A DNA stretch of 64,000 bases, taken from an uncultured archaeon (GTDB taxonomy: Archaea; Thermoproteota; Bathyarchaeia; TCS64). Positions within the stretch are counted from its first letter, which is position 1, and every line of letters begins with the position of its first letter. Under the pieces are notes generated by a model. The model was not told the DNA's origin and ran no database searches. It saw nothing but the letters and a program-made list of their open reading frames with translations. Positions 1 to 64,000 of this stretch are shown here, in pieces. The stretch covers positions 5,525 through 69,524 of the forward strand of contig CALIUM010000005.1 of the NCBI GenBank assembly GCA_938048735.1. Reading direction: 5' to 3'. The position numbers were made by a program, and so were the translations under genes.

Positions 1-998
1 AATCTTGGAGAGTTTGAGGCCGTAAAAAACAGCAATAAATTCATTGAATCAGATTCACCTATCGCCGAGACTTGCCACGAGAGTTAGGATGCATTATTGG
101 GATGATATATAGAGGGCGAGAGAGATGAGGCTAAAGGTTGTCGCCGAATGACCAAAGGAGGTAGATCTTCAAAATGGATGGAAAGACCGCAAGGCCGTTT
201 TGGAAAACTTAAACCCCAATCGTATAGGTAGCTGAAAAATTGGGAGCCCATCCCAAAACAGTTTATGATGCAGTCCTCTAGAGTTACCAAAAAGAACTAT
301 CGCTAAATGAGTTGGCTGAGATCTTATTTCACGGTGAAGAAGAATTTTGCGTCTAACGTACTAATTTTCCTCGGAGTGTTATTGAGTCAGATGGAGGAGG
401 GCCAGATAAAAGATAAATATTGAATTGCAGTCGGAGAGTTCAAGTGGAAAAGTTACATTCCATTTGAACTAATCGAATACTTCCCGGAAAGTGAGAGGCG
501 GATACTCTGGGGCCTCACTCACAGCCTTCTTCCACGAGGTGGGTGAATGGAATGAGGAGCGCAAGATCATAAAAGTGAAGCTAGAAAAGAAGATCCTCAT
601 CTTCCTAGATCAACTCTATTGGAAGCTAATGGCGAAACTCAGTCACTACTAAGCCACGACTGCAAAACTTGGAGTTTCCTCTTCGGAGGCGGCGCTTTAT
701 GCTGTTTTTAAGGACAAGTTTCAATGTAAAAACGAGACCCCCCTAGGATTTTGATGTCCCGGATTCCCACAAGCTCTGATCCTATGGGTTCCCGGCTATA
801 ATGGGCTGGGATGATCACCACTCCCCGAGAGGTTCCACCAGCGCTTCTTCACCGGCACGGCCTTTTCAACCTTCACCTATAACGTCGACCTCTCCGTTAA
901 AGGATTTTTACCATTATTGGTGAGGCTCGCCCGGGAGGACCTCAAGATCCGCCGGTTCCTAATCCTCCTACTCGAGGATTAGGGAGAACCCTTAAAGG

Positions 999-1076
999 TG
1001 GCGGGCCCGGTGGGATTCGAACCCACGACCTCAGACTTAGGAGGTCTGCGCCCTATCCTGGCTGGGCAACGGGCCC
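999..1076 (-). tRNA. tRNA-Arg (anticodon CCU), 3' CCA genomically encoded
   Basis: The reverse complement folds as a canonical cloverleaf: acceptor GGGCCCG/CGGGCCC, D-stem GCCC/GGGC, anticodon stem CAGAC/GUCUG with loop CUCCUAA, T-arm GUGGG-UUCGAAU-CCCAC, discriminator G followed by CCA. Confidence 0.85.
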
Positions 1077-1182
1077 AAGAAGAAGTATATCTAACGTATT
1101 TTTAACCTATTCGGAAGCCGTATTCTAGAAGGGGCTTTTAGAGATATATTTTTGAGGAGCTTATGGGTTCTCTCTTTCTTGA

Positions 1183-1286
1183 GCGGGGGTTCCCGAGACT
1201 GGCCAAAGGGGCGAGACTTAAGATCCTGAGCTCGGGAAGAGATCTCGTGGCTTAGGCCTTCGTGGGTTCGAGTCCCACCCCCCGCA
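1183..1286 (+). tRNA. tRNA-Leu (anticodon UAA) with a ~19 nt intron after position 37
   Basis: Acceptor GCGGGGG/CCCCCGC, anticodon stem CGAGA/UCUCG, loop CUUAAG|intron|A, long variable arm UGGCUUAGGCCUUC (class II), T-arm GUGGG-UUCGAGU-CCCAC, discriminator A. The intron sits at the canonical archaeal 37/38 site. Confidence 0.8.
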
Positions 1287-1464
1287 CTAGGGCTATGGGA
1301 GATAATAAACCTAGTGACAACGGATAAAACCATTACTATTTAGAGTCTAACTCGTTTAATTCTTATGTTTACATTCTTTTTGTATAAAAATCAATCAATT
1401 TTTATTTGTGCTTAAGAGTTTTGCTGCTAAAAATATGTGCGTACCTGAAATTAGGCCACTTTCT

Positions 1465-2307
1465 TTATTTACCCATTTTTCTTAGGATGACTATTGGTGA
1501 ATGGTTGACCCTTTCCAGCATCTCCCATGTCACCTGGGATGGGCCGACGCCGAACCTCTCACCCATATCCCAAACTGTTCTCCCAGCCCCATGTCCTCTA
1601 ATCCTGTGAGCCAAATCGGCGAGCTCCAGTGCAAGGTCTGGGTTCAGGTCTTCACCGGAGAGGGCGAGGGGAGTGGCCCTAGCCTTAAACCCCAACATCC
1701 TCCCTATTAAGAAGGTGAGGAGACCTCCAATATGGATGAGGCCAGGTATCTCCACCCTCCTCGGGGCTAGGTGGAGGTTTCTCCAAGAGTAAGTTGTATC
1801 TCCATCCACGATCATCACCGAGAGGCTCAAGCCCGTTGAGGATATAAGGGCATTCCTTATCCTCTCGGCTTCTCTGGAAGGCCTCTTGAGAGGGAGACTT
1901 ACCAGGCTGTAGGGGAGGTTGCTCGCATCGATCCCCCCCTCGGAGTAGTGCCTTAGGGCCTGGAGGAGGCCGACATATCGAATCGCCAACTGCTTATGAA
2001 TCGCCCCCTCCTCGAATGGATATCCTCTGAGCCTTATTATGGTCTTTTCCCTCAGCCTTGTAAGCCTTCCTAGGGGCCCTCCCCAGATCCTCCTCATCCA
2101 AAAACCCGCGATGAGCCTCGCAACCCTTCCAGCCTTGACCCTCGATTCATCTATGAGGAGTCCTGAGGCGGTTGAGATAGCCTTCTCCGAGACCGTGACG
2201 ATGTCCCCATCTCGAACGAGGCCCCTCACCGCCTCAACTATCTCCCCGAGGTGGTCGGTTCCGGGCCTCCAGTAGTCCGTCTTCACCCTAATGACCTTGA
2301 ACTTCAA
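1465..2307 (-). CDS. cofE: coenzyme F420-0:L-glutamate ligase (CofE family)
   Basis: 280 aa ORF with motifs shared with archaeal CofE (VTVSEKAIS, GGIDASN, MIVDGD). Confidence 0.7.
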   Translation of the reverse strand: MKFKVIRVKTDYWRPGTDHLGEIVEAVRGLVRDGDIVTVSEKAISTASGLLIDESRVKAGRVARLIAGFWMRRIWGGPLGRLTRLREKTIIRLRGYPFEEGAIHKQLAIRYVGLLQALRHYSEGGIDASNLPYSLVSLPLKRPSREAERIRNALISSTGLSLSVMIVDGDTTYSWRNLHLAPRRVEIPGLIHIGGLLTFLIGRMLGFKARATPLALSGEDLNPDLALELADLAHRIRGHGAGRTVWDMGERFGVGPSQVTWEMLERVNHSPIVILRKMGK

Positions 2308-2640
2308 GAGGAAACCTCCTCCCCCTTTTTCTTAGTTTAGGGTTCACGGCCTCCAATCTAGACTTGATTTAGCCAAACTGCCCAATTGTACCATCATCTA
2401 GTTTAGATGAAGGCCTCTAGGATTTAACACGTACTGGGAGATGAGGGCTGAATGATCTAAATATGAAAAACAGCTGTTTTGGAACAATAATCTGTTCATT
2501 TATTAATCAAGACTTTTATTCTTGGATATGTTTTAACTCCTAGATAGCTTCCTGTTGTAAACATTATTAAGTTCATTATAATAGCACCTATTGTGGGGTT
2601 CTCCGACCAAGGTAAGAATAGCGTGGTGGAGATGAGCCAT

Positions 2641-2889
2641 CTACCCAAGCCTATCTTCAACCCCTCTTTTACCTCTTGACATCCGGTCTTTAAAGAGATG
2701 ATCATGGTGGAGGTGAGCCCCCCCTAGGAAGAAGAAACCAAACTGTAGGATAGATAAGATGAACTGGAAATGAACAGGCGCCTCGTAGAACCTCAAATTG
2801 CTTGATAGTTGCAACCAGGCCCAGACGAATAAGGCTGCTATGAAGGAGCCAACAACAAGGTCGGTGAAATCAATTTGTCCGGAGTTCAA
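2641..2889 (-). CDS. small hydrophobic membrane protein (hypothetical; possibly a fragment)
   Basis: 82 aa ORF, predominantly hydrophobic. It lies in series with two further small membrane ORFs, so a frameshifted single gene cannot be excluded. Confidence 0.3.
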   Translation of the reverse strand: MNSGQIDFTDLVVGSFIAALFVWAWLQLSSNLRFYEAPVHFQFILSILQFGFFFLGGAHLHHDHLFKDRMSRGKRGVEDRLG

Positions 2890-2943
2890 ATCGCCGTTTC
2901 TCCCTGAATGGGGTATAAAAAAGGGGAGGGTTAAGGAGATCCT

Positions 2944-3216
2944 CTATTGGGGCGCTCTGGGTTCTCTCCTCATCCTGAGGTAGTCACTTAGTAAGAGGGT
3001 TGCAAGGATGACTATGGCTATGGAGGCGAAGGAGGGGGGATGGCTGAGGAGGTTTCGGGCTTGGCCTATCAGGAGGGCCATCCTAGTCATGACGGTGTCG
3101 CCGTAGGCAGCGCCGAAGCCTGCCATCATAGTATAACGGGCAATTATAGAGGTGTACTTGAGGGGCCCCCTATGCTCCAATGTGAAATAGAAGTATAGGA
3201 GAACCGTGAGGACCAT
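2944..3216 (-). CDS. small hydrophobic membrane protein (hypothetical)
   Basis: 90 aa ORF with 2-3 predicted TM segments, same strand and context as its neighbours. Confidence 0.3.
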   Translation of the reverse strand: MVLTVLLYFYFTLEHRGPLKYTSIIARYTMMAGFGAAYGDTVMTRMALLIGQARNLLSHPPSFASIAIVILATLLLSDYLRMRREPRAPQ

Positions 3217-3244
3217 TATTACGATCAGGATGTTATTGAATGTG

Positions 3245-3667
3245 TCAAGGGGGGGTCTTCGCCACGAGTGGTATGAATGTGGCCCTTATCTGATGGAGGA
3301 ACTGGGCGAAGACCATGGTCCTCAGAGATAGACCTATGTATGTGCCGACCGCTACGGATAATGGAATCCTATATAGCCAGAAATATTTCTTCGAGAACCT
3401 GAAGTACCATAGCAATCCCACTAGTAAGGCTAATGAGAATAGGATTATCTTGGTTGAGGTTAGAGACCATATTGTCCGCCATTGGCTGAGCAGCCAGTCG
3501 AGGTTGAAGCCGATCGTATAGGCCGTTGCGACACCGAGGTAAGTGGCCTCGGCGAACCTGAACCATGGGTTCTCCTTATATGTGAAGCTGAATATGCAGA
3601 GAAGGAAGAAGGCGGTGAACCAGGGACCCAGAGCCGTTATCACGCCGGCTATCCAATCCGTGACCAT
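3245..3667 (-). CDS. integral membrane protein (hypothetical, ~4 TM)
   Basis: 140 aa, strongly hydrophobic with aromatic-rich helices. No recognisable family. Confidence 0.45.
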   Translation of the reverse strand: MVTDWIAGVITALGPWFTAFFLLCIFSFTYKENPWFRFAEATYLGVATAYTIGFNLDWLLSQWRTIWSLTSTKIILFSLALLVGLLWYFRFSKKYFWLYRIPLSVAVGTYIGLSLRTMVFAQFLHQIRATFIPLVAKTPP

Positions 3668-3675
3668 AAATCCAC

Positions 3676-4533
3676 CTACCTTTTACCCTTAGCTCGGGTG
3701 AAAAAGTAGCCTAGGTTGCCTACGACCACGAAGAGGATGACCAAGATATGGGTCGTGGAGAGGGGATCCTGCTGGGCTAGGGCAACTCCTCTCCTCCCCA
3801 CGAGAAGCTCATACTCCGCGGCGCTTCTCAGCCCGGCTATGAAGGCCTTCACCTGACCTGCATTATAGTATGGCGCTACCTCAGGCACGGACACCCCGAG
3901 GGCCCCTAGGATATAGGGTATTCCGTAGGGGGCGATCCACTGCCTCACCCACTCAGGGTTTCCAGGAGTTCTACTTTGAATGCTTATAAGGAGGTCGAAG
4001 TCCTTGGCTCCACTAACCCCCTTCATGATCTCATACGTCTCCAAAGGTTTCTTGTTTATGTAATCCGCTGGGAAAGCCTTGTAGACATCGGATGCGAATT
4101 GAGCCATCCCCACCTCCCTCATCGGGTTGTAGCCCATGTGGATGTAGTCCCTCCCGTAGACCTTGCCATAATTCTTTTCAGGATTGAGGGCCCTGATATC
4201 ATCGGCTGCTATGTCTGAACCGGCCTCCCAGAAGGAGCAGATGTAGACCTTGACATCCTTCGAGAGCAGGTGGTGTAGGGTCGCGATCGTCATGGGGCCG
4301 AGCTCGTGTAATCCTGCGAAGCTGAGATCATAGCTTAGAATTACCTTACTGCCAGGTTTAAGGCCATCTATGACCTTGAAGTATTCCCTTGTTCCTGTCG
4401 AGATCGATATGGGGAGGCCTATCGGGCTGATCAGAGGCCACAGGATGACTATCCATAGGAGGAGGTATATGATCCGGGAGTCCACTTCCTGAAGTCTCTC
4501 CCACACACTTTTCTTCCCCGTTCCAGCCTGCAT
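3676..4533 (-). CDS. membrane-anchored protein with large extracytoplasmic domain (hypothetical)
   Basis: 285 aa with an N-terminal TM, a ~200 aa soluble domain and a C-terminal TM. It is operon-coupled to the neighbouring membrane ORFs. Confidence 0.5.
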   Translation of the reverse strand: MQAGTGKKSVWERLQEVDSRIIYLLLWIVILWPLISPIGLPISISTGTREYFKVIDGLKPGSKVILSYDLSFAGLHELGPMTIATLHHLLSKDVKVYICSFWEAGSDIAADDIRALNPEKNYGKVYGRDYIHMGYNPMREVGMAQFASDVYKAFPADYINKKPLETYEIMKGVSGAKDFDLLISIQSRTPGNPEWVRQWIAPYGIPYILGALGVSVPEVAPYYNAGQVKAFIAGLRSAAEYELLVGRRGVALAQQDPLSTTHILVILFVVVGNLGYFFTRAKGKR

Positions 4534-4583
4534 CCCCTACTCAACCTCCCCTCAAGTATCCCCTCTCTCTTCCTATGAGGGTT

Positions 4584-5195
4584 CTAGCCCCTAGGGCTAG
4601 GGCTCCGAGGGCTGCTCCAATGACGTTCGCTCTCATCGTCGACATGTTCGGAACGTCGAAGATCCATTTTCTTATCGGCGTGAAGCCTGGGCCATATCGC
4701 GGTCCCTATCGGTGCGTTGGCGAGCATGACTAGGGTTCCTGAGAGGAGCAGTACGCCGGCCTCGAGTGTTCTGGCCCTGAAGGCCCTGTAGGCGGCTGAG
4801 GCTATCCAGAACCCAAGGGATGCGTACATCGCCCCGCTCAGGGGGGTCAACACATAAAGCCTTATCGCTTCGAATAGCTTTGTCCCCTTCCCTAGGCCAA
4901 GTGCTGGGATGGGTATTCCAATCAAGGTGTACCCGATCATGGTTATCAGGATCCATGCACTCCAGTACCATCCCCTCCTCCTCTGGGATGCTATACGCCC
5001 ATGCAGCATCAGGAGGGTAGTGAAGCCTATGAAGAGGGCGAAGGTCTCCATCACGGCATCCCAGTCCACGAAGTCCTTTGCAGCTGACTCCCATGCTGGA
5101 ACCACCACGAAGTATGGGACCAGCTGGAAGAGGCAGAAGACAGCGGTCAGGATTATCGGGATCTCAACCCTCCTATACCACGCCATCTCGATCAC
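4584..5195 (-). CDS. integral membrane protein (hypothetical, ~5 TM)
   Basis: 203 aa hydrophobic ORF. Its start overlaps the stop of the upstream ORF by 4 nt (ATGA coupling). Confidence 0.5.
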   Translation of the reverse strand: MIEMAWYRRVEIPIILTAVFCLFQLVPYFVVVPAWESAAKDFVDWDAVMETFALFIGFTTLLMLHGRIASQRRRGWYWSAWILITMIGYTLIGIPIPALGLGKGTKLFEAIRLYVLTPLSGAMYASLGFWIASAAYRAFRARTLEAGVLLLSGTLVMLANAPIGTAIWPRLHADKKMDLRRSEHVDDESERHWSSPRSPSPRG

Positions 5196-5719
5196 CAGCT
5201 TAATATCTTCGTTAAGATATCCGAGCCTGCCGTGACGAATATGACCCCTAGGAGGATGAGTACGATGCCTAGGAGCTTCCCCATGTCTTGGCCCGCTAGG
5301 CTTCCGATCATCTCAGCATCCTTTGAGAGGTAGGCCCCAGCGCAGAAGATCTCCTCCCCTATTAGTGCATAGTCACAGGCTGCGACGAAGAAGGGGATCT
5401 GATGGATGTTGGCGGTCCCTCCAACCTGGATCGTTCCTATTCTAGCCCCAGTCTCGGCGAGCTGAAGGGACTCAGCCCAGTAGGCACCCACCATTATGTT
5501 GGCAGCCGCCCTCTCCCTCCACATCCAGCCCATATAGTTGGAGGAGAATCCGAACTGATCAGAGGAGAGGTATCTCACCTGTTCTGTTGGGTTGAAGTCT
5601 TCCGGGCGGCCGGCCTTTTTATATCCTGTCTCAGCGAGCTCGACTGCTATGGGCCATATGACCAGTTGCCTGACTGGGACATAGAGCCTCGTCCCAAGCT
5701 CCGCGCACTTCTCAGCCAC
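5192..5719 (-). CDS. hypothetical protein with soluble N-terminal domain and C-terminal TM helix
   Basis: 175 aa ORF. It is the first gene of a co-directional cluster located 212 bp downstream of cooC. Confidence 0.5.
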   Translation of the reverse strand: MAEKCAELGTRLYVPVRQLVIWPIAVELAETGYKKAGRPEDFNPTEQVRYLSSDQFGFSSNYMGWMWRERAAANIMVGAYWAESLQLAETGARIGTIQVGGTANIHQIPFFVAACDYALIGEEIFCAGAYLSKDAEMIGSLAGQDMGKLLGIVLILLGVIFVTAGSDILTKILSW

Positions 5720-5931
5720 ATAGCTCAGGACTCCAAGGCCCGCGATGGTCTGGGGGCCGTAGGTAGCACCTGCCAGACTGTAGTACAGCCATATTTCCCT
5801 TACCCAATATATAGAAGTTATTATAAATAAATAAAGCTTTTCTCTGGGTTGACCCTCTCAGGATTGAGGTTGAACGATGTCAGAAGAGTGGAAAAGATAG
5901 AATCATAAATTTCTATTTAAACAAATTATAT

Positions 5932-6729
5932 TCAGAATTTATAGCGTTCTTTTAGATACTCCTTGAGATTTGAGATTGATGCAATCGCTGGGGACCTGTC
6001 ATCTATGTCTAATGGTGATCTACCTTTGAGATCCGCCTCCACGACCACTGGGTCGTAGGGGATGTAGGCGGCTATTGGTATATCCGCCTCCCTCACGCTC
6101 TCCTCGATGAACCTCCTCTCATCATCGCTCCTAATCTTGTTCCCCACAGCGAGAACTTCCCTGATCTCAAGCTCGGAGGCCAGCCTCCTTATCCTTCTGA
6201 GGGTCTCTATGGACTTCATCCCAGGCTCGACTACGACGAGCATGGAGTCCATCCTCCGCGTCGTCCCTCTCCCAAGGTGCTCAAGCCCAGCCTCCATATC
6301 CATTATGACTATCTCCCTCCTCTGGATGAGGAGGTGCTGCATCAGAACCCTCAAGAGGGCGTAGGCTGGGCACATACAACCCTTATCCGCAGCCCTTACA
6401 GTCCCCATCACCAGCAGCTTCACACCGTCCGGGCCGACCACCCCGAACCTGTCAACTATGTCATTAACCGTTGGGGTCATCCTGAATATCACCCCATAAG
6501 ATGATCCGGGAGGGAACCCAGTCCTCTCCTCTATCAGTTTGGAGTTCTCCGACAGGGGGATGATCCCCTCCGCCTCCTCCCTGGGTATCCCTAGGCTTGA
6601 GGCGAGGTTGATGTTCGAATCCGCATCCACAGCTAGGACATTATACCCTTCCCTCGCCAGGAGCCTGGCTAGGGTCGCGGCTATGAAGGTCTTCCCAACT
6701 CCCCCCTTGCCTGCTACTGAGAGCTTCAA
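5932..6729 (-). CDS. cooC: CO dehydrogenase/ACS nickel-insertion ATPase (CooC/AcsF family)
   Basis: Deviant Walker A GKGGVGKT at the N-terminus and the CooC-specific metal-binding CMCP motif. It is the last gene of the cdh operon. Confidence 0.85.
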   Translation of the reverse strand: MKLSVAGKGGVGKTFIAATLARLLAREGYNVLAVDADSNINLASSLGIPREEAEGIIPLSENSKLIEERTGFPPGSSYGVIFRMTPTVNDIVDRFGVVGPDGVKLLVMGTVRAADKGCMCPAYALLRVLMQHLLIQRREIVIMDMEAGLEHLGRGTTRRMDSMLVVVEPGMKSIETLRRIRRLASELEIREVLAVGNKIRSDDERRFIEESVREADIPIAAYIPYDPVVVEADLKGRSPLDIDDRSPAIASISNLKEYLKERYKF

Positions 6730-6812
6730 AGGGTTTCACCCATTCCTACTGGCCTCTCAGAGGTCGAATATCAAGAACTTAATTTTAACTTAAGGAGGAG
6801 GAAGGAGGTTTT

Positions 6813-8225
6813 TCACTCCGTTTCAGGCTTCCAGTTTTCACTCAAGAACTTTGGGATGCCTGAGGAGTCTAGGGGGCCGACCATGGCCTTCCATCCAGAG
6901 AGCTCCTCCACCTCCCCACTTATCCTAGCCGCCCTCCCTGGGAGGATTAGCTTCCTGTGCTTCACGATTTCCCCCACCTTGAAGTTCTTCAGGGCCTCTG
7001 CGACCGTATCAGCCGTCATCTTCCTCCCCGCTATCGCGCTCTCAACTGATAGGCCCTCGGTGTCCACCACTACCAGGTGGCAGTCTATCTTGGCTGAGTC
7101 CAGGTCGGATGCGACGGTGTAATATGTCAGGGCGAAGTTGGAGGTGAGGAGGACTGGGGAAAGCTCGTTGGGGGAGCCGAACCTCCTTACCCCAGGTTCC
7201 ACGGACACGGGCTTCCTGGGATCGGTGTAAATGTTCTGCCTCAGGATGACTAAGGGGAGGAGGGCCCACCCGCTGATGCTGTGCATTATCAGGGCGTCGG
7301 CATACCGAACTATCAGGGCCGCGGCAAGCATCGCCTCATTCCACTCGTTTATAACAGGGTCCTCGGCCTCCTCTCCCCAGACCGTTATGGGGGTTCCCAG
7401 GAGGGGGAATCCCAGTAGGTCGTCCCCCTTATCGATCGCTGCGATCCTCAATGCCGTGAAGTTGTTCAGGGTCTCTGGGAGACCCTCAGATCCTAGGGTT
7501 CCCGGATCTAGGACTATGTCCTTGACACCATACTCCAGGAGGGTCTTTACTATGGATTTCAATCCATTAAGGTCGAAGGGGGATGAGGCCACGAGGGGGC
7601 AGCCGTACATGATGGCCAGTTCTGCCATCTCCCTCCAGTTGTCCTTGGTCGCTGCGTAGATGAGGGGCCTCTTATCCGGGACTGCTGCCAATCCCTGCTC
7701 CATAACAGTCGGGTCTAGGGAGCATAGGATGAGGGGCATCTTAGAGGCCTCCCAAGCCTTCCTTACAGCTGCTTCGAATCTACTTGGATCGTTTGATGTT
7801 GACCTTATGGCAAGCATGTCCAGCTTCAGCTTCATACCTATATACTCGTACTCGAACTCCCTCACGGCCTTTATCCTGGCTTCCATCTCCTCCTCCTCCA
7901 TCTCGTCGCTCAGGTCTATGGCTATGACGGTTGGGTGGAAGTAGGTCAGCTCATGGCGGTAGACGACGTATTCCCCTCCAAGGGTCACCTTTCCATCTCC
8001 CACCCCCACCTCCACGGCCCTTATCGGGGGCCTTAGGAGGCCCCATAACTTATCGTATAATGGCTTATTCTTTGGGTCCATGAGGGGGGGGCACTTCTCC
8101 AGTGGAACCTCCCTGTTGACCAGCCTCGTGGCGAAGGCCATGCAGTTGGTCTCCCCGCACTCCTTACAGTTGGTTCTTGGGAGGAGCTTGTAGACATCTA
8201 TTGGGCTCAGCTCCTTAGCCGGCAT
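6813..8225 (-). CDS. cdhE: acetyl-CoA decarbonylase/synthase gamma subunit (corrinoid Fe-S protein large subunit)
   Basis: N-terminal 4Fe-4S motif CKECGETNCMAF, 470 aa, in operon position after cdhD. Confidence 0.9.
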   Translation of the reverse strand: MPAKELSPIDVYKLLPRTNCKECGETNCMAFATRLVNREVPLEKCPPLMDPKNKPLYDKLWGLLRPPIRAVEVGVGDGKVTLGGEYVVYRHELTYFHPTVIAIDLSDEMEEEEMEARIKAVREFEYEYIGMKLKLDMLAIRSTSNDPSRFEAAVRKAWEASKMPLILCSLDPTVMEQGLAAVPDKRPLIYAATKDNWREMAELAIMYGCPLVASSPFDLNGLKSIVKTLLEYGVKDIVLDPGTLGSEGLPETLNNFTALRIAAIDKGDDLLGFPLLGTPITVWGEEAEDPVINEWNEAMLAAALIVRYADALIMHSISGWALLPLVILRQNIYTDPRKPVSVEPGVRRFGSPNELSPVLLTSNFALTYYTVASDLDSAKIDCHLVVVDTEGLSVESAIAGRKMTADTVAEALKNFKVGEIVKHRKLILPGRAARISGEVEELSGWKAMVGPLDSSGIPKFLSENWKPETE

Positions 8226-8238
8226 CTATCACCACCTC

Positions 8239-9447
8239 CTATATCCTTAGTCCAACCCACTCGATGGGCCTCTCGGGTGTGCTCTTCTTCATCAGGTTGT
8301 CTATCATCATCTTTATCGCCTTCACCGAGGCCGGATGCATCATCATGAAGTAGTCGACCCCGGCTAGGAGGAGGGTCTCGGCGGTTATCGCCTCCCATAG
8401 AGGTCCCCTCAGCTCCCTTGGAGCCCACGTTGGTCCAAGCTGCATCCAAGCCTCCCTCGCCGCCCAAGCATTCGTCGCCCCTGAAGAGATTGGATGGTTG
8501 AGCTCTGGATCTCCCTTGAGCGCAGCTAGACGTGCCCTCTCCATCACGGTGAAGGCGTAGTCGAGGCCGTAGCCCAACGCGGCGGTGGTTGTGTCCATGA
8601 CTATGTGCTCCTTTGGCATATACTCGTAGAGCTTCCTGTTCAGCTCCCTGGCCTTGTTCACGTCCATCGATGTGAAGGCTATAACCCTGTGGCCGTGCTC
8701 CTCCACAACCCTCGCTGTGGCCTCAATATCCATATCAAGGGTTACTGAGCCGAATAGGATTCGCTCCCCTTCAGTAGCCTCGGCGACTGCCCTGAAGACC
8801 TCCAGATCCTTCTTAGGATCCCCGCAGCCACCTACGGCTATAGGAACTTCTACGGCCTGGAGCACCTCCTCAATGGTCTTCACAGCCTCTTTGGGAGGGG
8901 TGTCCTTTATCAGGGGGTCTATGCTCAGGAGGTGGACGTTCACCATCTCCGCCCCAAACCTCTCCACCGAGAGCCTCGCCCACTCAGCAGGGTCGTGGAG
9001 GACCTCCCCGACATGCATCTTAACAGCCCTCGGAAGCCTGACCTCTGGATAGTCGAAGACGTCTAGGGCTATAACCGGTCTGTGTGGGGTCTCTTGGAGG
9101 AATGAGTAGTAGGCAGGGGCCCTCTCCCCACCTATGATTAATGTTCTAGCCCTGCTTCCACCCTCTGCCCTAGTTGCTCCAAGTTCAACCTCCACAATAA
9201 CGCCCGGATACTCCTCAACTGGGAGTCGGAACTCGGCCTCTAGGAGGGATGTGGGCTTGGCCTTCACAGGTGCCTCCACCGGTGCTTTCGGAGCTTGAAC
9301 CATAAACGAACCTGGGCTCAGGCTCAGCTCCAGCTCCTCAAAGTCTATCTCCACATCCTCCAGCTCAACCTCCTGCAGCTTGGCGAGAGCCTCCAGTATA
9401 TCTAGACCTATTGGGAGGGGTTGGTCCTTCTTCCTAGCCTCAAACAT
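8239..9447 (-). CDS. cdhD: acetyl-CoA decarbonylase/synthase delta subunit (corrinoid Fe-S protein small subunit)
   Basis: 402 aa TIM-barrel-like CdhD/AcsD homolog, positioned between cdhC and cdhE. Confidence 0.85.
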   Translation of the reverse strand: MFEARKKDQPLPIGLDILEALAKLQEVELEDVEIDFEELELSLSPGSFMVQAPKAPVEAPVKAKPTSLLEAEFRLPVEEYPGVIVEVELGATRAEGGSRARTLIIGGERAPAYYSFLQETPHRPVIALDVFDYPEVRLPRAVKMHVGEVLHDPAEWARLSVERFGAEMVNVHLLSIDPLIKDTPPKEAVKTIEEVLQAVEVPIAVGGCGDPKKDLEVFRAVAEATEGERILFGSVTLDMDIEATARVVEEHGHRVIAFTSMDVNKARELNRKLYEYMPKEHIVMDTTTAALGYGLDYAFTVMERARLAALKGDPELNHPISSGATNAWAAREAWMQLGPTWAPRELRGPLWEAITAETLLLAGVDYFMMMHPASVKAIKMMIDNLMKKSTPERPIEWVGLRI

Positions 9448-9451
9448 GAGG

Positions 9452-10846
9452 TCACTTCCCCCTCTCCACCCTTATGATCATCCTCTCCGCCCTGATCTTG
9501 GCGTTCTTCAGTATTATTTTGAGGCCCATCCCAGCGGGTATTCCTTGAATTGGCACTATCCCCGGTGGAAGCTCTAATGTTGGGGCTGCCACCTCCTTAG
9601 GCGCCTCAGCCTCCACGGGCTTGGCCTCGATCCATCTTTCAACGATGGGATGGCCCCTCTCCTTCAAGAAGCTCCTCAGCCCCTCTAGGTTGGCGACCTC
9701 CTTCTCAGTAGCTATCTTGTCAACTATATCTGTAGGTATGAAATCCTTAACCCTCTCCTTGATCTCGGATGGCATCCAGACGATCCTACTCCAGCCTCCA
9801 TCGGCCTGGAGGAACTTCGGGCTTCTCATATACTCTATTGAGACACCGTGGAAGCCGTCGACCTGCCTACCTCCGGCTGTGAGGTCTGAGAGGGTGACGA
9901 AGTCTAAGCCGTTGACCGTTTGGCCCTTGAAACCCCTGTGTACTAGGCCGAACCCATCGACCTCGGGGATGTAGAAGGCCACCCCCTCGAAGCAGCCGCA
10001 GCTCGTGTGGGGATATCCGAAAGCCGTGTAGAGCTGGACCCTCTGGATCTCCCCGAGAGATTTTACCTGGATCGTCCTGTTAACCCCCTCATACTCCCCC
10101 TTCACCGGGTCTATTAGGGCGCCTTTAGGTATCTCGAAGACCGGCCCCTTGGGGTCGACCTTTGCAGTGGCCCTCCCGTCGAACCAGCTTATCGCTCCGC
10201 AGTTTGCGTACCTCTGAGGTGTGATGACGCAGAGATGTGTTGGGGCGAAGGATTGGCATAGGGTGCAGCCATAGAAGACCTCCACCTCATCGTCGCTCAT
10301 CCCCCTCGCCCTAGCATCCCTCTCCTCGTAGACCCTCATCGCCTTCTCATACCACTCCTTAACCGCTGTGGGATCTGTGATGAAGGTGAACTGTATCTTC
10401 TCTATGAAGGGCATCTCGCTCTTGAAGAGGCGATAGAGGACCTTCCCGATGAGGTTGAAGGTGTTGAGGCCCCTCTCATACGACTTCTTGCTAAGCCTAA
10501 GCTGGATGTCGTATCTCTGGTTTAGGTGCATGAAGCCCTCTATGAAGTTTAGATACTCGTGGATCCTCCTCTCTATAACCCCCTCTAGGTCCTTCTCCAC
10601 CTCCTTTCCCGCCACCTCCACCAGGAGGCCGAAGGGGTTGTTTGTCCCCTGCTTGAGCCCTGGGATGTCGGGCCCGATTATGGTTATCTTCCCATCTTCG
10701 ACCTCATCTAGGCTTCTGGCCTGGACGAGCTCAAACTTGTACTGTTCTCGGGGCCCACCAAGCTCAACCTGCATCTCCCTACCCCTTATCCTCTCCCCCT
10801 CATAGATGATGCTTACGCCTACGGGGATGTCCTCGAACATCGACAT
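9452..10846 (-). CDS. cdhC: acetyl-CoA synthase beta subunit (A-cluster subunit)
   Basis: Conserved A-cluster cysteine motifs (CGAISWFD, SCGCFE), 464 aa. Confidence 0.9.
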   Translation of the reverse strand: MSMFEDIPVGVSIIYEGERIRGREMQVELGGPREQYKFELVQARSLDEVEDGKITIIGPDIPGLKQGTNNPFGLLVEVAGKEVEKDLEGVIERRIHEYLNFIEGFMHLNQRYDIQLRLSKKSYERGLNTFNLIGKVLYRLFKSEMPFIEKIQFTFITDPTAVKEWYEKAMRVYEERDARARGMSDDEVEVFYGCTLCQSFAPTHLCVITPQRYANCGAISWFDGRATAKVDPKGPVFEIPKGALIDPVKGEYEGVNRTIQVKSLGEIQRVQLYTAFGYPHTSCGCFEGVAFYIPEVDGFGLVHRGFKGQTVNGLDFVTLSDLTAGGRQVDGFHGVSIEYMRSPKFLQADGGWSRIVWMPSEIKERVKDFIPTDIVDKIATEKEVANLEGLRSFLKERGHPIVERWIEAKPVEAEAPKEVAAPTLELPPGIVPIQGIPAGMGLKIILKNAKIRAERMIIRVERGK

Positions 10847-11398
10847 CTAGCCCGCCCCCTCCAGGTTAGATACAATTCTATCTAAAATCTCTATCCACTC
10901 CTCCTGCGGTGAGTATCCCAGAGACCAGCCCGCGTTTGGGTGGTAGGTGTTGTCCAGTGAGATGGTTCTGAGGGATGGGGCGAAGTTCTTCAGGCCCGAG
11001 AGGACTAGCCACTCTAGGTAGTATGGTAGGCCCATGAAGACGGCGAGATCATAGGGGCCCCCGTTATCAAGGCCGCTCCAGCTCGGGTCCCTGAGTCTGT
11101 CTCCAAGCTCCATTATGGAGATCCCGTGGACTCCCACGGCTCCCCTCCTTCTGAACTCCCCTGAAATGTGGCCTGTGGCCGCGATGGTTATCCTCTTAGA
11201 ACTGGCCATCCTGATGGCGGTGTCGATCAGGTCTCCGTCCTTCGTCTTGACCTTTATGGCCTCTGAGCCCACCACAAGAAGGATCCTTCTCGCCCTATTC
11301 ATCATCGAGGCGGCGACCTCCGGCTTGGGGATGAGGAATGCCTTCTTAGGGCCTGCTATCTCGGCCGTCTGCCCTGTGGTTAACTTGGCCGACATCAC
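10847..11398 (-). CDS. cdhB: ACDS epsilon subunit
   Basis: 183 aa ORF immediately after cdhA (ATGA overlap). Size and position are typical of CdhB. Confidence 0.75.
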   Translation of the reverse strand: MMSAKLTTGQTAEIAGPKKAFLIPKPEVAASMMNRARRILLVVGSEAIKVKTKDGDLIDTAIRMASSKRITIAATGHISGEFRRRGAVGVHGISIMELGDRLRDPSWSGLDNGGPYDLAVFMGLPYYLEWLVLSGLKNFAPSLRTISLDNTYHPNAGWSLGYSPQEEWIEILDRIVSNLEGAG

Positions 11399-13761
11399 AG
11401 ACGCCTCCTAATGAGCCTCTCTAGTAGGGTTGGATCTGGTGATGCTATCTTCCCTTCCACCCACCCTGCTTTCTCTAGGGCGGCCACCACCTGGTCCCTC
11501 ATTGTGAAGGGTATGTCGGCGTTGCTCCTTACGTAGAGGTGGAGGTCGGGAGGCATCTCTCCGTAATACCGCTGGTAGAGGTCTATGTAGTGGCTTAGCT
11601 TAACCGCCCTTCCCTTGCTGGTGTCGTTGGGGCGCATGGTGAGCTTGGCTACCATCACGATCGCCTCCTCAACAGTCTCGGCTGCGTAGAAGAGGTGCTC
11701 CGGCGCCGGGCCAATATAAACTCTCTCTCCGGTCCTGGCGTCGTAGACCATCCAGTCCTCCTCCCTCTCCCTTCTTCCCAAGAGCATCCTCCTATACTTG
11801 GATCCATGAGGGCCCACAATGACTGGGATCCCGAGCCTCCAGCATCCCGCCGCTATGCTTGCAGCCTTCTGGGACATGGCTCCCCAGGCAACCCCCACAG
11901 CCCCAACCCTGTTGTAGATATAGTCGGCTATCTCCTCATAGTTAGCCCTTAAAGGGCGCTTGGCGAAAATATTGGCTATCTTTATAGCTGCTCCCGTTAT
12001 GTGGGCGTTGGAGATGCAGCTACCAACGTTGACAAGCCCTCCTGCGTCGAAGACCCCTGGGTACTTCTCGTAAAGGCTGAGGCCTTCCTCATCCTTCGTC
12101 ATTCCAATAGCCATCGCCGCGCATCCTGAGGCGACGACTATGAAGCGCCTCTTCAGGAACTCCTCAGCTATCCTAGCGACATCCCCCCCTCCCTCCGGGT
12201 AGTTGGCGCATCCAACAAGGGCCAACACCCCGGGGATCTCCCCGAAGACGATCGCCCTGCCCACCTCTCTTATCTCCACATCCTGGATCGCGCCTCTTCC
12301 AACCCTTATTTTAGACCTCTCTTCCGCGATCTTCTTCGATGCCGCTGCATTGATCATGCTGACTATGGGTAGATCCTCTGGACATGCGCTTTCACAGCGT
12401 CCGCAGCTCACGCAGAGATCATATAGGGATGAGAGAAGGGTGAAGTCTCCATTTCTGGCCAAGCTCATGGCTTCCATGATCGGGAGGTTGTTGGGGCAGG
12501 CTCTAGTACACTCTCCACAATGTCTACATCTCTTAGCCAACTCTCCAGACTCCTCAACTCCTAGAGGCCTCACCCCTTCTCTTCTTGGAGCTATCTTCAT
12601 CGCGACCTTTACAGCGACTTCTCCCACCTTACGGGGATCAAGTATGAGGGCGCCGGGTATCCTCCTCTCTACAAGGTCCTCGACTATTTTGTCGGGCTCA
12701 TCATGAGTTCTATCTGGGAGGCCATGACAGCTCATCTCACTCGTCGCGATTAGAGGAGACCCAATCTTCTTGCACTCTAATAGTACATCTGTCCTCACAC
12801 ATTGTTTATCTATAACCACTACATCGGGGATCCCTGATCTTATGAACCTAAGCTCCCATGATATCGGACCTATGATTCTTGCCCTCTTATTATATCTGGC
12901 CGTATCATGAGCTGTGCAGCATAATCCCCCTACCTCCACCTCTCCAAATAGCCCTTGATCCATTAAGTAATTCACTATCTCGACGCTCGGTAGCACCTCA
13001 TGCCCTATGACGAGTATCATGGGCTTCGAAGTATCTATTGCTCCGAATCCGAGATCCGCCAGTGGCGCCTCAGGCTCTCCCTTGGGAAATCCTAGGACTG
13101 AGATCTGGGCTATGTCGGCTATCTCCATTGCCACGTGGTCCAGCATGCCTACATGAAAGACCTTTGACTCGTAGTCGAGGTTGTTCCCCTCCTGACCGGT
13201 AGCGGTTGATGCTAGAAGTTGGACTATCTGGCTCTCCACATAAGATAGGGCGTCATCCAGGTCTCTCAGGGTTCTTGGCCTAAACCCGCATACGAGGCGG
13301 GTGTGAGGGGCCTCCACATTGGTATTCAGGGCGACATCGAGGGGTGTATCCCTCCCATATTCCTCGATCAGATGGTTGAGCATAGCCCTAGCATGTTCGG
13401 TATGGGCTGAAGCCCCTATGCAGCATGCTAAGAGGACAATCCTAGACTGTTGTCCAGCCATGGTTATGCCGCAGGCTCCCCTCTTATCACCTGTTAGATC
13501 GCATTTACCGAAGGTGCAGAGGCAGCATAGATCACAGAAGGGCATGTAGAAGGGCTTGTACCTGCTGAGCAGCTTAAGGTCCCATTCTCTTAGCGCTGTT
13601 ATATCCGGGAACGGTGTTGGGCCGAGGGGCTCCTCCCACTCCTCGAGGATCCTACCGACCTGTATCTCAACATCCTTGAATACTCCAAGAGTGGATGAGA
13701 ACTCCCCTATCTTCAGGCTGAGGTCTCTCTTGACCAAATCCCCACTCTCTCTAGACTCCAA
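11395..13761 (-). CDS. cdhA: ACDS alpha subunit (Ni-CODH catalytic subunit)
   Basis: 788 aa with the N-terminal Cys cluster MPFCDLCCLCTFGKCDL and ferredoxin-like CxxCxxCxxxCP motifs. The initiation codon is TTG. Confidence 0.9.
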   Translation of the reverse strand: MESRESGDLVKRDLSLKIGEFSSTLGVFKDVEIQVGRILEEWEEPLGPTPFPDITALREWDLKLLSRYKPFYMPFCDLCCLCTFGKCDLTGDKRGACGITMAGQQSRIVLLACCIGASAHTEHARAMLNHLIEEYGRDTPLDVALNTNVEAPHTRLVCGFRPRTLRDLDDALSYVESQIVQLLASTATGQEGNNLDYESKVFHVGMLDHVAMEIADIAQISVLGFPKGEPEAPLADLGFGAIDTSKPMILVIGHEVLPSVEIVNYLMDQGLFGEVEVGGLCCTAHDTARYNKRARIIGPISWELRFIRSGIPDVVVIDKQCVRTDVLLECKKIGSPLIATSEMSCHGLPDRTHDEPDKIVEDLVERRIPGALILDPRKVGEVAVKVAMKIAPRREGVRPLGVEESGELAKRCRHCGECTRACPNNLPIMEAMSLARNGDFTLLSSLYDLCVSCGRCESACPEDLPIVSMINAAASKKIAEERSKIRVGRGAIQDVEIREVGRAIVFGEIPGVLALVGCANYPEGGGDVARIAEEFLKRRFIVVASGCAAMAIGMTKDEEGLSLYEKYPGVFDAGGLVNVGSCISNAHITGAAIKIANIFAKRPLRANYEEIADYIYNRVGAVGVAWGAMSQKAASIAAGCWRLGIPVIVGPHGSKYRRMLLGRREREEDWMVYDARTGERVYIGPAPEHLFYAAETVEEAIVMVAKLTMRPNDTSKGRAVKLSHYIDLYQRYYGEMPPDLHLYVRSNADIPFTMRDQVVAALEKAGWVEGKIASPDPTLLERLIRRRL

Positions 13762-13774
13762 TCTGGTGAAATTT

Positions 13775-13795
13775 CTAGAATTATAAAGTTTTCTG
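13775..13795 (-). promoter_or_regulatory. putative archaeal BRE/TATA promoter of the cdh operon (leaderless transcript)
   Basis: On the minus strand, TTTATAA (13781-13787) is centred ~23 nt upstream of the TTG start at 13761. The region upstream is AT-rich and non-coding. Confidence 0.4.
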
Positions 13796-14060
13796 AAAGA
13801 TCTTAGGGCCTATTGGTCCACTTTCTAAATTGGAATATGTGGAAGTTATCTAACTCCATAACCTTTCTTATCAAAAGATCAGAAAAGCAGACAAGAAAGG
13901 ATATGATAATAGTTTCTACAATGAAAATGACAAAAATGAGCTATGGTTAGAGTTAAAGAATTGAAATCCCTCAAGCCTAACCAGTATACATCCAAACTAT
14001 ATGCTCCGAGATGGTGGTTCAGCATGGCCTTAGTCGTCAAACCGAGGCCTTAACCGCTCC

Positions 14061-14867
14061 TTACCACCATAAGGCCCGATATGGACCGAGGGGGGCTTTA
14101 GGGTTTAGTTTCCACACACCCAGCCGTCTGTTCAAATTTGTGTCAAGTTCATCAATTTTTGCAGCCTTATACTTGGTAACCTCTTTTGACATTACCCTTT
14201 TATCCGTCATGGCGGCTGCTCTAGCATAAATTCCCTCATTCAGAAGATATTTCAAAGCTTTGAAAGGGAGCTCGTAGAATTCCCCAATTGCACCAGTTCT
14301 TTGTGTAAAGCCTTCTGGAGTTGCAGCCTTGAAAGAAACTCTAACATAAATGAAACTCGAAAATTGTGATAGTCTTCTTACATAATCCCTATCTGAGCCG
14401 AGAAGTATACCATTAGTTTCGAGATAAAAAGGATACTTCGTTTTCCCAACATGTTCCAAGACTGAAAGAAGATGCTCCTTTCCTAATGTGGGTTCGCACC
14501 CAGATAATCTAAGCTTTTTCACTTTCCGAATAACCCTTCTCCAATAATCAGAATAAATTATCCCTTCTTCAGCTGCCTTGAAAAGATTTTGAGCAGCCTG
14601 CTTAGGAGAATAGAATTTTCCAAACTTTTCAGGAAAGTCTCCTGACCAGTTTGACCAGCAGTAAATGCACCTTAAACAACAGCCAGCTGCATAGCCTGTT
14701 GCAATCCCTTTATAAACCGGAACAGAATAAAAACCAGTGTATTTCCTTTCAAGCCCTTCATCTCCCTGCCTAGTTACAATCTTCTCAGTCTCCTTTGCTA
14801 GCTCCAATGGGTTGAAAGGCTTAAAACCTCGAGTTAAGAACCTTTGGTATTCATTCATCAAATCCAA
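14061..14867 (-). CDS. radical SAM protein, PflA/NrdG-type activase-like
   Basis: CxxxCxxC motif in context GCCLRCIYCWSNW and a SAM-binding SGCEPTL motif. Codon usage is markedly lower-GC than the flanking genes. Confidence 0.7.
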   Translation of the reverse strand: MDLMNEYQRFLTRGFKPFNPLELAKETEKIVTRQGDEGLERKYTGFYSVPVYKGIATGYAAGCCLRCIYCWSNWSGDFPEKFGKFYSPKQAAQNLFKAAEEGIIYSDYWRRVIRKVKKLRLSGCEPTLGKEHLLSVLEHVGKTKYPFYLETNGILLGSDRDYVRRLSQFSSFIYVRVSFKAATPEGFTQRTGAIGEFYELPFKALKYLLNEGIYARAAAMTDKRVMSKEVTKYKAAKIDELDTNLNRRLGVWKLNPKAPLGPYRALWW

Positions 14868-15286
14868 ATTCCTATTTTTGATGCCCCGCTTTAACTACCT
14901 TTCCCCTCTAACTTATATTTGAGAGATGTTTTAAGAACATGTGGATGAAATAAGGAAGATCGGTTCGACAGACAGAATATGGGCGAGAGCTACTAGACTG
15001 CACGTTGAGATGTCTCATAAAGGCTGGATGAGCGAAGAATCGAAAAATTCGTGAGAGACTCCGAGAAAAATTTAGAATATAATCATCGATTCAGAAAACC
15101 AAGATTTATTTCTTCACATGTTATATGATTAAAGTGTTTTTAAAGAGAGAAGTTTATTTTTCCAATAATATGGGTAAAATTGTTTAATCACAAGTTACTT
15201 ATCTACTTGACTCGATGAAAAGGTGACACGCATACATTATATCAAAAAGGGGCTGGGCCTCAATGCCCAACTACGTTGGTTTAGGC

Positions 15287-16279
15287 TTATTCCCTTAGAT
15301 TGGGGATTATCCTCCCTAAGAGGTTGATGGCCTCCTTAACGTTGGGGCCTAGGGGGGAGCCTGCGACGAACTGGGTGATCCCCTTCCCCCTTAGCTCTTG
15401 GATCTTCTCAACACACCTTCTAGGGGTTCCTGTTATGGAGAAGGATTCTACCATCTCATCGGTGACTTCTCTGAAGGCCTCCTCCCACCTCCTCTCAGCC
15501 AGTTTTGACCTTATCCTCTCAGCCGCCTCTTGTGCTATCCCATGCCTTGAGAGGATCTGGGGGGGGCTCCCTGCAACTATGTATGCCACCACGGGGATCG
15601 CAGCCCTTTGGGCCTTATCTCCATCCTCCGCTATGGAGAAGGAGGTGTAGGCGGCGATATCCAGATCCTCAATCCTCCTCCCAGCTTCCTCGGCCCCTTC
15701 TCTTATGCTCTTTACGGCCGAGGCGACGTCCTCAGGGTGGCAGGCATTTATCAGGATCCCGTCACCTAAGGAGCCAGCTAGGCGTAACATCCTTGGCCCC
15801 TGAGCACCTATGTAGATGGGTATGACGCCCTGAACCCTGAAGCTGAACCTGGCGCTGGGGGAGGCCTTGAAGATGCTTCCGCTATAGCCTTCCTTCGCCC
15901 TTGCAAGCTGTCTCCTTATGAGCTCAACAGCCTCTCTGACCGCGGTCAGAGGCGACTTCTGCTCCACCCCCACCATGTCCAGCGTCGTCTTGTCCCCTGC
16001 CCCTAACCCCAAGACGACCCTGCCTGGAGCTATCTCGCTTAGGGATGCTACGCCTTGAGCTGTCAATACGGGGTGTACGAGGTATGGGTTTGTTACCCCC
16101 GGGCCTAGAGTTATCCTCTCAGTGTAATTGGCTATCGTGCTTAAGATAACATAGACATTCCGGTTGTTGAAGTGGTCAGTTACCCAGATGTTATCGTATC
16201 CCAGCCTCTCCGCCTGGATCGAGTAGTATACCGTCCTCCAGTAGGGCTCCATGGGGACGAACTCTATCCCGAACCTCAT
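15287..16279 (-). CDS. mer: F420-dependent 5,10-methylene-H4MPT reductase (Mer; luciferase-like monooxygenase fold)
   Basis: N-terminus MRFGIEFVP...YYSIQAERLGYDNIWVTDHFNNRNVY..LGPGVTNPY aligns closely with methanogen Mer. Confidence 0.8.
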   Translation of the reverse strand: MRFGIEFVPMEPYWRTVYYSIQAERLGYDNIWVTDHFNNRNVYVILSTIANYTERITLGPGVTNPYLVHPVLTAQGVASLSEIAPGRVVLGLGAGDKTTLDMVGVEQKSPLTAVREAVELIRRQLARAKEGYSGSIFKASPSARFSFRVQGVIPIYIGAQGPRMLRLAGSLGDGILINACHPEDVASAVKSIREGAEEAGRRIEDLDIAAYTSFSIAEDGDKAQRAAIPVVAYIVAGSPPQILSRHGIAQEAAERIRSKLAERRWEEAFREVTDEMVESFSITGTPRRCVEKIQELRGKGITQFVAGSPLGPNVKEAINLLGRIIPNLRE

Positions 16280-16310
16280 TAGAACACCTCATTCTGGGTG
16301 AGGGGCTGGA

Positions 16311-16595
16311 TCACTGGGTGGAGCTGATCCTCTCAGCCAGCTCCCTCAGGCCAAACTCGTTCAGTATCGAGCCTGCCTTCGAGGGTTCCAGCTTATTTAA
16401 GGCCTCTAGGAGGATTGCTATTCCATCCTCGCTTTCAAGCGTATCCTTCTGCCAGTGGAAAAGGATCGACTTTGCTAGAGAGCTTGGGAGCCTCTCCCCC
16501 TCCCTGCTCTCGAGTAGGGCGTCTACGAGCCTCTCTGAGAGCCTCTTATAAATAGATCTTGGAATCCTCTCCACCATACTCCTATAATCCATCAT
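16311..16595 (-). CDS. small hypothetical protein
   Basis: The ORF was trimmed to an internal Met so that it does not overlap coaBC. No recognisable domain. Confidence 0.3.
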   Translation of the reverse strand: MMDYRSMVERIPRSIYKRLSERLVDALLESREGERLPSSLAKSILFHWQKDTLESEDGIAILLEALNKLEPSKAGSILNEFGLRELAERISSTQ

Positions 16596-16605
16596 AGATG
16601 CCTCT

Positions 16606-17892
16606 TCAGTGAATGTGTTCTTCCTCCTTAGAAGCCTTTTGCTTCTCCAGCCTCTCGACGAGCATAGAGACCAGGATTTTAGCAATCTCGTCCTTCCCTG
16701 TGAGGGGGATATGAACAACGTTCCTCTCTCCGTCTATTATGAAGACCTCGTTAGTCTCTTTCCCGAAGCCCACACCTTCCCTGGCAACATCGTTCGCCAC
16801 GATGAGATCCATCCCAGAGGCCTTCAGCCTCTCGTAGGCCCTCTCCACTAGAGCCTCATCGGATACGTTGAACTCCGCCTTAAAGCCTATGAGGAATATA
16901 CCTGGGTCAACCTCCCTGATATGGTCGACTATCTTTGGGAGTGGCTTCAGCTCGATGATCCACCTCCCCTTATCCGAGGGTGTTTTTATCATCTCCCTCC
17001 TCGTGGGTCCGAAGTCAGAGACCGCTGCCGTCAGGATGGCTGCGTCATGTTTCAAATCCTTAAGGGCCTTCACAGTGGCCTCCAGCATCTCATAAGTTGT
17101 CTCGACCCTTACCAGCCGGACCCTGGATGGGGGTTGAGCCGTCCCGGGGCCGTATATGAATGTTACCTCCGCCCCTCTACGCAATGCCTCCTCCGCTATC
17201 GCCACCCCCATCTTCCCAGAGCTTGGGTTGGATACGAACCTGAACGCGTCTATATACTCCCTCGTCGGGCCCGCGGTTACCAGGATCCTCCTACCCTCCA
17301 GCTCCCTAGAAGGCCTGAGCCTCCTCACCACAGCTTCAACGATCTCCTCTGTCTCAGGGATCTTCGCCTTCCCCTCCTCCACCCTAGGCATGAGGACCTC
17401 AACCCCTATAGACCTGAGCTTCTCGATGTTCTCCCTGACCACCGGATGGTTATACATCGATCCATGCATAGCTGGGGCTATTATGATCGGGATGCCCGAG
17501 CCTATCGCAGTGGTTAAAACAGTGGTCACCGGGGTATCATCTATAGCTGAGGCGGCCTTCCCTATCGTATTAGCCGTGCAGGGGGCCACGAGGATGAGGT
17601 CAGCTCTATTGGGATGCTCCCCCGCATATGTTACATGCTCGACCCTCCCCGTGAGCTCTGTGACCACTGGGTTGCCGGTGGCCCACTCCATCATGTAAGG
17701 GTGTAGTATCCTAGTAGCCATGGGTGTCATGACCGTGTAGACCTCGGCCCCCCGGCGCATGAGTTCACGGGCGATATCTGGGCTCCTGACGGCGGCTACG
17801 CTTCCAGTGATGCATAGAACAATTCTTCTCCCTTCCAGCTCTCTCCCCTTTGTCCCTGTGATCCCCTTAGATGTATGCGTTCCGAAAGCCAT
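16606..17892 (-). CDS. coaBC: bifunctional phosphopantothenoylcysteine decarboxylase / phosphopantothenate-cysteine ligase
   Basis: N-terminal flavoprotein domain (ILLCITGSVAA-like, PAMHxxMY) and C-terminal CoaB domain, 428 aa. Confidence 0.85.
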   Translation of the reverse strand: MAFGTHTSKGITGTKGRELEGRRIVLCITGSVAAVRSPDIARELMRRGAEVYTVMTPMATRILHPYMMEWATGNPVVTELTGRVEHVTYAGEHPNRADLILVAPCTANTIGKAASAIDDTPVTTVLTTAIGSGIPIIIAPAMHGSMYNHPVVRENIEKLRSIGVEVLMPRVEEGKAKIPETEEIVEAVVRRLRPSRELEGRRILVTAGPTREYIDAFRFVSNPSSGKMGVAIAEEALRRGAEVTFIYGPGTAQPPSRVRLVRVETTYEMLEATVKALKDLKHDAAILTAAVSDFGPTRREMIKTPSDKGRWIIELKPLPKIVDHIREVDPGIFLIGFKAEFNVSDEALVERAYERLKASGMDLIVANDVAREGVGFGKETNEVFIIDGERNVVHIPLTGKDEIAKILVSMLVERLEKQKASKEEEHIH

Positions 17893-17941
17893 CTAGAGGC
17901 CTCTATTGAGCTGCGTTTTGGGATAAAAAAATCTATTTAGG

Positions 17942-18079
17942 CTATAGGGATTCGGTCCTCTCCTCTAACTCGTCGAGGCGTTCCTCGATCTCATCCAAGC
18001 GTTCCTCTATATCCTCTATCTTCTCCATCAGAACCTTCAACTCTTCCTCAACATCTCTTAATCTGTCCTCGAGGCTCAA
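17942..18079 (-). CDS. small coiled-coil protein (hypothetical, ~28-46 aa)
   Basis: Unannotated small ORF on the minus strand. It translates to MEKIEDIEERLDEIEERLDELEERTESL with a perfectly periodic acidic repeat. It lies between the dCMP deaminase gene and coaBC. Confidence 0.25.
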   Translation of the reverse strand: MSLEDRLRDVEEELKVLMEKIEDIEERLDEIEERLDELEERTESL

Positions 18080-18186
18080 CCTTGATCTCCCTCACCCAAT
18101 CATCCAAGATGGTTTATAAACTTAGCCCCTAAGCTTTGGAATATGGGCTTCGAGTTAAGGCTTTCAGGATGTAAAATTGGGAGGTC

Positions 18187-18702
18187 CTAGGAGGAGCCTC
18201 CCTTCCCCTTCTTAGCCTTCTCAAGCTCCCCGAGATACCAGTTTGTGTCTTCGGCCACCCAGTCCTTCACCTTGAGCCTTAAAGGCCTTCCATCCTCCTT
18301 CAGGATCACCACCTCCTCTATCTCCGAGTTTATTATCTTCCTCCTGCACCTCTGACATGGGATGGCTGAGGTATATCTTCCATCCGCCTCCACCCCGGCT
18401 ATGTAGAGGGTTGCTCCAACCCTATCAGCCCGATTTGAGTTTATTATGGCGTTCTCCTCGGCGTGGACGGCGGGGCAGAGGTCATATGAGCTCTGGGAGG
18501 GCAGATTTAGCTCGTCCTTTATGCATCCAGCCTGATAACAGTTGATCACCCCCTTCGCGGTCCCATTATAACCCGTGCCCACTATCGTGTCGTCCTTCAC
18601 GATCACGGCGCCGATCCTCCTCCTGAGGCAGGTCGAACGGGCTGCAACAGCTAGGGCTATATCGAGAAAGTATCTCGTCTTATCGGGGCGGCTCGTAGGC
18701 AT
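18187..18702 (-). CDS. dCMP deaminase / cytidine-deoxycytidylate deaminase family
   Basis: Zinc-binding motifs HAEENAI and PCQRC, 171 aa. Confidence 0.8.
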   Translation of the reverse strand: MPTSRPDKTRYFLDIALAVAARSTCLRRRIGAVIVKDDTIVGTGYNGTAKGVINCYQAGCIKDELNLPSQSSYDLCPAVHAEENAIINSNRADRVGATLYIAGVEADGRYTSAIPCQRCRRKIINSEIEEVVILKEDGRPLRLKVKDWVAEDTNWYLGELEKAKKGKGGSS

Positions 18703-18758
18703 CGATCATTATATTTCAGCTCTCTATTAAAAAGGGTTACATCGGATATGGATTTTGT

Positions 18759-19331
18759 TCAGCTTCTACTTCTGAGGTTGAAGGGTTTACCATCCTCCAC
18801 AATATTGATGGGAATTAATCTCCTCCACTTCTCCATCCAGGATAGGTCCCTATCCTTATCCCTCAACTCGTCTGGTAGCAGCTCCGGTATCGTCTCCACA
18901 GCCGAGCCTATGGGATACCATCTGCCACATCTTGTACATACAAGGAGGCCTTCATTCACTTCTATCAGGTTGAGAAACCTATAGAGCACATCGATCTCCC
19001 TCCCGAAACCTCTGAGGAGTTCATCCTCAGAGATCTCTCCCAAAGCCTCCAATCGGCCTATCGCCTCAATCGCCTTTTCAAGGAGGAGCTTCGAATACTC
19101 ACTTTCAGTGAGATCCCTGATGGCCCTTATGGCTGGAGGGCTTATGGTCCCATCCCTTATCTGCTTAGCTAGGTGTCCATATCCCTTCCTGAAGTGATGG
19201 GATACCTCCCCTGCTCCCAACGATATCGTCTTCATATTTTGGTCGTCTGTCTCCCATGTGAAGAAGTAGGCCTCTAGAGGATGATGCTTATCCATCGGGC
19301 ATGCTAGGATATTTAGGAGCCAGGGCCTCAT
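18759..19331 (-). CDS. Trm112-like domain protein with internal insertion
   Basis: N-terminus LLNILACPMDKHHPLE and C-terminus LLVCTRCGRWYPIGSAVETIPELL match the two halves of the Trm112 zinc-ribbon motif. They are separated by a ~110 aa helical insert. Confidence 0.5.
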   Translation of the reverse strand: MRPWLLNILACPMDKHHPLEAYFFTWETDDQNMKTISLGAGEVSHHFRKGYGHLAKQIRDGTISPPAIRAIRDLTESEYSKLLLEKAIEAIGRLEALGEISEDELLRGFGREIDVLYRFLNLIEVNEGLLVCTRCGRWYPIGSAVETIPELLPDELRDKDRDLSWMEKWRRLIPINIVEDGKPFNLRSRS

Positions 19332-19459
19332 TATCTCACGATATAGATTGTTTTCGATACATAAAAGACTATTCTAACTCAACCTGTTCTGATTGGGTGG
19401 AATACCTCCATTTTATGGGATTTAGTAATCATAAACATAGGCGGTTTAGGGCAGAGGAT

Positions 19460-20743
19460 CTATCCTAATTTTACTTCTCCCTTCAGCCGTCTTACGATCT
19501 CCTGTGCCCTGTCGAAACGTATCTCTCCGGATTCTACCAGTAGGTCGACGGCCTTATCAATCATCTCCCCCTCTGCCCCTGCCATGATTATGAGGTTTCT
19601 CGCGTGGAGCCTCATATGCCCCTTCTGGATCCCCTCTTGGACTAGGGCCCTAAGGGCCCCTAGGTTCTGGGCAAGTCCAACTGCCGCCATTACCTCGGCG
19701 AGCTCCCTAGCGGAGGAGATGCCGAGAATCTTTAGGGCTGTTCTGGCTATGGGATGGGTTCTCGTGGCCCCCCCCACCGTGCCGACGGCCATGGGCATCT
19801 CTAGAAAGCCCACAAGGTCTCCTTCCCCGTTCTTCGACCATCTGCTGAGGGATCGGTACTGCCCATCCCTTGCAGCGTAGGCGTGAGCCCCAGCCTCGAG
19901 AGCCCTGTGATCCTGAGCGGTGGCGAGGGCTACCGCTATGACGCCGTTCATTATACCCTTATTATTCGTTGCAGCCCTGTAGGGGTCGGCGTCGGCGAAG
20001 GCCCAGGCCTTCACTATGTCATCCACCACCCTCTCCCCTCCGATGTCCTCTTTTCTAACCAGAGCCTCAGCCCTGACGAGCCTCCGGTCGGCCAGGTTGG
20101 AGATTATACGGAGCAGAACCCTTCCCCCCGTGATATCTTCGACGTAGGGGGCTAATGATTCACATATGGTGTTGACGGCGTTAGCTCCCATGGCATCCCT
20201 GCAGTCCACTAGAACATGGATGATGAGCATCCTCCCCGCCTCCGTCTCAATGACGCGGGTCTCGATATCCCTGGCACCACCCCCAAGCCTCACGAGCACC
20301 GGGTCCTTAGAGTTGGCTATCTCAAGAAGCTTGGGCTTAGCCATCAATATGGCCCTCTCAGCCTTCTCCATGTCGGGTACTTCCACGACCTGTATCTGAC
20401 CTATCATTATCGGCTCGCTGCTCCAAGCCCTTATCCCATCACCCTCCCTCATCAGCCTGGCCATGTTGCTGGCCGCCGCTACGACGGAGGGCTCCTCAAG
20501 AACCATGGGGACCAGGTAGTCCCGCCCGTTAATTCTGAAGTTTACAGCTACCGCGAAGGGGTAAGCCATGGTCCCTATTACGTTCTCGATCATCCTATCC
20601 GCGACCTCTAGGGTGAGGCCTCCACCTGATCTTAGATTCTCCATCTCCTCAGTCGATAGACCTGCCCTCGATGCTATTATCTTGAGCCTCTCCTCAAGTC
20701 CAAGCCTGTAGAAACCGGATATGCGACTTGAAAGCTCAGCCAA
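19460..20743 (-). CDS. hmgA: 3-hydroxy-3-methylglutaryl-CoA reductase
   Basis: Motifs DAMGANAVNT and GTVGG, 427 aa. This is the mevalonate pathway, as expected for archaeal lipid synthesis. Confidence 0.85.
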   Translation of the reverse strand: MAELSSRISGFYRLGLEERLKIIASRAGLSTEEMENLRSGGGLTLEVADRMIENVIGTMAYPFAVAVNFRINGRDYLVPMVLEEPSVVAAASNMARLMREGDGIRAWSSEPIMIGQIQVVEVPDMEKAERAILMAKPKLLEIANSKDPVLVRLGGGARDIETRVIETEAGRMLIIHVLVDCRDAMGANAVNTICESLAPYVEDITGGRVLLRIISNLADRRLVRAEALVRKEDIGGERVVDDIVKAWAFADADPYRAATNNKGIMNGVIAVALATAQDHRALEAGAHAYAARDGQYRSLSRWSKNGEGDLVGFLEMPMAVGTVGGATRTHPIARTALKILGISSARELAEVMAAVGLAQNLGALRALVQEGIQKGHMRLHARNLIIMAGAEGEMIDKAVDLLVESGEIRFDRAQEIVRRLKGEVKLG

Positions 20744-20883
20744 GTCCTTTAACGCTCCTTTATTACATTAAAGGTGGAGACAATTTTATTTAAAATTACC
20801 TAGGATATCTGATTTATACTTCAAGGGTCTCTATTCGTGGAGTCAAGGCTCAACGGGTAAAAGGGGAGAAGAGCTGGCCTGAC

Positions 20884-21357
20884 ATGGAGGTGCGTTTAAA
20901 ACTCGTAAGCGTGGGAGGGACCTTCGACGCCCTTCATATCGGACATCACGCCCTGCTCCTCGAGGCCTTCAATGTCGCCGATAGGGTCATAATAGGTTTG
21001 ACCTCCGACGAGTTCGCTAGGGAGATGCATAAGGATCACCATATAGACTGCTATGAGAAGAGGCTTAGGGAGCTTAAGCAATTCCTCTCAGAGAATGGCC
21101 TCCTGGAGAGGGCTGAGATAATACCACTCGACGACCCGTATGGGCCGACAATAGATAGTGAGGAGATGGAGGGCATAGTGGTTAGCGAGGAGACGGAGTG
21201 GAGGGCCGAGGAGATAAACCAGCTCAGAACCAAGAGGGGGTTGAAGCCCCTCCTCATCTTCTGCATCAAGATGGTCCTAGCAGAGGATGGTAAACCGGTC
21301 TCGAGCACAAGGATCAGGAGGCAGGAGGTGGACAGATTCGGTAGGCTCATCGGCTAA
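20884..21357 (+). CDS. coaD: archaeal-type phosphopantetheine adenylyltransferase
   Basis: Cytidylyltransferase motif GGTFDALHIGH at the N-terminus, 157 aa. Confidence 0.8.
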   Translation: MEVRLKLVSVGGTFDALHIGHHALLLEAFNVADRVIIGLTSDEFAREMHKDHHIDCYEKRLRELKQFLSENGLLERAEIIPLDDPYGPTIDSEEMEGIVVSEETEWRAEEINQLRTKRGLKPLLIFCIKMVLAEDGKPVSSTRIRRQEVDRFGRLIG

Positions 21358-21375
21358 AGGAGGGTCCAGGGCTGG

Positions 21376-22545
21376 ATGATGGAGAGGCATCTCAGAAGAC
21401 TGAAAGATGACGAACCCCATATGATAGATTTTCTGAGGAGGCTGATAAAGACGCCGAGCCTCTCAGGGCACGAGGAAGAACTAGCTGAACTCATCGTCGA
21501 GGAGATGGAACTCCTCGGGTACGATGTCACAGTGGATGAGATGGGGAACGTGATAGGGATTCTAGGGGAGGGGGAGAGGCCAGTAATATTCGACGGTCAT
21601 ATGGATCACGTCTCGGAGGGCTCACCGGAAAGCTGGAGCCATCCACCCTACGAGGCGGAGATCGATGGGGACATGATCTATGGACGGGGAGCGGTCGATA
21701 TGAAGGCCTCCCTCGCGGCCATGATATACGGCTGCGCGGCCTCGGAGCCCGCTGAAAGGGTGGTCGTCACATGCGTGGTTCACGAGGAGACGAATGAGGG
21801 TGTAGCCCTGAGAGAGATAATCGAGAGGAGGGTGCCAAGGCCTGAGGCATGCATTTTAGGGGAGCCCACAGAACTGAAGCTGAGCATAGGTCAGAGGGGT
21901 AGAGCCGTTTTCAAGATAACCACCCGTGGTTTGACGAGCCACGCCAGTATGCCTGAGCTGGGTGTGAACTCCATATATCGAATGATCCCTGTGATCGAAA
22001 GGTTGAGGCAGGCGAATGAGAAACTGCCTAGGGATCCGTTTCTAGGCGCTGGCTCAATGGCCGTGACCGGGATAAGAAGCAGCCCAGAGGGGCCAGTAGT
22101 TCCAGATCTATGCGAGATACTGGTGGATAGGAGGCTCATACCAGAGGAGAGGCTGGAGCGGGTTCTCGAGGAGATGAAGGGTCTGGCTCCCGAAGCCGAG
22201 GTCGAGCTGATGGTTGATGAGATGACATGTTACACAGGGCTTCGAGTAGCTGTCCAGCAGTACTTCCCCGGATGGCTCACAAATCCCGAGAACCGGCTGG
22301 TAACCCTATGCCTAGAGACTTTGGAGGCTTCGTTGGGGTATAGGCCTGAAACGGCCGTTTGGAGGTTCAGCACAGACGGTGTCGCTACAGCTGGGACGCT
22401 GGGTATCCCGACTATTGGCTTCGGCCCAGGAGATCCATCTCTTGCCCATAGGCCGGATGAGAGGGTCTCCCTTACCGATGTTAAGGCGGCTGCTCGGGGA
22501 TTCTGCGCCCTCTCACTCAGGCTTCAAGGAATATCCCTATCCTAA
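21376..22545 (+). CDS. M20 family metallopeptidase/deacylase (ArgE/DapE/LysK-like)
   Basis: Conserved metal-ligand pattern HxD...D...EE...E...H typical of M20 peptidases, 389 aa. Confidence 0.7.
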   Translation: MMERHLRRLKDDEPHMIDFLRRLIKTPSLSGHEEELAELIVEEMELLGYDVTVDEMGNVIGILGEGERPVIFDGHMDHVSEGSPESWSHPPYEAEIDGDMIYGRGAVDMKASLAAMIYGCAASEPAERVVVTCVVHEETNEGVALREIIERRVPRPEACILGEPTELKLSIGQRGRAVFKITTRGLTSHASMPELGVNSIYRMIPVIERLRQANEKLPRDPFLGAGSMAVTGIRSSPEGPVVPDLCEILVDRRLIPEERLERVLEEMKGLAPEAEVELMVDEMTCYTGLRVAVQQYFPGWLTNPENRLVTLCLETLEASLGYRPETAVWRFSTDGVATAGTLGIPTIGFGPGDPSLAHRPDERVSLTDVKAAARGFCALSLRLQGISLS

Positions 22546-22692
22546 GAGGGAGGCCGTCCAGACCTAGGGTTTCATGGTTTAATTCACATCTGAGATAGGC
22601 CGACCCCGCCTCTTTCGATATCATCCTCTTATCACAGAGTCGAGGCTGAGAGACAAGTTTATCAGTTAACCCCTCAATAATTATTAATTATT

Positions 22693-23805
22693 ATGTTGAG
22701 TGGGGCTTTCGCCGTTCTCCCTCTTCACCATGGCAGAGCACCTAGATGGCTCTTCAGCAGGATGGTGAAGCTCGCAGGTTGCATCGTTGAGATAATAATC
22801 CATGAGTACGGCGTTCGGGGCCTCTTGGAACGCCTATCAGATCCCTGGTTCTTTCAATCTCTGAGCTGCGTCCTCGGGTACGACTGGCATTCCAGCGGGA
22901 CCACAACGGTTACCTGCGGAGCCTTGAAGGAGGCCCTGAGGCCCGGGGACTACGGGGTGGCCATTGCCGGTGGGAAGGGGAGGGCCTCGATGAGGGCCCC
23001 CTCGGAGATCGACGAGCTGGGTTTGGGGATGGGGTTGAGTACAAGGAAGCTTGATGGGTTGAAGTATGCCAGCCGAATGGCGGCCAAGGTGGACAACGCG
23101 CTCATCCAAGATGGCTATACTCTCTATCACCACTCCTTCATCTTCGATGAGAGGGGGGACTGGATCGTTATCCAGCAAGGGATGAATGAAAAGGAGGGGA
23201 ATGCCCGGAGATATCACTGGCCTTTGGAGCACAAAAGCCTAGTGGAGGAGCCCCACAACGCCATCCTATGCGACAAGAGGCTTCCAACAGTCCTGGATAT
23301 GACCTCCATCAAGAGCAGGGGGAACAGGATGGCATCCCTCGACATAGCAAGGGATGGGCCTAAACGCCTCAAAGGCCTGCTAAGAGTTGAGGCCCCCATT
23401 GGCCAGGGAACCCTAGACGACTGGTCCGAGGGTCGAAAGGCCCTTGTGATGCCCTCAACGATCAACTGGGAGGCCTTGAAGAAAGCCTACGAGTTCCAGC
23501 CTGAGAGTTATGAGGAGCTGATCTCGATAAGGGGTTTGGGCCCCTCGACGGTGAGGGGGCTCGCGCTCATAGCTGAGCTGATATATGGTGAGAGGCCGAG
23601 CTGGAGTGACCCCGTCAGGTTCAGCTTCGCCTTCGGGGGCAAGGATGGCGTCCCTTTCCCTGTGGATAGGCGGGCCATGGATGAAGCTGTAGATGTGCTG
23701 AAGACAGGGATCCTGAGTTCATACCTGAAGAGGGAGGAGAAGCTGAGGGCTCTGGAGAGGCTCAGGAGGTGCGTTCCTCCAGTTAGAAGCTCTAAGCTGA
23801 TCTGA
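22693..23805 (+). CDS. DUF763 family protein
   Basis: 370 aa. The N-terminal pattern AxLPLHHGRAPxWL and overall length match the archaeal DUF763 family. Confidence 0.55.
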   Translation: MLSGAFAVLPLHHGRAPRWLFSRMVKLAGCIVEIIIHEYGVRGLLERLSDPWFFQSLSCVLGYDWHSSGTTTVTCGALKEALRPGDYGVAIAGGKGRASMRAPSEIDELGLGMGLSTRKLDGLKYASRMAAKVDNALIQDGYTLYHHSFIFDERGDWIVIQQGMNEKEGNARRYHWPLEHKSLVEEPHNAILCDKRLPTVLDMTSIKSRGNRMASLDIARDGPKRLKGLLRVEAPIGQGTLDDWSEGRKALVMPSTINWEALKKAYEFQPESYEELISIRGLGPSTVRGLALIAELIYGERPSWSDPVRFSFAFGGKDGVPFPVDRRAMDEAVDVLKTGILSSYLKREEKLRALERLRRCVPPVRSSKLI

Positions 23806-24082
23806 GTGCCATGGCTAGAACATGGGCGAAGTCCTCAGGCGTTCCGCCAACTATGGAAGTCCCCTTAGCCTTGAAGTAGGAGATCACAGCTTCCCTAGCT
23901 CCATCGGGGTTAGCCTCTATGCCGATAAGCCTGTTTTCAAGCTCTTCGAGGTCCTCCTCCGGCGTCATGAAGAAGTCCCCGGTGAACCTCACGAATTTGA
24001 CCTTTCCATTCACGACCTCAACCCTCGCCCTTATGAGTTTGCCTCCGGGGACCTTGAACTCCGCTTTACCCACCCTTTTCAC
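23792..24082 (-). CDS. lplB: lipoate-protein ligase C-terminal domain protein
   Basis: 96 aa stand-alone LplA C-terminal-domain homolog located immediately downstream of the lplA catalytic-domain gene. The split arrangement is known from Thermoplasma. Confidence 0.6.
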   Translation of the reverse strand: MKRVGKAEFKVPGGKLIRARVEVVNGKVKFVRFTGDFFMTPEEDLEELENRLIGIEANPDGAREAVISYFKAKGTSIVGGTPEDFAHVLAMALRSA

Positions 24083-24843
24083 CTCCTATAGATCCATTCA
24101 GGGGAGGAGTACTTCTCCCTCAACTCCCTTGCCAGCTCCTCCTCATATCTGGAAAGTCTTCCGGGCACCAGCTCAACTTTGAGGGCTCTCTTGAACCCCT
24201 CAAACATCGCATCTCTCACTTCCCTTAAGGAGACCTCCCTTCCTAGCTCTCTGCGTATGGTTGTGACCCTCTCCTCAGCCTCCTTCAACATCTTATCCCT
24301 GAGCTTCTCCTCGGATATCCTGAGAACCCTTGCCATGAGGTGGGGATCGAAGTCTATGAGGAGGGTTCCATGATGGAGCACAACACCGTACTTCCTGACC
24401 TGTGCATTTCCCGATATCTTTCTACCCTTAACAACTATGTCGTTTATGGGTTTGAACTCCGCCTTCAGGCCGAGGATGGACAGACCCTCTATAAGCCCTC
24501 CGCATAGAACCCTATAGGACTCCATGATGCCACCCGCTATCCTCGGGTCGTCGCCTCCAATAACTATTGTATAGGTGAAGACCCCTCCACTGCTATTCAG
24601 TACGGCCCCCCCACCGCTTATCCTCCTCACTATATCGATCCCTTGCCTCTTACACTCCTCCTGATCTACCTCCTCCTCAACGCTCTGGAAGAAGCCTATT
24701 ATGACCGCTGAAGGCCTCCACATATAGAACCTTAAGGTGTTAGGAGCCCTCTCCTCACCCCTGGCCTTGGCTATAGCCTCATCTACAGCCATGTTCCAAT
24801 ATCCATCCGCTTCCTCCAGATCCAGAAACCTCCAGACCTCCAT
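24079..24843 (-). CDS. lplA: lipoate-protein ligase A, catalytic domain
   Basis: BPL/LPL catalytic domain with the lipoyl-AMP binding lysine region (GRKISGNAQ), 254 aa. Confidence 0.8.
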   Translation of the reverse strand: MEVWRFLDLEEADGYWNMAVDEAIAKARGEERAPNTLRFYMWRPSAVIIGFFQSVEEEVDQEECKRQGIDIVRRISGGGAVLNSSGGVFTYTIVIGGDDPRIAGGIMESYRVLCGGLIEGLSILGLKAEFKPINDIVVKGRKISGNAQVRKYGVVLHHGTLLIDFDPHLMARVLRISEEKLRDKMLKEAEERVTTIRRELGREVSLREVRDAMFEGFKRALKVELVPGRLSRYEEELARELREKYSSPEWIYRR

Positions 24844-24885
24844 CAGATCCGCTCCACCTTTCCTGATAGAATCTTTATAAATGAA

Positions 24886-25515
24886 TTAAAAACTAGCGGC
24901 CTCAGTAAGTTTATCGTATCTCTCCTTTACCTCAGACATCTTCCCGCAGGAGAACCTTCCCTCTGGGCAGTAACCGAGCTGGTAGCAGTATGGCCCGAGG
25001 GGTGGTAGTATTGGATCCGCTGACCTGATCTTCAGAAGCATCATATCCGCCAGGGTTCTTATCTCCCATTGGGCCCTCAAACAGCATCTCAGGCCGAAGA
25101 AATGCTTGAGGGCTAAGCCGTTCATCGTGACCAGCAGGTTCGTAGTTGTGGCGTTAGGAAGCACAAACCTGGCATCCTCACCTGGAACCCCAAGTTCCAC
25201 TAGTTTCACATACAACTCCCCAGCCTTATCGATGAACTCCATATAGGGCTGGAGGGCCCTCTCCCTAATGCTCTCAGGTAATACAACATGCTCCCTAAGC
25301 CTCTTAACCTTGACAAATCGCTGACTCTGCTGGGTGAATGAGGCTGTCCTGTGTCTGATAAGCTGATGAGAACAGGCTCGGCTTATCCCCTCAACCGAGA
25401 AGGTGAAGGAGATGTGGGGTAGAAGCAGCTCAGGAGGCGGGCATGCCAAACCCAATCCCTTAAGGGCTTCGAGGAGCCGCCCCGTGGAAAGGTAGCTCAG
25501 TAGCTCCACCCTCAA
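24886..25515 (-). CDS. thyX: FAD-dependent thymidylate synthase ThyX (core, with shortened N-terminus)
   Basis: ThyX signature RHRTASFTQQSQR (RHRxxSxxxxSxR) and downstream ARFVLPN...AQWEIR block. It lacks the HxSxxEH element normally preceding the FTF strand. Confidence 0.75.
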   Translation of the reverse strand: MRVELLSYLSTGRLLEALKGLGLACPPPELLLPHISFTFSVEGISRACSHQLIRHRTASFTQQSQRFVKVKRLREHVVLPESIRERALQPYMEFIDKAGELYVKLVELGVPGEDARFVLPNATTTNLLVTMNGLALKHFFGLRCCLRAQWEIRTLADMMLLKIRSADPILPPLGPYCYQLGYCPEGRFSCGKMSEVKERYDKLTEAASF

Positions 25516-25928
25516 GGCTGAGCCCCCTTAAAGCCCTCGGTGAGTTTAGGTACGACGACCCTCATCGTCTCCATCAGGGCCTCTGAGAATGCATCCCTAT
25601 GCCTCTGGACATATCTCAGAGCTGTCCTGAGATTTGAACTCAAAAGCCAATTTGACCCCCCTAGAGGGGTTACGTAGAAGAAATGGCTTTTCATGAGGAT
25701 CTCCAGAACCTCATCCTTAGACGCCTCTAGGAGCCAGCATAGCTGATTGTGCTCGAGGAGGCTCCCGTGGTGTAGCTCAACCCTATTTAAAATGGCTCTC
25801 AATTTCTCAGGATCCCGCAATAGGCGGCGATAAATATCTATCGGGTTTGATGGGGTGGAGGTTGTCAGTAGAGCCGTCGCTATGATGACCTCGATATCCT
25901 GGGTATATGATAACAGTCTCAGCCTCAA
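25512..25928 (-). CDS. ThyX N-terminal-like fragment or paralog
   Basis: 138 aa. It begins like ThyX (RLRLLSYTQD...) and contains the HHGSLLEH element missing from the downstream ORF. ATGA-coupled to thyX. Confidence 0.5.
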   Translation of the reverse strand: MRLRLLSYTQDIEVIIATALLTTSTPSNPIDIYRRLLRDPEKLRAILNRVELHHGSLLEHNQLCWLLEASKDEVLEILMKSHFFYVTPLGGSNWLLSSNLRTALRYVQRHRDAFSEALMETMRVVVPKLTEGFKGAQP

Positions 25929-26085
25929 TCCAGCCTACCTATACAACCAATGCTTCCCCAACTATAAAATCTGAGGGGGGTCTCACCTGGGGTCAAGCTC
26001 CACGATCACTCAATTGAATGAAGAGAAGTTCCGGAGAACCTTTAAAAGCATCCACATATAAACTAGCAGTTGGTGCAGAGTTATC

Positions 26086-26673
26086 ATGTCTCTGGATGAC
26101 TGGTTCAGGAGGTTTTGGCGCCGACGCCCCTTCTTCTTCCCAGATATTGAGAGGATGGTGGAGGACATGGAGAGGGAGATATCTGAGATGTTCAAGGAGA
26201 TGGAGAGGATGATCCCCCAGGACATGATTAGAGAGTTCCAATTGCCCGATGGGACGGTGAGGAGGGAGTATGGCCCCTTCGTATATGGATACTCCATGAA
26301 GATTGGGCCTGATGGTAGGCCCATAATAAGGGAGTTCGGTAACATAAAGCCCTCTCTTGGTGTTGGGGGGCGTCCGCCGCTTAACTTGCAAGAGCAGAGG
26401 GAGCCTCTTGTCGATGTTATAGATGAGGCGGAGAGGGTGAGGGTGATCGCAGAGCTTCCCGGTGTTGAGAAAGAGGACATAAACCTCTACGCCACATCGA
26501 GCACGCTCACGATATCCGTAGATACCCCTCAGAGAAAATACTATAAGGAGCTTGAGTTACCAGTGGAGGTGGATGAATCCTCTGCAAAATCTACGTATAA
26601 AAACGGCATACTAGAAGTTATATTCAATAAGAAAAAAGAAAGAAAGATGGGAAAACCAATAAAAATAGAATGA
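26086..26673 (+). CDS. small heat shock protein (Hsp20/alpha-crystallin family) with extended N-terminus
   Basis: Alpha-crystallin domain PLVDVIDEAERVRVIAELPGVEKEDINL...TYKNGILEV, 195 aa. Confidence 0.8.
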   Translation: MSLDDWFRRFWRRRPFFFPDIERMVEDMEREISEMFKEMERMIPQDMIREFQLPDGTVRREYGPFVYGYSMKIGPDGRPIIREFGNIKPSLGVGGRPPLNLQEQREPLVDVIDEAERVRVIAELPGVEKEDINLYATSSTLTISVDTPQRKYYKELELPVEVDESSAKSTYKNGILEVIFNKKKERKMGKPIKIE

Positions 26674-26786
26674 AATTTCAAATGCAACTGATTTTCTAAT
26701 AATAAACCAAATTTTTCTAAAATGATTCTCATATACTTCAATCTGCCGTAGAAAACTATTTAATCATCTTTTCACATCCCCCTTTT

Positions 26787-26845
26787 GGCCGATGATGTGA
26801 AGGCATTAGGGCGAATCGATGAGCGATCAGAGTTAAGCTGAGGCC
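26787..26845 (+). ncRNA. candidate C/D-box sRNA
   Basis: Intergenic, with GGCC...GGCC terminal stem. It has a C box AUGAUGU (26792-26798), 12 nt guide, degenerate D' and C', second 12 nt guide, and D box CUGA (26838-26841). The spacing is typical of archaeal C/D sRNAs. Confidence 0.3.
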
Positions 26846-27061
26846 CCTTGTGAGGTTAATTTAAAATGCCGGACGCTCTATCCCAGCTGGTTTGATGTAT
26901 CCGTTCCCGCGCATTGAAAAAGAGAGTTATAATAATTTTCTAGTATTCAGAGTTGAGATTTTTTATCCTTTGTAAACGATGCAAAACTTTTTTATCTATT
27001 GGAATTTTCTTTCAAATTCTAATATCTTCTCTATATTTTATACAAAATTTTTTATATATAG

Positions 27062-28366
27062 TTGGTAAATGATTATTTGAGGCCTATGCAGGTCCTTGAG
27101 TGGGTTCTATCGGAGGCTGAGAGGGGCAGGGATGAGGTGGCCGAGCTCTGCTCAGGCTTGGTTAAGCTCAACTCAGCTCATCCTGAGGGGAGGACGGATG
27201 AGTGTGTCGCCTTCATTAAGGAGTATATGGATAGCCATGGAATCTACAATGAGGTCAGGAGTAGGAACCCACTGAAGCCCAATATCTTCGCGAGGGTTGA
27301 GGGCTCCTCTGGTAGGAAGATCCTATGGGTTGGACATCTGGATGTCGTTCCGGAGGGGAAGACCGAGTTCTGGAGGTATCCCCCCTACAGCGGAAGGATA
27401 ACCGAGGATGGACTGGTTTACGGCAGGGGGTCAAGCGACATGAAGGGAGCCTGCGCGGCGGCGATGGTCTCGGCGAGGATCCTCAGCGGGTTGAAGGGTG
27501 AACTCCCCAACACCGTTGAGTTCTGGTTCACCGCCGATGAGGAGATCGGAGGGGGGGACGGAGCTAGATGGCTCTCTGAGACTGGGCAGTTCAAGGGCGA
27601 CGTCTGCATCATCGGCGACGGAACAGGCGGAGGATACGAACTTCCGAGCATAGACATAGGATGCAAAGGAGGAGCCAGGACGAAGCTAATAGCGAGGGGA
27701 AGGACGGCTCATGGGAGCACGCCATTCCTCGGGGAGAACGCCATAAAGAGGCTGATAGAGGCGATCCCCTGGGTTGAGAGGATAGGGGAGTACAGGCTTG
27801 AGCTTCCAGCCGAGCTAGAGGAACCTATAAAGAACTCGATAGAGTTCCTCTTGAAGACTGAGAGGCTGTCAGAGGAGCAGAGGCTGGCAGCCATGAGGGC
27901 CTTCCATCACCCCACGGTGAGCTGTAACATGATCAGCGGGGGGGTCAAGATCAATGTCGTACCGGACTACGCTGAGGCGGAGTTCGATATTAGGTTGACA
28001 CCGGGGAGCAACGCGTGGAAGGTGAGGGATAGGATAAGGGAGCTCGTGGCAGAGGCTGGAGTGCCTGGAGTTGAGGTCGAGGTTAATGTACCAGAGACCG
28101 TTGGCTACTATGAGTCACCCAGCTCATCCTTCGCCCTCCAACTCTCCGAGACTATTGAAAGGGTTGTGGGCAAGAGGCCACTCTTCAAGATACTCACGGG
28201 TGGCACCGATGCCATAAGCATCAAGAGGTTCACCGGAATCCCCTGCCTAGGCTATGGAACCTCCCTAACTGGTAAGGCCCACCAGCCGGATGAGTACGTG
28301 ACCATCGAGAACCTAGTCTTAGGGATCAAGGTATACTCAGCCTTCCCCCTAATCTACAGGGGATAG
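27062..28366 (+). CDS. M20 family metallopeptidase/deacylase (second paralog)
   Basis: 434 aa with the M20 catalytic and dimerisation domain pattern (HLDVVP, ADEEIGG, GxxD...H). Confidence 0.7.
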   Translation: MVNDYLRPMQVLEWVLSEAERGRDEVAELCSGLVKLNSAHPEGRTDECVAFIKEYMDSHGIYNEVRSRNPLKPNIFARVEGSSGRKILWVGHLDVVPEGKTEFWRYPPYSGRITEDGLVYGRGSSDMKGACAAAMVSARILSGLKGELPNTVEFWFTADEEIGGGDGARWLSETGQFKGDVCIIGDGTGGGYELPSIDIGCKGGARTKLIARGRTAHGSTPFLGENAIKRLIEAIPWVERIGEYRLELPAELEEPIKNSIEFLLKTERLSEEQRLAAMRAFHHPTVSCNMISGGVKINVVPDYAEAEFDIRLTPGSNAWKVRDRIRELVAEAGVPGVEVEVNVPETVGYYESPSSSFALQLSETIERVVGKRPLFKILTGGTDAISIKRFTGIPCLGYGTSLTGKAHQPDEYVTIENLVLGIKVYSAFPLIYRG

Positions 28367-28585
28367 GCCAGGCAGAGAATCCTTGAGTGATATCTGATAG
28401 AAAAATCAAATGACTGTTCTCCCACACCTATTTTTGGAATTTAAGCGCTCTTACCCGTCTTCGGATCTATAGATCGATAGTTTGTTTATGATTTATTATT
28501 TCATTCCTAGAGGGTACTGTACTTTCCCGAAAAGATAAATTTTAAACCATGGGTCGAGCAGGAATTTAGCCAAGTTGAGGGGCCC

Positions 28586-30376
28586 ATGGAGAGGCTGATC
28601 CACAACGGCGTACTGGTACCTACAAAGTATGAGGCGAAGGGGCTTAGAGTCTGGGTTAGGGGGGTTGAGGTCAGGCTGACCTCAGAGCAGGAGGAGATGG
28701 CTGTGGCATGGGCTAGGAAGATAGGGACGCCATACGTCGAGGATCCGGTCTTCGCCGGTAACTTTCATCGAGATTTCTCCAAGAAGCTTGGGATAGAGGT
28801 CAAGCCCGGAGATGTTGACTACTCAGAGGTCCTCAGAGAGGTCATGAGAGAGAGGGAGTACAGGGCAAGACTGACCAGGGAGGAGAGGAAGAGGCTGGCT
28901 GAGGAGAGGAGGAGAATTAGGGAGGAGAGAAAGGAGTTATACGGCTACGCCTGGGTCGACGGGATAAGGATGGAGGTAGGGAACTACACAGTTGAGCCCA
29001 GCTCCATATTCATGGGCCGGGGAAACCATCCGAGGCGTGGATCCTGGAAGGAGGGGCCGAAGGAGGAGGATATAGAACTCAATCTCTCCCCAGATGCCCC
29101 GAGGCCTAAGGGCAACTGGAAGGCCATAGTGTGGGATCCCGACGCTATGTGGATAGCCAGGTGGAGGGATAAGCTGAGCGGGAGGATGAAGTATGTCTGG
29201 CTCTCAGAATCCTCCTACCTCAAGCAGAGGAGGGAGCTGGAGAAGTTCGAGAAGGCTAGAGAGCTGGGAAACAACATAGAGAGGGTTAAGAGGCACATCT
29301 TTGAGAACCTCTCCTCTAAGGATCCTAAGAGGAGGAAGACCGCGACTGTATGCTACCTTATAGACGCCCTGAAGATACGGGTCGGGGACGAGAAGGATGA
29401 GGATGAAGCCGACACGGTGGGAGCCTCAACCCTTAGGCCGGAGCACTTAACCTTCAACGAGGATGGCACGGTAACCTTCGACTTCCTCGGGAAGGACTCA
29501 ATTCGCCACCTCATCACCGCTAGGTTGCCTGAGGAGGTTGTGAGGAACCTTAAGGAGTTCATGGCCGAGGCACGATCAACCATATTCGAGGGCGTGGACT
29601 CTGAGAGGGTCAGCGAGTTTCTAAACGAGGTCCACCAAGGTCTATCGGCCAAGGTCTTCAGGACCTTCTACGCAACGAGCGCTGTAGAGAAAGAATTGAT
29701 GAGGAGGAGAGTTAAGGAGAATGATCCTAAATATTTAAAAAGATATATTGCAATTATGGCGAATCTTGAGGCTGCAAAAATATGTAACCATAAAAGGGCA
29801 ATACCTAAGAACTGGGAATCATCTCTAAAGAAAAAAGTTGAAAAAATTGAAAAATTAAAAATTGAATATAAAAAATTGGAAAAAAATCTGAAAGAAAAAA
29901 TGAAGGAAATAGATGTGCGCTTTAAAGATAGATTATATAAAAAAGTGAAGGGTTTAAATGAAGAAAGAAGAAAGATGGATGAAATAAAAGAAATTATAGA
30001 AAAGAGAAGGATTGAAGGAAAATCTATAGATAGCTTAAAGGAGAGGTTAATTAAAAAGAAGAATAATGTTGAAAATTTAAGGAATAGTATAAGGAAAATA
30101 AAAAATGAATGGGGGGTTTATAGAAAAAGAGTGATTAATAGATTGGATGAATTGAAGGCCAGATATCGAAAGAAGCTTGAGGAGCTCAGAATCCAAGTGG
30201 AGATCCAGAGGGAGACCCGCGACTACAACCTAGGTACATCCCTTAAAAGTTACATAGATCCCCGGGTATACTATGAGTGGGGCGAGAGAATCGGATACAG
30301 CTGGAGAGAGTACTATCCTGCAACTCTCCAGAGAAAGTTCAGCTGGGTAGAGGCCCGGAAAACGCAGACCGGGTAG
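28586..30376 (+). CDS. eukaryote-type DNA topoisomerase IB
   Basis: The core aligns to human TOP1 with all catalytic residues present (R in ASTLRPEHL, K in FLGKDSIRH, R in AKVFRTFYA, H in KICNHKRA, Y in SLKSYIDPR). A Lys/Glu-rich coiled-coil linker precedes the Tyr domain. Confidence 0.85.
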   Translation: MERLIHNGVLVPTKYEAKGLRVWVRGVEVRLTSEQEEMAVAWARKIGTPYVEDPVFAGNFHRDFSKKLGIEVKPGDVDYSEVLREVMREREYRARLTREERKRLAEERRRIREERKELYGYAWVDGIRMEVGNYTVEPSSIFMGRGNHPRRGSWKEGPKEEDIELNLSPDAPRPKGNWKAIVWDPDAMWIARWRDKLSGRMKYVWLSESSYLKQRRELEKFEKARELGNNIERVKRHIFENLSSKDPKRRKTATVCYLIDALKIRVGDEKDEDEADTVGASTLRPEHLTFNEDGTVTFDFLGKDSIRHLITARLPEEVVRNLKEFMAEARSTIFEGVDSERVSEFLNEVHQGLSAKVFRTFYATSAVEKELMRRRVKENDPKYLKRYIAIMANLEAAKICNHKRAIPKNWESSLKKKVEKIEKLKIEYKKLEKNLKEKMKEIDVRFKDRLYKKVKGLNEERRKMDEIKEIIEKRRIEGKSIDSLKERLIKKKNNVENLRNSIRKIKNEWGVYRKRVINRLDELKARYRKKLEELRIQVEIQRETRDYNLGTSLKSYIDPRVYYEWGERIGYSWREYYPATLQRKFSWVEARKTQTG

Positions 30377-30439
30377 ACTATAGAGGATTGAGGTTCTGGG
30401 GTTGCTCCAGATTCTTTAAATTTGAAATCCCGCTAAGCT

Positions 30440-31249
30440 ATGAGGGGTGTCAAATTGAGAAATCTTGTGAAGAAGAAGCTCAAGGCTGGTGAGGCCAGTA
30501 TCGGGACCTGGATCACCATAGGCCACCCAGATATCTCCATGTACCTCGCAGATCTCGGTTTCGACTGGCTGGTCTGCGACATGGAGCACGGGCCGTTCGG
30601 CCCTGAGACCTACCACTTCATGGTTCAGGGCATGCTATACAACCGGGAGAGGTGCATGCCCATGGCCAGAATCCCGTGGAATGACCCCATATGGGCTAAA
30701 AAGGCCCTCGACGCTGGAGCCACGGGTTTGGTTATACCGAGGATAGAGAACGCGGAGATGGCTAGGGACGCCGTGAGGTTCATCAAGTATCCACCCCTGG
30801 GGGAGAGAGGGGCAGGCCCAAGGCTGGCGGCATTCGGGGATCCGGACTACTTCGCCACAGCCAATGATGAGACGCTCGTCGTAGTTATGATCGAGACGAG
30901 AATGGGAGTGAGAAATATTGATGAGATCTTCTCAGTCGAGGGGGTGGATGCATGCTTCGTCGGCCCATCAGATCTAACAATGGATATGGGTATACATAGA
31001 AAATACAATCATCCAGACTTCATAGACGCTTTAGATCGGATTGTGGAGGCTGGAGAGAGGCACGGCGTGGCGCCGGGAATGCACTGCACCACGTCACCTG
31101 GGCCAACAAACATAAACGAGGCTCTAGAGAGGGGCTTCAAGTTCTGCGCCATCGACAGCGACGTCGCCTTCCTCAGAGCGGCGGCTTCTCAAGCCCTGAA
31201 GGGGATAACCGCATCTAGAGCTGGAGAGGCGGAGAAGGTTGAAGTCTAA
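30440..31249 (+). CDS. HpcH/HpaI family aldolase (2-keto-3-deoxy-acid aldolase / citrate-lyase-beta-like)
   Basis: 269 aa TIM-barrel aldolase pattern (GTWITIGHP...DMEHGP...IPRIENAE). Confidence 0.7.
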   Translation: MRGVKLRNLVKKKLKAGEASIGTWITIGHPDISMYLADLGFDWLVCDMEHGPFGPETYHFMVQGMLYNRERCMPMARIPWNDPIWAKKALDAGATGLVIPRIENAEMARDAVRFIKYPPLGERGAGPRLAAFGDPDYFATANDETLVVVMIETRMGVRNIDEIFSVEGVDACFVGPSDLTMDMGIHRKYNHPDFIDALDRIVEAGERHGVAPGMHCTTSPGPTNINEALERGFKFCAIDSDVAFLRAAASQALKGITASRAGEAEKVEV

Positions 31250-31289
31250 CCTAGAAACAGGAGAGATCATCCCAATTGGGTGACGTAGA

Positions 31290-31730
31290 TTGGAATCGGC
31301 CGATATGTATAAGGAGAGAGCTTGGTCGGATGAGCTATTCAGTAAGGCGGTAGATTTTCATGGGCATAGAGGCCCTTATCTAGCCCTTGGCCTGAGAATG
31401 GGCCTAGCGGCCCTTAATGGACTAGATGCCCGAGGATGGTTCGACCTCAGGTGTAGAGTCTACCTTCCTTTGAAGCCTCCGGAATCCTGCACAGTTGACG
31501 GAATCCAGTTCTCCACGGGATGCACGCTGGGCAAGAGAAACATAGAAGTGGAGGAAGGCCCTGGAATAAAGGCCAAATTCATTAAGTCTGAGGTATTCTT
31601 GACGATAACCTTAAAGGAGGATGTTTTAAGGCGAATCCAATCCCAGCTCTCCATGGGGACTGGGGAGAAGCTATTGAGCTGGCTGGCTGAGGCTGAGGAA
31701 TCTGAACTTTTCATAATAGAACGTGGATAG
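31290..31730 (+). CDS. FmdE/FwdE-domain protein
   Basis: FHGHRGPYLALGLRMG motif characteristic of the formylmethanofuran dehydrogenase subunit E family, 146 aa. Confidence 0.6.
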   Translation: MESADMYKERAWSDELFSKAVDFHGHRGPYLALGLRMGLAALNGLDARGWFDLRCRVYLPLKPPESCTVDGIQFSTGCTLGKRNIEVEEGPGIKAKFIKSEVFLTITLKEDVLRRIQSQLSMGTGEKLLSWLAEAEESELFIIERG

Positions 31731-31751
31731 GGGCCAACGCCAACATTTTAT

Positions 31752-32165
31752 CTATGGGGAGATGACAGAGACCTTAACCTGCTTCACTCCCCTTTTTGCC
31801 ATAAGCTCCTGAGCCATCCTCTTGATCTCCCCAGCCTCTCCCGCCACAGAGATGACCCCGAGCATCTTATTTTCCTCCACATAAACCTGCTGGATTGAAT
31901 TGATGATGCCTCTAAATCTCCTTAATAGGGCGGCTAATTCCTCCAAAAGGCCAGGCCTATCTAGGTAGTGGAGAGCCATAACCACACCGACCAGGAAGCC
32001 ACCCTCCTCCCTCATCCACTCCACCTCGGTGATGAAGCTACGGAGGGCGTCATGGAGGGCCTTTGACCTGTTGTCATATCGCATATTCCTCCAGGTCTCG
32101 TCGAACTCCTTCACAAGGGCTGGGGGAAGTGAAACACTGAACCTGACCACACCCTGTTTCATCAA
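31752..32165 (-). CDS. NikR-family ribbon-helix-helix transcriptional regulator
   Basis: N-terminal RHH (RFSVSLPPALVKEFDE) plus ACT-like C-terminal domain, 137 aa. The canonical His/Cys nickel cluster is not evident. Confidence 0.55.
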   Translation of the reverse strand: MMKQGVVRFSVSLPPALVKEFDETWRNMRYDNRSKALHDALRSFITEVEWMREEGGFLVGVVMALHYLDRPGLLEELAALLRRFRGIINSIQQVYVEENKMLGVISVAGEAGEIKRMAQELMAKRGVKQVKVSVISP

Positions 32166-32251
32166 GCCTCACCAAAATCATTATAAAGGTACTTGATGAA
32201 AAAGTTTATATTTGTGTTACTGAAAAAGATAATCGTAACATTGGTGAGGCT

Positions 32252-32827
32252 ATGCCGAGGCTAGATACGAGGGATATTGTGGCCATATCCCTGGTGGCCT
32301 CAACGTGGGCCATCCTGAACGTGACCATAACACCGATATTCTGGCAGGCCACACGCCTCCCCATCCTCTGCGATATGGTAGGGGCCTCCCTCTTGATCCT
32401 CACAATCTGGTGGACCAAGAAGCCCCTGTGCGCGTCGGCCATGGGGCTCATAGCTACAGTACTCAACTTCATCCTGAGGCCAACAGCGCTCCACTTCCTA
32501 GGATTCACAGCCGCAAGCTTCATCTTCGACATCTCTTCATGGGCCATAGGTTATAGAAACCTTCTAGATCGGAGGCTCATTGGCTCAGTCCTTCTAGTCC
32601 TCATATCAGTTATATCAACCCTCATAGCTGGCCTCATAATAGGGAGCTTCTTCATGGCTCCAACCCTAGTGTCATCTGCATATGGGGGGATTGCCTTCTT
32701 CGCATTCTTTCATGGGTTGGGGGGCTTCATAGGGGGTATTCTCGGGGTGATCATCATCAACGGCCTAAGGGCTAGGGGGATTAAAATCCAAGAATACGAG
32801 GTAGGTCGACTCTCAGGTGCTAAGTAA
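32252..32827 (+). CDS. integral membrane protein, ECF-transporter S-component-like (~6 TM)
   Basis: 191 aa, highly hydrophobic. It is divergently arranged with the NikR-like gene and adjacent to the ZIP transporter. Confidence 0.35.
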   Translation: MPRLDTRDIVAISLVASTWAILNVTITPIFWQATRLPILCDMVGASLLILTIWWTKKPLCASAMGLIATVLNFILRPTALHFLGFTAASFIFDISSWAIGYRNLLDRRLIGSVLLVLISVISTLIAGLIIGSFFMAPTLVSSAYGGIAFFAFFHGLGGFIGGILGVIIINGLRARGIKIQEYEVGRLSGAK

Positions 32828-32834
32828 TAGGCCT

Positions 32835-33527
32835 TTAGCCCTTTAATAGTATCATGAAAGATAATCCAGCCATCATCATAAACAGCTGCGTTAAGGAGTC
32901 CCTCGGCGAGTTTCTCTTGTGGAGTTCGGGCATCAGGTCGACCGCGGCGATGTAGAGGAAGCCTCCGGCTGAGAAGGGTATCAGATAGAGAATGGCCTCA
33001 TGGATATAGAAGGCTGTGTAGTAGGCGATGAGGGCGCCCAACACCGCCGCCAAGGCCGAGGCTAGGTTAAGGAGGAGGGCCCTCGATTTGCTGAGCCCTC
33101 CATATATAAGGATCCCGAAATCTCCCAGCTCTTGGGGTATCTCATGGAGGATGACAGCCAGAGTTGCTGCCAAGCCGAGCTCGCTGGAGTGGAGAAAGCT
33201 CGCGGCTATGATCAACCCATCTATCAGGTTGTGGAGGCCATCTCCAAATAGGTTCAGGTAGACGAAGGAGTGGATCGAACATTCCATGTCATGGCAGTGG
33301 CGCCAGTATAGGAACTTCTCCATTACAAAGAAAGACACCATGCCTAGAACAGTAAAATGAAAGGATGATGGACCGAGCCCTTCCAAGGCCTCGGGTAGCA
33401 TGTGCAGGAGAGCCCCGCCTATCAGGGTGCCCGTGGCGAAGCCTATCAGGGCGAAGATTAACTTCTTCATGATTGAATCGCTGACCCCAAGGAAGAAGAC
33501 CCCTATCAGGCTGATTAGACTGACCAC
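32835..33527 (-). CDS. ZIP family divalent metal transporter (ZupT-like)
   Basis: ZIP signature motifs HNLIDGL and HEIPQELGDF, 230 aa. Confidence 0.8.
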   Translation of the reverse strand: MVSLISLIGVFFLGVSDSIMKKLIFALIGFATGTLIGGALLHMLPEALEGLGPSSFHFTVLGMVSFFVMEKFLYWRHCHDMECSIHSFVYLNLFGDGLHNLIDGLIIAASFLHSSELGLAATLAVILHEIPQELGDFGILIYGGLSKSRALLLNLASALAAVLGALIAYYTAFYIHEAILYLIPFSAGGFLYIAAVDLMPELHKRNSPRDSLTQLFMMMAGLSFMILLKG

Positions 33528-33898
33528 GGTGACGGAGACAAGGATCTCAACAATCCCTAAAGCTCATCACTCCATTTTGGGGCTAGTTCGTTTCAGTTGT
33601 ATCGTCATTTATAAATGCTATCTATGGTTTTAGCCCGAAGAGTGAGCGAGGTTGAATGAACCCCTCACATTTAAAGGAGAATCCTCCTCATAGAACCCCG
33701 TTAAACCTAAGCCCGACTTCAGGTTCTGAAATAACAGGCAGGTACCCTAACCTTCGAGCCGTAAAAGGATTGGCGGGACGATATTGATTTAATATATTGA
33801 TGCCGCCGTTTTGAGGGGGCTGGAGCACTTACATTCTACCTTGGAATTCGGCTGCGAAATTAAAATAAATTATTAATCTCGCTATATGGATCTGGAAG

Positions 33899-34432
33899 TT
33901 GTCCTCCATAGATGTCCTTGAGAGCCGCCTGGGAAAGGGGGAAGATCCTAATGCTAGGGCATCTATAGCGGTGCTCCTCCACGGACCTGTTGGAGGATTG
34001 GAGGTATTACTTGTAAAGAGAGCCTTGAACCCTTTAGACCCTTGGTCTGGAGATATGGCCTTCCCAGGGGGTAGGCGCCGACTGATCGATAATGATCTTC
34101 TAGAGACGGCTCTTAGGGAGACCTTGGAGGAGACGAGCATAGACCTAAGGAATCATAAGTTTTTGGGATCCTTGAATCCAGTTGCCTCTGAGATCGACCC
34201 TGGAATGATCGTCCAACCCTTCGTCTTCCTATGCAGCGAGAGGCCGAGGGTTGAATTGAGTTATGAGCTGTGCTCTCATATGTGGATTCCACTCGATAAG
34301 CTCAAGAGATCTAGGGGGATGGCCAGAGTTCGGGGTGGTATATCTCCAGCATATCTCGTTGATGGTGAGATCATCTGGGGCCTAACCTACCGGGTCCTTG
34401 AGGATCTCCTTGGCCTGATGGATGCCTTCTAA
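33899..34432 (+). CDS. NUDIX hydrolase (CoA pyrophosphatase-like)
   Basis: Nudix box GGRRRLIDNDLLETALRETLEETSI, 177 aa. Confidence 0.7.
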   Translation: MSSIDVLESRLGKGEDPNARASIAVLLHGPVGGLEVLLVKRALNPLDPWSGDMAFPGGRRRLIDNDLLETALRETLEETSIDLRNHKFLGSLNPVASEIDPGMIVQPFVFLCSERPRVELSYELCSHMWIPLDKLKRSRGMARVRGGISPAYLVDGEIIWGLTYRVLEDLLGLMDAF

Positions 34433-34441
34433 GGTGGATGC

Positions 34442-35320
34442 CTATCCCATCATCCTTTTAAGAGCCTTTGCTACCTCTCCTGGGAGGCTCCCCACGTGGA
34501 CCCCTGCCGATCTCAAGGCCTCCATCTTACCCTCTGCCGTGCCCATGTTCCCCTCCACTATAGCCCCTGCATGTCCCATTCTCCTACCTGGAATCGCCGT
34601 CCTTCCGGCTATGTAGGCCACTGTTGGCTTGGTGAAGCCTCCCTCAGATATGAACGCTGCTGCCCTCTCCTCCGCGTCTCCGCCTATCTCTCCTATAAGT
34701 ACGACTGCCTCTGTCTCGCCGTCCTCTTGGAAGCACCTTAACACGTCTACGAAGTCGAGGCCTACGACCGGGTCTCCCCCTATCCCGATACATGTTGATT
34801 CTCCTAGGCCTGCCCTTGTGATCTGGGCTGCAACCTCGTATGTGAGGGTCCCACTCCTTGAAACGATCCCCACCCGCCCCTTCCTGAAGACCCCGGAGGG
34901 CATAATGCCGAGCTTACACTCCCCAACCCTGATTATTCCTGGAGTGTTTGGCCCTATTATGGTGATTCCCCTCCTCCTAGCCCTCGCTATGATCTCGATG
35001 GAGTCCTTAATCGGCACCCCCTCCGTGATTATGACGATGGGGTTTAGACCCGCCTCTATCGCCTCCAGTGCCGCCTCTTTTGCCTGGGGGGCTGGCACAA
35101 ACATTATGGATGCTTCTGGATCGGCCTCCTCAAGGGCCTCGAAGACGGTGTCGAATACGGGCACCCCCTCAACCTCCCCTCTCCCCCTCCCGGGGGTCAC
35201 TCCTGCCACTATCTTCGTGCCGTACTCCAGCATCAGCCTTGTGTGGAACCTCCCCTGGGTCCCGGTGATCCCCTGTACGAGGACCCTTGTCCCCTTATCT
35301 ACAAACCTGACCATATTCAC
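34442..35320 (-). CDS. sucD: succinyl-CoA synthetase alpha subunit
   Basis: Strong similarity to SucD throughout (GITGTQGxFH, [17 protein letters not shown], phospho-His loop MGHAGAI). Confidence 0.9.
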
Positions 35321-36459
35321 CTTCCACCCGCAAGTAGAACGGACCTTTCAGCAGCCTCCTCCATAGTTCCCATGACCTCCATACCTCCCTCCCTCAGTAT
35401 GCGAATTCCCTCCTCCTCGTTGGTCCCAGAGAGACGGACTACAATAGGCTTTGTGACCCCGGCCTTGAGCCGGGCGTTAACGATGCCCTTGGCTATCTCA
35501 TCGCATCTGGTTATGCCTCCCAATATGTTGACAAGTAGAACCTTGATCCTCTTGTCATTTAGAAGGAAGGTGACAGCTTGCTCAACCCTTTCCGGGGGGG
35601 CGCCTCCTCCCAGGTCTAGGAAGTTCCTAGGCCTCCCGCCGTAGAGGGTGACGGTGTCAAGGGTCGCCATAGTCAGGCCAGCCCCATTGCCTATAATCCC
35701 TATATCTCCATCGAGCTCGACATAGGTCAGCCCTAGCCTCCTGGCCTCCCTCTCCACCTCCGATAACCCCTCCAGTTCGCCTCCCCCATAACTTTGAAGA
35801 AGGTTTCCATGGCGGAATAGTGCGTTGTCGTCGATGTTCAGTCTAGCATCAGCAGCCACGAAGTCCTCACCCACCAGGGCCAAGGGGTTGATCTCAAGTA
35901 TCTCCGCATCGGCCTCAACACCCAAATTGTAGAGCCTCATAGCGATCTCCGAGAGCTTCATCATCAAGCCTCCGGAGAATCCAAGCCTCCTCGCCACCCA
36001 CCGGGCATGGTAGGGCCTGAACCCCTCAATAGGATCCACATATTGTTTAATGATCTTCTCAGGGGTCCTACTGGCAACCTCCTCTATATCCACACCCCCC
36101 TCGCAAGAAGCTAGGATTACATAGGTTCTATATCTCCTGTCAACTGTGAAACCTAGATAGAGCTCCTTCTCTATCTTAAGCCTCTCCTCGACTAAGACCC
36201 TCCTAACCTTTATCCCCCTAACCCCGCTCGCCAGAAGCCTTGCTGCAGCCTCCCCAGCCTTCTCCGGGGTCTCAGCGAGGAGTATTCCACCAGCCTTCCC
36301 CCTTCCACCGACGGGTACTTGAGCCTTTATGACGACTTGGCCTCCTATCATCTCCGCTACCCTTATGGCCTCCTCGACGCTCTCAGCAACTTTTCCCCTG
36401 GGAACCGGGATCCCGAAGCCTCTGAAGACCTCTTTAGCCTCGTATTCTAGGAGCTTCAT
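35317..36459 (-). CDS. sucC: succinyl-CoA synthetase beta subunit
   Basis: ATP-grasp N-terminus [20 protein letters not shown], 380 aa, ATGA-coupled to sucD. Confidence 0.85.
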
Positions 36460-36715
36460 AGATGACCCCCTATTTAGGAATATTTTGGTGACGAGACTTA
36501 TAAGATGTTAGTTCATCGAAAACATCTTTATCAAAGGTTTGAATTAAATCGAATTTTATGATTCACCATATATCATGAATAAAATAGAAACCGATTATCC
36601 TTAGTTTTATCTTATATCTGCCGACGATGTCTTGAAAATCCGGATAGTCGTCTCAGCCTAAAGATCCTTTGGCATTGAAACCTTTTATCCCTTCTAGGAT
36701 TTAGGTATATGCGTC

Positions 36716-37540
36716 ATGGAGTACAAAGAGCTTGCTAAAGGTGTGAAGATACCCGTGCTAGGCCTCGGCACGTGGGGGATCGGGGGATGGGAGACTCCAG
36801 ATCCATCTAGAGATGATGAGAATATCGCCTCCCTGAGGGTTGGCATCGAGCTTGGAATGACCCATATAGATACGGCCGAATTTTATGCCGGGGGCCATTG
36901 TGAGGAGGTTGTCGGGGAGGCGATCAAACCATATGATAGGGAGGAGCTTTTCATAACCACTAAGGTCTGGCGCACCCATCTTATGTATGATGATGTGATA
37001 AAGGCCATCAAGGGGAGTTTAAGGCGCTTGGGTTTAGATTATGTCGACCTCTATCTCGTCCACTGGCCCAATCCCGAGGTTCCCCTCCAAGAGACGATGA
37101 GGGCGATGGAGTACTGCGCGGAGGAGGGATATGCCAGATTCATAGGGGTAAGCAACTTCGACCGATCCCTGCTCGAGGAGGCCCAATCCTATCTGAAGGA
37201 TCACCGCATCGTCGCAAATCAGGTTGAGTATAGCCTCTTGGAACAGGGGCCCAGGGAAACCCTTCTACCATACTGCCAGAGGGAGGGGGTCATGCTCATC
37301 GCCTACACCCCGCTGGCGAAGGGTCGATTGGCCATGCCGGGTAGCCCGGTGTTGGATGGGATGGCTTATAAATATGGGAAGACCCCAGGGCAGGTGGCCC
37401 TGAACTGGCTGATCTCCCAGGGTTGGGTTGTTGCCATCCCGAAGGCCTCAAAGATCGAGCACCTAAAGGAAAATGTGGGGGCGGTGGGTTGGAGGCTAAG
37501 CCCGGAAGATTGGAGGAGGCTTGGAGAGGCATATAGATAA
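36716..37540 (+). CDS. aldo/keto reductase
   Basis: AKR motifs (LGLGTWG, IDTAEFY, LVHWP, IGVSNF), 274 aa. Confidence 0.8.
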   Translation: MEYKELAKGVKIPVLGLGTWGIGGWETPDPSRDDENIASLRVGIELGMTHIDTAEFYAGGHCEEVVGEAIKPYDREELFITTKVWRTHLMYDDVIKAIKGSLRRLGLDYVDLYLVHWPNPEVPLQETMRAMEYCAEEGYARFIGVSNFDRSLLEEAQSYLKDHRIVANQVEYSLLEQGPRETLLPYCQREGVMLIAYTPLAKGRLAMPGSPVLDGMAYKYGKTPGQVALNWLISQGWVVAIPKASKIEHLKENVGAVGWRLSPEDWRRLGEAYR

Positions 37541-37559
37541 TTGGTCTTATCACCAGAGC

Positions 37560-38048
37560 CTAGTATTTGAACCTTTCAAGGACTATCGAGGGGCAGATCC
37601 TCCTGATCCCATCGATCCCCCCAACCTTCTCCGATATTATCCTAGAAAGCTCCCTCCCATCCCTAGCCCATATCTCGGTCATTATCATGTGGTCCCCTGT
37701 GGAGGTTGCCACATACCTGGTCTCCGGGATCTCAGCCAGCCTCTGGGCAGCCTCTAAAAGCTTTGAAGGCTCCACATCGATACCCACAATAGCCACGGTG
37801 TTGTATCCAACCTTGGATGGCTCGAGGATGACGGTGAACTTTCTGATGATCCCCTCCTCTTTCATGGAGGCAACCCTCTTCCTCACGGTTGACTCGCTTA
37901 AGCCCAACCTCCTGGCTATCTCCGTGAAGGGTGTGCTGGAGTCTGCTTCTAAGAGGCTCAATATCTTTAGGTCGGTCTGGTCAACCATGCCGCCCTCACC
38001 ATCCGATTTTCGATGAAACCCACGATTCTTTATCCGATTTTCGTACAA
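37560..38048 (-). CDS. Lrp/AsnC family transcriptional regulator
   Basis: HTH (DLKILSLLEADSSTPFTEIARRLGLSESTVRKRV) plus RAM domain. The true start is probably the internal Met (MVDQTDL), giving ~142 aa. Confidence 0.8.
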   Translation of the reverse strand: MYENRIKNRGFHRKSDGEGGMVDQTDLKILSLLEADSSTPFTEIARRLGLSESTVRKRVASMKEEGIIRKFTVILEPSKVGYNTVAIVGIDVEPSKLLEAAQRLAEIPETRYVATSTGDHMIMTEIWARDGRELSRIISEKVGGIDGIRRICPSIVLERFKY

Positions 38049-38103
38049 AAAATTTTTATAATCATTTCATTTAATAAATTTATCGGATAAGGAGGGTTGC
38101 GAC

Positions 38104-38607
38104 ATGAGGAAGATGACCGAGGAGAACCTGAAGAGCGCCTTTTCAGGTGAGAGCCAAGCCCATATGAGGTATCTACTCTTCTCTGAGAGGGCTGATATGG
38201 AGGGCTACAGGAACCTCTCAAGGCTCTTTAAGGCCATAGCATACGCCGAGCTGGTACACGCCAGAAACCACATCACGGCCCTCGGTATATTGCGCACCTC
38301 CTCTGATAACCTCCAGGTTGCGATAGATGGGGAAACATATGAGGTGGAGGAGATGTATCCAGCATACCATACCGTGGCGGAACTGCAGGGGGAGAAAGCG
38401 GCTCAGAGGTCGGTGAACTGGGCTCTCCAGGCGGAGAAGGTTCACGCGGGCATGTACATGAGGGCCAAACAGGCCGTGGAAAGGGGCGAGGACCTAAAGA
38501 TCGGGCCCATCTACATATGCGAGATATGCGGCTACACGGTCGAGGATGCCGCTCCAAGCCGATGCCCAATCTGCGGGGCGATAAAGGAGAAGTTCAAGGA
38601 GTTCTAG
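38104..38607 (+). CDS. rubrerythrin
   Basis: Ferritin-like diiron domain (ExxH motifs) plus C-terminal rubredoxin-like CxxC...CxxC, 167 aa. Confidence 0.8.
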
Positions 38608-38620
38608 GAAAGCTCCAAGG

Positions 38621-38962
38621 ATGGTGAATCTCATGTGGAGATGTCTGGCGTGCGGCTACATCCATGATGGAGATAGTCCGCCCGAGAGGTGCCCAAACTG
38701 TGGGGCCCCTAAGGAGAGGTTTGAGAGGCTACCCGAAGATAAGGCCCAGCTCATAGAGCGTTCAAGGAGGACCAACCAGCTCCACCTGAAGCTCATGGTA
38801 CTCGTCGACGAGGTGAAGGGAGTGGGTGAAGAAGGGGTGGAGGACAACCTTGATCCTAGATGCTCAGAGATATTCAGGCAGGCCATTGAGATGGCTGAAA
38901 TGATAAAGAGGAGGAGCAGGGCCGAGATACAATCTCATATAGGAAAGGGAAAGTGGGGATAA
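38621..38962 (+). CDS. rubredoxin-like zinc-ribbon domain protein (hypothetical)
   Basis: N-terminal WRCLACGY...[11 protein letters not shown] motif followed by a helical domain. It lies immediately downstream of rubrerythrin. Confidence 0.45.
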
Positions 38963-39033
38963 AGCTTAGGAAGCCCACAGTTTCCATAAAGCCAATAATA
39001 AATGAGATACAAATTTTTATCATCATGAGGTAG

Positions 39034-40071
39034 ATGGGGCTCATCCCGGTTATCCTCACATGTCCACCGGGTATAGAGGATATCGTGGAGCTTGAACTCA
39101 GGGAGTTCTTCGGAGACATCCACGTTGAGAGGCCTTTGGTGGGGGTGGAGGGAAGGGTACTAGCGGAGATACCTGAAGATAGTATCTCTAGAATATACTC
39201 AATGAGATCGATCCATCACGTGATGAAGAAGCTTAAATCATTCCAGCTTGATCCCGGAAGGGATTCATTAAGCCTTATCTACGAAGAGGTCAAGGAGGCC
39301 GACCTCTCCCCCATCCTGCAAAGAGGGGCAAAATTCAGGATAACCACGGAGAGGATCGGGATTCACAGCTTCACATCTATCGACGTCCAGAGGGTGGCCG
39401 GACAGGCTGTTGTGGATAAGTATGGCAATAAGGTCGACCTTGAAAACTATGATGTCGAGATCAGGGTCGATGTCATCAGAGACACTTGCCTTGTCGGGGC
39501 CTCGATGACCAGGGAGTCTCTTCACAGGAGGGGATACAGGGTCTTTGAGCATCCGGCGGCGCTCAAACCGACCATCGCCTATGCCATGATCAGATTGGCT
39601 CGTCCCGAGGCTGGGATGACCCTCGTCGACCCGATGTGTGGGGGTGGAACCATCCCCATAGAGGCTGCATTATTCATGGGGGAGAAACTTGAGATATACG
39701 GTCTAGATATAGAGGAATCATTCATTAAAGGCGCCCGTATGAATTCGGAGGCGGCTGGGGTGGAGGGTTTGATAACCCTGATAAGAGGTGATTGTAGATT
39801 CCTATCTAGATTTGTGAGGGATGTGGATCTCATAGTCACGAATCCCCCTTACGGAGTCAGGATGGAGCCTAGATGTAGTATAGAGAAGCTCTATAGGGCC
39901 TTCGCCAGAGAGGCGTGTAGGGCTATGAGGATTGGGGGGAGATTAGTGGTGATAACCCTTAGAGGTAGGAGGATGGAGGAGGATCTTCGGCAAGAGGGGT
40001 TCTCCATCATCCATAAACGCTCAGTCCTCCATGGAGACATCAAAGTTAAGGTTATAGTCGCTGAGAGGTAG
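39034..40071 (+). CDS. THUMP-domain class I SAM-dependent RNA methyltransferase (Trm11/Trm14/RlmL-like, m2G)
   Basis: N-terminal THUMP region and a C-terminal MTase with DPMCGGGTIPIE (motif I) and NPPYG (motif IV), 345 aa. Confidence 0.75.
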   Translation: MGLIPVILTCPPGIEDIVELELREFFGDIHVERPLVGVEGRVLAEIPEDSISRIYSMRSIHHVMKKLKSFQLDPGRDSLSLIYEEVKEADLSPILQRGAKFRITTERIGIHSFTSIDVQRVAGQAVVDKYGNKVDLENYDVEIRVDVIRDTCLVGASMTRESLHRRGYRVFEHPAALKPTIAYAMIRLARPEAGMTLVDPMCGGGTIPIEAALFMGEKLEIYGLDIEESFIKGARMNSEAAGVEGLITLIRGDCRFLSRFVRDVDLIVTNPPYGVRMEPRCSIEKLYRAFAREACRAMRIGGRLVVITLRGRRMEEDLRQEGFSIIHKRSVLHGDIKVKVIVAER

Positions 40072-40171
40072 AGGATCTTGATTTAAGCCGCCTAATCTAG
40101 CCAGAATTTTTTTATATGGTCCTTCTATAAATCCCTGAGAGAGAGCCAGAGTTTTAAATTCCAGTTGACCC

Positions 40172-41134
40172 TTGTTGATGGTGATGACCCTACATATATT
40201 CCCAGAGGATAGAGTTCACTTCTATTGGGATAGAGAACTTGAGCCTGTAATAAGGATATCTCCAGGAGACACAGTCTCCTACGAGCTGAGGGAGGTCTCA
40301 GACGGCCAGATAAATCCCACGTCCACCCTCGAGGTATTGAGGAAGCTAGATTGGGAGAGGGTTTACCCCCTCGCGGGGCCGGTATATGTGGAGGGGGCAG
40401 AGGTTGGAGACGCCCTTGAGGTGGAGGTACTAGATATACATCCCGGGCCCTGGGGCTGGTCCGCCATAATACCCGGCTTCGGCCTATTGGAGGATGAGTT
40501 CAGGGAGCCGAGGCTGAAGATATGGGACCTCTCTCATGGAGACCACGCCTACTTCAGGGAGGACATAAAGATCCCCCTTGAACCATTCTGCGGGACCATG
40601 GGCGTGGCTCCCAGAGAGACTGGAAAGAGAGCCGTAATGCCCCCGGGGATGCATGGAGGTAATATGGATATCAAGCACCTAACACGGGGCTCCAGGCTCC
40701 TCCTTCCGGTATGGGTGGAGGGGGCATTATTCTCCGTTGGGGATCCCCACGCGGCTCAGGGTGATGGGGAGGTGTGCGTCACAGGAATAGAGGCCCCGAT
40801 GCACCTCAGCCTGAGATTTAACCTAAGGAAGGGGCTGAGGCTGGATGCTCCTCAGTATATAACCTCTCCACGCCTTAGATGCGGGGATGAGGGGACTAGA
40901 TATCATTCAACCATCGGCATAGGCCCAGACCTCCTGGGGGCCTCCAGAGACGCGATCCGCCGAATGGTGAACTTAATAGCTGAGAGGTGGAAGATGGAGC
41001 GCTGGGAGGCCTACATACTATGCAGCGTTGTAGTGGATCTGAGGATAAGCGAGGTGGTGGACAAGCCCAACTGGATAGTCTCAGCCCATCTACCCTTATC
41101 CATATTTCAAGAAGACATGTGTCGAGAAGGATGA
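40172..41134 (+). CDS. acetamidase/formamidase family protein
   Basis: FmdA_AmdA-like sequence over the full 320 aa. Confidence 0.7.
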   Translation: MLMVMTLHIFPEDRVHFYWDRELEPVIRISPGDTVSYELREVSDGQINPTSTLEVLRKLDWERVYPLAGPVYVEGAEVGDALEVEVLDIHPGPWGWSAIIPGFGLLEDEFREPRLKIWDLSHGDHAYFREDIKIPLEPFCGTMGVAPRETGKRAVMPPGMHGGNMDIKHLTRGSRLLLPVWVEGALFSVGDPHAAQGDGEVCVTGIEAPMHLSLRFNLRKGLRLDAPQYITSPRLRCGDEGTRYHSTIGIGPDLLGASRDAIRRMVNLIAERWKMERWEAYILCSVVVDLRISEVVDKPNWIVSAHLPLSIFQEDMCREG

Positions 41135-41284
41135 CTAAAAAAGCCCAAAAACCGCTCCATCGTTTATAAAACTAAGAATTTATTTATAATTGAATATTTA
41201 ATTGATTTCGGATCCATGATCATGTCAGATAGAGGTTATATGCTGAGTATGATGGTAAAGGTTAAATAGGTATTTAAAATCTAA

Positions 41285-41698
41285 ATGATGAGAAAAGGCA
41301 TGTCTAGAGCTAGAGCCAGAGACGAGGAGATCCTTCAGGTTCTTAAAGATATAAAGGCTTTACTGGAGCCCAAACCACCGCCTCCACCCCCTCCTCCACC
41401 CCCACCTCCCCCCAAGGGCCTTTGGAACGAGTTTCTGGACTTCGTATCAAAGTACAAGGTTATGGGAATGGCCGTGGCCTTCATCCTAGGCTTATATCTG
41501 GGCACCCTTGTACAGGCACTAGTTAATGACCTGATCATGCCTATAATAACGATAATTCTACCAGGTGTTGAATGGGAAGCATTTGTGCTGGGACCGTTCC
41601 GCATCGGGCACTTCATAGGAGCCTTAATAACCTTCCTACTGGTAGCCTTCGTGGTCTTCATGTTAGTCAAGATAACAAAAAAATGGGGGATCGAATAA
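41285..41698 (+). CDS. mscL: large-conductance mechanosensitive channel with polyproline N-terminal extension
   Basis: The S1/TM1/TM2 region (LWNEFLDFVSKYKVMGMAVAFILG...DLIMPII) aligns with MscL. It is preceded by a 44 aa extension that includes 13 consecutive prolines. Confidence 0.7.
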   Translation: MMRKGMSRARARDEEILQVLKDIKALLEPKPPPPPPPPPPPPPKGLWNEFLDFVSKYKVMGMAVAFILGLYLGTLVQALVNDLIMPIITIILPGVEWEAFVLGPFRIGHFIGALITFLLVAFVVFMLVKITKKWGIE

Positions 41699-42322
41699 CA
41701 TCCAAATTTATTTCAAATCATAATTTTGAAATCATGTTTAATGACTAGATTAGAATTGAAACGTTAGACTACAATAACACTTTTTGGAATATATTCTTAA
41801 GTTATTAGGCGATAATTTTAAGTTTTCATCTTATAATATGATTTATCTAGGAAAAAACTTGTTAGAAAAATGATTCAATTTCTTATTTCTAAAATTTAGT
41901 TCTGAATGGATTTGGACATTAATTTACTTTAATATAAATTCTAAAAGTTCTATTTTTATGATTTTGAGGAATTCTTCCATAATAATCCTAATGATTTTAC
42001 TATTTATTTGTTTTTTAATTTTTCTATTTATTGATGTGTAAGCATTATTATGAGTTTAGGGTAAAGACAAGTAATGTAAAGGTTTGGAATATTTGACAAT
42101 CATTCACCGCATCCCTCTAGCAACGGGGGGTGTAACTAAAGCTATTCTATAACCCCTCCTCCAGCGCCAACTATGCCCAAAAAGACCTTTGTCATTCCTC
42201 TAAAATAATTAGACTTATTAAAGGTTTGGGATATTTGAAGCGGAGGCCAAGACTCTTTATTCGAAAGGTTTAAATATAGCGGTTTCTGCCGATTCTGGAT
42301 TTGAAGAGGAGGATTAAAAATC

Positions 42323-42727
42323 ATGGAAAATGAAATGAAAAAGGAAGTTAAAATACTTGAAGACTGTATGAAAGTTGCTGAACATGAAAATCTTATTTGG
42401 GTTTGTGATGGAGCTGCAAACGTGGGTCAAGTGGGCCAGGCAATTGGTGTTTTGCTCTCAAACTTGGATAAGGGACGAATGTGTTGTACAGTAGCCGTAG
42501 CAGCTGGCTCTAAGCGTCATCTAGAGATAGCTGAAAAAGCGAAAAAGAACATAGTTATAAATGGGTGCGCAAATAGATGCGCTTCCAAAGTTTTAGAGAA
42601 TGCTGGAAAGAAAATAAACTATGAAATAATCATATCTAAGTATTTGCAAAAGGTTCCCACACTTGACATCTATATGGGTGACGCGAAGAAGATAGCCCAA
42701 ATAATAATTGAAGAAGCCAAGCTTTAA
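42323..42727 (+). CDS. DGC-domain putative zinc-binding protein
   Basis: 134 aa with conserved WVCDGAANVGQ and NGCANRCASK Cys/Gly motifs. The gene is AT-rich. Confidence 0.5.
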   Translation: MENEMKKEVKILEDCMKVAEHENLIWVCDGAANVGQVGQAIGVLLSNLDKGRMCCTVAVAAGSKRHLEIAEKAKKNIVINGCANRCASKVLENAGKKINYEIIISKYLQKVPTLDIYMGDAKKIAQIIIEEAKL

Positions 42728-43360
42728 GAATGAAAAAAGCAGGATACGTAAAGGCAGCTAATTTATAAAGTGCCCATATTTCTCTATTTTATATAAAGTG
42801 TGGTTCTGTTGACTGTTCTTATAACCCCTTACATAGCAAATAAAATACGATAATACGATAAATCTTTATTTCAGGTGAGTTTAGCTACTTCATGCTCTGT
42901 TGTAGGTGGGACTTTTTAGCAAAAGGTATCAAAGTTGATATTAATGGGACCACGAAACCCATGGCGGTTGTAAATTGGATGGTTATTCCCCATATATTGA
43001 ATAGTGTTACTAAAAAAGGAGATATAGACATTGTCTAAATCCCCCCTCTTTTCATAATTAGCAATCCAACAGCAGTTATAAATCACTGAACCTCCAACAC
43101 AAAGAAATCTTATTTATAGTCAGAATAATCACTGGAGCAACTTCCACATCCAAAAGACCACCTGTCATAATTGCTCTAAGGTATCCCAAGACAATTCTTC
43201 GCATATTTTTAAACTCATCTTCATCAATGTTCAGGGAATTCGTGCCCCCTAGTCTTAACATGAGAATTTAAACCTTCTTCCTAGATGAAAACCTAACTAA
43301 AAACTAAAAAGACAATAATTTGAGATTATTTAGGGAAAACCGCCAAAAAAGGCAATCTTG

Positions 43361-43398
43361 AGTAGTGCAGTGGTGGGATTAGAACCCACGGAGGACTA
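43361..43398 (-). repeat. partial tRNA-Leu 3'-half copy (att-like direct repeat)
   Basis: agtgc..ggtgggattagaacccacggaggact matches 27/28 nt of the 3' half (variable arm + T-arm) of tRNA-Leu(CAG) located 3.6 kb away, in the same orientation. Confidence 0.5.
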
Positions 43399-43528
43399 AA
43401 ACTTTGAAAAATTATGTCGCATATAACTCTACAAAAACAAGATTTAAAGAACTTCGCCATACCTTTTTCAAAGTGTTAGTTCCTATATGTTCTATTAACA
43501 ATGACTAAAGGAATGAAGTTTGCATGTT

Positions 43529-46500
43529 TTAGGGGCTATTCTGGGGGCTTTTTCGAAGTAGGAGTTCTTGGTATTCCGAGTTTATTTTTCCGTATTTTTC
43601 TTTGACGGTTCTGCTGATTTTATGCCAGTCTTGGATTATTTTTGGCCATAGCTCGCTGGTTATTAGCTGTTTTGTCACGTATTCTTTTAATGATTTTTCC
43701 CGTTTAATTGTTCTTTGGCGCCAGTCAAAGCTTATGAGTCCTGCACGTTTCAAATGTTGAATTGTGTGACCTATTTGGTCGTAATTAAGTGGGTGATCCA
43801 TGCTTATTGCTAAGTCTTCTAGGATGGAGTCAATTGTTATTTGGTCTTCTGCGCGCAGACAGATGTTGGCTATAACTGTTTGGATGATCCTCGTAGTCTT
43901 GGTAAGGTATATCCCAATCCTCTTTGGCGGGATAAGGGTTTGTTCTAGGCGGTAGCTATACCTCCTGTAAAACCAGCTTTTGATGATTTCGGCCAGTGTC
44001 AAATAGGTGCCTAGAATCGCGGCTAGGGCTATGAAGAAAGTTGCTGGAGGCTTTACAAATCTGAAAATTTCTCCTAATGGCGTGTAAGGAATTATCAACG
44101 CGAATGTTATTATTGCTATGCTGCTGAGGAGCACAAGTCGACTCGGCTTGCTTTTCCAGAAAGGCAACCTTTTTGTTCTAATGACAAAGATTATAAGAGT
44201 CTGTGAAGTTAGGGATTCGATGAACCAAGCGGTTTGAAACAGTTGCTCATAAGCGTTAAAGATAAAAAGCATTATAAAGAATGTTAGAAAGTCGAAGATG
44301 GAGCTGACAGGTCCGAGGCACACCATGAACTGTCTAATGAAGTGTATATCCCACCTTTTAGGCTTTTCAATGTATTCTTGGTCAACCTCGTCCGTGGATA
44401 TTGTTGACTGCGAAAAGTCATAGAGCAAATTGTTGAGCAATATCTGTATGGGTAGCATGGGCAGGAAGGGCAGAAACAATGATGCGCCGGCAACGCTGAA
44501 CATGTTTCCGAAGTTTGAGCTCACGCTCATCATGATATACTTCATAGTGTTGCCGAAGGTTTTCCTACCATCCAAAACACCGTCATAAAGCACTCTCAAA
44601 TCGTTCTGCAAAAGAATTATGTCAGCGGATTCCTTTGCAACATCAACAGCGTTTTCCACAGATATGCCAATGTCCGCGCTTTTTAGGGATGGCGCATCGT
44701 TAATCCCATCCCCTAGAAACCCAACAACGTGTCCATTACCCTTTAAAGCATTCATTATTCTGTCCTTCTGGGCTGGTGTAACCCTGCAGAACACATTTGC
44801 TTCTTCGACAACTCTTGCAAGGGCGTCATCATGCATTTGGGCAATCTCGCTTCCAGTGACTATTCCTTTTATATCAAAGCCGAGGTGTTCGCAAACCTTC
44901 CTTGTTACCAGTTCATTATCACCTGTGAGAATTTTCAGCTCTATGCTAGCATTTTTCAGAAGCTGCAAGGTTTCTCTCGCTGTTTCTTTAGGAGGGTCAA
45001 GAAAAGCTACGAATCCCAAAAACACCAGCTCTTTCTCGTCATTTGCTGTATATGTTGGCTTGTCCTCTCTTAAGCGCTTGTAGGCTACGGCTAGGACCCT
45101 ATAGCCTTCAGCACTAAGCTCAACATATTTCTGCTCAATTTTTCTGCGTACTTCATCTGTTATGTCGACTATAACCTCTCCAACCTCATAGAAGGAGCAA
45201 ATCTTGGCAACCTCTTCTGGAGCCCCCTTTGTGACCATGAACCGTTGACTCTGATATTCAACAACTATGGAGAGCCTTCTACGAACAAAATCAAAAGGCA
45301 CCTCATCAATCTTCTTATAATTTTCAACATCTACCTCTCTAAATCTTAGTATAGCCTCGTCTAAGGGGCTTTTAATTCCAGTTTGGTAGTGGCTGTTGAG
45401 GTAGGAATAAAGCAGAACCTTATCGTTTTCGTCGCCGTTAAGATCCACATGTAGGACAAGCTTTATCCGGTTTTCCGTCAAAGTCCCAGTTTTATCCGTG
45501 CATAGAATATCCATACTTCCAAAATCTTGTATCGCTGTCAAGCGCTTCACAATCACGTCCTTCTTAGCCATCGACACTGCTCCTTTAGAGAGGTTTACTG
45601 TAATTATCATCGGCAAAAGTTCCGGCGTTAATCCCACAGTCAAAGCTACAGCGAAGAGAAGCGAATCAAGCACGCTTCGCATGTAAAGGGCATTAATGAA
45701 GAACACAAATATGACTAGCAGAAAAGTTACTTGCATTATCATGTAACCAAAACTTCGAATACCCCTCTGGAACTCCGTCTCAACCTCTCTTTCCACAAGC
45801 TTCCCCGCAATTTTCCCATACTCTGTTAGGCTACCAGTTTTCATGACAACAGCAGTTGCTGTCCCGCTCACAACAGAAGTGCCCATAAAAAGATAGTTGC
45901 TCCACTCCGTTATAGACGGGTCATAGGATTTCAGCGGCAAGCCAGTCTTCTCAACTGGAAAAGATTCACCAGTCAATGCAGATTGGTTCACGAATAAGTC
46001 TTTTGCACTTATAACTCGGGCGTCTGCAGGCACAAGGTCGCCTGCTGAAAGGAATATAATGTCTCCGGGGACAACCTCTGCAAGCCTAACCTCTCTTTTG
46101 GTGCCATCCCTCAAAACGGTGGCCGTTGTCGCCACCCTCTGCTTCAGCATTTCAGCCGCCCTTTCAGCCTTAGATTCTTGATAAAAGCCCAAGACTGCGC
46201 TGACCATCACTATAACAAATATAATAGCTGTGTTCGCAACTTCACCAAAAAAGCCTGAAATCAGCCCAGCGATAAGGAGAATTATTATCAACGGACTTTT
46301 GAAATGGGAAAGGAACTCGATGATGACTGCTCTCCTCTTTTTTCTAACAAGCTCATTATAGCCAAAAAATTCAAGACGCCTTTCTGCTTCCTCAGAGGAA
46401 AGCCCATCCATTGAAGACTTCAAGCGTGAAAGAAGCTCTTCAACAGGCGAAGTTAAAACTTCTTCAGCGCTCGGCAGAGCCCAGCCTAAAACTTCGCCAA

Positions 46501-46543
46501 TACTTGACCTTTCTAAATCCTGAACCACCATCATTCCCACCAT
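43529..46543 (-). CDS. mgtA: Mg2+-importing P-type ATPase (MgtA family) with ~150 aa C-terminal extension
   Basis: P-type ATPase motifs (TGES, DKTGTLT, TGDN, GDGxNDxP) and MgtA-like N-terminus. 1004 aa versus ~900 aa typical. The gene is AT-rich. Confidence 0.85.
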   Translation of the reverse strand: MVGMMVVQDLERSSIGEVLGWALPSAEEVLTSPVEELLSRLKSSMDGLSSEEAERRLEFFGYNELVRKKRRAVIIEFLSHFKSPLIIILLIAGLISGFFGEVANTAIIFVIVMVSAVLGFYQESKAERAAEMLKQRVATTATVLRDGTKREVRLAEVVPGDIIFLSAGDLVPADARVISAKDLFVNQSALTGESFPVEKTGLPLKSYDPSITEWSNYLFMGTSVVSGTATAVVMKTGSLTEYGKIAGKLVEREVETEFQRGIRSFGYMIMQVTFLLVIFVFFINALYMRSVLDSLLFAVALTVGLTPELLPMIITVNLSKGAVSMAKKDVIVKRLTAIQDFGSMDILCTDKTGTLTENRIKLVLHVDLNGDENDKVLLYSYLNSHYQTGIKSPLDEAILRFREVDVENYKKIDEVPFDFVRRRLSIVVEYQSQRFMVTKGAPEEVAKICSFYEVGEVIVDITDEVRRKIEQKYVELSAEGYRVLAVAYKRLREDKPTYTANDEKELVFLGFVAFLDPPKETARETLQLLKNASIELKILTGDNELVTRKVCEHLGFDIKGIVTGSEIAQMHDDALARVVEEANVFCRVTPAQKDRIMNALKGNGHVVGFLGDGINDAPSLKSADIGISVENAVDVAKESADIILLQNDLRVLYDGVLDGRKTFGNTMKYIMMSVSSNFGNMFSVAGASLFLPFLPMLPIQILLNNLLYDFSQSTISTDEVDQEYIEKPKRWDIHFIRQFMVCLGPVSSIFDFLTFFIMLFIFNAYEQLFQTAWFIESLTSQTLIIFVIRTKRLPFWKSKPSRLVLLSSIAIITFALIIPYTPLGEIFRFVKPPATFFIALAAILGTYLTLAEIIKSWFYRRYSYRLEQTLIPPKRIGIYLTKTTRIIQTVIANICLRAEDQITIDSILEDLAISMDHPLNYDQIGHTIQHLKRAGLISFDWRQRTIKREKSLKEYVTKQLITSELWPKIIQDWHKISRTVKEKYGKINSEYQELLLRKSPQNSP

Positions 46544-46952
46544 CCATTCTCGCCGAACAACCTCCAGGGGCTGGACTCTTACATTCTTGCAAAGATACCA
46601 TCATAAAATTCTTTCCTCAACTCCATAGTTAAAACTGACAATAGTTTCTGTTAGGAGACACTAATGGAAAAGTGCTCCTTGAGAAGCAACGCTGTAATAT
46701 GCGGATCAGAATTCTAACCCATAGGTGAAATCCACTTCTCATCGTTACTTCCCGTAAGAGAAGATCTAACTCACAAAGAAAGGAAAAGTGCACCATGCAA
46801 TGTAGATTGTAAACCATGCACACGATACGCTAATGGAAAATGCATCGGATGCCCAACAACAATCAATTTAGAGGAACACTCTAAGAAAATGGAAGAGTGG
46901 AAAAATGAGCTTCTTTAGCCAAAATAACCTCGTATAAGGCTTTATTTTTTTA

Positions 46953-47035
46953 GTGCGGGGGGTGGGATTCGAACCCACGGAGGACTCATCCAGCAGGTCC
47001 TGAACCTGCCCCCTTTGGCCCCTCGGGAACCCCCG
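46953..47035 (-). tRNA. tRNA-Leu (anticodon CAG)
   Basis: Acceptor GCGGGGG/CCCCCGC, anticodon arm GCAGG-UUCAGGA-CCUGC, long variable arm, T-arm GUGGG-UUCGAAU-CCCAC, discriminator A. No intron. Confidence 0.85.
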
Positions 47036-47047
47036 CCTTTTAGGATT

Positions 47048-47452
47048 CTAGCCCTGCTTCTCTATGTATTTTTTGTACGCCTCGCTGTCCATCAGCTCTT
47101 TGAGTTCGGTCTCTAGGTTCTTGGGTTTAACCTTTGCTATCCATCCCTTTCCGTAGGGGTCTTGGTTTATGAGCTCCGGGCTGTTGGAGAGTTCCTCGTT
47201 TACCTCTAGGATGACCCCTGATATCGGGGAGTATATGTCGCTCACGGCCTTCACGGACTCCACGGTCCCCATGACCTCCATCCGGCTCACCTCCCTCCCA
47301 ACCTCTGGGAGCTCGACGTAGACCAGCTCGTGGAGCTGGTCCTGGGCGTAGTCGCTTATTCCTATGAGGACTGTGCCGTTATCTACCACCTTGACCCACT
47401 CATGCTCCTTTGAGTAGCGGAGTTCGCTTGGAAGCTTGTAATCCTTCTTCAA
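47048..47452 (-). CDS. gcvH: glycine cleavage system H protein
   Basis: Lipoyl-lysine motif ESVKAVSD, 134 aa. Confidence 0.85.
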   Translation of the reverse strand: MKKDYKLPSELRYSKEHEWVKVVDNGTVLIGISDYAQDQLHELVYVELPEVGREVSRMEVMGTVESVKAVSDIYSPISGVILEVNEELSNSPELINQDPYGKGWIAKVKPKNLETELKELMDSEAYKKYIEKQG

Positions 47453-48588
47453 CCTTTATCCCTCTTCCATCCATACCTAGATTCATTATAGAAGGGGTGG
47501 AACTTAACTATTTTTCCCTTCAGGAGCCTATCCCTTATCTTTATCCTCACGGGTGTATTGAGCTTCGAGTATTCGGGTGGGACATATCCCATGGCTATTC
47601 CCTTGTCAAGGGTTGGGCTGTATCCTCCGCTTGTTACGACACCTATCATCGCCTCATTCCAGATCTCATACCCCTTCCTCGGGATCCCCCTCTCCTCCAG
47701 GGCTATGCCGACCCTGGTTCTCCTCACCCCCTCCCTGGCCACCCTCATCAGGGCCTCCCGCCCTATGAAGTCCCTCCCCTTCTCAAGCTTTACAACCCAT
47801 CTTAGGCGGGCCTCGAAGGGGTTGATCTCCTCATCTATATCATTTCCGTAGAGGCACAAGCCAGCCTCCAGGCGTAGGGTATCTCTGGCTCCCAATCCGC
47901 AGGGCTTTATCCCGAATCTCTCCCCAGCCTCCAACAGCATCTCCCAAAATCTCACAGCCTTCCAGGGCTCCTGGAGGGGTGTGTCTAAGATGAAGAGCTC
48001 GAAGCCATCCTCCCCGGTGTACCCAGTCCTCGCCGCCATTATATCCAACCCCTGAATCCTATACCTTGATATCTGGAACCTCTTCAGTTCCGCCACCTCG
48101 CCGCAGAGCTTCTTTAGGGTTTCCTCGGCCTTCGGCCCCTGCAGGGAGAACATGGCCACCTGGTCTGAGACATCTTGGATGCTCACATCAAACCCCTGAG
48201 AGTTTCTCTCAAGCCATCTTAGGTCCTTCTCCCTATTTGAGGCGTTATAGACCAAGAAGAACTCATCGTCTGATAGTCGGTATGTTATGAGATCGTCTAT
48301 TATCCCGCCCCTCTCGTTGCACATGAGGGTGTATAGTCCCTTCATCGGTTCAAGGGTTGAGACTTCGCCGGTGAGCATATAGTCAAGAAACTCCTCCGCT
48401 CTCTCTCCCTTCACGAGCGTCCTCCCCATGTGGGTTACATCGAAGAGGCCCACGGAGTTCCTCACAGCTTGATGCTCTGGTATTACACCCTCATACCATA
48501 CAGGCATCTCGAACCCCGCGAAATCTATGAGTTTGCCATGCTCCCTATGATACTGGTATAGGTGGGTTCTCCTCATGGACAAACACAT
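47449..48588 (-). CDS. gcvT: glycine cleavage system T protein (aminomethyltransferase)
   Basis: GcvT N-terminal pattern (TxLYxxH...FAGxxMPVxY...SVGLFDVTHMG), 379 aa, ATGA-coupled to gcvH. Confidence 0.85.
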   Translation of the reverse strand: MCLSMRRTHLYQYHREHGKLIDFAGFEMPVWYEGVIPEHQAVRNSVGLFDVTHMGRTLVKGERAEEFLDYMLTGEVSTLEPMKGLYTLMCNERGGIIDDLITYRLSDDEFFLVYNASNREKDLRWLERNSQGFDVSIQDVSDQVAMFSLQGPKAEETLKKLCGEVAELKRFQISRYRIQGLDIMAARTGYTGEDGFELFILDTPLQEPWKAVRFWEMLLEAGERFGIKPCGLGARDTLRLEAGLCLYGNDIDEEINPFEARLRWVVKLEKGRDFIGREALMRVAREGVRRTRVGIALEERGIPRKGYEIWNEAMIGVVTSGGYSPTLDKGIAMGYVPPEYSKLNTPVRIKIRDRLLKGKIVKFHPFYNESRYGWKRDKG

Positions 48589-48634
48589 TCCTCCAAGTGA
48601 TCAGTTGGGAATATTATAAATCGCTGTCGGAGTT

Positions 48635-48832
48635 TTACTTATTATTTGATTTGGAAGCATTCGAGCCTCCATCCCAGAGAACAACCTCCACATTCTCCGG
48701 TGAGAAGGAGAGCTTCCTGTTACATCTAGGGCACCTGGAGTTGAACTTCCTTATAATCTCATATGGTGACTTTATGATCTCCCCCTCATACAGAACATAG
48801 CCGCAATCTGAGCAGATGATCTGCTGAGGCAT
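48635..48832 (-). CDS. small zinc-ribbon protein (hypothetical)
   Basis: 65 aa with two CxxC pairs (CSDCG...CPRCN). Confidence 0.4.
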   Translation of the reverse strand: MPQQIICSDCGYVLYEGEIIKSPYEIIRKFNSRCPRCNRKLSFSPENVEVVLWDGGSNASKSNNK

Positions 48833-48928
48833 ATGCTCCTTTATGCTTCAGAATTAATTAAACCTTATCCGCTCTCACCAATCGAAAGGGATTTTAAATC
48901 GTGAGGGTTACAACTTAGAAGGCTCGAG

Positions 48929-49336
48929 ATGTCCACCAGGTTGAGGAGATTTCTCAGGAGATCCAGGTGGAGGCCCGGAACCACAGAAACCCTGATCGCC
49001 GTACTAGTGGTGGCCTTCACGGCCTTCATAGCGGGAGGGGGAATCTACAACATAATCGATAAGCCTCCAACCATCATAGGTTTTTCAGGGGGCTATGTGG
49101 CCGTTAGGGGATTGCGGGACGAGCAGACCCTCATGGAGAGCGCCCTCAGCATGCTCTTCCTGATCCTGACCTTCATTGGGCTCCTGACCTCCTATAGGAG
49201 CACCCGGGTCGTATATGATATGAGGAGGGCCTCCATGACCCTATTCCTTGGCATCGCCCTGATCGCCCTAGGCCTCTCAGGGAGCTTCTACCTCCTGAGC
49301 CTGAAGCAGATGGTCTTAAGGCAGCTTGGATATTGA
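48929..49336 (+). CDS. membrane protein (hypothetical, ~3 TM)
   Basis: 135 aa with a basic N-terminus followed by hydrophobic helices. Confidence 0.4.
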   Translation: MSTRLRRFLRRSRWRPGTTETLIAVLVVAFTAFIAGGGIYNIIDKPPTIIGFSGGYVAVRGLRDEQTLMESALSMLFLILTFIGLLTSYRSTRVVYDMRRASMTLFLGIALIALGLSGSFYLLSLKQMVLRQLGY

Positions 49337-49376
49337 GAAAATTATGTAGCTAATAGTAGTTGAACGGTGGGATGGG

Positions 49377-50279
49377 TTGAAGAGGGTAGGTTTCATAGGT
49401 CTGGGGATTATGGGGAGCGGGATGTCCATGAACATCCTGAGAGCTGGATTCCCAATAACAGTCTGGAACAGAACCCCTTCAAAGATGAGGCCCCTTATAG
49501 AGGCTGGAGCCTCAGGCGCATCATCGCCTAAGGAGGTGGCTGAGCGCTCAGATGTCATCATCGACATAGTCACAGACTCACCGGACGTCGAGGAGGTCAT
49601 CCTAGGCCCTAATGGGGTTATCCATGGAGCTAGGCCGGGATCCATAGTAGTTGACATGAGTACAATCTCCCCGATTGTGACGAGGCGTATAGCCTCGGAG
49701 CTCGAGAAGAGGGGGGTGAGGATGCTCGACGCCCCTGTGAGCGGTGGGGATATAGGAGCTAGGGAGGGGACCCTGAGCATAATGGTCGGCGGGGATGAGG
49801 ATGCCTTCCAGGAGTGCCTCCCCATATTCAAAGCCATGGGGAAGACCATAATCTACGTGGGGGATCATGGAATGGGACAGATGGTCAAGCTCTGCAACCA
49901 GATCCTGGTTGGGATAAACATGCTAGGGGTGGCCGAGGCCCTGATGTTCGCATCCAAGGCTGGAGTCGACCTTGAGAGAGCCTTCACAGCCATATCTGGA
50001 GGTGCGGCGAGCAGCTGGCAGCTCATAAATAATGGGGCCAAGCTACTGAAGGGCGACTTGGAGCCCGGATTCAAGGTGAGCCACTACCTAAAGGATCTCA
50101 GGCTGATAATGGAGGCCTCAGCTGAGATGAAGCTCCCCATGCTCGGAACAGGACTGGTATACCAGCTCTTCAGGGCGTTGGACGCGGAGGGGTTGGGGGA
50201 GAAGGGAACCCAGGCCATCATTAGGGTGATAGAGAAGCTCGCGGGATGCAGCCTTCTGAATGAGAAGACCAAAATTTGA
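49377..50279 (+). CDS. NAD-dependent beta-hydroxyacid dehydrogenase (3-hydroxyisobutyrate dehydrogenase family)
   Basis: Rossmann motif GFIGLGIMGSGMSMN and family-typical DAPVSGG, 300 aa. Confidence 0.8.
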   Translation: MKRVGFIGLGIMGSGMSMNILRAGFPITVWNRTPSKMRPLIEAGASGASSPKEVAERSDVIIDIVTDSPDVEEVILGPNGVIHGARPGSIVVDMSTISPIVTRRIASELEKRGVRMLDAPVSGGDIGAREGTLSIMVGGDEDAFQECLPIFKAMGKTIIYVGDHGMGQMVKLCNQILVGINMLGVAEALMFASKAGVDLERAFTAISGGAASSWQLINNGAKLLKGDLEPGFKVSHYLKDLRLIMEASAEMKLPMLGTGLVYQLFRALDAEGLGEKGTQAIIRVIEKLAGCSLLNEKTKI

Positions 50280-50294
50280 TGAGCATGTTTTTAA

Positions 50295-51011
50295 TCATCC
50301 TAGGAGATTCCCTTTAACCGATCCCTCCAGCCTTCTAACGCCCTCTTGGGTGCCTATGTACGCGAGGTCTATCAGGTCTATGAAGAGCCCCGTCTCCAAT
50401 ACCCCTGGGATCGCCTTAAGGCTCCATTCAAGCCTCCTTGGATCGCTCACTTCATCGAAGCTGACATCGATGATGAGGTTTCCATTATCGGTCACCACGG
50501 GGCCCAATTTCCCGGTTCCCGTTCTAATCCTAGGCTTGGCTCCCATCTTCAAAAGCCTCATGTATACCGGTCTAACGGCGAAGGGGTGAACCTCAACGGG
50601 GACTGGGCAGTCGACCCCGAGCCTCTCAGTTAGCTTCGTCTCATCGGCTACGACTATCACCAGCCTTGAGGAGGAGGCCACGACCTTCTCCCTTAAAAGG
50701 GCTCCTCCGCCACCCTTGATCGCCCTCAGCTCATGGTCTATCTGGTCGGCTCCATCGATCAAGAGATCTAACTCTGGATGCTCGTCTAGGGTTGTCAACG
50801 GGATCCCGGAGGAGATCGCCTCCTGAGCAGCCTGGAGGCTTGTTGGAACCCCTAAAACGTCTCTGAGCTCTCCAGCTTTCAACCGCGCCCCAATCAACCT
50901 TATCGCCAACGCTGCCGTTGTTCCACTCCCCAAGCCTATGACAAAGCCGCTCTCAACATGTTCAACGGCCCTCTCAGATGCCTGCCTCTTCATGATCTCC
51001 CTTCGATCCAC
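50295..51011 (-). CDS. rpiA: ribose-5-phosphate isomerase A
   Basis: Motifs GLGSGTTA, DGADQID and KGGGGALLREK, 238 aa. Confidence 0.85.
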   Translation of the reverse strand: MDRREIMKRQASERAVEHVESGFVIGLGSGTTAALAIRLIGARLKAGELRDVLGVPTSLQAAQEAISSGIPLTTLDEHPELDLLIDGADQIDHELRAIKGGGGALLREKVVASSSRLVIVVADETKLTERLGVDCPVPVEVHPFAVRPVYMRLLKMGAKPRIRTGTGKLGPVVTDNGNLIIDVSFDEVSDPRRLEWSLKAIPGVLETGLFIDLIDLAYIGTQEGVRRLEGSVKGNLLG

Positions 51012-51018
51012 AGCCTCA

Positions 51019-51771
51019 TCAGGCCTCTATCTCCAGCTTTTCTAGCTCCTCAAGCTCTTTAAGTACCTCCCTCCTGAGCTGCTCCAGCTTCTCATCGATC
51101 TCAGACCTCTTAGGAGCCTTAGGCTTCTCGACCTCCCCCTCCTTGGCCTCTCTCTCAGCCTCCTCTTTGCCCTCCTCCTTGACCCTTCTCCTCTTCTTCT
51201 CCAACTCAGGCTGAGCCTCTGGCTGAGCCTTCAACTCACCTATATTCAACTCCTTCAGGATGGAATCTATCTTCCTCTGGGTGTTGTTCAAGGTCGCCTC
51301 AAATTTTTTGATTATCTCATTCCTTATGTTCTCAAGCTCGTGGAGGGTCAATATCAACTCTGATCGCTTGATCTCCTCTGCAACCCTCTTCATCTCATCC
51401 TCATAATCCTTTGAGATCCTTATCCGCTCCTCCCGGGTTATCTCCCCGAGGTCCTCCGCCTCGAATAGTCTCTTCAGGGCCATGCTTAGAAGCTCCCTTC
51501 TCAGGGTGAGGATCCTGATCTCACTCCTAGCCTTCTCTACCTGGCCTGGCTGTATATACCTCGCAGTATCGGGTGCTTGACGCCCTTCCCCAGAGGGGGC
51601 CAAGGCCTTGTCAACCTCGGCCACCGGGGCCTTCTCCACCCCAGGCACTTCAATTTCCTTATTCGCCCCTCTCCCCCCCTTCGTAGCCCTCACAAAGAGG
51701 TATATAGCCAATACGGCCACGGCGATGGCGCCAACTCCAACCATCAGCTCCGCTGAAATAGGAGCCTCCAT
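51019..51771 (-). CDS. membrane-anchored coiled-coil protein (hypothetical)
   Basis: One N-terminal TM helix followed by a ~200 aa charged, heptad-rich sequence, 250 aa. Confidence 0.45.
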   Translation of the reverse strand: MEAPISAELMVGVGAIAVAVLAIYLFVRATKGGRGANKEIEVPGVEKAPVAEVDKALAPSGEGRQAPDTARYIQPGQVEKARSEIRILTLRRELLSMALKRLFEAEDLGEITREERIRISKDYEDEMKRVAEEIKRSELILTLHELENIRNEIIKKFEATLNNTQRKIDSILKELNIGELKAQPEAQPELEKKRRRVKEEGKEEAEREAKEGEVEKPKAPKRSEIDEKLEQLRREVLKELEELEKLEIEA

Positions 51772-51892
51772 CCCCTAATCCAACAATAATAATAATCTAT
51801 GCTATTTAAGCCTGAGCTTGAATACCCAGTTGAAGTGCACCCCCACAAATAGAGAGGTCTTAGGACGGTTACATATGTATCCATGTAGGGGG

Positions 51893-52495
51893 CTATGTGG
51901 ATTCTGCTGTTTTCGGGGTTTCTGAAAGGTTTATGACGATGTCCATCTTGCTAAGGAGAAGATCCATGAGATACCTTTCGACCTTGGAGACCCCCGTTCC
52001 ATAATCGAAAGAGAGAGAGCCTCCATAATAACCATTTCCTATGAAGGTCTTTGATGCCTCTAATACCTCAAATACTGCCTTGTAGCATCCAGACTGGAAA
52101 TATATCGAGACATCATTAATGAACAATATAGGGGTAGGATCATCTAGAAATTCTCTCAGAAGGGGCTCTATGAATTTCCTATTGGCCTCAACCATAAGCA
52201 GCAGCTGGCCCGGTGATGTGGCTGAGAGTCTAGGAGCCATGACCATGCTGGGTTGGAGGTATCTAATCCCTCCAGGCAGCTTCATCATCTCAGCTATACA
52301 TCCACCGATTCTCCTCCCACCATACACCATGGTTCTAGGCGCCATATCTATTATTGTGATGTCCCTCGAATAGCCTCTGGCTAAGGCGTCACCCAGGATC
52401 CTGATGGTCATCCCTGTCTTTCCAACTCCGACATCTCCAACTATGAGAGTCCTCTTCAAAATATAATCCTTGAATTTACTACTTAAAGTCAACAT
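51893..52495 (-). CDS. P-loop NTPase (uncharacterised; distant GPN-loop/ParA-like similarity)
   Basis: Walker A IVGDVGVGKTGMT near the N-terminus and a Walker B-like IIDMAP, 200 aa. Confidence 0.5.
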   Translation of the reverse strand: MLTLSSKFKDYILKRTLIVGDVGVGKTGMTIRILGDALARGYSRDITIIDMAPRTMVYGGRRIGGCIAEMMKLPGGIRYLQPSMVMAPRLSATSPGQLLLMVEANRKFIEPLLREFLDDPTPILFINDVSIYFQSGCYKAVFEVLEASKTFIGNGYYGGSLSFDYGTGVSKVERYLMDLLLSKMDIVINLSETPKTAEST

Positions 52496-52658
52496 TTAGC
52501 CCACCTATTCAAGGCCAGCCAATAACTATTTAATGTTATCCAATCTTTCCTCCATAAATTAAGTATCATTTGAAGATGTCATCGTATAACTTGAAATAAT
52601 AATTAAGTCCAGAGTCTTGACACTCCCATGGCTTAAGCCTGTGGGATTCTCGGTTTTT

Positions 52659-52847
52659 CTAGGCATGACCTTTCATCATACCGAACTCGGGCTGTGTCAA
52701 ATCAGCCCCTGCTATGGACGTATAGCCCATAGCCCGCTTAAGGATGTTCAAGGCTCCGTTATAGTCCGCATGACATGAGTAGCCGCAGTTTAAGCATCTA
52801 AAGGAGCCTCCGACTCGAAGCCCCTCATACCCGCTGATCCTCGCCAT
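52659..52847 (-). pseudogene. C-terminal remnant of an IS200/IS605-family TnpB (OrfB) transposase-associated nuclease
   Basis: 62 aa with the TnpB zinc-finger/RuvC-III signature FRCLNCGYSCHADYNGALNIL. An in-frame stop lies immediately upstream and no N-terminal part is detectable. Confidence 0.5.
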
Positions 52848-53156
52848 TTTATCATAAACTCATGACTTTTGCTTAAGCATTTATTAGAAGACTGAGCTTG
52901 TAGCGATTAACAGGGAGGCCCTCTGGAGGGATCCACTCCTTGTTTAGAGGGTCAAGCCATAGATGCATACCTAAGCCTATGTCGTCAATGTTTTCGGGCT
53001 TAATCTTTATTTGGTTCGGGAATGTTTCCCCCGTTGTCGAACCCAGATTAAGTATATGGCTCGCAGATCCATACAAGTTACATTCCTTCAACTATTCATA
53101 TGTTATAACGAAAAGGTTATATATTAACATATATTAACATTTTTGGAGAAATAACA

Positions 53157-53435
53157 ATGTCTGATGATGATATTGCCTTAAAAGAGGCTGTGGAAGAGGC
53201 GTTACGTGGCGTTCTAGATCCCGAGCTTGGGGCTAGCTTGATGGATTTGGGGATGATCAAAAGTGTAACTGTTAAGGATGGTATCGCGACAATCGAGATG
53301 ATGTTGACAACACCCTTCTGCCCGCTAGCGATGCAATTAACATCCGATGTGATGAGGGCTGCTGAGGGAGTTAAAGGTATAGTGAGGGCGGAGGTCAAAA
53401 TCGTAGAGTTCGGCTTTTCTCCTTTTCAAAGATAG
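53157..53435 (+). CDS. DUF59/MIP18-family Fe-S cluster assembly protein (SufT-like)
   Basis: 92 aa. The motif DPELGxSLxDLGMI...TPFCP is characteristic of DUF59. Confidence 0.6.
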   Translation: MSDDDIALKEAVEEALRGVLDPELGASLMDLGMIKSVTVKDGIATIEMMLTTPFCPLAMQLTSDVMRAAEGVKGIVRAEVKIVEFGFSPFQR

Positions 53436-54207
53436 TATTGACGTTTCGGAAAATGCTGTTAGTTCCAGGAACGCGCGTTAAAAAAGGGGATCATCTGCAT
53501 GGAATGAAAGATGTACAAATAATATGTAACAGGTTAGAATTACAGAATAAAATTATTCTGGGTTTTGGTGTAGGGGATGGTAGTTCAAGTTTTCTTCTTC
53601 TTAACGGAAAAGGGGTCTTTTGATATCTCTTGATCATGATATAAAAATACCCTAAAAGGGTTGAAATGGGAAACGATACTAAAAGGTCATGCTAATTCAG
53701 AGGATGGAAGGTATTTCTTTCAAAAGAGATTCGTTGGATATGGTTTTTCCCAGATATTTTATGCATTGTGTTGTGGCTTATGTTAGATATTTTCAGGAGT
53801 TGGAGCGAGTCATCGATCCGGAAGCGGAAATCGTATTAATAGACCTTTGTCTTAATGGTAAAAGATTTTTGGACAAGGGTCATTTTGGCAAGACTTCATC
53901 CATATTGTGTTGTGGCATACTCCCAAGATATTAACTAATATATAAAATTAATTGGGATCGAAATTCGTCATTAAAGTCGTTTAAAGCTAAATACTATATC
54001 AAACCATAAGCTTAAGAGTTATATTCATAACAAATTGAAATTCATTATTAAAAGAAAATGTTAACATAATAAAAGGAAAAAGAAACTTCTATATTTTATA
54101 TATCAATCATTAAGATAAGTGAAGTAGAAAAGTCAAAATGAGAACAAGAAAGAGGTGTCACGAAACTGTCAAGTGTGATGCCAAAAGAACTTGCTCTCTA
54201 ACAAAGT

Positions 54208-55233
54208 TTATGAGCCCTTTGAACTTGTAAAGCGATGCTTTGTTTTCGCCGCTATCTTTACGAACGCTAGCATGGATGGCACCTCCCAGAGTGGACCTAC
54301 TGCCGTGGCAAGAGCTGCGCCTGAGCCCACACCGAAGACTGTTATGGCCGTGGCGATCGCGACTTCAAATTGTGTTCCTGAGCTGATGAAGGCGATGGTT
54401 ACGGCATCTCTATATTGGAAACCGAGAAACCAGGGTATGATGTAAAAAAGCGAAGCCATTAGGAAGAAGTGAGCTAGTAAAGGAGCCGATATCAAGCCAA
54501 CCAAAAGGGGCTGCTCTGCAATTATCTCACCCTTTAAAGAAAATAGAACTATAATGGTTACAAGTAGCGCTACGACTGCTATATTACCTATAATCGGTTG
54601 AAACCTTACTTTAAACCAGATTTCTCCCCTCTTCTTAAATAAAATCCATCTTGTAGTCTGACCTAAGGCTAACGGCAAACCGACAAAGAGAATGACGCTT
54701 TTAGCTATAGGATCTATAGGAATTGGAATGCCGCCTACACCCAAGTATAAGGCTGCTAAGGGAGTGTAAAGTATGAGCGTTGACAAGGCGTTGATGGCGG
54801 TAATTACTACACCTTTGGCGACATCCCCTCCAGCCAGAAGGATCCAGAATAGGACCATGCCTGTGCAAGGCGCTATACCGAGGAGGATTACGCCAGCTGT
54901 AAACTGAGGATAGCTGTTAAGGAAGAGGCGGGCGAGGAGTGTCATGAGGGCTGGAGCCACCACCCAGTTGCCAACCAACGTGAGGATTGCTGGTTTAGGA
55001 GACTTGGCTGCTTTAACCAATTCCTTAAATTCTATGCTCGCCATGGTGGGATACATTATGAAAAAAAGAGCAACACCCATTGGAATCGAGATACCGCTAA
55101 CTTGAAGCTGTTCAATCCATACACCCAACATTGGGGCGAGCTTCCCTAGAAGGAGGCCCAAGACCATTGACATGATAACCCATACAGTCGTGTACTTCTC
55201 TAATTTCCCAAGGGTTGGACGGGACTGCATCAA
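54208..55233 (-). CDS. arsB: arsenite efflux transporter ACR3
   Basis: 10-TM BART-fold permease with the ACR3 conserved LGIAPCTGMV cysteine motif, 341 aa. Confidence 0.8.
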   Translation of the reverse strand: MMQSRPTLGKLEKYTTVWVIMSMVLGLLLGKLAPMLGVWIEQLQVSGISIPMGVALFFIMYPTMASIEFKELVKAAKSPKPAILTLVGNWVVAPALMTLLARLFLNSYPQFTAGVILLGIAPCTGMVLFWILLAGGDVAKGVVITAINALSTLILYTPLAALYLGVGGIPIPIDPIAKSVILFVGLPLALGQTTRWILFKKRGEIWFKVRFQPIIGNIAVVALLVTIIVLFSLKGEIIAEQPLLVGLISAPLLAHFFLMASLFYIIPWFLGFQYRDAVTIAFISSGTQFEVAIATAITVFGVGSGAALATAVGPLWEVPSMLAFVKIAAKTKHRFTSSKGS

Positions 55234-55329
55234 GCCTGTGCCTTCACTCTCTTTTATTTTCCACTAGCTAAAGTAGGATTTTTATGAGATCATATGCATA
55301 AAGGGCGGTTTTTATATTTATTTATTAAA

Positions 55330-55402
55330 AGCCCCGGGCGGGATTCGAACCCGCGGCCAACAACTTACGAGGCTGCCGCTCTGGCCACTGAGCTACCGGG
55401 GC
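55330..55402 (-). tRNA. tRNA-Thr (anticodon CGU)
   Basis: Acceptor GCCCCGG/CCGGGGC, D-arm GCUC-AGUGGCCA-GAGC, anticodon loop CUCGUAA, T-arm GCGGG-UUCGAAU-CCCGC, discriminator U, 73 nt. Confidence 0.85.
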
Positions 55403-55478
55403 CCTCAACTATTCCTGGGGATAAGCCCATCTTTAAGAATATATCGCGGCCTTGAGGGGTGTGGGTCCGCGTTTTGGG

Positions 55479-56639
55479 CTATGGCGCTGGTTCCGATGCT
55501 ATGACCCCAGCCAGCTCTAGCTCCCTGATCCTCTCCTCCGTATAGCCCAGAAGGCCCATGAGGATCTCCCTGTTATGCTGCCCTAATAGGGGTGCTGCTG
55601 TGACCACCTTAGCGGGGGTCTCGGAGAACTTGACGGGGAAGTTTGGAACCTTGACCCTGCCAGCCTTCGGGTGCTCAAGCTCGATGAACATCCCTCTAGC
55701 TATCAGGTGGGTGTCCTTCACCACCTCGTCGACGTGGTATACCGGTGCCACTGGGACATCTGCTTTCACGAATAGCTCTACGGCCTCGTCCCTGGTCATC
55801 TCGGCAACCCTCCTCTCCACATCCTCCTTGCTTATCTCCTCAGCTCCAAGGCATCTCTTCAGGTTGTCTATGGAGGAGGGGGAGAAGGCCGCCAGCCTTA
55901 TCCAGCCCCCGTCCTTCGTCCTCATAAGCCCCCCCACACCCCTCGTCGCCGGATACTTGCTCCTCAGCTCCCACGGCTTCATTCCCGAGAGAGTGTAGCA
56001 AGTGATACCGGTGTTAAGGGCGACCATGCAGTCCAGTTGAGATACGTCGATCATCTGGCCCTTCCCGGTCTTGTCTCTATACCTGATGGCTGCTATTATG
56101 CTCATAGCTGCGAAGAGGGCAGGCCCCAGGTCACCATAGGCCTGGGCCATCTCTATGGGAGGCCCGTTAGGGTCAACGCCGTCACCCGTCAGCCTCGTGT
56201 GACCGCTCATAGCCTCCGCGATCATGGCGTATGACCCCCTCTTCATATAGGGGCCGTACTGGCCGAAGCCGGATAGGGCTGCATAGATGATGCGAGGGTT
56301 GAGCTCCCTTAAGACTTCGTATCCGAGACCCAACCTCTCCATCGTCCCTGGGCTGAAGTTCTGAACGACCACGTCGGATATCTTTACCAGCTCCTTGAAT
56401 ATGGCCACCCCCTCCGGGCTCTTCAGGTTGAGGGTCAGGTCCTTCTTGTTGAGGTTCAGGTGGTGGAAGGTGTAGGTCACCCCACCGAAGAGGGCTCCCT
56501 CCGCCACCCTATCTATAGCCCCCCATGGGGGCTCGATCCTTATGACCTCCGCCCCTAGGTCGGCCAGCATCATGGTGCAGAAGGGGCCGAACCATACGTG
56601 GGTCAGATCCAGAACCCTGATGTCGTCGAGGATCCCCAT
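55479..56639 (-). CDS. CoA-transferase family III (CaiB/BaiF; formyl-CoA transferase-like)
   Basis: N-terminus GxRVLDLTHVWFGPFCTMMLADLGAEVIRIE is typical of family III CoA-transferases, 386 aa. Confidence 0.8.
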   Translation of the reverse strand: MGILDDIRVLDLTHVWFGPFCTMMLADLGAEVIRIEPPWGAIDRVAEGALFGGVTYTFHHLNLNKKDLTLNLKSPEGVAIFKELVKISDVVVQNFSPGTMERLGLGYEVLRELNPRIIYAALSGFGQYGPYMKRGSYAMIAEAMSGHTRLTGDGVDPNGPPIEMAQAYGDLGPALFAAMSIIAAIRYRDKTGKGQMIDVSQLDCMVALNTGITCYTLSGMKPWELRSKYPATRGVGGLMRTKDGGWIRLAAFSPSSIDNLKRCLGAEEISKEDVERRVAEMTRDEAVELFVKADVPVAPVYHVDEVVKDTHLIARGMFIELEHPKAGRVKVPNFPVKFSETPAKVVTAAPLLGQHNREILMGLLGYTEERIRELELAGVIASEPAP

Positions 56640-56719
56640 CGAACCACCACTTGCGGAATCCTTTTGGAATCCTCATACCCATATAAGACCCTTTTTATCG
56701 ACCTCCCACCAGTCTGATA

Positions 56720-57724
56720 GTGGGCTTTATGGTTACTGTTAGGGATGTTGGGGAGAGGAGGCTTATAGAGCTCATGATGGGGGTTCTAACCCCGATGCCC
56801 TCGGCCCCTATCCCCTTCTGGGATGATGTATCCGGATGGGGGCTTGGAGATGGGAGGGTCGCCGTCCTGAAGACGGACATGCTGGTATGGAGGACGGATG
56901 TGCCCAGGGGGATGACCCCCTTCCAGGCTGCTAGGAAGGCGGTGGTTATGAACTTCAGCGACCTCGCCTCTAAAGGGGTTAAACCCCTAGCCTTCATGGC
57001 CTCCCTCGGCATACCCTCGAACATGGAGGTGGAGGCGGTTCTTGATATGGCTAGGGGGTTCGACTCCGGCTCTAGGGAGTATGGGGCCTATATGGTCGGG
57101 GGGGACACGAACGAGGCTGGGGAGGTTGTGATAGGGGGGGTGGCCTTCGGCCTAGCTGATGAGAAGACTATAATGAGGAGGGATGGAGCCAGGCCCGGTG
57201 ACATCCTAGCTACAACTGGAAGCTTCGGAAGGACGGCTGCGGCCTTCAAGGTCCTAATAGATGGGTATGAGGCGCCGAAGGGGATAATGGACTCCATTTT
57301 AGAATCTGTCTATATGCCCAAGGCCAGGGTCTCAGAGGGGCTAGCCTTGGCTGAGACCGGTGCCGTCTCGGCCTCTATGGACTCGAGCGACGGGCTTGCG
57401 ATGAGCCTCTACGACCTCTCCAGGAGCAGCCATGTCGGATTCAGGATAGATAGACTACCGGCCTCCCCTGAGGCTAGGGAGTTTGGAGAGGCCTGCGGGA
57501 TAGAACTTGAGGAGCTCATATTCTACGGTGGAGAGGAATATGAACTGGTCTTCACTCTCAAGCCTGAACTTGTGGATTCTGCTAGAAATGCTCTGAGAAG
57601 AGTTAATTGTGAGATGATAGAATTTGGAGAGGTCATTGATGAGATTAAAATAACCTATATGCATGATGGGGAAGAAAAGCCCATAAAGCCCCTTGGATGG
57701 AATCACTTTAGAACTATGGATTAA
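56720..57724 (+). CDS. thiL: AIR-synthase-related (PurM-like) protein, probable thiamine-monophosphate kinase
   Basis: PurM-like N-domain (DDVSGW, GGDTNEAG) and C-domain, 334 aa. ThiL is preferred over HypE/SelD on size and motifs. Confidence 0.55.
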   Translation: MGFMVTVRDVGERRLIELMMGVLTPMPSAPIPFWDDVSGWGLGDGRVAVLKTDMLVWRTDVPRGMTPFQAARKAVVMNFSDLASKGVKPLAFMASLGIPSNMEVEAVLDMARGFDSGSREYGAYMVGGDTNEAGEVVIGGVAFGLADEKTIMRRDGARPGDILATTGSFGRTAAAFKVLIDGYEAPKGIMDSILESVYMPKARVSEGLALAETGAVSASMDSSDGLAMSLYDLSRSSHVGFRIDRLPASPEAREFGEACGIELEELIFYGGEEYELVFTLKPELVDSARNALRRVNCEMIEFGEVIDEIKITYMHDGEEKPIKPLGWNHFRTMD

Positions 57725-57772
57725 CTTTATTTTTTATCTCAGTAGCCTAACTCAGAGGGTCTAGATAACGTT

Positions 57773-59749
57773 TTAGGAGATTATTATTGGAACTATTAAA
57801 AGTGCGGCCATGTTCATCAATTTCATGAATATGTTGAGCGATGGACCAGCAACATCTTTCAGGGGATCTCCAACGGTATCCCCGGTCACGGCCGCCGCAT
57901 GAGTAGGAGTGCCCTTCATCCAGAACTCCCTTTCAATGTGTTTTTTAGCGTTATCCCATATACCCCCTCCGAAGGTGAAGAAGGGGGATAATATGGAGGA
58001 GGAGGTAAGAGCTCCCAAGAGCATGGCGCTTAGAGCATACTTTCCAAGGAGCAGCCCAACTATCATTGGAGCGGCTATCCCTAGCAGCCCTGGAAGGGGC
58101 ATCTGATATAGGGCATATCTGGTGGCTATGTCCACACACCTTGAGTAGTCTGGCCTCTCCCTCCCTTCTAGGATTCCTGGGTGCTCCCTGAATTGTCTTC
58201 TAACCTCTTCAACCACCCTGTAGGCTGTTCTGGCTGTGGCACCTATAGCATAGGAGGAGAAGAGGAATGGGAGGACCCCTCCCAAAAGGACACCTACTAT
58301 AAAGGAGGGGTCTACGGAGAAGGCCTCCAGCCTGACCCCGGTCATCTCGTTAAAGGTTACTAGGATCACGACGGATGAGAAGGCTCCACTCGCTGCGGCG
58401 AAGGCCTTTGTGTAGGCCTTGGTGGTGTTACCCATGGAGTCGAGCTCGGACAGAGCCTCTAGGCTCTTCCTACCTGTCCCAGCCATCTCGGCTATGCCGG
58501 CTGCATTATCGCTTATAGGGCCGAAGGCATCGCCCGACATGATTATACCTGTGGCTAGGTCTGTACCTAGATTGGCTCCGACTATACCATATAGGGAGCC
58601 CCCTGTTATGTGATATGAGAAGAGAATGCTCAAAAGTACCAGAAGTATTGGTATGAAGGGGCTTTGTAATGCATATGATAAACCGGTTATGATGTTTATG
58701 GCCGCTCCATACTCGGATGATCTAGCCACATTTCTAACGGGGAATCTTTCTAATCCCAAGTAATGCTGGGAAACCAGACCGATGATGAGCATGGTCACCA
58801 TGCCACTCAGAACGGAGTAGAAAATCCTCATGTCCCCAAGTAAGAGAATCGAAGAGATGAGGGCTCCAATAGAGCATAAGGCAACGGTAACTATCAGGCT
58901 TATGTTAAAGGATGTCATGGGCTTTATACCTCTCCACCTTCTTGTGATGAGGATCCCTATGATGGTCGAAGATACACCGACGACGCCAAGTGCCAGTGGA
59001 AAAAGAGCCGAATCCCTCCCAAGGGGGTGTAGGAGTAGTGAGCCTAGGAGCATCGCTGTCACGTAGTCGTCGCTTATAGATTCGAAGAGGTCTGAACCTC
59101 TTCCTGCGCAGTCACCAACGTTATCCCCGACCTGGTCAGCTATGACGGCTGGGTTTCTAGGATCATCCTCAGGTATCTTATGCTCTATTTTACCCACCAG
59201 GTCCGCTCCAATGTCTGCAGCCTTTGTGAATATGCCCCCTCCCAACTGGGCGAAGAGGGCTGATAAGCTTGAACCAAAGCCAAAGGCTATTAGAGGGGCT
59301 GGATCCCTAAATAGCCAGACAAGTGTTGAAACTCCTAGGAGGCTTAGTCCCGTCACGGATAATCCCATTATGCCTCCCCCTCTGAAGGCTGTTGAGAAGG
59401 CCTTCGATGGGGATGACATCGCTGCGTATGCTGTCCTCACATTAGCCCTCACCGCTACCACCATACCTATGTAGGCCGAGAGTAGGGATAGGAAGACGCC
59501 TGATAGGAAGGATCCAACATATCTTGGATCTCTCGTAAAGATCCACAGGATGGTTGAAATGAGAAGGGAGAATAGGATTATCGTCCTATACTGCCTTCTG
59601 ATGAAGGCCTTGGCCCCCTCCTCTATAGAACTGGCTATACTGAGCATATGGTCGTCCTCCACTGGCTCCCTTATGATGGAGTAGGCTAGATACGCCATGA
59701 CAGCCATCGCCAATAGGCCTGTAAATATGGGGGCGAAATAGGGATCCAT
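57773..59749 (-). CDS. hppA: membrane-bound proton/sodium-translocating pyrophosphatase
   Basis: 658 aa polytopic protein with V-PPase motifs (GGIWDNAKKHIE, DxVGDNVGD). Confidence 0.9.
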   Translation of the reverse strand: MDPYFAPIFTGLLAMAVMAYLAYSIIREPVEDDHMLSIASSIEEGAKAFIRRQYRTIILFSLLISTILWIFTRDPRYVGSFLSGVFLSLLSAYIGMVVAVRANVRTAYAAMSSPSKAFSTAFRGGGIMGLSVTGLSLLGVSTLVWLFRDPAPLIAFGFGSSLSALFAQLGGGIFTKAADIGADLVGKIEHKIPEDDPRNPAVIADQVGDNVGDCAGRGSDLFESISDDYVTAMLLGSLLLHPLGRDSALFPLALGVVGVSSTIIGILITRRWRGIKPMTSFNISLIVTVALCSIGALISSILLLGDMRIFYSVLSGMVTMLIIGLVSQHYLGLERFPVRNVARSSEYGAAINIITGLSYALQSPFIPILLVLLSILFSYHITGGSLYGIVGANLGTDLATGIIMSGDAFGPISDNAAGIAEMAGTGRKSLEALSELDSMGNTTKAYTKAFAAASGAFSSVVILVTFNEMTGVRLEAFSVDPSFIVGVLLGGVLPFLFSSYAIGATARTAYRVVEEVRRQFREHPGILEGRERPDYSRCVDIATRYALYQMPLPGLLGIAAPMIVGLLLGKYALSAMLLGALTSSSILSPFFTFGGGIWDNAKKHIEREFWMKGTPTHAAAVTGDTVGDPLKDVAGPSLNIFMKLMNMAALLIVPIIIS

Positions 59750-60085
59750 CCCTCAGCCTCCTTAAAGCGAATCGGCGATATGCCACAACTTAATAAGCTT
59801 TATTTTCAGTTCAAGTGGGCCTCCCAGTAGATTTTGTTGTTGGAATTTAACCTTAGATATAAATTTATTTGTTTTTTCTTCGTAAAATTACTTAATTAAT
59901 GTCTTTTTAGTTGACCTCCAACCTTTTGGAGGGTGTCCCAACACCCCATAAAAGCCTCTTTTTCAAACCCTTTCGATCAATAGTTCCGTCTCCGAAGAGG
60001 CATAAATGAACCAAACCCTTTTTCAAACTTCACCTCTATAGAATGATTGCTGATCGATTTGGGCGAGGCCTCCACTTCCAAGGTG

Positions 60086-63000
60086 ATGGAAAGGATCCAA
60101 CTGTGGAAGCAGAGGCTCATCGACCTGAGCATGCGGAACCGCCTGATCTATTTCACCCCCGCAAAGAGCTCCTATATTGGTATATCGACTCCAGACATGA
60201 AGACCATCTTCGAGAGGCTAGTTGTCAAGGGGAAGGGGTGGGAGATCTGGCAGCCTCCAAGGGATGGATGGATGAATGCTTCAAGGTCTACGCGTCCTGG
60301 GAGGAGCCAGCTCGTGCCCCAAACAGATGATCCTCAACTGGTTGAGCGGACCCTGAGGAGCCTCTATAGACGCTCCACATCAGAGTACAGAGAGAGAGGT
60401 GTTAGAATCCTCTACATGACCTTTGGAATGCTCAACTGGAGGGAGGCCGGGTCAGGGGAGGCGATAAGGTCCCCGATACTTCTAGTTCCAATAGAGTTGA
60501 GGAGGGATAACCCCCGCTCACCCTACAGGGTAGAGGTTCCTCCCGTGGAGGAGGAGGTGGTCCTGAATCCTGCCTTAACCCTCAAGCTGAGGTATGATTA
60601 TAAGTTCGAGCTCCCACCCCTCCCGGACTTCGAGGAGGTAGATGTTCTCAGCTACCTCCAAGAGGTTTCAGCCTCCTGTGGGGAGCTGGGGTGGAAGGTG
60701 GAGGGGGAGGTGGGGATCGGGCTCTTCTCCTTTTACAAGTTGGTGATGTACCAAGACCTCTCCGAGAATGCCGATGAGATAGCTAAGAACCCGATCATAT
60801 CAGCTCTAGCTGGGATGCCGAACCCGAAGCTGATAAAGGGCCCTCTCCCTAGGGAGGATGAACTCGACGAGATACTTGAGCCGAAGAAGATGTTCCAAGT
60901 TCTCGACGCCGACAGCAGCCAGCAGCTCTGCATCCAGTATGCTTTGAGGGGCCAGTCCTTCGTCATCCATGGCCCACCAGGCACGGGGAAGAGCCAGACG
61001 ATAGCCAACATCATATCCGAGTTTATAGCCGCTGGGAGGAGTGTCCTATTCGTAAGCGAGAAGATGGCTGCCCTAGAGGTGGTCTACAACAGGCTGAAGG
61101 AGAGGGGGCTGGATGACTTCTGCCTCGAGCTCCACAGCCACAAGGCGAACAAGAGGGAGGTGGTCGCGGAACTTAACAGAGCACTGAACGAGCACCTGAA
61201 GCCAAGGGCTAGGCTATCCGAAGAGGAGCTGGATAGGCTGAAGGAGAGGAGGGACCTCCTCAACAGCTATGTGAAGGCCCTGCATATGGAGAGACCACCC
61301 TTAGGGCTCTCAGCCTTCGAGCTGCTCGGGAGGCTCGCCAAGCTTGAGGATGCTCCATTCATCCCGTCGGAGTATCAGGGACTCAAATCCCTCACCCCCC
61401 AGAAGCTCCAAGAACTGGAGAAATTGGTAAGAGACCTCTCAAATGTGTGGTACATCGCATTAGAGGGGAGGTTTCCATGGAGGGGGTGCAGGGAGGAGGC
61501 CTTCACCTCTGAATCCCGCTCCAGGTGGGCAACCCTACTCAGGCAGCTCCTCGAGGCCTTGGAGGAGCTGGAGGCCATCAGAGGCTACAGCGAGATGCTG
61601 GGCCTAGGTGTCCCGAGAACTCTTGGGGAGCTTGAGAGGTTGAGGGAGATCTCCATCCTGGTTTCGAGCTCCCCTAGGCCCCCAAGAAGATGGCTTGAGG
61701 GGGGAGGGCTGAAAGGGATAGAGGAGGAGGCCCTGAAAAGGCTTGAGGGCTACTCAGAGTATTGGAGGTCTAGGGATAAGCTGATGAAGCTATACAGCCC
61801 AAGCATATTCAGGCTTCCAAGGGGGGTCGCGGATGAGGCTGAGAGGAGATGGGCGAGGGTAAAGGAGTTATTATCTCAGAACACTGATGACGACGTAGAC
61901 CTCCCAAGGCTTAGAGAAGAGTTGGCCCCCTATGTGGAGGCCTTGCCCAGATCGATGGAGGAGTGGAAAACCCAAGCAGCTGAGATAGCCGGCATATTCG
62001 GCCTACAGGTGAAGATCGACTCGATAGAGAAGATAGCCAGAATGGCTGAGCTTGCGAGCCTCTGCGAGGCTAAAAATAGGCCGGAGGCGGAGTGGCTCGA
62101 CATAGAAGGCCTGAAAGAGGCGACGAAGACGATCAGGGAGGCTGAGGGGTTATACCTTCGCAGGGATGGCCTGAAAAAGGATCTGCTGGAGAGATATCAT
62201 GATGATTTTCTAAACCTAGATCCAAAACCCATAATAGATTGGCTCGAGGGGCCGGGCAGCTCCCCATTCAGATACCTTAGACCTCAGTACCACCGGATCA
62301 GGGGGCTCCTCACAAGGATGAGCAGAAGACGGGAGCCTCTGAACAGGATTTTAGAGGATCTAAAGGCCGTTGAGGAGTTGAGAACTCTTGAGGATGAGAT
62401 AGCCTCCCGTCGAGAGGACCTCAGGAGGGTAATGAAGTCATATTACAGGGATCCCACCCCCGACTTCAACTCCGCTGGGGAGGCCCTGAAGAACGCCTGG
62501 AAAGCCCTAAAGATAACGGGGGGAAGGCGGATCCCCCTAGGGGTGGCCCTCAACCTCGCAGCTGGAAGTAGACCCTCAGAGGAGCTTCTACTCACCGGGA
62601 GGAGGCTCAGAGCCGCCCTGAACGAGTGGAGGCTGAGAACCCTAAAGCTGAGGGGCCTCCTCCCATATGGGAAGCTTCCGAATACGGGTAAGCCTCTTAC
62701 AAAGAGCCCCCTTGACATGGTGGCGGAATGGTCATCTGAGCTGGCTAGAAGGTTCTCCTTCCTGGATGAGGTATGCGCCCCAGCATTATCATCGAGGTTC
62801 TCGGATCACCCCCATTCCCTAGCGGAGCTCATCTCCGACTTGAGGGAGGTGGAGGCCCTCCAAGCCTTTGAGGAAGCTGTTGAGGCAGAGTCTGAGGAGG
62901 TTAAAGCTATCTTTGGTAGGCGATATACCGGCATAACGACGGATTGGTCCGCTATACTTGGGGATATAGATTGGTGTAAGAGGCTTCTAAGCATCCTAAA

Positions 63001-64000
63001 GGAGCCCCCACAACCCCTCATAGCCTACATCTCGGATGGAGGGTTCCCTCCTCCCCCCGATCCTGAGATAGGCCCAAGGCTGGAGAGGCTCTACGGCCTG
63101 ATGAAAACCCTTGAAGACGGCTTCACTCAACCCCTATGGGGTAAGGATAGAGGGACCCTAACCCTTGAGGAGATCAGGGGGAAGGTCTCGGAGCTGCGCT
63201 CCAGGCTTGATGAGCTCCAATCCTGGGTTGACTTCAAGAGGATCACGGCGGATCTAGAGGGGAAAGGGCTCGGAGAATTCCTGAGGAGGCTATTAGAACT
63301 CAAGCCCGAGGCCTCGAGGCTGCTGGATGTGTTCCATAAGTCTATTTACAGCGGCCTCATAGACCTCATCTTCCAAGAGGAGCCTATCTTAGGAAGCTTC
63401 AGGGGGCAGAGGCATGAGCAGCTGATAAGGGAGTTTCAGGAGCTGGACCAGAGGTTCATCGCCCTCTCAGCCTCCCGCGTCATAGAGAGGGCAAATGAGC
63501 AGAAGCCTCAGGGGGTCTTCCTACAGGTCCCGGACTCCGAGATAGCCATCCTGAGGAGGGAGGCCCTCAAGAAGAGCCGGCACATGCCCATCCGAAACCT
63601 CTTCGAGAGGATCCCGACCCTCCTCAAGAGGCTTAAACCCTGCCTCCTCATGAGCCCCATCTCGGTGAGCCAGTTCCTCTCTCCAAAGCTCCGCTTCGAC
63701 CTGGTGATCTTCGATGAGGCCTCCCAGATATGCACAGAGGACGCTGTGGGAGCCATCTATAGGGGGGATCAGCTGATCGTGGCCGGTGACAACAAGCAGC
63801 TCCCCCCAACCCCATTCTTCCAGTACTCTTTGGATGAGGATTTCGACTGGGATGAGACATTCGATTACGAGCTCGATGTCTTCGAGAGCGTCCTAGATGA
63901 GTGCCTATCCATAGGGTTGCCCGTGAATATGTTAAGATGGCATTATAGAAGCAGGCATGACTCCCTGATAAACTTCTCAAACGAGAGGTTCTACGAGAGA
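60086..64000 (+). CDS. DUF4011 / Upf1-like superfamily-1 helicase, very large (≥1305 aa; 3' end outside window)
   Basis: Open frame from ATG 60086 to the window end with no stop. N-terminal DUF4011-like LIDLSMRNRLIYF, Walker A GPPGTGKSQT (~61.0 kb), Walker B VIFDEASQI (~63.7 kb), and WHYRSRHDSLINFSN near the end. The six-frame track lists only a short out-of-frame ORF here. Confidence 0.8.
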   Translation, partial: MERIQLWKQRLIDLSMRNRLIYFTPAKSSYIGISTPDMKTIFERLVVKGKGWEIWQPPRDGWMNASRSTRPGRSQLVPQTDDPQLVERTLRSLYRRSTSEYRERGVRILYMTFGMLNWREAGSGEAIRSPILLVPIELRRDNPRSPYRVEVPPVEEEVVLNPALTLKLRYDYKFELPPLPDFEEVDVLSYLQEVSASCGELGWKVEGEVGIGLFSFYKLVMYQDLSENADEIAKNPIISALAGMPNPKLIKGPLPREDELDEILEPKKMFQVLDADSSQQLCIQYALRGQSFVIHGPPGTGKSQTIANIISEFIAAGRSVLFVSEKMAALEVVYNRLKERGLDDFCLELHSHKANKREVVAELNRALNEHLKPRARLSEEELDRLKERRDLLNSYVKALHMERPPLGLSAFELLGRLAKLEDAPFIPSEYQGLKSLTPQKLQELEKLVRDLSNVWYIALEGRFPWRGCREEAFTSESRSRWATLLRQLLEALEELEAIRGYSEMLGLGVPRTLGELERLREISILVSSSPRPPRRWLEGGGLKGIEEEALKRLEGYSEYWRSRDKLMKLYSPSIFRLPRGVADEAERRWARVKELLSQNTDDDVDLPRLREELAPYVEALPRSMEEWKTQAAEIAGIFGLQVKIDSIEKIARMAELASLCEAKNRPEAEWLDIEGLKEATKTIREAEGLYLRRDGLKKDLLERYHDDFLNLDPKPIIDWLEGPGSSPFRYLRPQYHRIRGLLTRMSRRREPLNRILEDLKAVEELRTLEDEIASRREDLRRVMKSYYRDPTPDFNSAGEALKNAWKALKITGGRRIPLGVALNLAAGSRPSEELLLTGRRLRAALNEWRLRTLKLRGLLPYGKLPNTGKPLTKSPLDMVAEWSSELARRFSFLDEVCAPALSSRFSDHPHSLAELISDLREVEALQAFEEAVEAESEEVKAIFGRRYTGITTDWSAILGDIDWCKRLLSILKEPPQPLIAYISDGGFPPPPDPEIGPRLERLYGLMKTLEDGFTQPLWGKDRGTLTLEEIRGKVSELRSRLDELQSWVDFKRITADLEGKGLGEFLRRLLELKPEASRLLDVFHKSIYSGLIDLIFQEEPILGSFRGQRHEQLIREFQELDQRFIALSASRVIERANEQKPQGVFLQVPDSEIAILRREALKKSRHMPIRNLFERIPTLLKRLKPCLLMSPISVSQFLSPKLRFDLVIFDEASQICTEDAVGAIYRGDQLIVAGDNKQLPPTPFFQYSLDEDFDWDETFDYELDVFESVLDECLSIGLPVNMLRWHYRSRHDSLINFSNERFYER

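Follow-up and report, generated by a model that had tools for sequence, protein, structure and literature searches.

A tRNA-Leu(CAG) 3' fragment, probably an att-site scar, in a decayed tRNA-linked island of an uncultivated Bathyarchaeia lineage

The tRNA-Leu(CAG) gene and its orphan 3' copy

We analysed a stretch of 64,000 nucleotides (the window) from an uncultured archaeon of the Bathyarchaeia, and all coordinates below are positions in this window. The minus strand carries an intact tRNA-Leu(CAG) gene at 46954-47036 (Rfam score 47.7 bits, gathering score 29; ARAGORN limits 46953-47036), orthologous to the tRNA-Leu(CAG) genes at two comparison loci, L093 and L001. Downstream of its 3' end lie, in order, a truncated regulator pseudogene, the gene for an MgtA-type P-type ATPase, an orphan copy of the 3' part of the same tRNA, and a gene with a DGC domain. 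We read the intact tRNA gene as the target of integration, on the attL side, and the orphan copy as an att scar. Outside this island, the window also contains an intron-containing tRNA-Leu(UAA) gene (1183-1289, plus strand), recognised from an Rfam tRNA score of 40.5 bits and from its sequence.

The orphan copy occupies 43363-43397 (35 nt, minus strand), and the proximal copy occupies 46951-46986 (36 nt, minus strand), made up of the last 33 nt of the tRNA and the 3-nt trailer CTA. In a local alignment, the two share 32 identities over 36 aligned positions, with three mismatches and one gap of a single base; a 26-nt core (43372-43397 and 46961-46986) is identical at 25 of 26 positions. The sequence-only reading had reported a direct repeat in the same orientation at 43361-43398 and 46951-46988, and we find both the repeat and its orientation as described, with the orphan downstream of the tRNA 3' end. 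Because tRNA-Leu(CAG) is encoded on the minus strand, the plus-strand text at both places is the reverse complement of the tRNA 3' part. The repeat runs from the 3' side of the variable arm through the T arm, the 3' strand of the acceptor stem, and the discriminator base to the trailer CTA. In the orphan, the T-loop is mutated (G to T at a conserved purine position) and the acceptor strand is decayed.

The similarity between the copies exceeds what a T-arm motif would give by chance: three sites in the window matched in a pattern search allowing up to three mismatches, and the expectation from 100 dinucleotide-preserving shuffles was 0.00. A third match, at 1254-1279 on the opposite strand, was rejected as a fragment because it lies inside the complete tRNA-Leu(UAA) gene. 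Neither ARAGORN, run with and without intron search, nor Rfam, even at E <= 5, calls a tRNA at 43361-43398, and the 5' half of a tRNA, including the acceptor 5' strand, is absent upstream of the orphan. The fragment is non-functional and belongs to no complete, split, or intron-containing tRNA. Positions 41950-43530, orphan included, recur at 100% identity in an independent Logan assembly (L092, from run ERR9287632).

The best match of the orphan is tRNA-Leu(CAG) (25/26), compared with 24/28 for tRNA-Leu(UAA) and 18/19 for tRNA-Arg(CCT), which a 19-nt T-arm part of the orphan matches within the window. On IMG/VR viral contigs, a scan with the 26-nt core hit tRNA-Ser genes only, apparently phage-encoded; it occurs exactly in 21 such genes. 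The core is generic to tRNAs with a long variable arm; the assignment of the orphan to tRNA-Leu(CAG) rests on sequence similarity over the whole 36 nt together with proximity, not on the core alone.

Extent and content of the insertion

The locus L093, from the sister genome of the window (85 to 97% amino acid identity over seven shared genes), contains an empty site. The genes there are MscL, a 109-bp spacer, tRNA-Leu(CAG), and GcvH, in the same order as in the window. By blastn, the two genomes are collinear up to 41715 and again from 46953, so that collinearity breaks exactly at the 3' end of tRNA-Leu(CAG) and the whole insertion, 41716-46952, places 5,237 bp where L093 has 109 bp. The GC content of the insert is 0.28 to 0.45, compared with approximately 0.52 in the flanks. 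At the same tRNA, L001 carries a different insert of 2.5 kb with VapBC. The exact GcvH protein, which we looked up in a search for strain variants, is not on record.

The insert does not end at the orphan. Foreign, low-GC DNA continues for 1.65 kb beyond it, forming a distal segment at 41716-43362 (GC 0.333 in the GC profile) that includes the DGC-domain gene, which encodes a putative zinc-binding protein (42323-42727, plus strand; Pfam DGC, E = 8.7e-22). Only 42308-42742 of this segment is common to another locus (L095, 88%). The true distal end of the insert, at 41716, lacks a copy of the repeat; local alignments with the tRNA and with the L093 and L094 spacers revealed no second tRNA-Leu fragment in 41600-43360. 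Since the insert as defined by the empty site extends 1.65 kb past the orphan, the orphan marks a junction inside a composite island or, alternatively, the outer limit of only a part of it. Terminal inverted repeats around the DGC segment, suggested by two pairs from a repeat search, were not significant in a shuffle test of end-to-end inverted-repeat pairs (p = 0.056).

On the other side of the orphan, a spacer at 43398-43528 leads to the ATPase stop codon. The roughly 40 nt of it nearest the gene (43485-43528) recur in conserved form at other ATPase loci, and the remainder, which is unique, has a GC content of 0.285 and contains a 17-nt inverted repeat (43395-43411 and 43464-43480). The ATPase itself (43529-46543, minus strand, 1004 aa) is a predicted Mg2+-translocating enzyme with Pfam E1-E2_ATPase and related domains, and it scores 994 bits against the NCBIfam equivalog TIGR01524, for which the cut-off is 610.75. 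Upstream lies a conserved region (46544-46672, minus strand), delimited by blastn at other loci and by a 10-locus alignment, which is carried along with the gene. In it are a TATA-like element, AATTTTATGA, and two palindromes, TTAGTGTCTCCTAACAG and GTTATCATTTAAC. Rfam searches of the ATPase leader and of the DNA around the orphan detected neither a riboswitch nor any other family.

Homologs of the ATPase at 80 to 91% identity occur in many archaeal metagenome-assembled genomes (MAGs). Across 80 metagenome loci, DNA homology ends at approximately 43485 and 46672 and reaches neither repeat, so the homologous unit consists of the gene with about 125 bp upstream and about 40 bp downstream. The GC content of the ATPase gene is 0.435, compared with 0.522 for the genome, and it is 89 to 91% identical in protein and 90 to 92% identical in DNA to genes in unrelated contexts, including one in a MAG labelled Brockarchaeota; this composition and identity show that the gene was recently acquired by horizontal transfer. 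At other loci, the GC content of the gene differs from that of its flanks by no more than about 7 points, and mostly by far less; in the window it lies about 9 points below them, the largest gap of this kind among the loci.

The surroundings of the ATPase at other loci contain tRNA genes and, in one case, an integrase. In 6 of 47 loci, a tRNA gene on the same strand lies less than 1 kb ahead of the ATPase, where about 0.6 would be expected by chance. These tRNAs are of three kinds (Gly-GCC, Leu-UAG, and Ser-CGA); tRNAs that lie downstream of the ATPase within 1 kb are on the opposite strand only. At L009, an ATPase gene 89% identical to the one in the window lies approximately 520 bp (measured between called genes) from a degraded Phage_integrase gene (E = 6.1e-19). 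We found no tRNA repeats flanking the ATPase at other loci. An apparent tRNA-Thr fragment and a weak integrase-like match at L013 were rejected on inspection.

Between the ATPase cassette and the tRNA lies a pseudogene of an Lrp/AsnC-family regulator with a Cys-rich tail (46625-46915, plus strand); the bracketed segment had been thought to hold nothing other than the P-type ATPase gene, which the pseudogene contradicts. About 90 C-terminal codons are left and about 106 N-terminal codons are missing, and frame analysis shows that the reading frame is interrupted by a stop codon (46715-46717) and shifted ahead of the ancestral terminus ...RGTL*. The best phmmer match among 1.84 billion representative proteins has 78% identity (E = 2.4e-19), tblastn gives 67% identity across 79 aa, and the homologs carry Pfam HTH_AsnC-type and AsnC_trans_reg domains. 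The contig of the closest homolog also encodes Prim-Pol, a Cdc6-like AAA protein, and a Phage_integrase gene; two further contigs with regulator homologs (L097 and L098) are too short to show gene context.

We also compared the DNA next to both repeat copies with the native surroundings of this tRNA. The trailer CTA follows all three tRNA-Leu-type 3' ends in the window, compared with CCA in relatives, and neither window copy is adjoined by the native trailer CCATT(C/T)T, which is conserved in L093 and L094. Aligned at equal offset, the 40 nt beyond the orphan and the native tRNA-Leu spacer of L094 agree in 29 of 40 positions (p about 0.01-0.02), and the flank of the intact tRNA is weakly similar to the same spacer (p = 0.0015). 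Neither flank resembles the native spacer of L093. Because both flanks are weakly similar to the L094 spacer, these comparisons are equivocal between the histories considered below.

Origin of the island

Our searches for an integrase were negative throughout. Pfam found no integrase domain in the island ORFs, tblastx against all loci found no integrase remnants in 46544-46952 or 41699-43528, and tblastn with the integrase domain of L009 gave nothing significant in the window. Iterated phmmer and hmmsearch found no integrase among 5,976 stop-to-stop ORFs, and PHROGs found no integration or excision family among 55 window ORFs. In six-frame translations and tblastn, no integrase-like ORF runs into either repeat copy; the ORFs beside the repeats are those of the regulator pseudogene, and the remainder is non-coding, AT-rich DNA.

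The 3.6-kb segment between the copies, for which viral or circular contexts had been proposed as a check, was found on no viral contig, plasmid, or phage record, and in no circular form; other loci share just the gene and its promoter, and none of the 80 metagenome loci compared has the same repeat-bracketed unit. An IMG/VR scan with an acceptor-containing pattern returned eight contigs, several of them tailed-virus contigs with orphan tRNA-Leu-like 3' ends. The T-loop of these ends differs (TTCAAAT), no integrase lies near them in the stretches retrieved and inspected, and the variant carried by our orphan has no match in IMG/VR.

The sequence-only reading had seen in the repeat the classic attL/attR pair left by integration into a tRNA 3' end. 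The geometry, the empty site, the foreign composition, and the transferred cargo agree with integration at this tRNA; the lack of an integrase in the 64-kb window, the failure to find the unit elsewhere, and the foreign DNA beyond the orphan do not agree with a classic element. What the sequences show is not an element that can be recognised by its two ends and a recombinase of its own.

We consider it likely that the orphan is an att-site scar inside a decayed, composite, and immobile tRNA-linked genomic island. This is an ordinary, decayed island rather than a live mobile element, and the fragment persists in it as a passive relic; an att scar in a tRNA-linked island is an already known kind of feature. 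We infer a tyrosine recombinase origin of the repeat and the following order of events. A mobile element with a tyrosine-type integrase would have recombined its attP with the last ~36 nt of tRNA-Leu(CAG), a site that starts at the variable arm, includes the T arm and the acceptor 3' strand, and ends 3 nt outside the gene. Conservative site-specific recombination would have restored an intact tRNA beside GcvH, with foreign DNA downstream, and left a second, non-functional copy of the tRNA 3' part at the far side. Later decay and remodelling would have removed the integrase and the element backbone and truncated the regulator gene next to the tRNA, now a pseudogene. Abutting this pseudogene is an mgtA cassette that is self-contained, being made up of a promoter/operator, the gene, and a short 3' tail, and further foreign DNA with the DGC gene lies beyond the fragment.

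Background from other archaea is consistent with this history. Crenarchaeal att sites are 29 to 69 bp long (PMC6563490), and integrases that target tRNA-Leu and tRNA-Ser use longer att sites that include the variable arm (PMC6972569); the 36-nt extent of the repeat fits archaeal att sites and thus supports its reading as an att scar. The homologs of the ATPase and the regulator near integrases elsewhere also argue for links to integrative elements.

The composite structure may have arisen in two ways. By accretion, two successive insertions would have occurred at the same tRNA, the fragment would be the displaced 3' end of the first, and the outermost att copy would have been lost by deletion. 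Alternatively, a single insertion would end at the fragment, and the DGC segment would have been inserted separately. We slightly favour accretion, for which the low GC past the fragment, the absence of the native trailer, and the presence of CTA at all three 3' ends argue; arrays of elements that re-use a single att site are known (PMC6563490). Accretion requires an additional deletion, since no att copy marks the island's distal end. The similarity of the fragment's flank to the L094 spacer points weakly in the opposite direction, to a native attR. Homology with other ATPase loci ends before either repeat is reached; the ATPase may therefore be a later arrival in an older island, brought in by a different route.

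The alternative that survives best, which we nonetheless regard as doubtful, is that 43399-46950 is one discrete element whose ends are the repeat copies (attL and attR) and whose sole cargo is the ATPase, so that an integrase supplied in trans could in principle still excise it. The two copies do bracket the segment in the same orientation, and the resemblance to the L094 spacer would make the fragment the displaced native 3' end. Against a discrete element, we found no integrase, the segment is pieced together from a regulator pseudogene and an ATPase cassette with conserved limits of its own (43485-46672), low-GC foreign DNA continues past the fragment, the 7-nt native trailer of L093 and L094 is not beside it, and no copy of the unit was found elsewhere. 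Moreover, the copies differ at 4 of 36 positions, including the T-loop, and would therefore be poor recombination substrates.

It is unlikely that the insertion arose with no site-specific recombinase at all, by illegitimate or homology-facilitated recombination or by double-strand-break repair at the tRNA, with the 36-nt duplication as a by-product of, for example, staggered-end fill-in or slipped repair. The absence of an integrase fits such an origin, and so does a neighbouring island at tRNA-Thr(CGT) (52516-55329), which was inserted exactly at the tRNA 3' end with just a 4-nt AGCC repeat and thus indicates that tRNA-end insertions lacking long att repeats occur in this genome. The fusion of the ATPase cassette to a truncated regulator likewise indicates that the island interior has undergone illegitimate joins. 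However, textbook attP x attB recombination yields just such a duplication, beginning inside the variable arm and ending 3 nt outside the gene, which is atypical of end joining; its length matches archaeal att sites, and the ATPase gene and regulator homologs occur near integrases elsewhere.

Very improbable, in our judgement, is an import of the fragment with the foreign DNA, as a piece of the donor's tRNA-Leu locus and not as a copy made in situ. The fragment's trailer does differ from the native one, and tRNA genes adjoin the ATPase in several other genomes. There, however, the same-strand tRNAs precede the ATPase and do not follow it; none of the 80 loci is homologous further than about 45 nt past the stop codon, which is short of the fragment; and a donor tRNA downstream of the gene would show its 5' half first, which is absent.

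The remaining explanations, a chance T-arm match, a part of another tRNA gene, or a target-site duplication of a casposon or transposon, are effectively refuted: T arms are conserved, the T-arm part matches tRNA-Arg(CCT), the core recurs in tRNA-Ser genes on viral contigs, and casposons of Methanosarcina are known at tRNA-Leu 3' ends (PMC4779613), but the match extends past the T arm on both sides and is expected zero times in shuffles, no tRNA is called at the fragment, and the island ORFs scanned contain no Cas1, PolB, or transposase domain, with no significant terminal inverted repeats around the DGC segment.

Known systems and meaning

The att-scar reading places the locus beside the tRNA-linked islands and cryptic elements of archaea, which arise by tyrosine-recombinase integration at tRNA 3' ends (PMC6563490; reviewed in PMC8371274); elements integrated at such ends were described by She et al. 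(2002), as cited in PMC6563490. The window island resembles them in its position directly 3' of an intact tRNA, a direct repeat of the tRNA 3' part at what may be a boundary, a repeat length within the crenarchaeal range, an atypical composition, an accessory cargo gene, an empty site in a close relative, and the re-use of a single tRNA for several insertions. It differs in lacking integrase, replication, viral, or conjugation genes; approximately 5 kb is left, with two unrelated accessory genes and one pseudogene, one end has no att copy, and the copies have diverged. The island is a relic and is not classifiable into any family of mobile genetic elements.

Plasmids of the pTN3 and pT26-2 types in Thermococcales and Methanococcales share with it a tRNA-Leu target (Cossu et al., 2017, PMC5495485; Badel et al., 2019, PMC6972569), and their att sites at Leu and Ser tRNAs include the variable arm. 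In the window island, by contrast, it is the 3' part of the tRNA that is used, no split halves of a suicidal-type integrase lie over the repeats, pT26-2 and pTN3 core genes are missing, and the host belongs to the Bathyarchaeia. To our knowledge, no such integrase has been characterised in Bathyarchaeia. Integration of the SSV type (type I, or suicidal) would explain a trapped element decaying in place at a tRNA, but no int(N) or int(C) integrase parts overlap either copy. Target-site duplications of casposons are about 14-15 bp long, not 36. Family 2 casposons of Methanosarcina target the 3' end of tRNA-Leu, as here (PMC4779613), and tandem insertions are known (PMC6563490); the window island is unlike them in having no Cas1 or PolB in the ORFs scanned and a 36-nt repeat in place of a short target-site duplication.

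Two further observations concern tRNA genes in these genomes. In the JBBIVO01 genome, which is the outgroup to the sister pair formed by the window and L093, a ~45-kb segment is inverted, with breakpoints at the 3' end of tRNA-Leu(CAG) and at tRNA-Leu(UAA) (junctions in L001 and L094), and the two tRNA-Leu genes are oppositely oriented. The copies are identical over no more than about 17 nt at the crossover. This is too short for ordinary homologous recombination, a pattern that Cossu et al. attribute to an integrase in tRNA-bounded inversions (PMC5495485). In addition, a second transporter island, with ACR3, lies exactly at the 3' end of a tRNA-Thr.

A bolder proposal, which we think improbable, is that a trans-acting Bathyarchaeial tyrosine recombinase uses the last ~14-36 nt of tRNA-Leu genes with long variable arms as a recombination site of general use, both loading promoter-equipped transporter cassettes of the mgtA kind downstream of tRNAs and flipping the ~45-kb segment between tRNA-Leu(CAG) and tRNA-Leu(UAA). 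If so, the CTA trailer of all three tRNA-Leu-type ends would be the footprint of att arms derived from elements.

For annotation, the fragment should not be recorded as a tRNA, 41716-46952 should be marked as an island, and 46625-46915 as a pseudogene. The 36-nt candidate att sequence can serve as a probe for the integrases of Bathyarchaeia elements, and AGTCCTCCGTGGGTTCGAATCCCACCCCCCGCACTA is the sequence with which to seek orphan att copies and attP. The locus is a clean illustration of the gain of a Mg2+-transporting P-type ATPase, at a tRNA-Leu gene, by an uncultivated lineage of Bathyarchaeia. Together, the inversion, the ACR3 island, and the mgtA cassette suggest that tRNA 3' ends are main points of entry and rearrangement in these genomes.

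An orphan copy of a tRNA-Leu 3' end

The sequence-only reading described a plus-strand direct repeat at 43361-43398 and 46951-46988 and assigned the second copy to tRNA-Leu(CAG). Both texts are present as it gave them, and ARAGORN and Rfam find a tRNA-Leu(CAG) gene at the second site (46953-47036 by ARAGORN; 46954-47036 by Rfam, 47.7 bits). Because this gene is on the minus strand, the plus-strand repeat text is the reverse complement of the tRNA 3' part. The similarity is far above chance: local alignment of 43363-43397 with 46951-46986 gave 32 identities, 3 mismatches, and one 1-nt gap, and the 26-nt core is identical at 25 of 26 positions. Mapped onto the tRNA, the repeat begins on the 3' side of the variable arm (AGTCCTCC), takes in the T arm, the acceptor 3' strand, and the discriminator, and ends with CTA, the three bases past the tRNA-Leu(CAG) gene end.

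The other copy, at 43363-43397, is an orphan: neither ARAGORN, whether or not introns are allowed, nor Rfam at E ≤ 5 detects a tRNA there, which rules out membership in another tRNA gene. The acceptor 5' strand is absent upstream, a conserved purine of the T-loop is changed from G to T, and the acceptor strand is decayed. Allowing up to three mismatches, the repeat pattern occurs at three sites in the window, versus 0.00 expected from 100 dinucleotide-preserving shuffles. The third site (1254-1279, opposite strand) is part of a complete, intron-containing tRNA-Leu(UAA) gene (1183-1289, plus strand; Rfam 40.5 bits), missed by a first ARAGORN scan and recovered by eye and Rfam; the intron position is identical in its ortholog on L094, a contig of the related JBBIVO01 MAG. 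The stretch 41950-43530 is also present, at 100% identity, in an independent Logan assembly (L092). Between the fragment and the ATPase stop codon lies a 17-nt inverted repeat (43395-43411 and 43464-43480; 94% complementary, 52-nt loop), one arm of which touches the fragment's edge; perhaps it is a terminator hairpin or what is left of a recombination site.

The island and its empty site in a sister genome

GC content falls from ~0.52-0.57 to 0.28-0.45 between ~41.5 and 47.0 kb; the low-GC stretch thus reaches well past the fragment. The region encodes a THUMP methyltransferase (39034-40071), a formamidase (40172-41134), MscL (41285-41698, plus strand), and a DGC-domain protein (42323-42727, plus strand), followed past the fragment by a 1004-aa P-type ATPase (43529-46543, minus strand; TIGR01524 Mg2+-translocating equivalog, 994 bits), tRNA-Leu(CAG), GcvH, and GcvT. 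The MscL homolog has 13 consecutive prolines in an N-terminal extension (KPPPPPPPPPPPPPKG). The earlier statement that the 3.6-kb segment between the repeat copies holds only the ATPase gene is nearly right, except that a pseudogene of an Lrp/AsnC-family regulator (46625-46915, plus strand) sits in the 409 bp separating the ATPase start from the tRNA. This pseudogene retains the C-terminal ~90 codons with a Cys-rich tail; ~106 N-terminal codons are missing, 46715-46717 is an in-frame stop, and a frameshift precedes the ancestral ...RGTL-stop end. Copies of the DGC gene 75-91% identical to the window's occur in many archaeal metagenome contigs, as with the ATPase, and its 88% DNA homology to another DGC locus (L095 7986-8418) covers the gene length only; it looks like a further gene-sized unit moving between genomes.

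A GcvT-based scan identifies the host as a member of Bathyarchaeia. Two informative contigs, L093 and L094, were reached through formamidase homologs. The first (GCA_038852475.1) comes from the window's sister genome: seven genes share 85-97% amino acid identity, and the order THUMP, formamidase, MscL, tRNA-Leu(CAG), GcvH, GcvT is the same. By blastn it is collinear to window position 41715 and again from 46953, with 109 bp between these stretches versus 5,237 bp in the window. The tRNA-Leu(CAG) locus of L093 is an empty site, from which it follows that the inserted DNA is 41716-46952, more than the 3.6 kb between the repeats. Another indel lies nearby: L093 has two extra genes, of the DUF4332/HHH_5 and MS_channel families, between formamidase and MscL (10948-12898, corresponding to window 41113-41241).

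Within the clade, the 3' flank of tRNA-Leu(CAG) varies, being empty in L093 and occupied by 2.5 kb in L001 (another JBBIVO01 contig) and 5.2 kb in the window. The L001 insert (11634-14162), directly 3' of the tRNA, encodes an MraZ/MazE-like (VapB-like) antitoxin, a PIN-domain toxin, and a 240-aa ORF without a Pfam match; it contains no tRNA fragment.

The ATPase cassette and links to integrative elements

Homologs 80-91% identical to the ATPase occur in many MAGs, whose source labels include Bathyarchaeia, Brockarchaeota, Thermoproteota, Nitrososphaerota, Methanomethylicota, and Desulfurococcaceae; the closest relatives, in unrelated contexts, share 92% (L010) and 91% (L009) DNA identity. In the window, the gene's GC content is ~9 points lower than its flanks, the largest such gap among the loci, whereas elsewhere it is within ~7 points of the flanks and mostly much nearer. 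Judged by composition, this gap indicates a recent arrival from a donor with ~44% GC. Across 80 metagenome loci, DNA homology with the window stops at ~43485 and ~46672, never extending to the repeats, and tRNA fragments bracket the ATPase at no other locus. The unit common to these loci is the gene with a ~40-nt 3' tail and ~125 nt upstream. This upstream region (46544-46672, minus strand) is kept in six or more other loci. A TATA-like AATTTTATGA and two palindromes, TTAGTGTCTCCTAACAG and GTTATCATTTAAC, lie within it; the region matches no Rfam family and looks like a promoter/operator travelling with the gene. Gene, upstream part, and tail are a self-contained expression cassette. Its upstream limit falls exactly where the regulator pseudogene is truncated, which suggests that the cassette was joined to an older island piece by an illegitimate event. 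ATPase residues ~865-1004 (43529-43950, minus strand) form a C-terminal extension of ~130-140 aa, past the Cation_ATPase_C domain and the end of the TIGR01524 model; judged by length, it appears to be present in ~1000-aa homologs and not in ~885-aa ones.

A search for the 3.6-kb segment in circular or viral contexts, which the sequence-only reading had proposed, returned no viral contig, plasmid, or phage record carrying it. Although the ATPase came in by horizontal transfer, the segment around it does not recur as a unit. Neither a gene nor a remnant of an integrase was found in the island or the 64-kb window.

Other loci provide indirect links to integrative elements. At L009, an ATPase 89% identical to the window's lies ~520 bp (between called genes) from a degraded Phage_integrase gene upstream of it (7104-7760, minus strand; E = 6.1e-19), a tyrosine recombinase with an intact catalytic domain in one frame and an N-terminal part broken by stops and frameshifts; no tRNA lies near it. 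The contig with the best homolog of the regulator pseudogene also encodes Prim-Pol, a Cdc6-like AAA protein, and a Phage_integrase. Among the 47 loci with enough upstream sequence, six have a same-strand tRNA ≤1 kb ahead of the ATPase (~0.6 expected by chance), three different tRNAs being represented.

In IMG/VR, the 26-nt core matched only tRNA-Ser genes, apparently phage-encoded, and the fragment's own sequence variant had no match. A pattern that took in the acceptor strand matched eight contigs, several with orphan tRNA-Leu-like 3' ends in tailed-virus contigs; all have a T-loop unlike the window's, and the stretches inspected around them show no integrase. Three orphan ends carry the CTA trailer (L120 1722-1746, L122 584-608, and L123 6846-6870). 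All three contigs are from tailed viruses and encode terminase, portal, and capsid proteins; in them, GTGGGTTCAAATCCCACCCCCCGCA followed by CTA stands between structural genes, outside any tRNA; the ends are possible attP sites or relics.

Probable recombination at the tRNA-Leu genes

The simplest account of the repeat is that the attP of an element recombined with the last ~36 nt of tRNA-Leu(CAG). Such conservative site-specific recombination would rebuild the tRNA and leave a second copy of its 3' part; subsequent decay would have removed the integrase, reduced the regulator to a pseudogene, and left the repeat copies differing at 4 of 36 positions. Archaeal integrases favor the 3' ends of tRNA genes; the 5' limit of the site varies, and att may reach outside the gene (PMC8371274); crenarchaeal att sites are 29-69 bp (PMC6563490), and in Leu and Ser tRNAs att takes in the variable arm (PMC6972569). 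The extent of the window repeat fits these known sites. We consider the fragment to be probably an att scar in a decayed composite island. Of the proposed attL/attR arrangement, integration at a tRNA 3' end is supported, and a discrete 3.6-kb element with the ATPase alone is not.

Illegitimate insertion with incidental duplication of the tRNA end is an unlikely alternative to this att scar, although a neighboring low-GC island speaks for it. That island (52516-55329) sits exactly at the 3' end of tRNA-Thr(CGT) (55329-55403, minus strand) and has no counterpart in L093 or L001. It encodes ACR3 for arsenite efflux (54208-55233; TIGR00832, 310 bits) and FeS_assembly_P (53157-53435), alongside what remains of a TnpB/Cas12f TNB domain (52659-52847); its junctions show a 4-nt AGCC repeat only, with no tRNA fragment. 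Import of the fragment together with donor DNA is highly improbable, given that homology with every other locus ends short of the fragment and that tRNAs near the ATPase in other genomes are upstream or on the opposite strand. Chance, another tRNA, or target-site duplication by a casposon or transposon is rejected on the shuffles, the tRNA scans, and an inverted-repeat test.

Within the att-scar reading, we slightly favor accretion, with the fragment as the internal junction of two insertions. Low GC runs on past the fragment, and the 7-nt native trailer CCATT(C/T)T, common to L093 (CAG) and L094 (UAA), is beside neither window copy. CTA follows both window tRNA-Leu genes and the fragment (46951-46953, 1290-1292, and 43363-43365), whereas encoded CCA follows the CAG and UAA types in the three related loci L093 (13464-13466), L001, and L094; the CTA trailers may have been left by att arms that came from elements. 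Arrays re-using one att site are documented (PMC6563490). However, accretion requires an extra deletion because there is no att copy at 41716. A single event with the fragment as a native outer attR might be favored by a 40-nt stretch beyond it that weakly resembles the equally placed part of the L094 spacer (29/40, p ~0.01-0.02); yet the intact tRNA's flank also weakly resembles that spacer (p = 0.0015), and neither flank matches L093.

The tRNA-Leu genes also bound a rearrangement. By tblastx, L001 (JBBIVO01 contig 12) matches the window in order from 61177 back to the 3' end of tRNA-Leu(CAG); past its own insert, the match continues at window 1477-8151 with the relative orientation reversed. 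A reciprocal junction, predicted beforehand, was then found in L094 (contig 30), which reads formamidase, MscL, ~110 bp, tRNA-Leu(UAA, intron) on the minus strand, and tRNA-Arg(CCT). These junctions (window 1183-1289, plus, and 46954-47036, minus; L001 11548-14162; L094 11145-11634) imply inversion of ~45 kb between the oppositely oriented tRNA-Leu(CAG) and tRNA-Leu(UAA). JBBIVO01 is inverted relative to the window, and relative to L093 at its single observable (MscL-tRNA-GcvH) junction. Since the MscL-side trailer CCATT.T remains beside MscL and the A/G difference in the T-loop goes with the anticodon, the crossover falls within the last ~14-17 nt of the genes. So short a tract would neither mislead an assembler nor suffice for ordinary homologous recombination, which in Thermococcus kodakarensis was detected only at ≥500 bp, according to work cited in PMC5495485. 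The pattern is like that of the Thermococcus inversions ascribed to an integrase by Cossu et al. (PMC5495485).

Read as an att scar, the feature belongs to a well-known kind, the decayed tRNA-linked genomic island. Some added value comes from the comparison with the empty site, from a 36-nt candidate att sequence that elements of Bathyarchaeia may use, and from the inversion bounded by tRNA-Leu genes.

Follow-up and report, generated by a model that had tools for sequence, protein, structure and literature searches.

Near the end of a 64,000-nucleotide stretch of DNA from an uncultured archaeon of the Bathyarchaeia (the window hereafter), a giant helicase gene begins that the first-pass annotation regarded as a candidate defence gene. 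The question raised by this locus is whether the gene encodes an immune enzyme or a cellular factor of nucleic-acid processing. An answer can be approached from three sides: the structure of the gene and of its relatives, the inheritance of the gene together with its neighbours, and the state of the nuclease site encoded at the far end of the relatives.

The gene and its domains

Frame 1 of the forward strand is open from 60086 to 64000 without a stop in the translation (1,305 codons), and it remains open at the window end, as had been described; under the base composition of this segment, the probability of such a run is about 5e-25. The full-length relatives, found in Bathyarchaeota metagenome-assembled genomes, are 1,846–1,860 aa long and up to 92% identical to the window protein. 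Judged from these sequences, the window contains the N-terminal 70% of a single-gene enzyme of about 1,850 residues. From the frame and the length of the relatives, the gene, a DUF4011 / Upf1-like SF1B helicase / Vsr-like nuclease gene cut by the window end, was assigned to 60047–64000 (+), which corresponds to its N-terminal ~1,318 codons.

This assignment differs at the 5′ end from the first-pass annotation, in which the gene followed an AT-rich spacer of 330 bp. The spacer is real: the H+-PPase gene (57773–59749, − strand) is divergent and starts at 59749, 336 bp from ATG 60086, and the GC content of the spacer is 0.43–0.47, as compared with 0.53–0.59 within the helicase gene. However, the gene probably starts 5′ of this ATG. 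The frame is open from the TGA at 60044, and the 39 nt preceding ATG 60086 are in frame and conserved among the relatives; variation at the GTG codon of 60083 (GTG/GTA/GTC) is of the synonymous type. In 170 of the 196 homologues, at least five residues lie N-terminal to the position of the ATG-60086 methionine, and the alignment column just before it is a conserved V/I/L. The start is likely to be TTG 60047 or TTG 60059. The remaining divergent intergenic region (59750–60046) is common to the H+-PPase and helicase genes. It contains a conserved TATA-like block, ATATAAATTTAT, at 59857–59868, and its best-conserved block, GAACCAAACCCTTTTTCAAA, at 60008–60027, lies about 20–40 nt 5′ of TTG 60047; the latter is a putative BRE/TATA promoter for the helicase gene, as inferred from its position and conservation.

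All of the motifs quoted in the first-pass annotation were found (residues are counted here from ATG 60086), and the proposed combination of a DUF4011 region with an Upf1-like SF1 helicase was confirmed by Pfam, by PDB sequence matches and by fold matches. The DUF4011-type element LIDLSMRNRLIYF occupies aa 11–23 (60116–60154). It belongs to a DUF4011 domain at 60113–60589 (+), where Pfam PF13195 matches aa 10–168 over its full profile (1–158) with 93.8 bits against a cut-off of 22.2. In the predicted structure, this region is an alpha/beta domain of about aa 1–230 (to nt 60775; pLDDT about 80–90), and the residues conserved family-wide in it are mostly structural (W7, N18, P36, G105, W118, P130, P135, N161, P162, K218 and D224). 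The first half of RecA1, identified from Pfam and alignments, follows at 60866–61285 (+): it carries the Q-motif region DADSSQQ (60905–60925), the Walker A motif GPPGTGKSQT (aa 296–305, 60971–61000) and the motif Ia-like LFVSEKMAALEVV (61046–61084), whose residues do not vary in 109 to 196 homologues. RecA1 is then split, between Walker A and Walker B, by an all-alpha-helical insertion of about 750 aa at 61286–63535 (+; modelled helices, pLDDT 85–93), and Pfam AAA_11 matches the window protein as a split domain. The insertion is homologous throughout the family, with conserved W465, W536, W670, W954, W963 and W1047; a search for a solved structural counterpart gave matches at the noise level only. 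The second half of RecA1 (63536–64000, +), which was also matched by Sen1 and Dna2 PDB sequences, contains the Walker B motif FDEASQ (aa 1209–1214, 63710–63727), motif III GDNKQLPPT (63785–63811) and WHYRSRH (aa 1285–1291, 63938–63958). The RecA2, nuclease and winged-helix domains are expected 3′ of the window end.

Helicase motifs I, Ia, II and III of the Upf1-like SF1B class thus lie within the window, motifs V and VI were read from the relatives only, and all of them are unchanged across 109 relatives. On the sequence evidence, the protein was shown to carry the complete and invariant ATPase/helicase motif set of the SF1B (Upf1/Sen1/Dna2) type. PDB sequence matches were obtained to Sen1, IGHMBP2, Upf1, DNA2 and ZNFX1, and fold matches of the C-terminal model to Upf1, Dna2, SETX and Aquarius (E = 1e-6 to 1e-4). 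Only the RecA2 fold and the motifs of the helicase core are common to these helicases and the protein (E = 1e-9 to 1e-3); DUF4011, the helical insertion and a C-terminus of Vsr-like and winged-helix domains are absent from all of them. The suggested link to ZNFX1 holds for the common helicase core (E = 7.7e-4) and does not extend beyond it.

The C-terminal PD-(D/E)xK/Vsr-like nuclease that had been predicted is present in every full-length relative, including those that are 89–92% identical to the window protein: all add RecA2, a Vsr-like REase_MTES_1575 domain (PF18741, 97.6 bits against a cut-off of 38.2) and tandem winged helices, the last resembling those of SelB in a fold search of the model. 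AAA_12 is also found among the relatives' domains, and DUF3320 sometimes.

Relationship to known defence systems

The gene is, by homology, a member of the very large DUF4011 / ProA / PDC-S37 / Hhe family (5,714 clusters at 50% identity). Among the defence-library models, PADLOC PDC-S37 and NCBIfam "anti-phage ProA" fit best, and Hhe comes next. PDC-S37 (PDLC05009; phage defence candidate, single gene 37, a 'guilt-by-embedding' candidate) gave 833 bits on the window fragment and matched P0001, a relative 90% identical to the window protein, from end to end with 1,392 bits; the relatives score 1,392–1,426 bits over positions 8–1543 of the 1550-position profile, in three stretches. The domain order of ProA / PDC-S37 is the same as here: DUF4011, split SF1 helicase, Vsr-like nuclease and C-terminal domain. 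However, the ProA equivalog model (NF058533), which gave 815 bits on the fragment (cut short where the window stops), gave 1,329–1,348 bits on full-length relatives of 56–90% identity, below its cut-off of 1,500 bits. The relatives match positions ~358–1903 of this profile and have no counterpart of positions 1 to ~357; five diverse relatives, including at least one from bacteria, likewise fall below the cut-off. A search of the available literature for ProA found no paper describing it.

Hhe (NF042953; E. coli / Klebsiella, 1,911 aa), the closest characterised homologue, is an experimentally validated single-gene anti-phage system. It acts against lambda, T3, T7 and PhiV-1, its nuclease-site mutant loses defence, and the class II genes of T7, which belong to DNA metabolism, behave as triggers. 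Like the present family, it combines DUF4011 with a Vsr-like nuclease (GxxCDGxxY, RDRDRLR...LGW) and an Upf1-like helicase that contains a large insertion, but an identity of about 40% is seen in the nuclease domain only. The full-length relatives reach 810–838 bits against the Hhe cut-off of 2,000 bits, and 535–542 bits with the PADLOC Hhe model, compared with 1,392–1,426 bits for PDC-S37. Hhe is accessory, occurring in 309 of 5,426 E. coli genomes (5.7%) nearly clonally (99.7% identity), and it is found on plasmids, adjoining a DUF262 gene and transposases.

Inheritance of the gene with its neighbours

The positions and divergence of the gene were compared among the loci of the relatives. 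Two features were found. One is that the arrangement with the CoA-transferase, AIRS-like and H+-PPase genes holds down to about 52% helicase identity. Another is that the helicase diverges in proportion to these housekeeping neighbours: the identities to the window are 92/89/78/58/52% for the helicase, 95/93/80/69% for the PPase and 97/86/79/57–61% for the AIRS-like gene, and the dN/dS values are 0.15–0.16 for the helicase and 0.04–0.15 for the neighbours. About 12 loci were examined, and all are housekeeping neighbourhoods (PheRS, ribosomal proteins, Alba, Asp/AsnRS, XPF and RLI). The window itself, which encodes topoisomerase IB and a CODH/ACS operon, belongs to the core chromosome; the 17 kb upstream of the gene hold metabolic genes, and no defence gene was found there. 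Methyltransferases and other defence genes had been suggested as neighbours worth inspecting; no restriction-modification, CRISPR, methyltransferase, defence-island or mobile-element gene was found near the gene or its relatives at the loci examined. Small toxin–antitoxin modules are inserted beside the gene sporadically, in three relatives. Plasmids and viral contigs carry distant members of the family, and no close relative (at least 46% identity) was found on either.

The general traits of defence genes, patchy spread and location in islands or mobile elements, were thus not seen at the loci compared or in the 17 kb upstream, and defence genes do not typically show such purifying selection or such long-lasting synteny. 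These observations suggest that in the Bathyarchaeial lineage the gene is fixed and vertically inherited rather than a mobile accessory; it is a lineage-fixed variant of the already known DUF4011 helicase-nuclease type. As for the label of candidate defence gene, the best matches to PDC-S37, ProA and Hhe agree with it, while the failed ProA and Hhe cut-offs and the co-inheritance with housekeeping genes do not. The first-pass annotation had named two things that together would tell against defence, the lack of a nuclease or effector domain and a housekeeping pattern of conservation. The nuclease-type domain is present, so that this half of the test leaves the defence idea standing, whereas in related archaea the orthologues behave as stably inherited chromosomal genes, which is half of the refuting pattern.

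The same observations bear on the possibility that the protein is a domesticated (or always cellular) housekeeping enzyme, which, like Dna2 or Sen1/senataxin, would for example process R-loops or the intermediates of replication and repair, and would have no immune role. The synteny kept to 52–58% helicase identity, the neighbour-like dN/dS of about 0.15 and the core setting of the examined loci all favour it, as do the nearest solved helicases (Dna2, Sen1/SETX and Upf1) and the maintenance of an altered nuclease site throughout a 56-member monophyletic clade (see below). A parallel exists in Pseudomonas aeruginosa: PA14_RS11765, likened here by description and not by sequence, is a large core DUF4011 gene present in every isolate. 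This bacterial gene flanks the core defence hotspot cDHS1 as a fixed landmark beside a variable region, which recalls the toxin–antitoxin modules beside the helicase gene in the three relatives. On the other hand, the closest characterised homologue is an anti-phage protein, every one of the best-scoring models is a defence model, the wider family reaches plasmids and viral contigs, and fixed core-genome immune genes exist. We consider a purely housekeeping role possible but, on balance, doubtful.

The nuclease site and the proposed function

Because the window stops at aa 1,305, before the nuclease domain, the active site was read from the relatives; residues 1564 and 1568 below follow P0001 numbering. 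The monophyletic clade to which the window protein belongs has 56 members, and all of them lack the near-invariant Glu and His of the family motif G-I-E-C-D-G-x-x-Y-H; they have L, M, I, V or Q at the Glu position and R, K, V or A at the His position. Likewise, the canonical Hhe-type motif G-[IV]-E-C-D-G-x-x-Y-H does not occur in relatives at least 46% identical to the window, whereas Hhe retains it as I-E-C-D-G-A-A-Y-H. Elsewhere these residues are usual: among 98 diverse representatives in which the motif could be detected, 94 have the Glu, and 'E...H' occurs in 68 of 83 sequences of the wider family (30–39% identity bins). The Glu probably corresponds to the published Hhe residue E1731 (E1727 in the 1,911-aa protein). 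In a comparison of the nuclease-domain profile with the PDB, the best matches were RAP domains (E = 2.7e-5), followed by DUF559-type 3HRL (E = 1.5e-3), with its v-E-a-D-G...H, and Vsr (E about 0.9), where the match lies in ERDRR...LGW; all three are small domains, standing alone or fused otherwise. The clade lacks both the Glu of DUF559 and Hhe and the His in common with Vsr, where the aligned residue, His69 of the E. coli enzyme, is catalytic.

With the canonical Glu and His absent, the nuclease activity of the clade is uncertain. It could be argued that the protein is a nuclease-dead translocase, whose Vsr-like domain would only bind or regulate, like a RAP domain, and whose action would consist in ATP-driven remodelling or displacement, or in the recruitment of another effector. 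The losses just described point in this direction, and mutation of the most probably equivalent Glu abolishes defence by Hhe; RAP domains lack E-x-D-G; and conservation of the nuclease domain relative to RecA2 is lower in the clade (0.62/0.74) than in clades retaining the Glu (0.72/0.81 and 0.54/0.52). However, D1547, D1566, Y1570 and the RDRDRLR block are still invariant, and the nuclease domain of the clade is better conserved than its DUF4011 domain, insertion and C-terminal domain. Furthermore, an acidic residue (E/D) occurs at +4, position 1568, in 55 of the 63 sequences without Glu1564 and in one of the 133 with it: the two are mutually exclusive (55 versus 132 sequences). This exclusion bears the mark of a catalytic carboxylate that has been relocated, not of decay, and a dead nuclease appears unlikely. 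Since the carboxylate has moved to D-G-[E/D] and the motif His is lost, the substrate or the chemistry is probably altered.

The picture implied by the first-pass annotation, a recently acquired mobile gene of a defence island in a variable region, can draw on the AT-richer upstream spacer, the adjoining toxin–antitoxin modules and the plasmid and viral occurrence of distant members, but it is contradicted by the synteny kept beside the same genes down to 52% identity, as well as by a gene GC content equal to that of the neighbours, by the lack of any integrase, transposase or tRNA-flanked island and by the finding of no close relative on viral contigs or plasmids, and it is very improbable.

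The reading that we prefer, while allowing it an even chance of being wrong, is a single-gene DUF4011-family helicase-nuclease on the core chromosome of a Bathyarchaeon, with a rewired active site. The protein would be an ATP-driven 5′-to-3′ translocase on single-stranded nucleic acid that delivers a module of Vsr-like and winged-helix domains to a substrate, which the module would cut or clamp; DUF4011 and the helical insertion may form a sensing or autoinhibitory part. By homology with Hhe, the most likely role would be surveillance of foreign or aberrant replication intermediates, carried out with an active-site carboxylate that appears shifted from the G-I-E-C-D-G position to D-G-[E/D] and without the motif His. 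More tentatively, and with the weight of probability against it, an immune enzyme of the Hhe/ProA type might have become fixed in the core chromosome of a deep Bathyarchaeial clade and had its Vsr-like site rebuilt (from the strand at 1564 to the loop at 1568, with His replaced by Arg/Lys), to serve either as a domesticated cellular nucleic-acid-processing factor or as a core, non-mobile innate immune gene with new chemistry. An antiviral role is an unproven candidate: given the stable inheritance among housekeeping genes and the rewired nuclease site of the relatives, it is homology alone that carries the defence label.

This matters for the counting of archaeal immunity. To PADLOC-type tools the gene would be an archaeal "defence system", and matches of this sort are counted in surveys of immunity in archaea; the vertical inheritance, the purifying selection and the rewired motif indicate that homology-based defence calls for the DUF4011 family can mislead in archaea. 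The clade offers a concrete case of an immune gene that either belongs to the core genome or has been domesticated, and the mutually exclusive acidity of the 1564/1568 pair provides a handle on how the Vsr-like nucleases of this family build their active site.

The helicase gene and its start

At the 3′ edge of the window, the first-pass annotation had described a giant open frame encoding a DUF4011/Upf1-like SF1 helicase. This frame (frame 1, window 60086–64000, plus strand) was found to run for 1,305 codons without a stop and to continue past the window end; the probability of such a run, computed from the segment composition, is about 5e-25. All the motifs quoted for it are present in the plus-strand translation: LIDLSMRNRLIYF at aa 11–23, GPPGTGKSQT at aa 296–305, FDEASQ at aa 1209–1214, and WHYRSRH at aa 1285–1291. 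ATG 60086, on the other hand, is probably not the true start. The frame stays open upstream as far as TGA 60044, and the in-frame 39 nt located 5′ of the ATG are kept in relatives, in which codon 60083 varies among GTG, GTA and GTC. At least five residues precede the window 'Met1' in 170 of the 196 homologues, and the alignment column just before it is a conserved V/I/L. Together, these alignments point to TTG 60047 (or 60059) as the likely start.

The H+-pyrophosphatase (H+-PPase) gene (57773–59749, minus strand) is divergent from the helicase gene. The 336-bp spacer between this gene and the helicase ATG has a GC content of 0.43–0.47, as compared with 0.53–0.59 within the helicase gene, in agreement with the AT-rich spacer reported previously. 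The best-conserved block of the spacer, GAACCAAACCCTTTTTCAAA (60008–60027), is located 20–40 nt 5′ of TTG 60047, a position that fits a putative archaeal BRE/TATA element of the helicase gene. The divergent spacer also contains a TATA-like block, ATATAAATTTAT (59857–59868), which is kept as far as the 58%-identity relative; 108 nt separate it from the start codon of PPase.

Family, domains and structure models

The DUF4011 plus Upf1-like SF1 architecture is upheld by Pfam matches of the window fragment (DUF4011, 93.8 bits, and a split AAA_11), and PDB sequence searches also indicate the Upf1-like class. A search of 5.8 billion proteins provided full-length relatives of 1,834–1,940 aa, and those bearing names all come from Bathyarchaeota/Bathyarchaeia MAGs. 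The relative P0004 shows 94% identity across 88% of the query (the protein is cut by a scaffold gap) and 92% across the entire fragment by tblastn; the next-closest relatives are 90% and 89% identical. When species-representative genomes were searched with a single-protein query, all of the 13 matches were from Bathyarchaeota. The relatives add the C-terminal domains AAA_12 (RecA2) and REase_MTES_1575 (PF18741, 97.6 bits), and some of them DUF3320; the predicted Vsr-like nuclease C-terminus was thus recovered in full-length relatives, while the window ends before this domain would be reached. An exhaustive search using the first 1,200 residues yielded 5,714 clusters (50% identity) at E ≤ 1e-30, and most of the best 150 among them aligned end-to-end across a helical insertion, with lengths of about 1,830–1,900 aa. 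Thus, the family is very large and length-conserved. Hardly any of the 50%-identity representatives bear names, but at least some of the more distant ones are bacterial (Bacillota, Obscuribacterales).

The window fragment matched the PADLOC model PDC-S37 with 833 bits, against 306 bits for the anti-phage protein Hhe, and the NCBIfam model 'anti-phage protein ProA' (NF058533) with 815 bits, against 503 bits for Hhe (NF042953). The full-length relatives nevertheless remain below the cut-offs, with 1,329–1,348 bits for ProA (cut-off 1,500) and 810–838 bits for Hhe (cut-off 2,000), and positions 1 to about 357 of the ProA profile are without a counterpart in them. Since five diverse relatives, including one or more from bacteria, likewise missed the ProA cut-off, the bulk of the family is 'ProA-like' rather than ProA. 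PDC-S37, in contrast, is matched end-to-end by the full-length relatives. The PDC systems are 145 candidates inferred from their occurrence within BREX, DISARM or type I RM loci. The literature search found no paper on ProA or PDC-S37, and neither name is present in the text supplements of an archaeal-immunity survey. The architecture and family assignment of the helicase gene are secure.

Two apparent disruptions among the relatives proved to be assembly gaps. The 'split gene' of QZM_A1_bin_46 (loci L002 and L008) contains a 51-N scaffold gap (L002, about 8083–8133) and is not a case of pseudogenisation; the 'truncated helicase then SIR2' of CP070640.1 (L015 and L023) contains a 100-N gap at 13910–14009 and is neither a disruption nor a fusion. 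Such N runs interrupt the helicase gene in two public assemblies (one is labelled a complete chromosome) and yield spurious 'partial' proteins and an apparent helicase–SIR2 fusion ORF. Both gaps, and also the window end, fall within the long helicase gene.

An AlphaFold2 model of window aa 1–1200 (62-sequence alignment, mean pLDDT 78) consists of an alpha/beta DUF4011 domain (about aa 1–230), followed by the first RecA1 half and an all-helical insertion (about aa 400–1130) predicted with confidence (pLDDT 85–93). In a Foldseek search against the PDB, for which the 1,200-residue multidomain query was a poor one, the DUF4011/insertion fold matched only SMC/MukB/dynein coiled coils (TM < 0.1). 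A second model, of the last 657 residues of the 89%-identical relative, has a pLDDT of 68, with poor values confined to the orphaned RecA1 half. Its RecA2 resembles those of Upf1, Dna2, SETX/Sen1, Aquarius and IGHMBP2 (E = 1e-6 to 1e-4), and the final ~170 residues are similar to the SelB tandem winged helices. The helicase motifs are all invariant across 109 full-length relatives.

The nuclease active site

The canonical nuclease motif of the family is G-[IV]-E-C-D-G-x-x-Y-H: its Glu is found in 94 of the 98 diverse representatives in which the motif could be detected, and the 'E...H' pattern in 68 of the 83 sequences of the 30–39% identity bins. In every relative at least 46% identical to the window gene, this Glu is replaced by L, M, I, V or Q, and the motif His is mostly R or K. 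The motif is GIQLDGENYR in P0001 (full-length, 90% identical) and G[IV]LLDGENYR in the relatives P0002 to P0006. In a neighbour-joining tree, the Glu-less sequences form a single clade of 56 tips with zero Glu. D1547, D1566, Y1570 and RDRDRLR (P0001 numbering) are still invariant in the relatives, and the mean pairwise identity of the nuclease domain (0.62) exceeds those of DUF4011 (0.55), the insertion (0.43) and the C-terminal domain (0.43).

An acidic residue was found at position 1564, that of the canonical Glu, but not at 1568 in 132 sequences, and at 1568 (E or D) but not at 1564 in 55 sequences; both positions are acidic in one sequence and neither in eight. Acidity at the two positions is thus mutually exclusive (Fisher's p ~ 1e-38); phylogenetically this is essentially one event, after which 1568 was maintained as E or D. 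Since catalytic carboxylates are known to have relocated in PD-(D/E)xK nucleases, the Glu-less site of the predicted nuclease may be read from these alignments as rebuilt, not decayed. The loop following D-G has a pLDDT below 50 in the C-terminal model.

The nuclease-domain profile matches 3HRL (DUF559) and RAP domains, and Vsr weakly; 3HRL carries an E-x-D-G...H motif like the canonical family members. In Hhe of E. coli and Klebsiella (1,911 aa), the motif Glu is E1727 and position 1731 is Ala, and the published E1731A is probably the same Glu in another numbering.

Genomic setting and role

The 17 kb upstream of the helicase gene in the window carry metabolic or housekeeping genes: H+-PPase, an AIRS-like gene, CoA-transferase, tRNA-Thr, SBF transporter, Rpi, GcvT and P-type ATPase. 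The remainder of the window includes HMG-CoA reductase, a eukaryotic-type topoisomerase IB (28586–30376, plus strand; Topoisom_I_N, Topoisom_I and Topo_C_assoc, E down to 2e-64) and a CODH/acetyl-CoA synthase operon (6813–13761, minus strand; two CdhD-like, CdhC/ACS beta and Prismane/CODH alpha-like genes), which marks the window as core Wood–Ljungdahl chromosome. A 104-nt tRNA at 1183–1286 (plus strand; Rfam, 40.5 bits; no ARAGORN call) has extra length that suggests an intron-containing archaeal tRNA. Two minus-strand ORFs of 250 and 200 aa (51019–51771 and 51893–52495) have no Pfam match and may be uncharacterised lineage-specific proteins; their counterparts in L001 (3571–4323, 4444–5043) and L022 (3559–4308, 4582–5172), also without Pfam matches, are paired with them by size, order and strand alone.

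The upstream gene order is common to the 92, 89 and 78% relatives, and downstream DDAH, XPF, MobB and PCC to the 92% and 78% loci. PPase still adjoins the helicase in the 58% locus, and the ~52% loci keep the AIRS-like and CoA-transferase genes directly upstream; more distant relatives have other housekeeping neighbours. Helicase divergence is proportional to that of the neighbours: identities to the window across the loci are 92, 89, 78, 58 and 52% for the helicase, 95, 93, 80 and 69% for H+-PPase, 97, 86, 79 and 57–61% for the AIRS-like gene, and 98, 97, 88 and 72% for CoA-transferase. The dN/dS values are 0.15–0.16 for the helicase and 0.04–0.15 for the neighbours.

Small toxin–antitoxin insertions (VapBC-like, MNT/HepT) occur sporadically near the helicase, and the examined relatives' loci revealed no defence genes beyond these pairs and no mobile-element genes. 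The modules (VapBC-like PIN, MNT/HepT, HEPN, RHH) differ in position among L001 (15732–16449), L002 (14475–15342) and L003 (653–2356), and the L022 helicase locus is without one. These insertions recall the DUF4011 gene of P. aeruginosa, which belongs to the core genome and borders a defence hotspot. In L006 (42% identity, canonical Glu kept), the helicase is flanked by a Dev_Cell_Death-domain gene (9256–9660) and a 700-aa radical SAM/SPASM gene (16147–18249); a radical SAM gene also follows the P. aeruginosa gene.

Hhe protects experimentally against lambda, T3, T7 and PhiV-1, and its nuclease-site mutant is inactive; T7 DNA-metabolism genes behave as triggers, a trigger being toxic only when Hhe is present. 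E. coli Hhe, by contrast with the window locus, is found in 309 of 5,426 complete genomes, nearly clonal, and Klebsiella plasmid Hhe adjoins a DUF262 gene and transposases. Distant family members have been found on plasmids of haloarchaea and bacteria and on viral contigs; a search of phages, plasmids and viral contigs for a close relative found only ≤42% identity.

The earlier proposal of a candidate defence gene therefore stands in part: it retains the homology to defence models, and against it are the housekeeping neighbours, the synteny down to ~52% identity, the dN/dS values and the missed ProA and Hhe cut-offs. Homology favours immunity, while the way in which the gene has evolved favours a function fixed in the cell, which could be core innate immunity or that of a domesticated enzyme. 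We give about even chances to a defence-like surveillance role fixed in the lineage. In its mechanism, an SF1B translocase would deliver the module of Vsr-like and winged-helix domains, and sensing or regulation would fall to DUF4011 and the helical insertion. Housekeeping nucleic-acid processing shares the support from evolutionary behaviour but runs against the homology, and seems rather unlikely. A translocase with a dead nuclease is more doubtful still, as the invariant residues around the Glu-less site and the acidic residue held at 1568 argue against it, and a recently acquired island gene is highly improbable. The proposed surveillance role would belong to a gene whose kind is already known, as it is annotated 'DUF4011 domain-containing protein' in related MAGs and PADLOC is expected to call it PDC-S37; the new part is a lineage-fixed clade carrying a rewired Vsr-like site.
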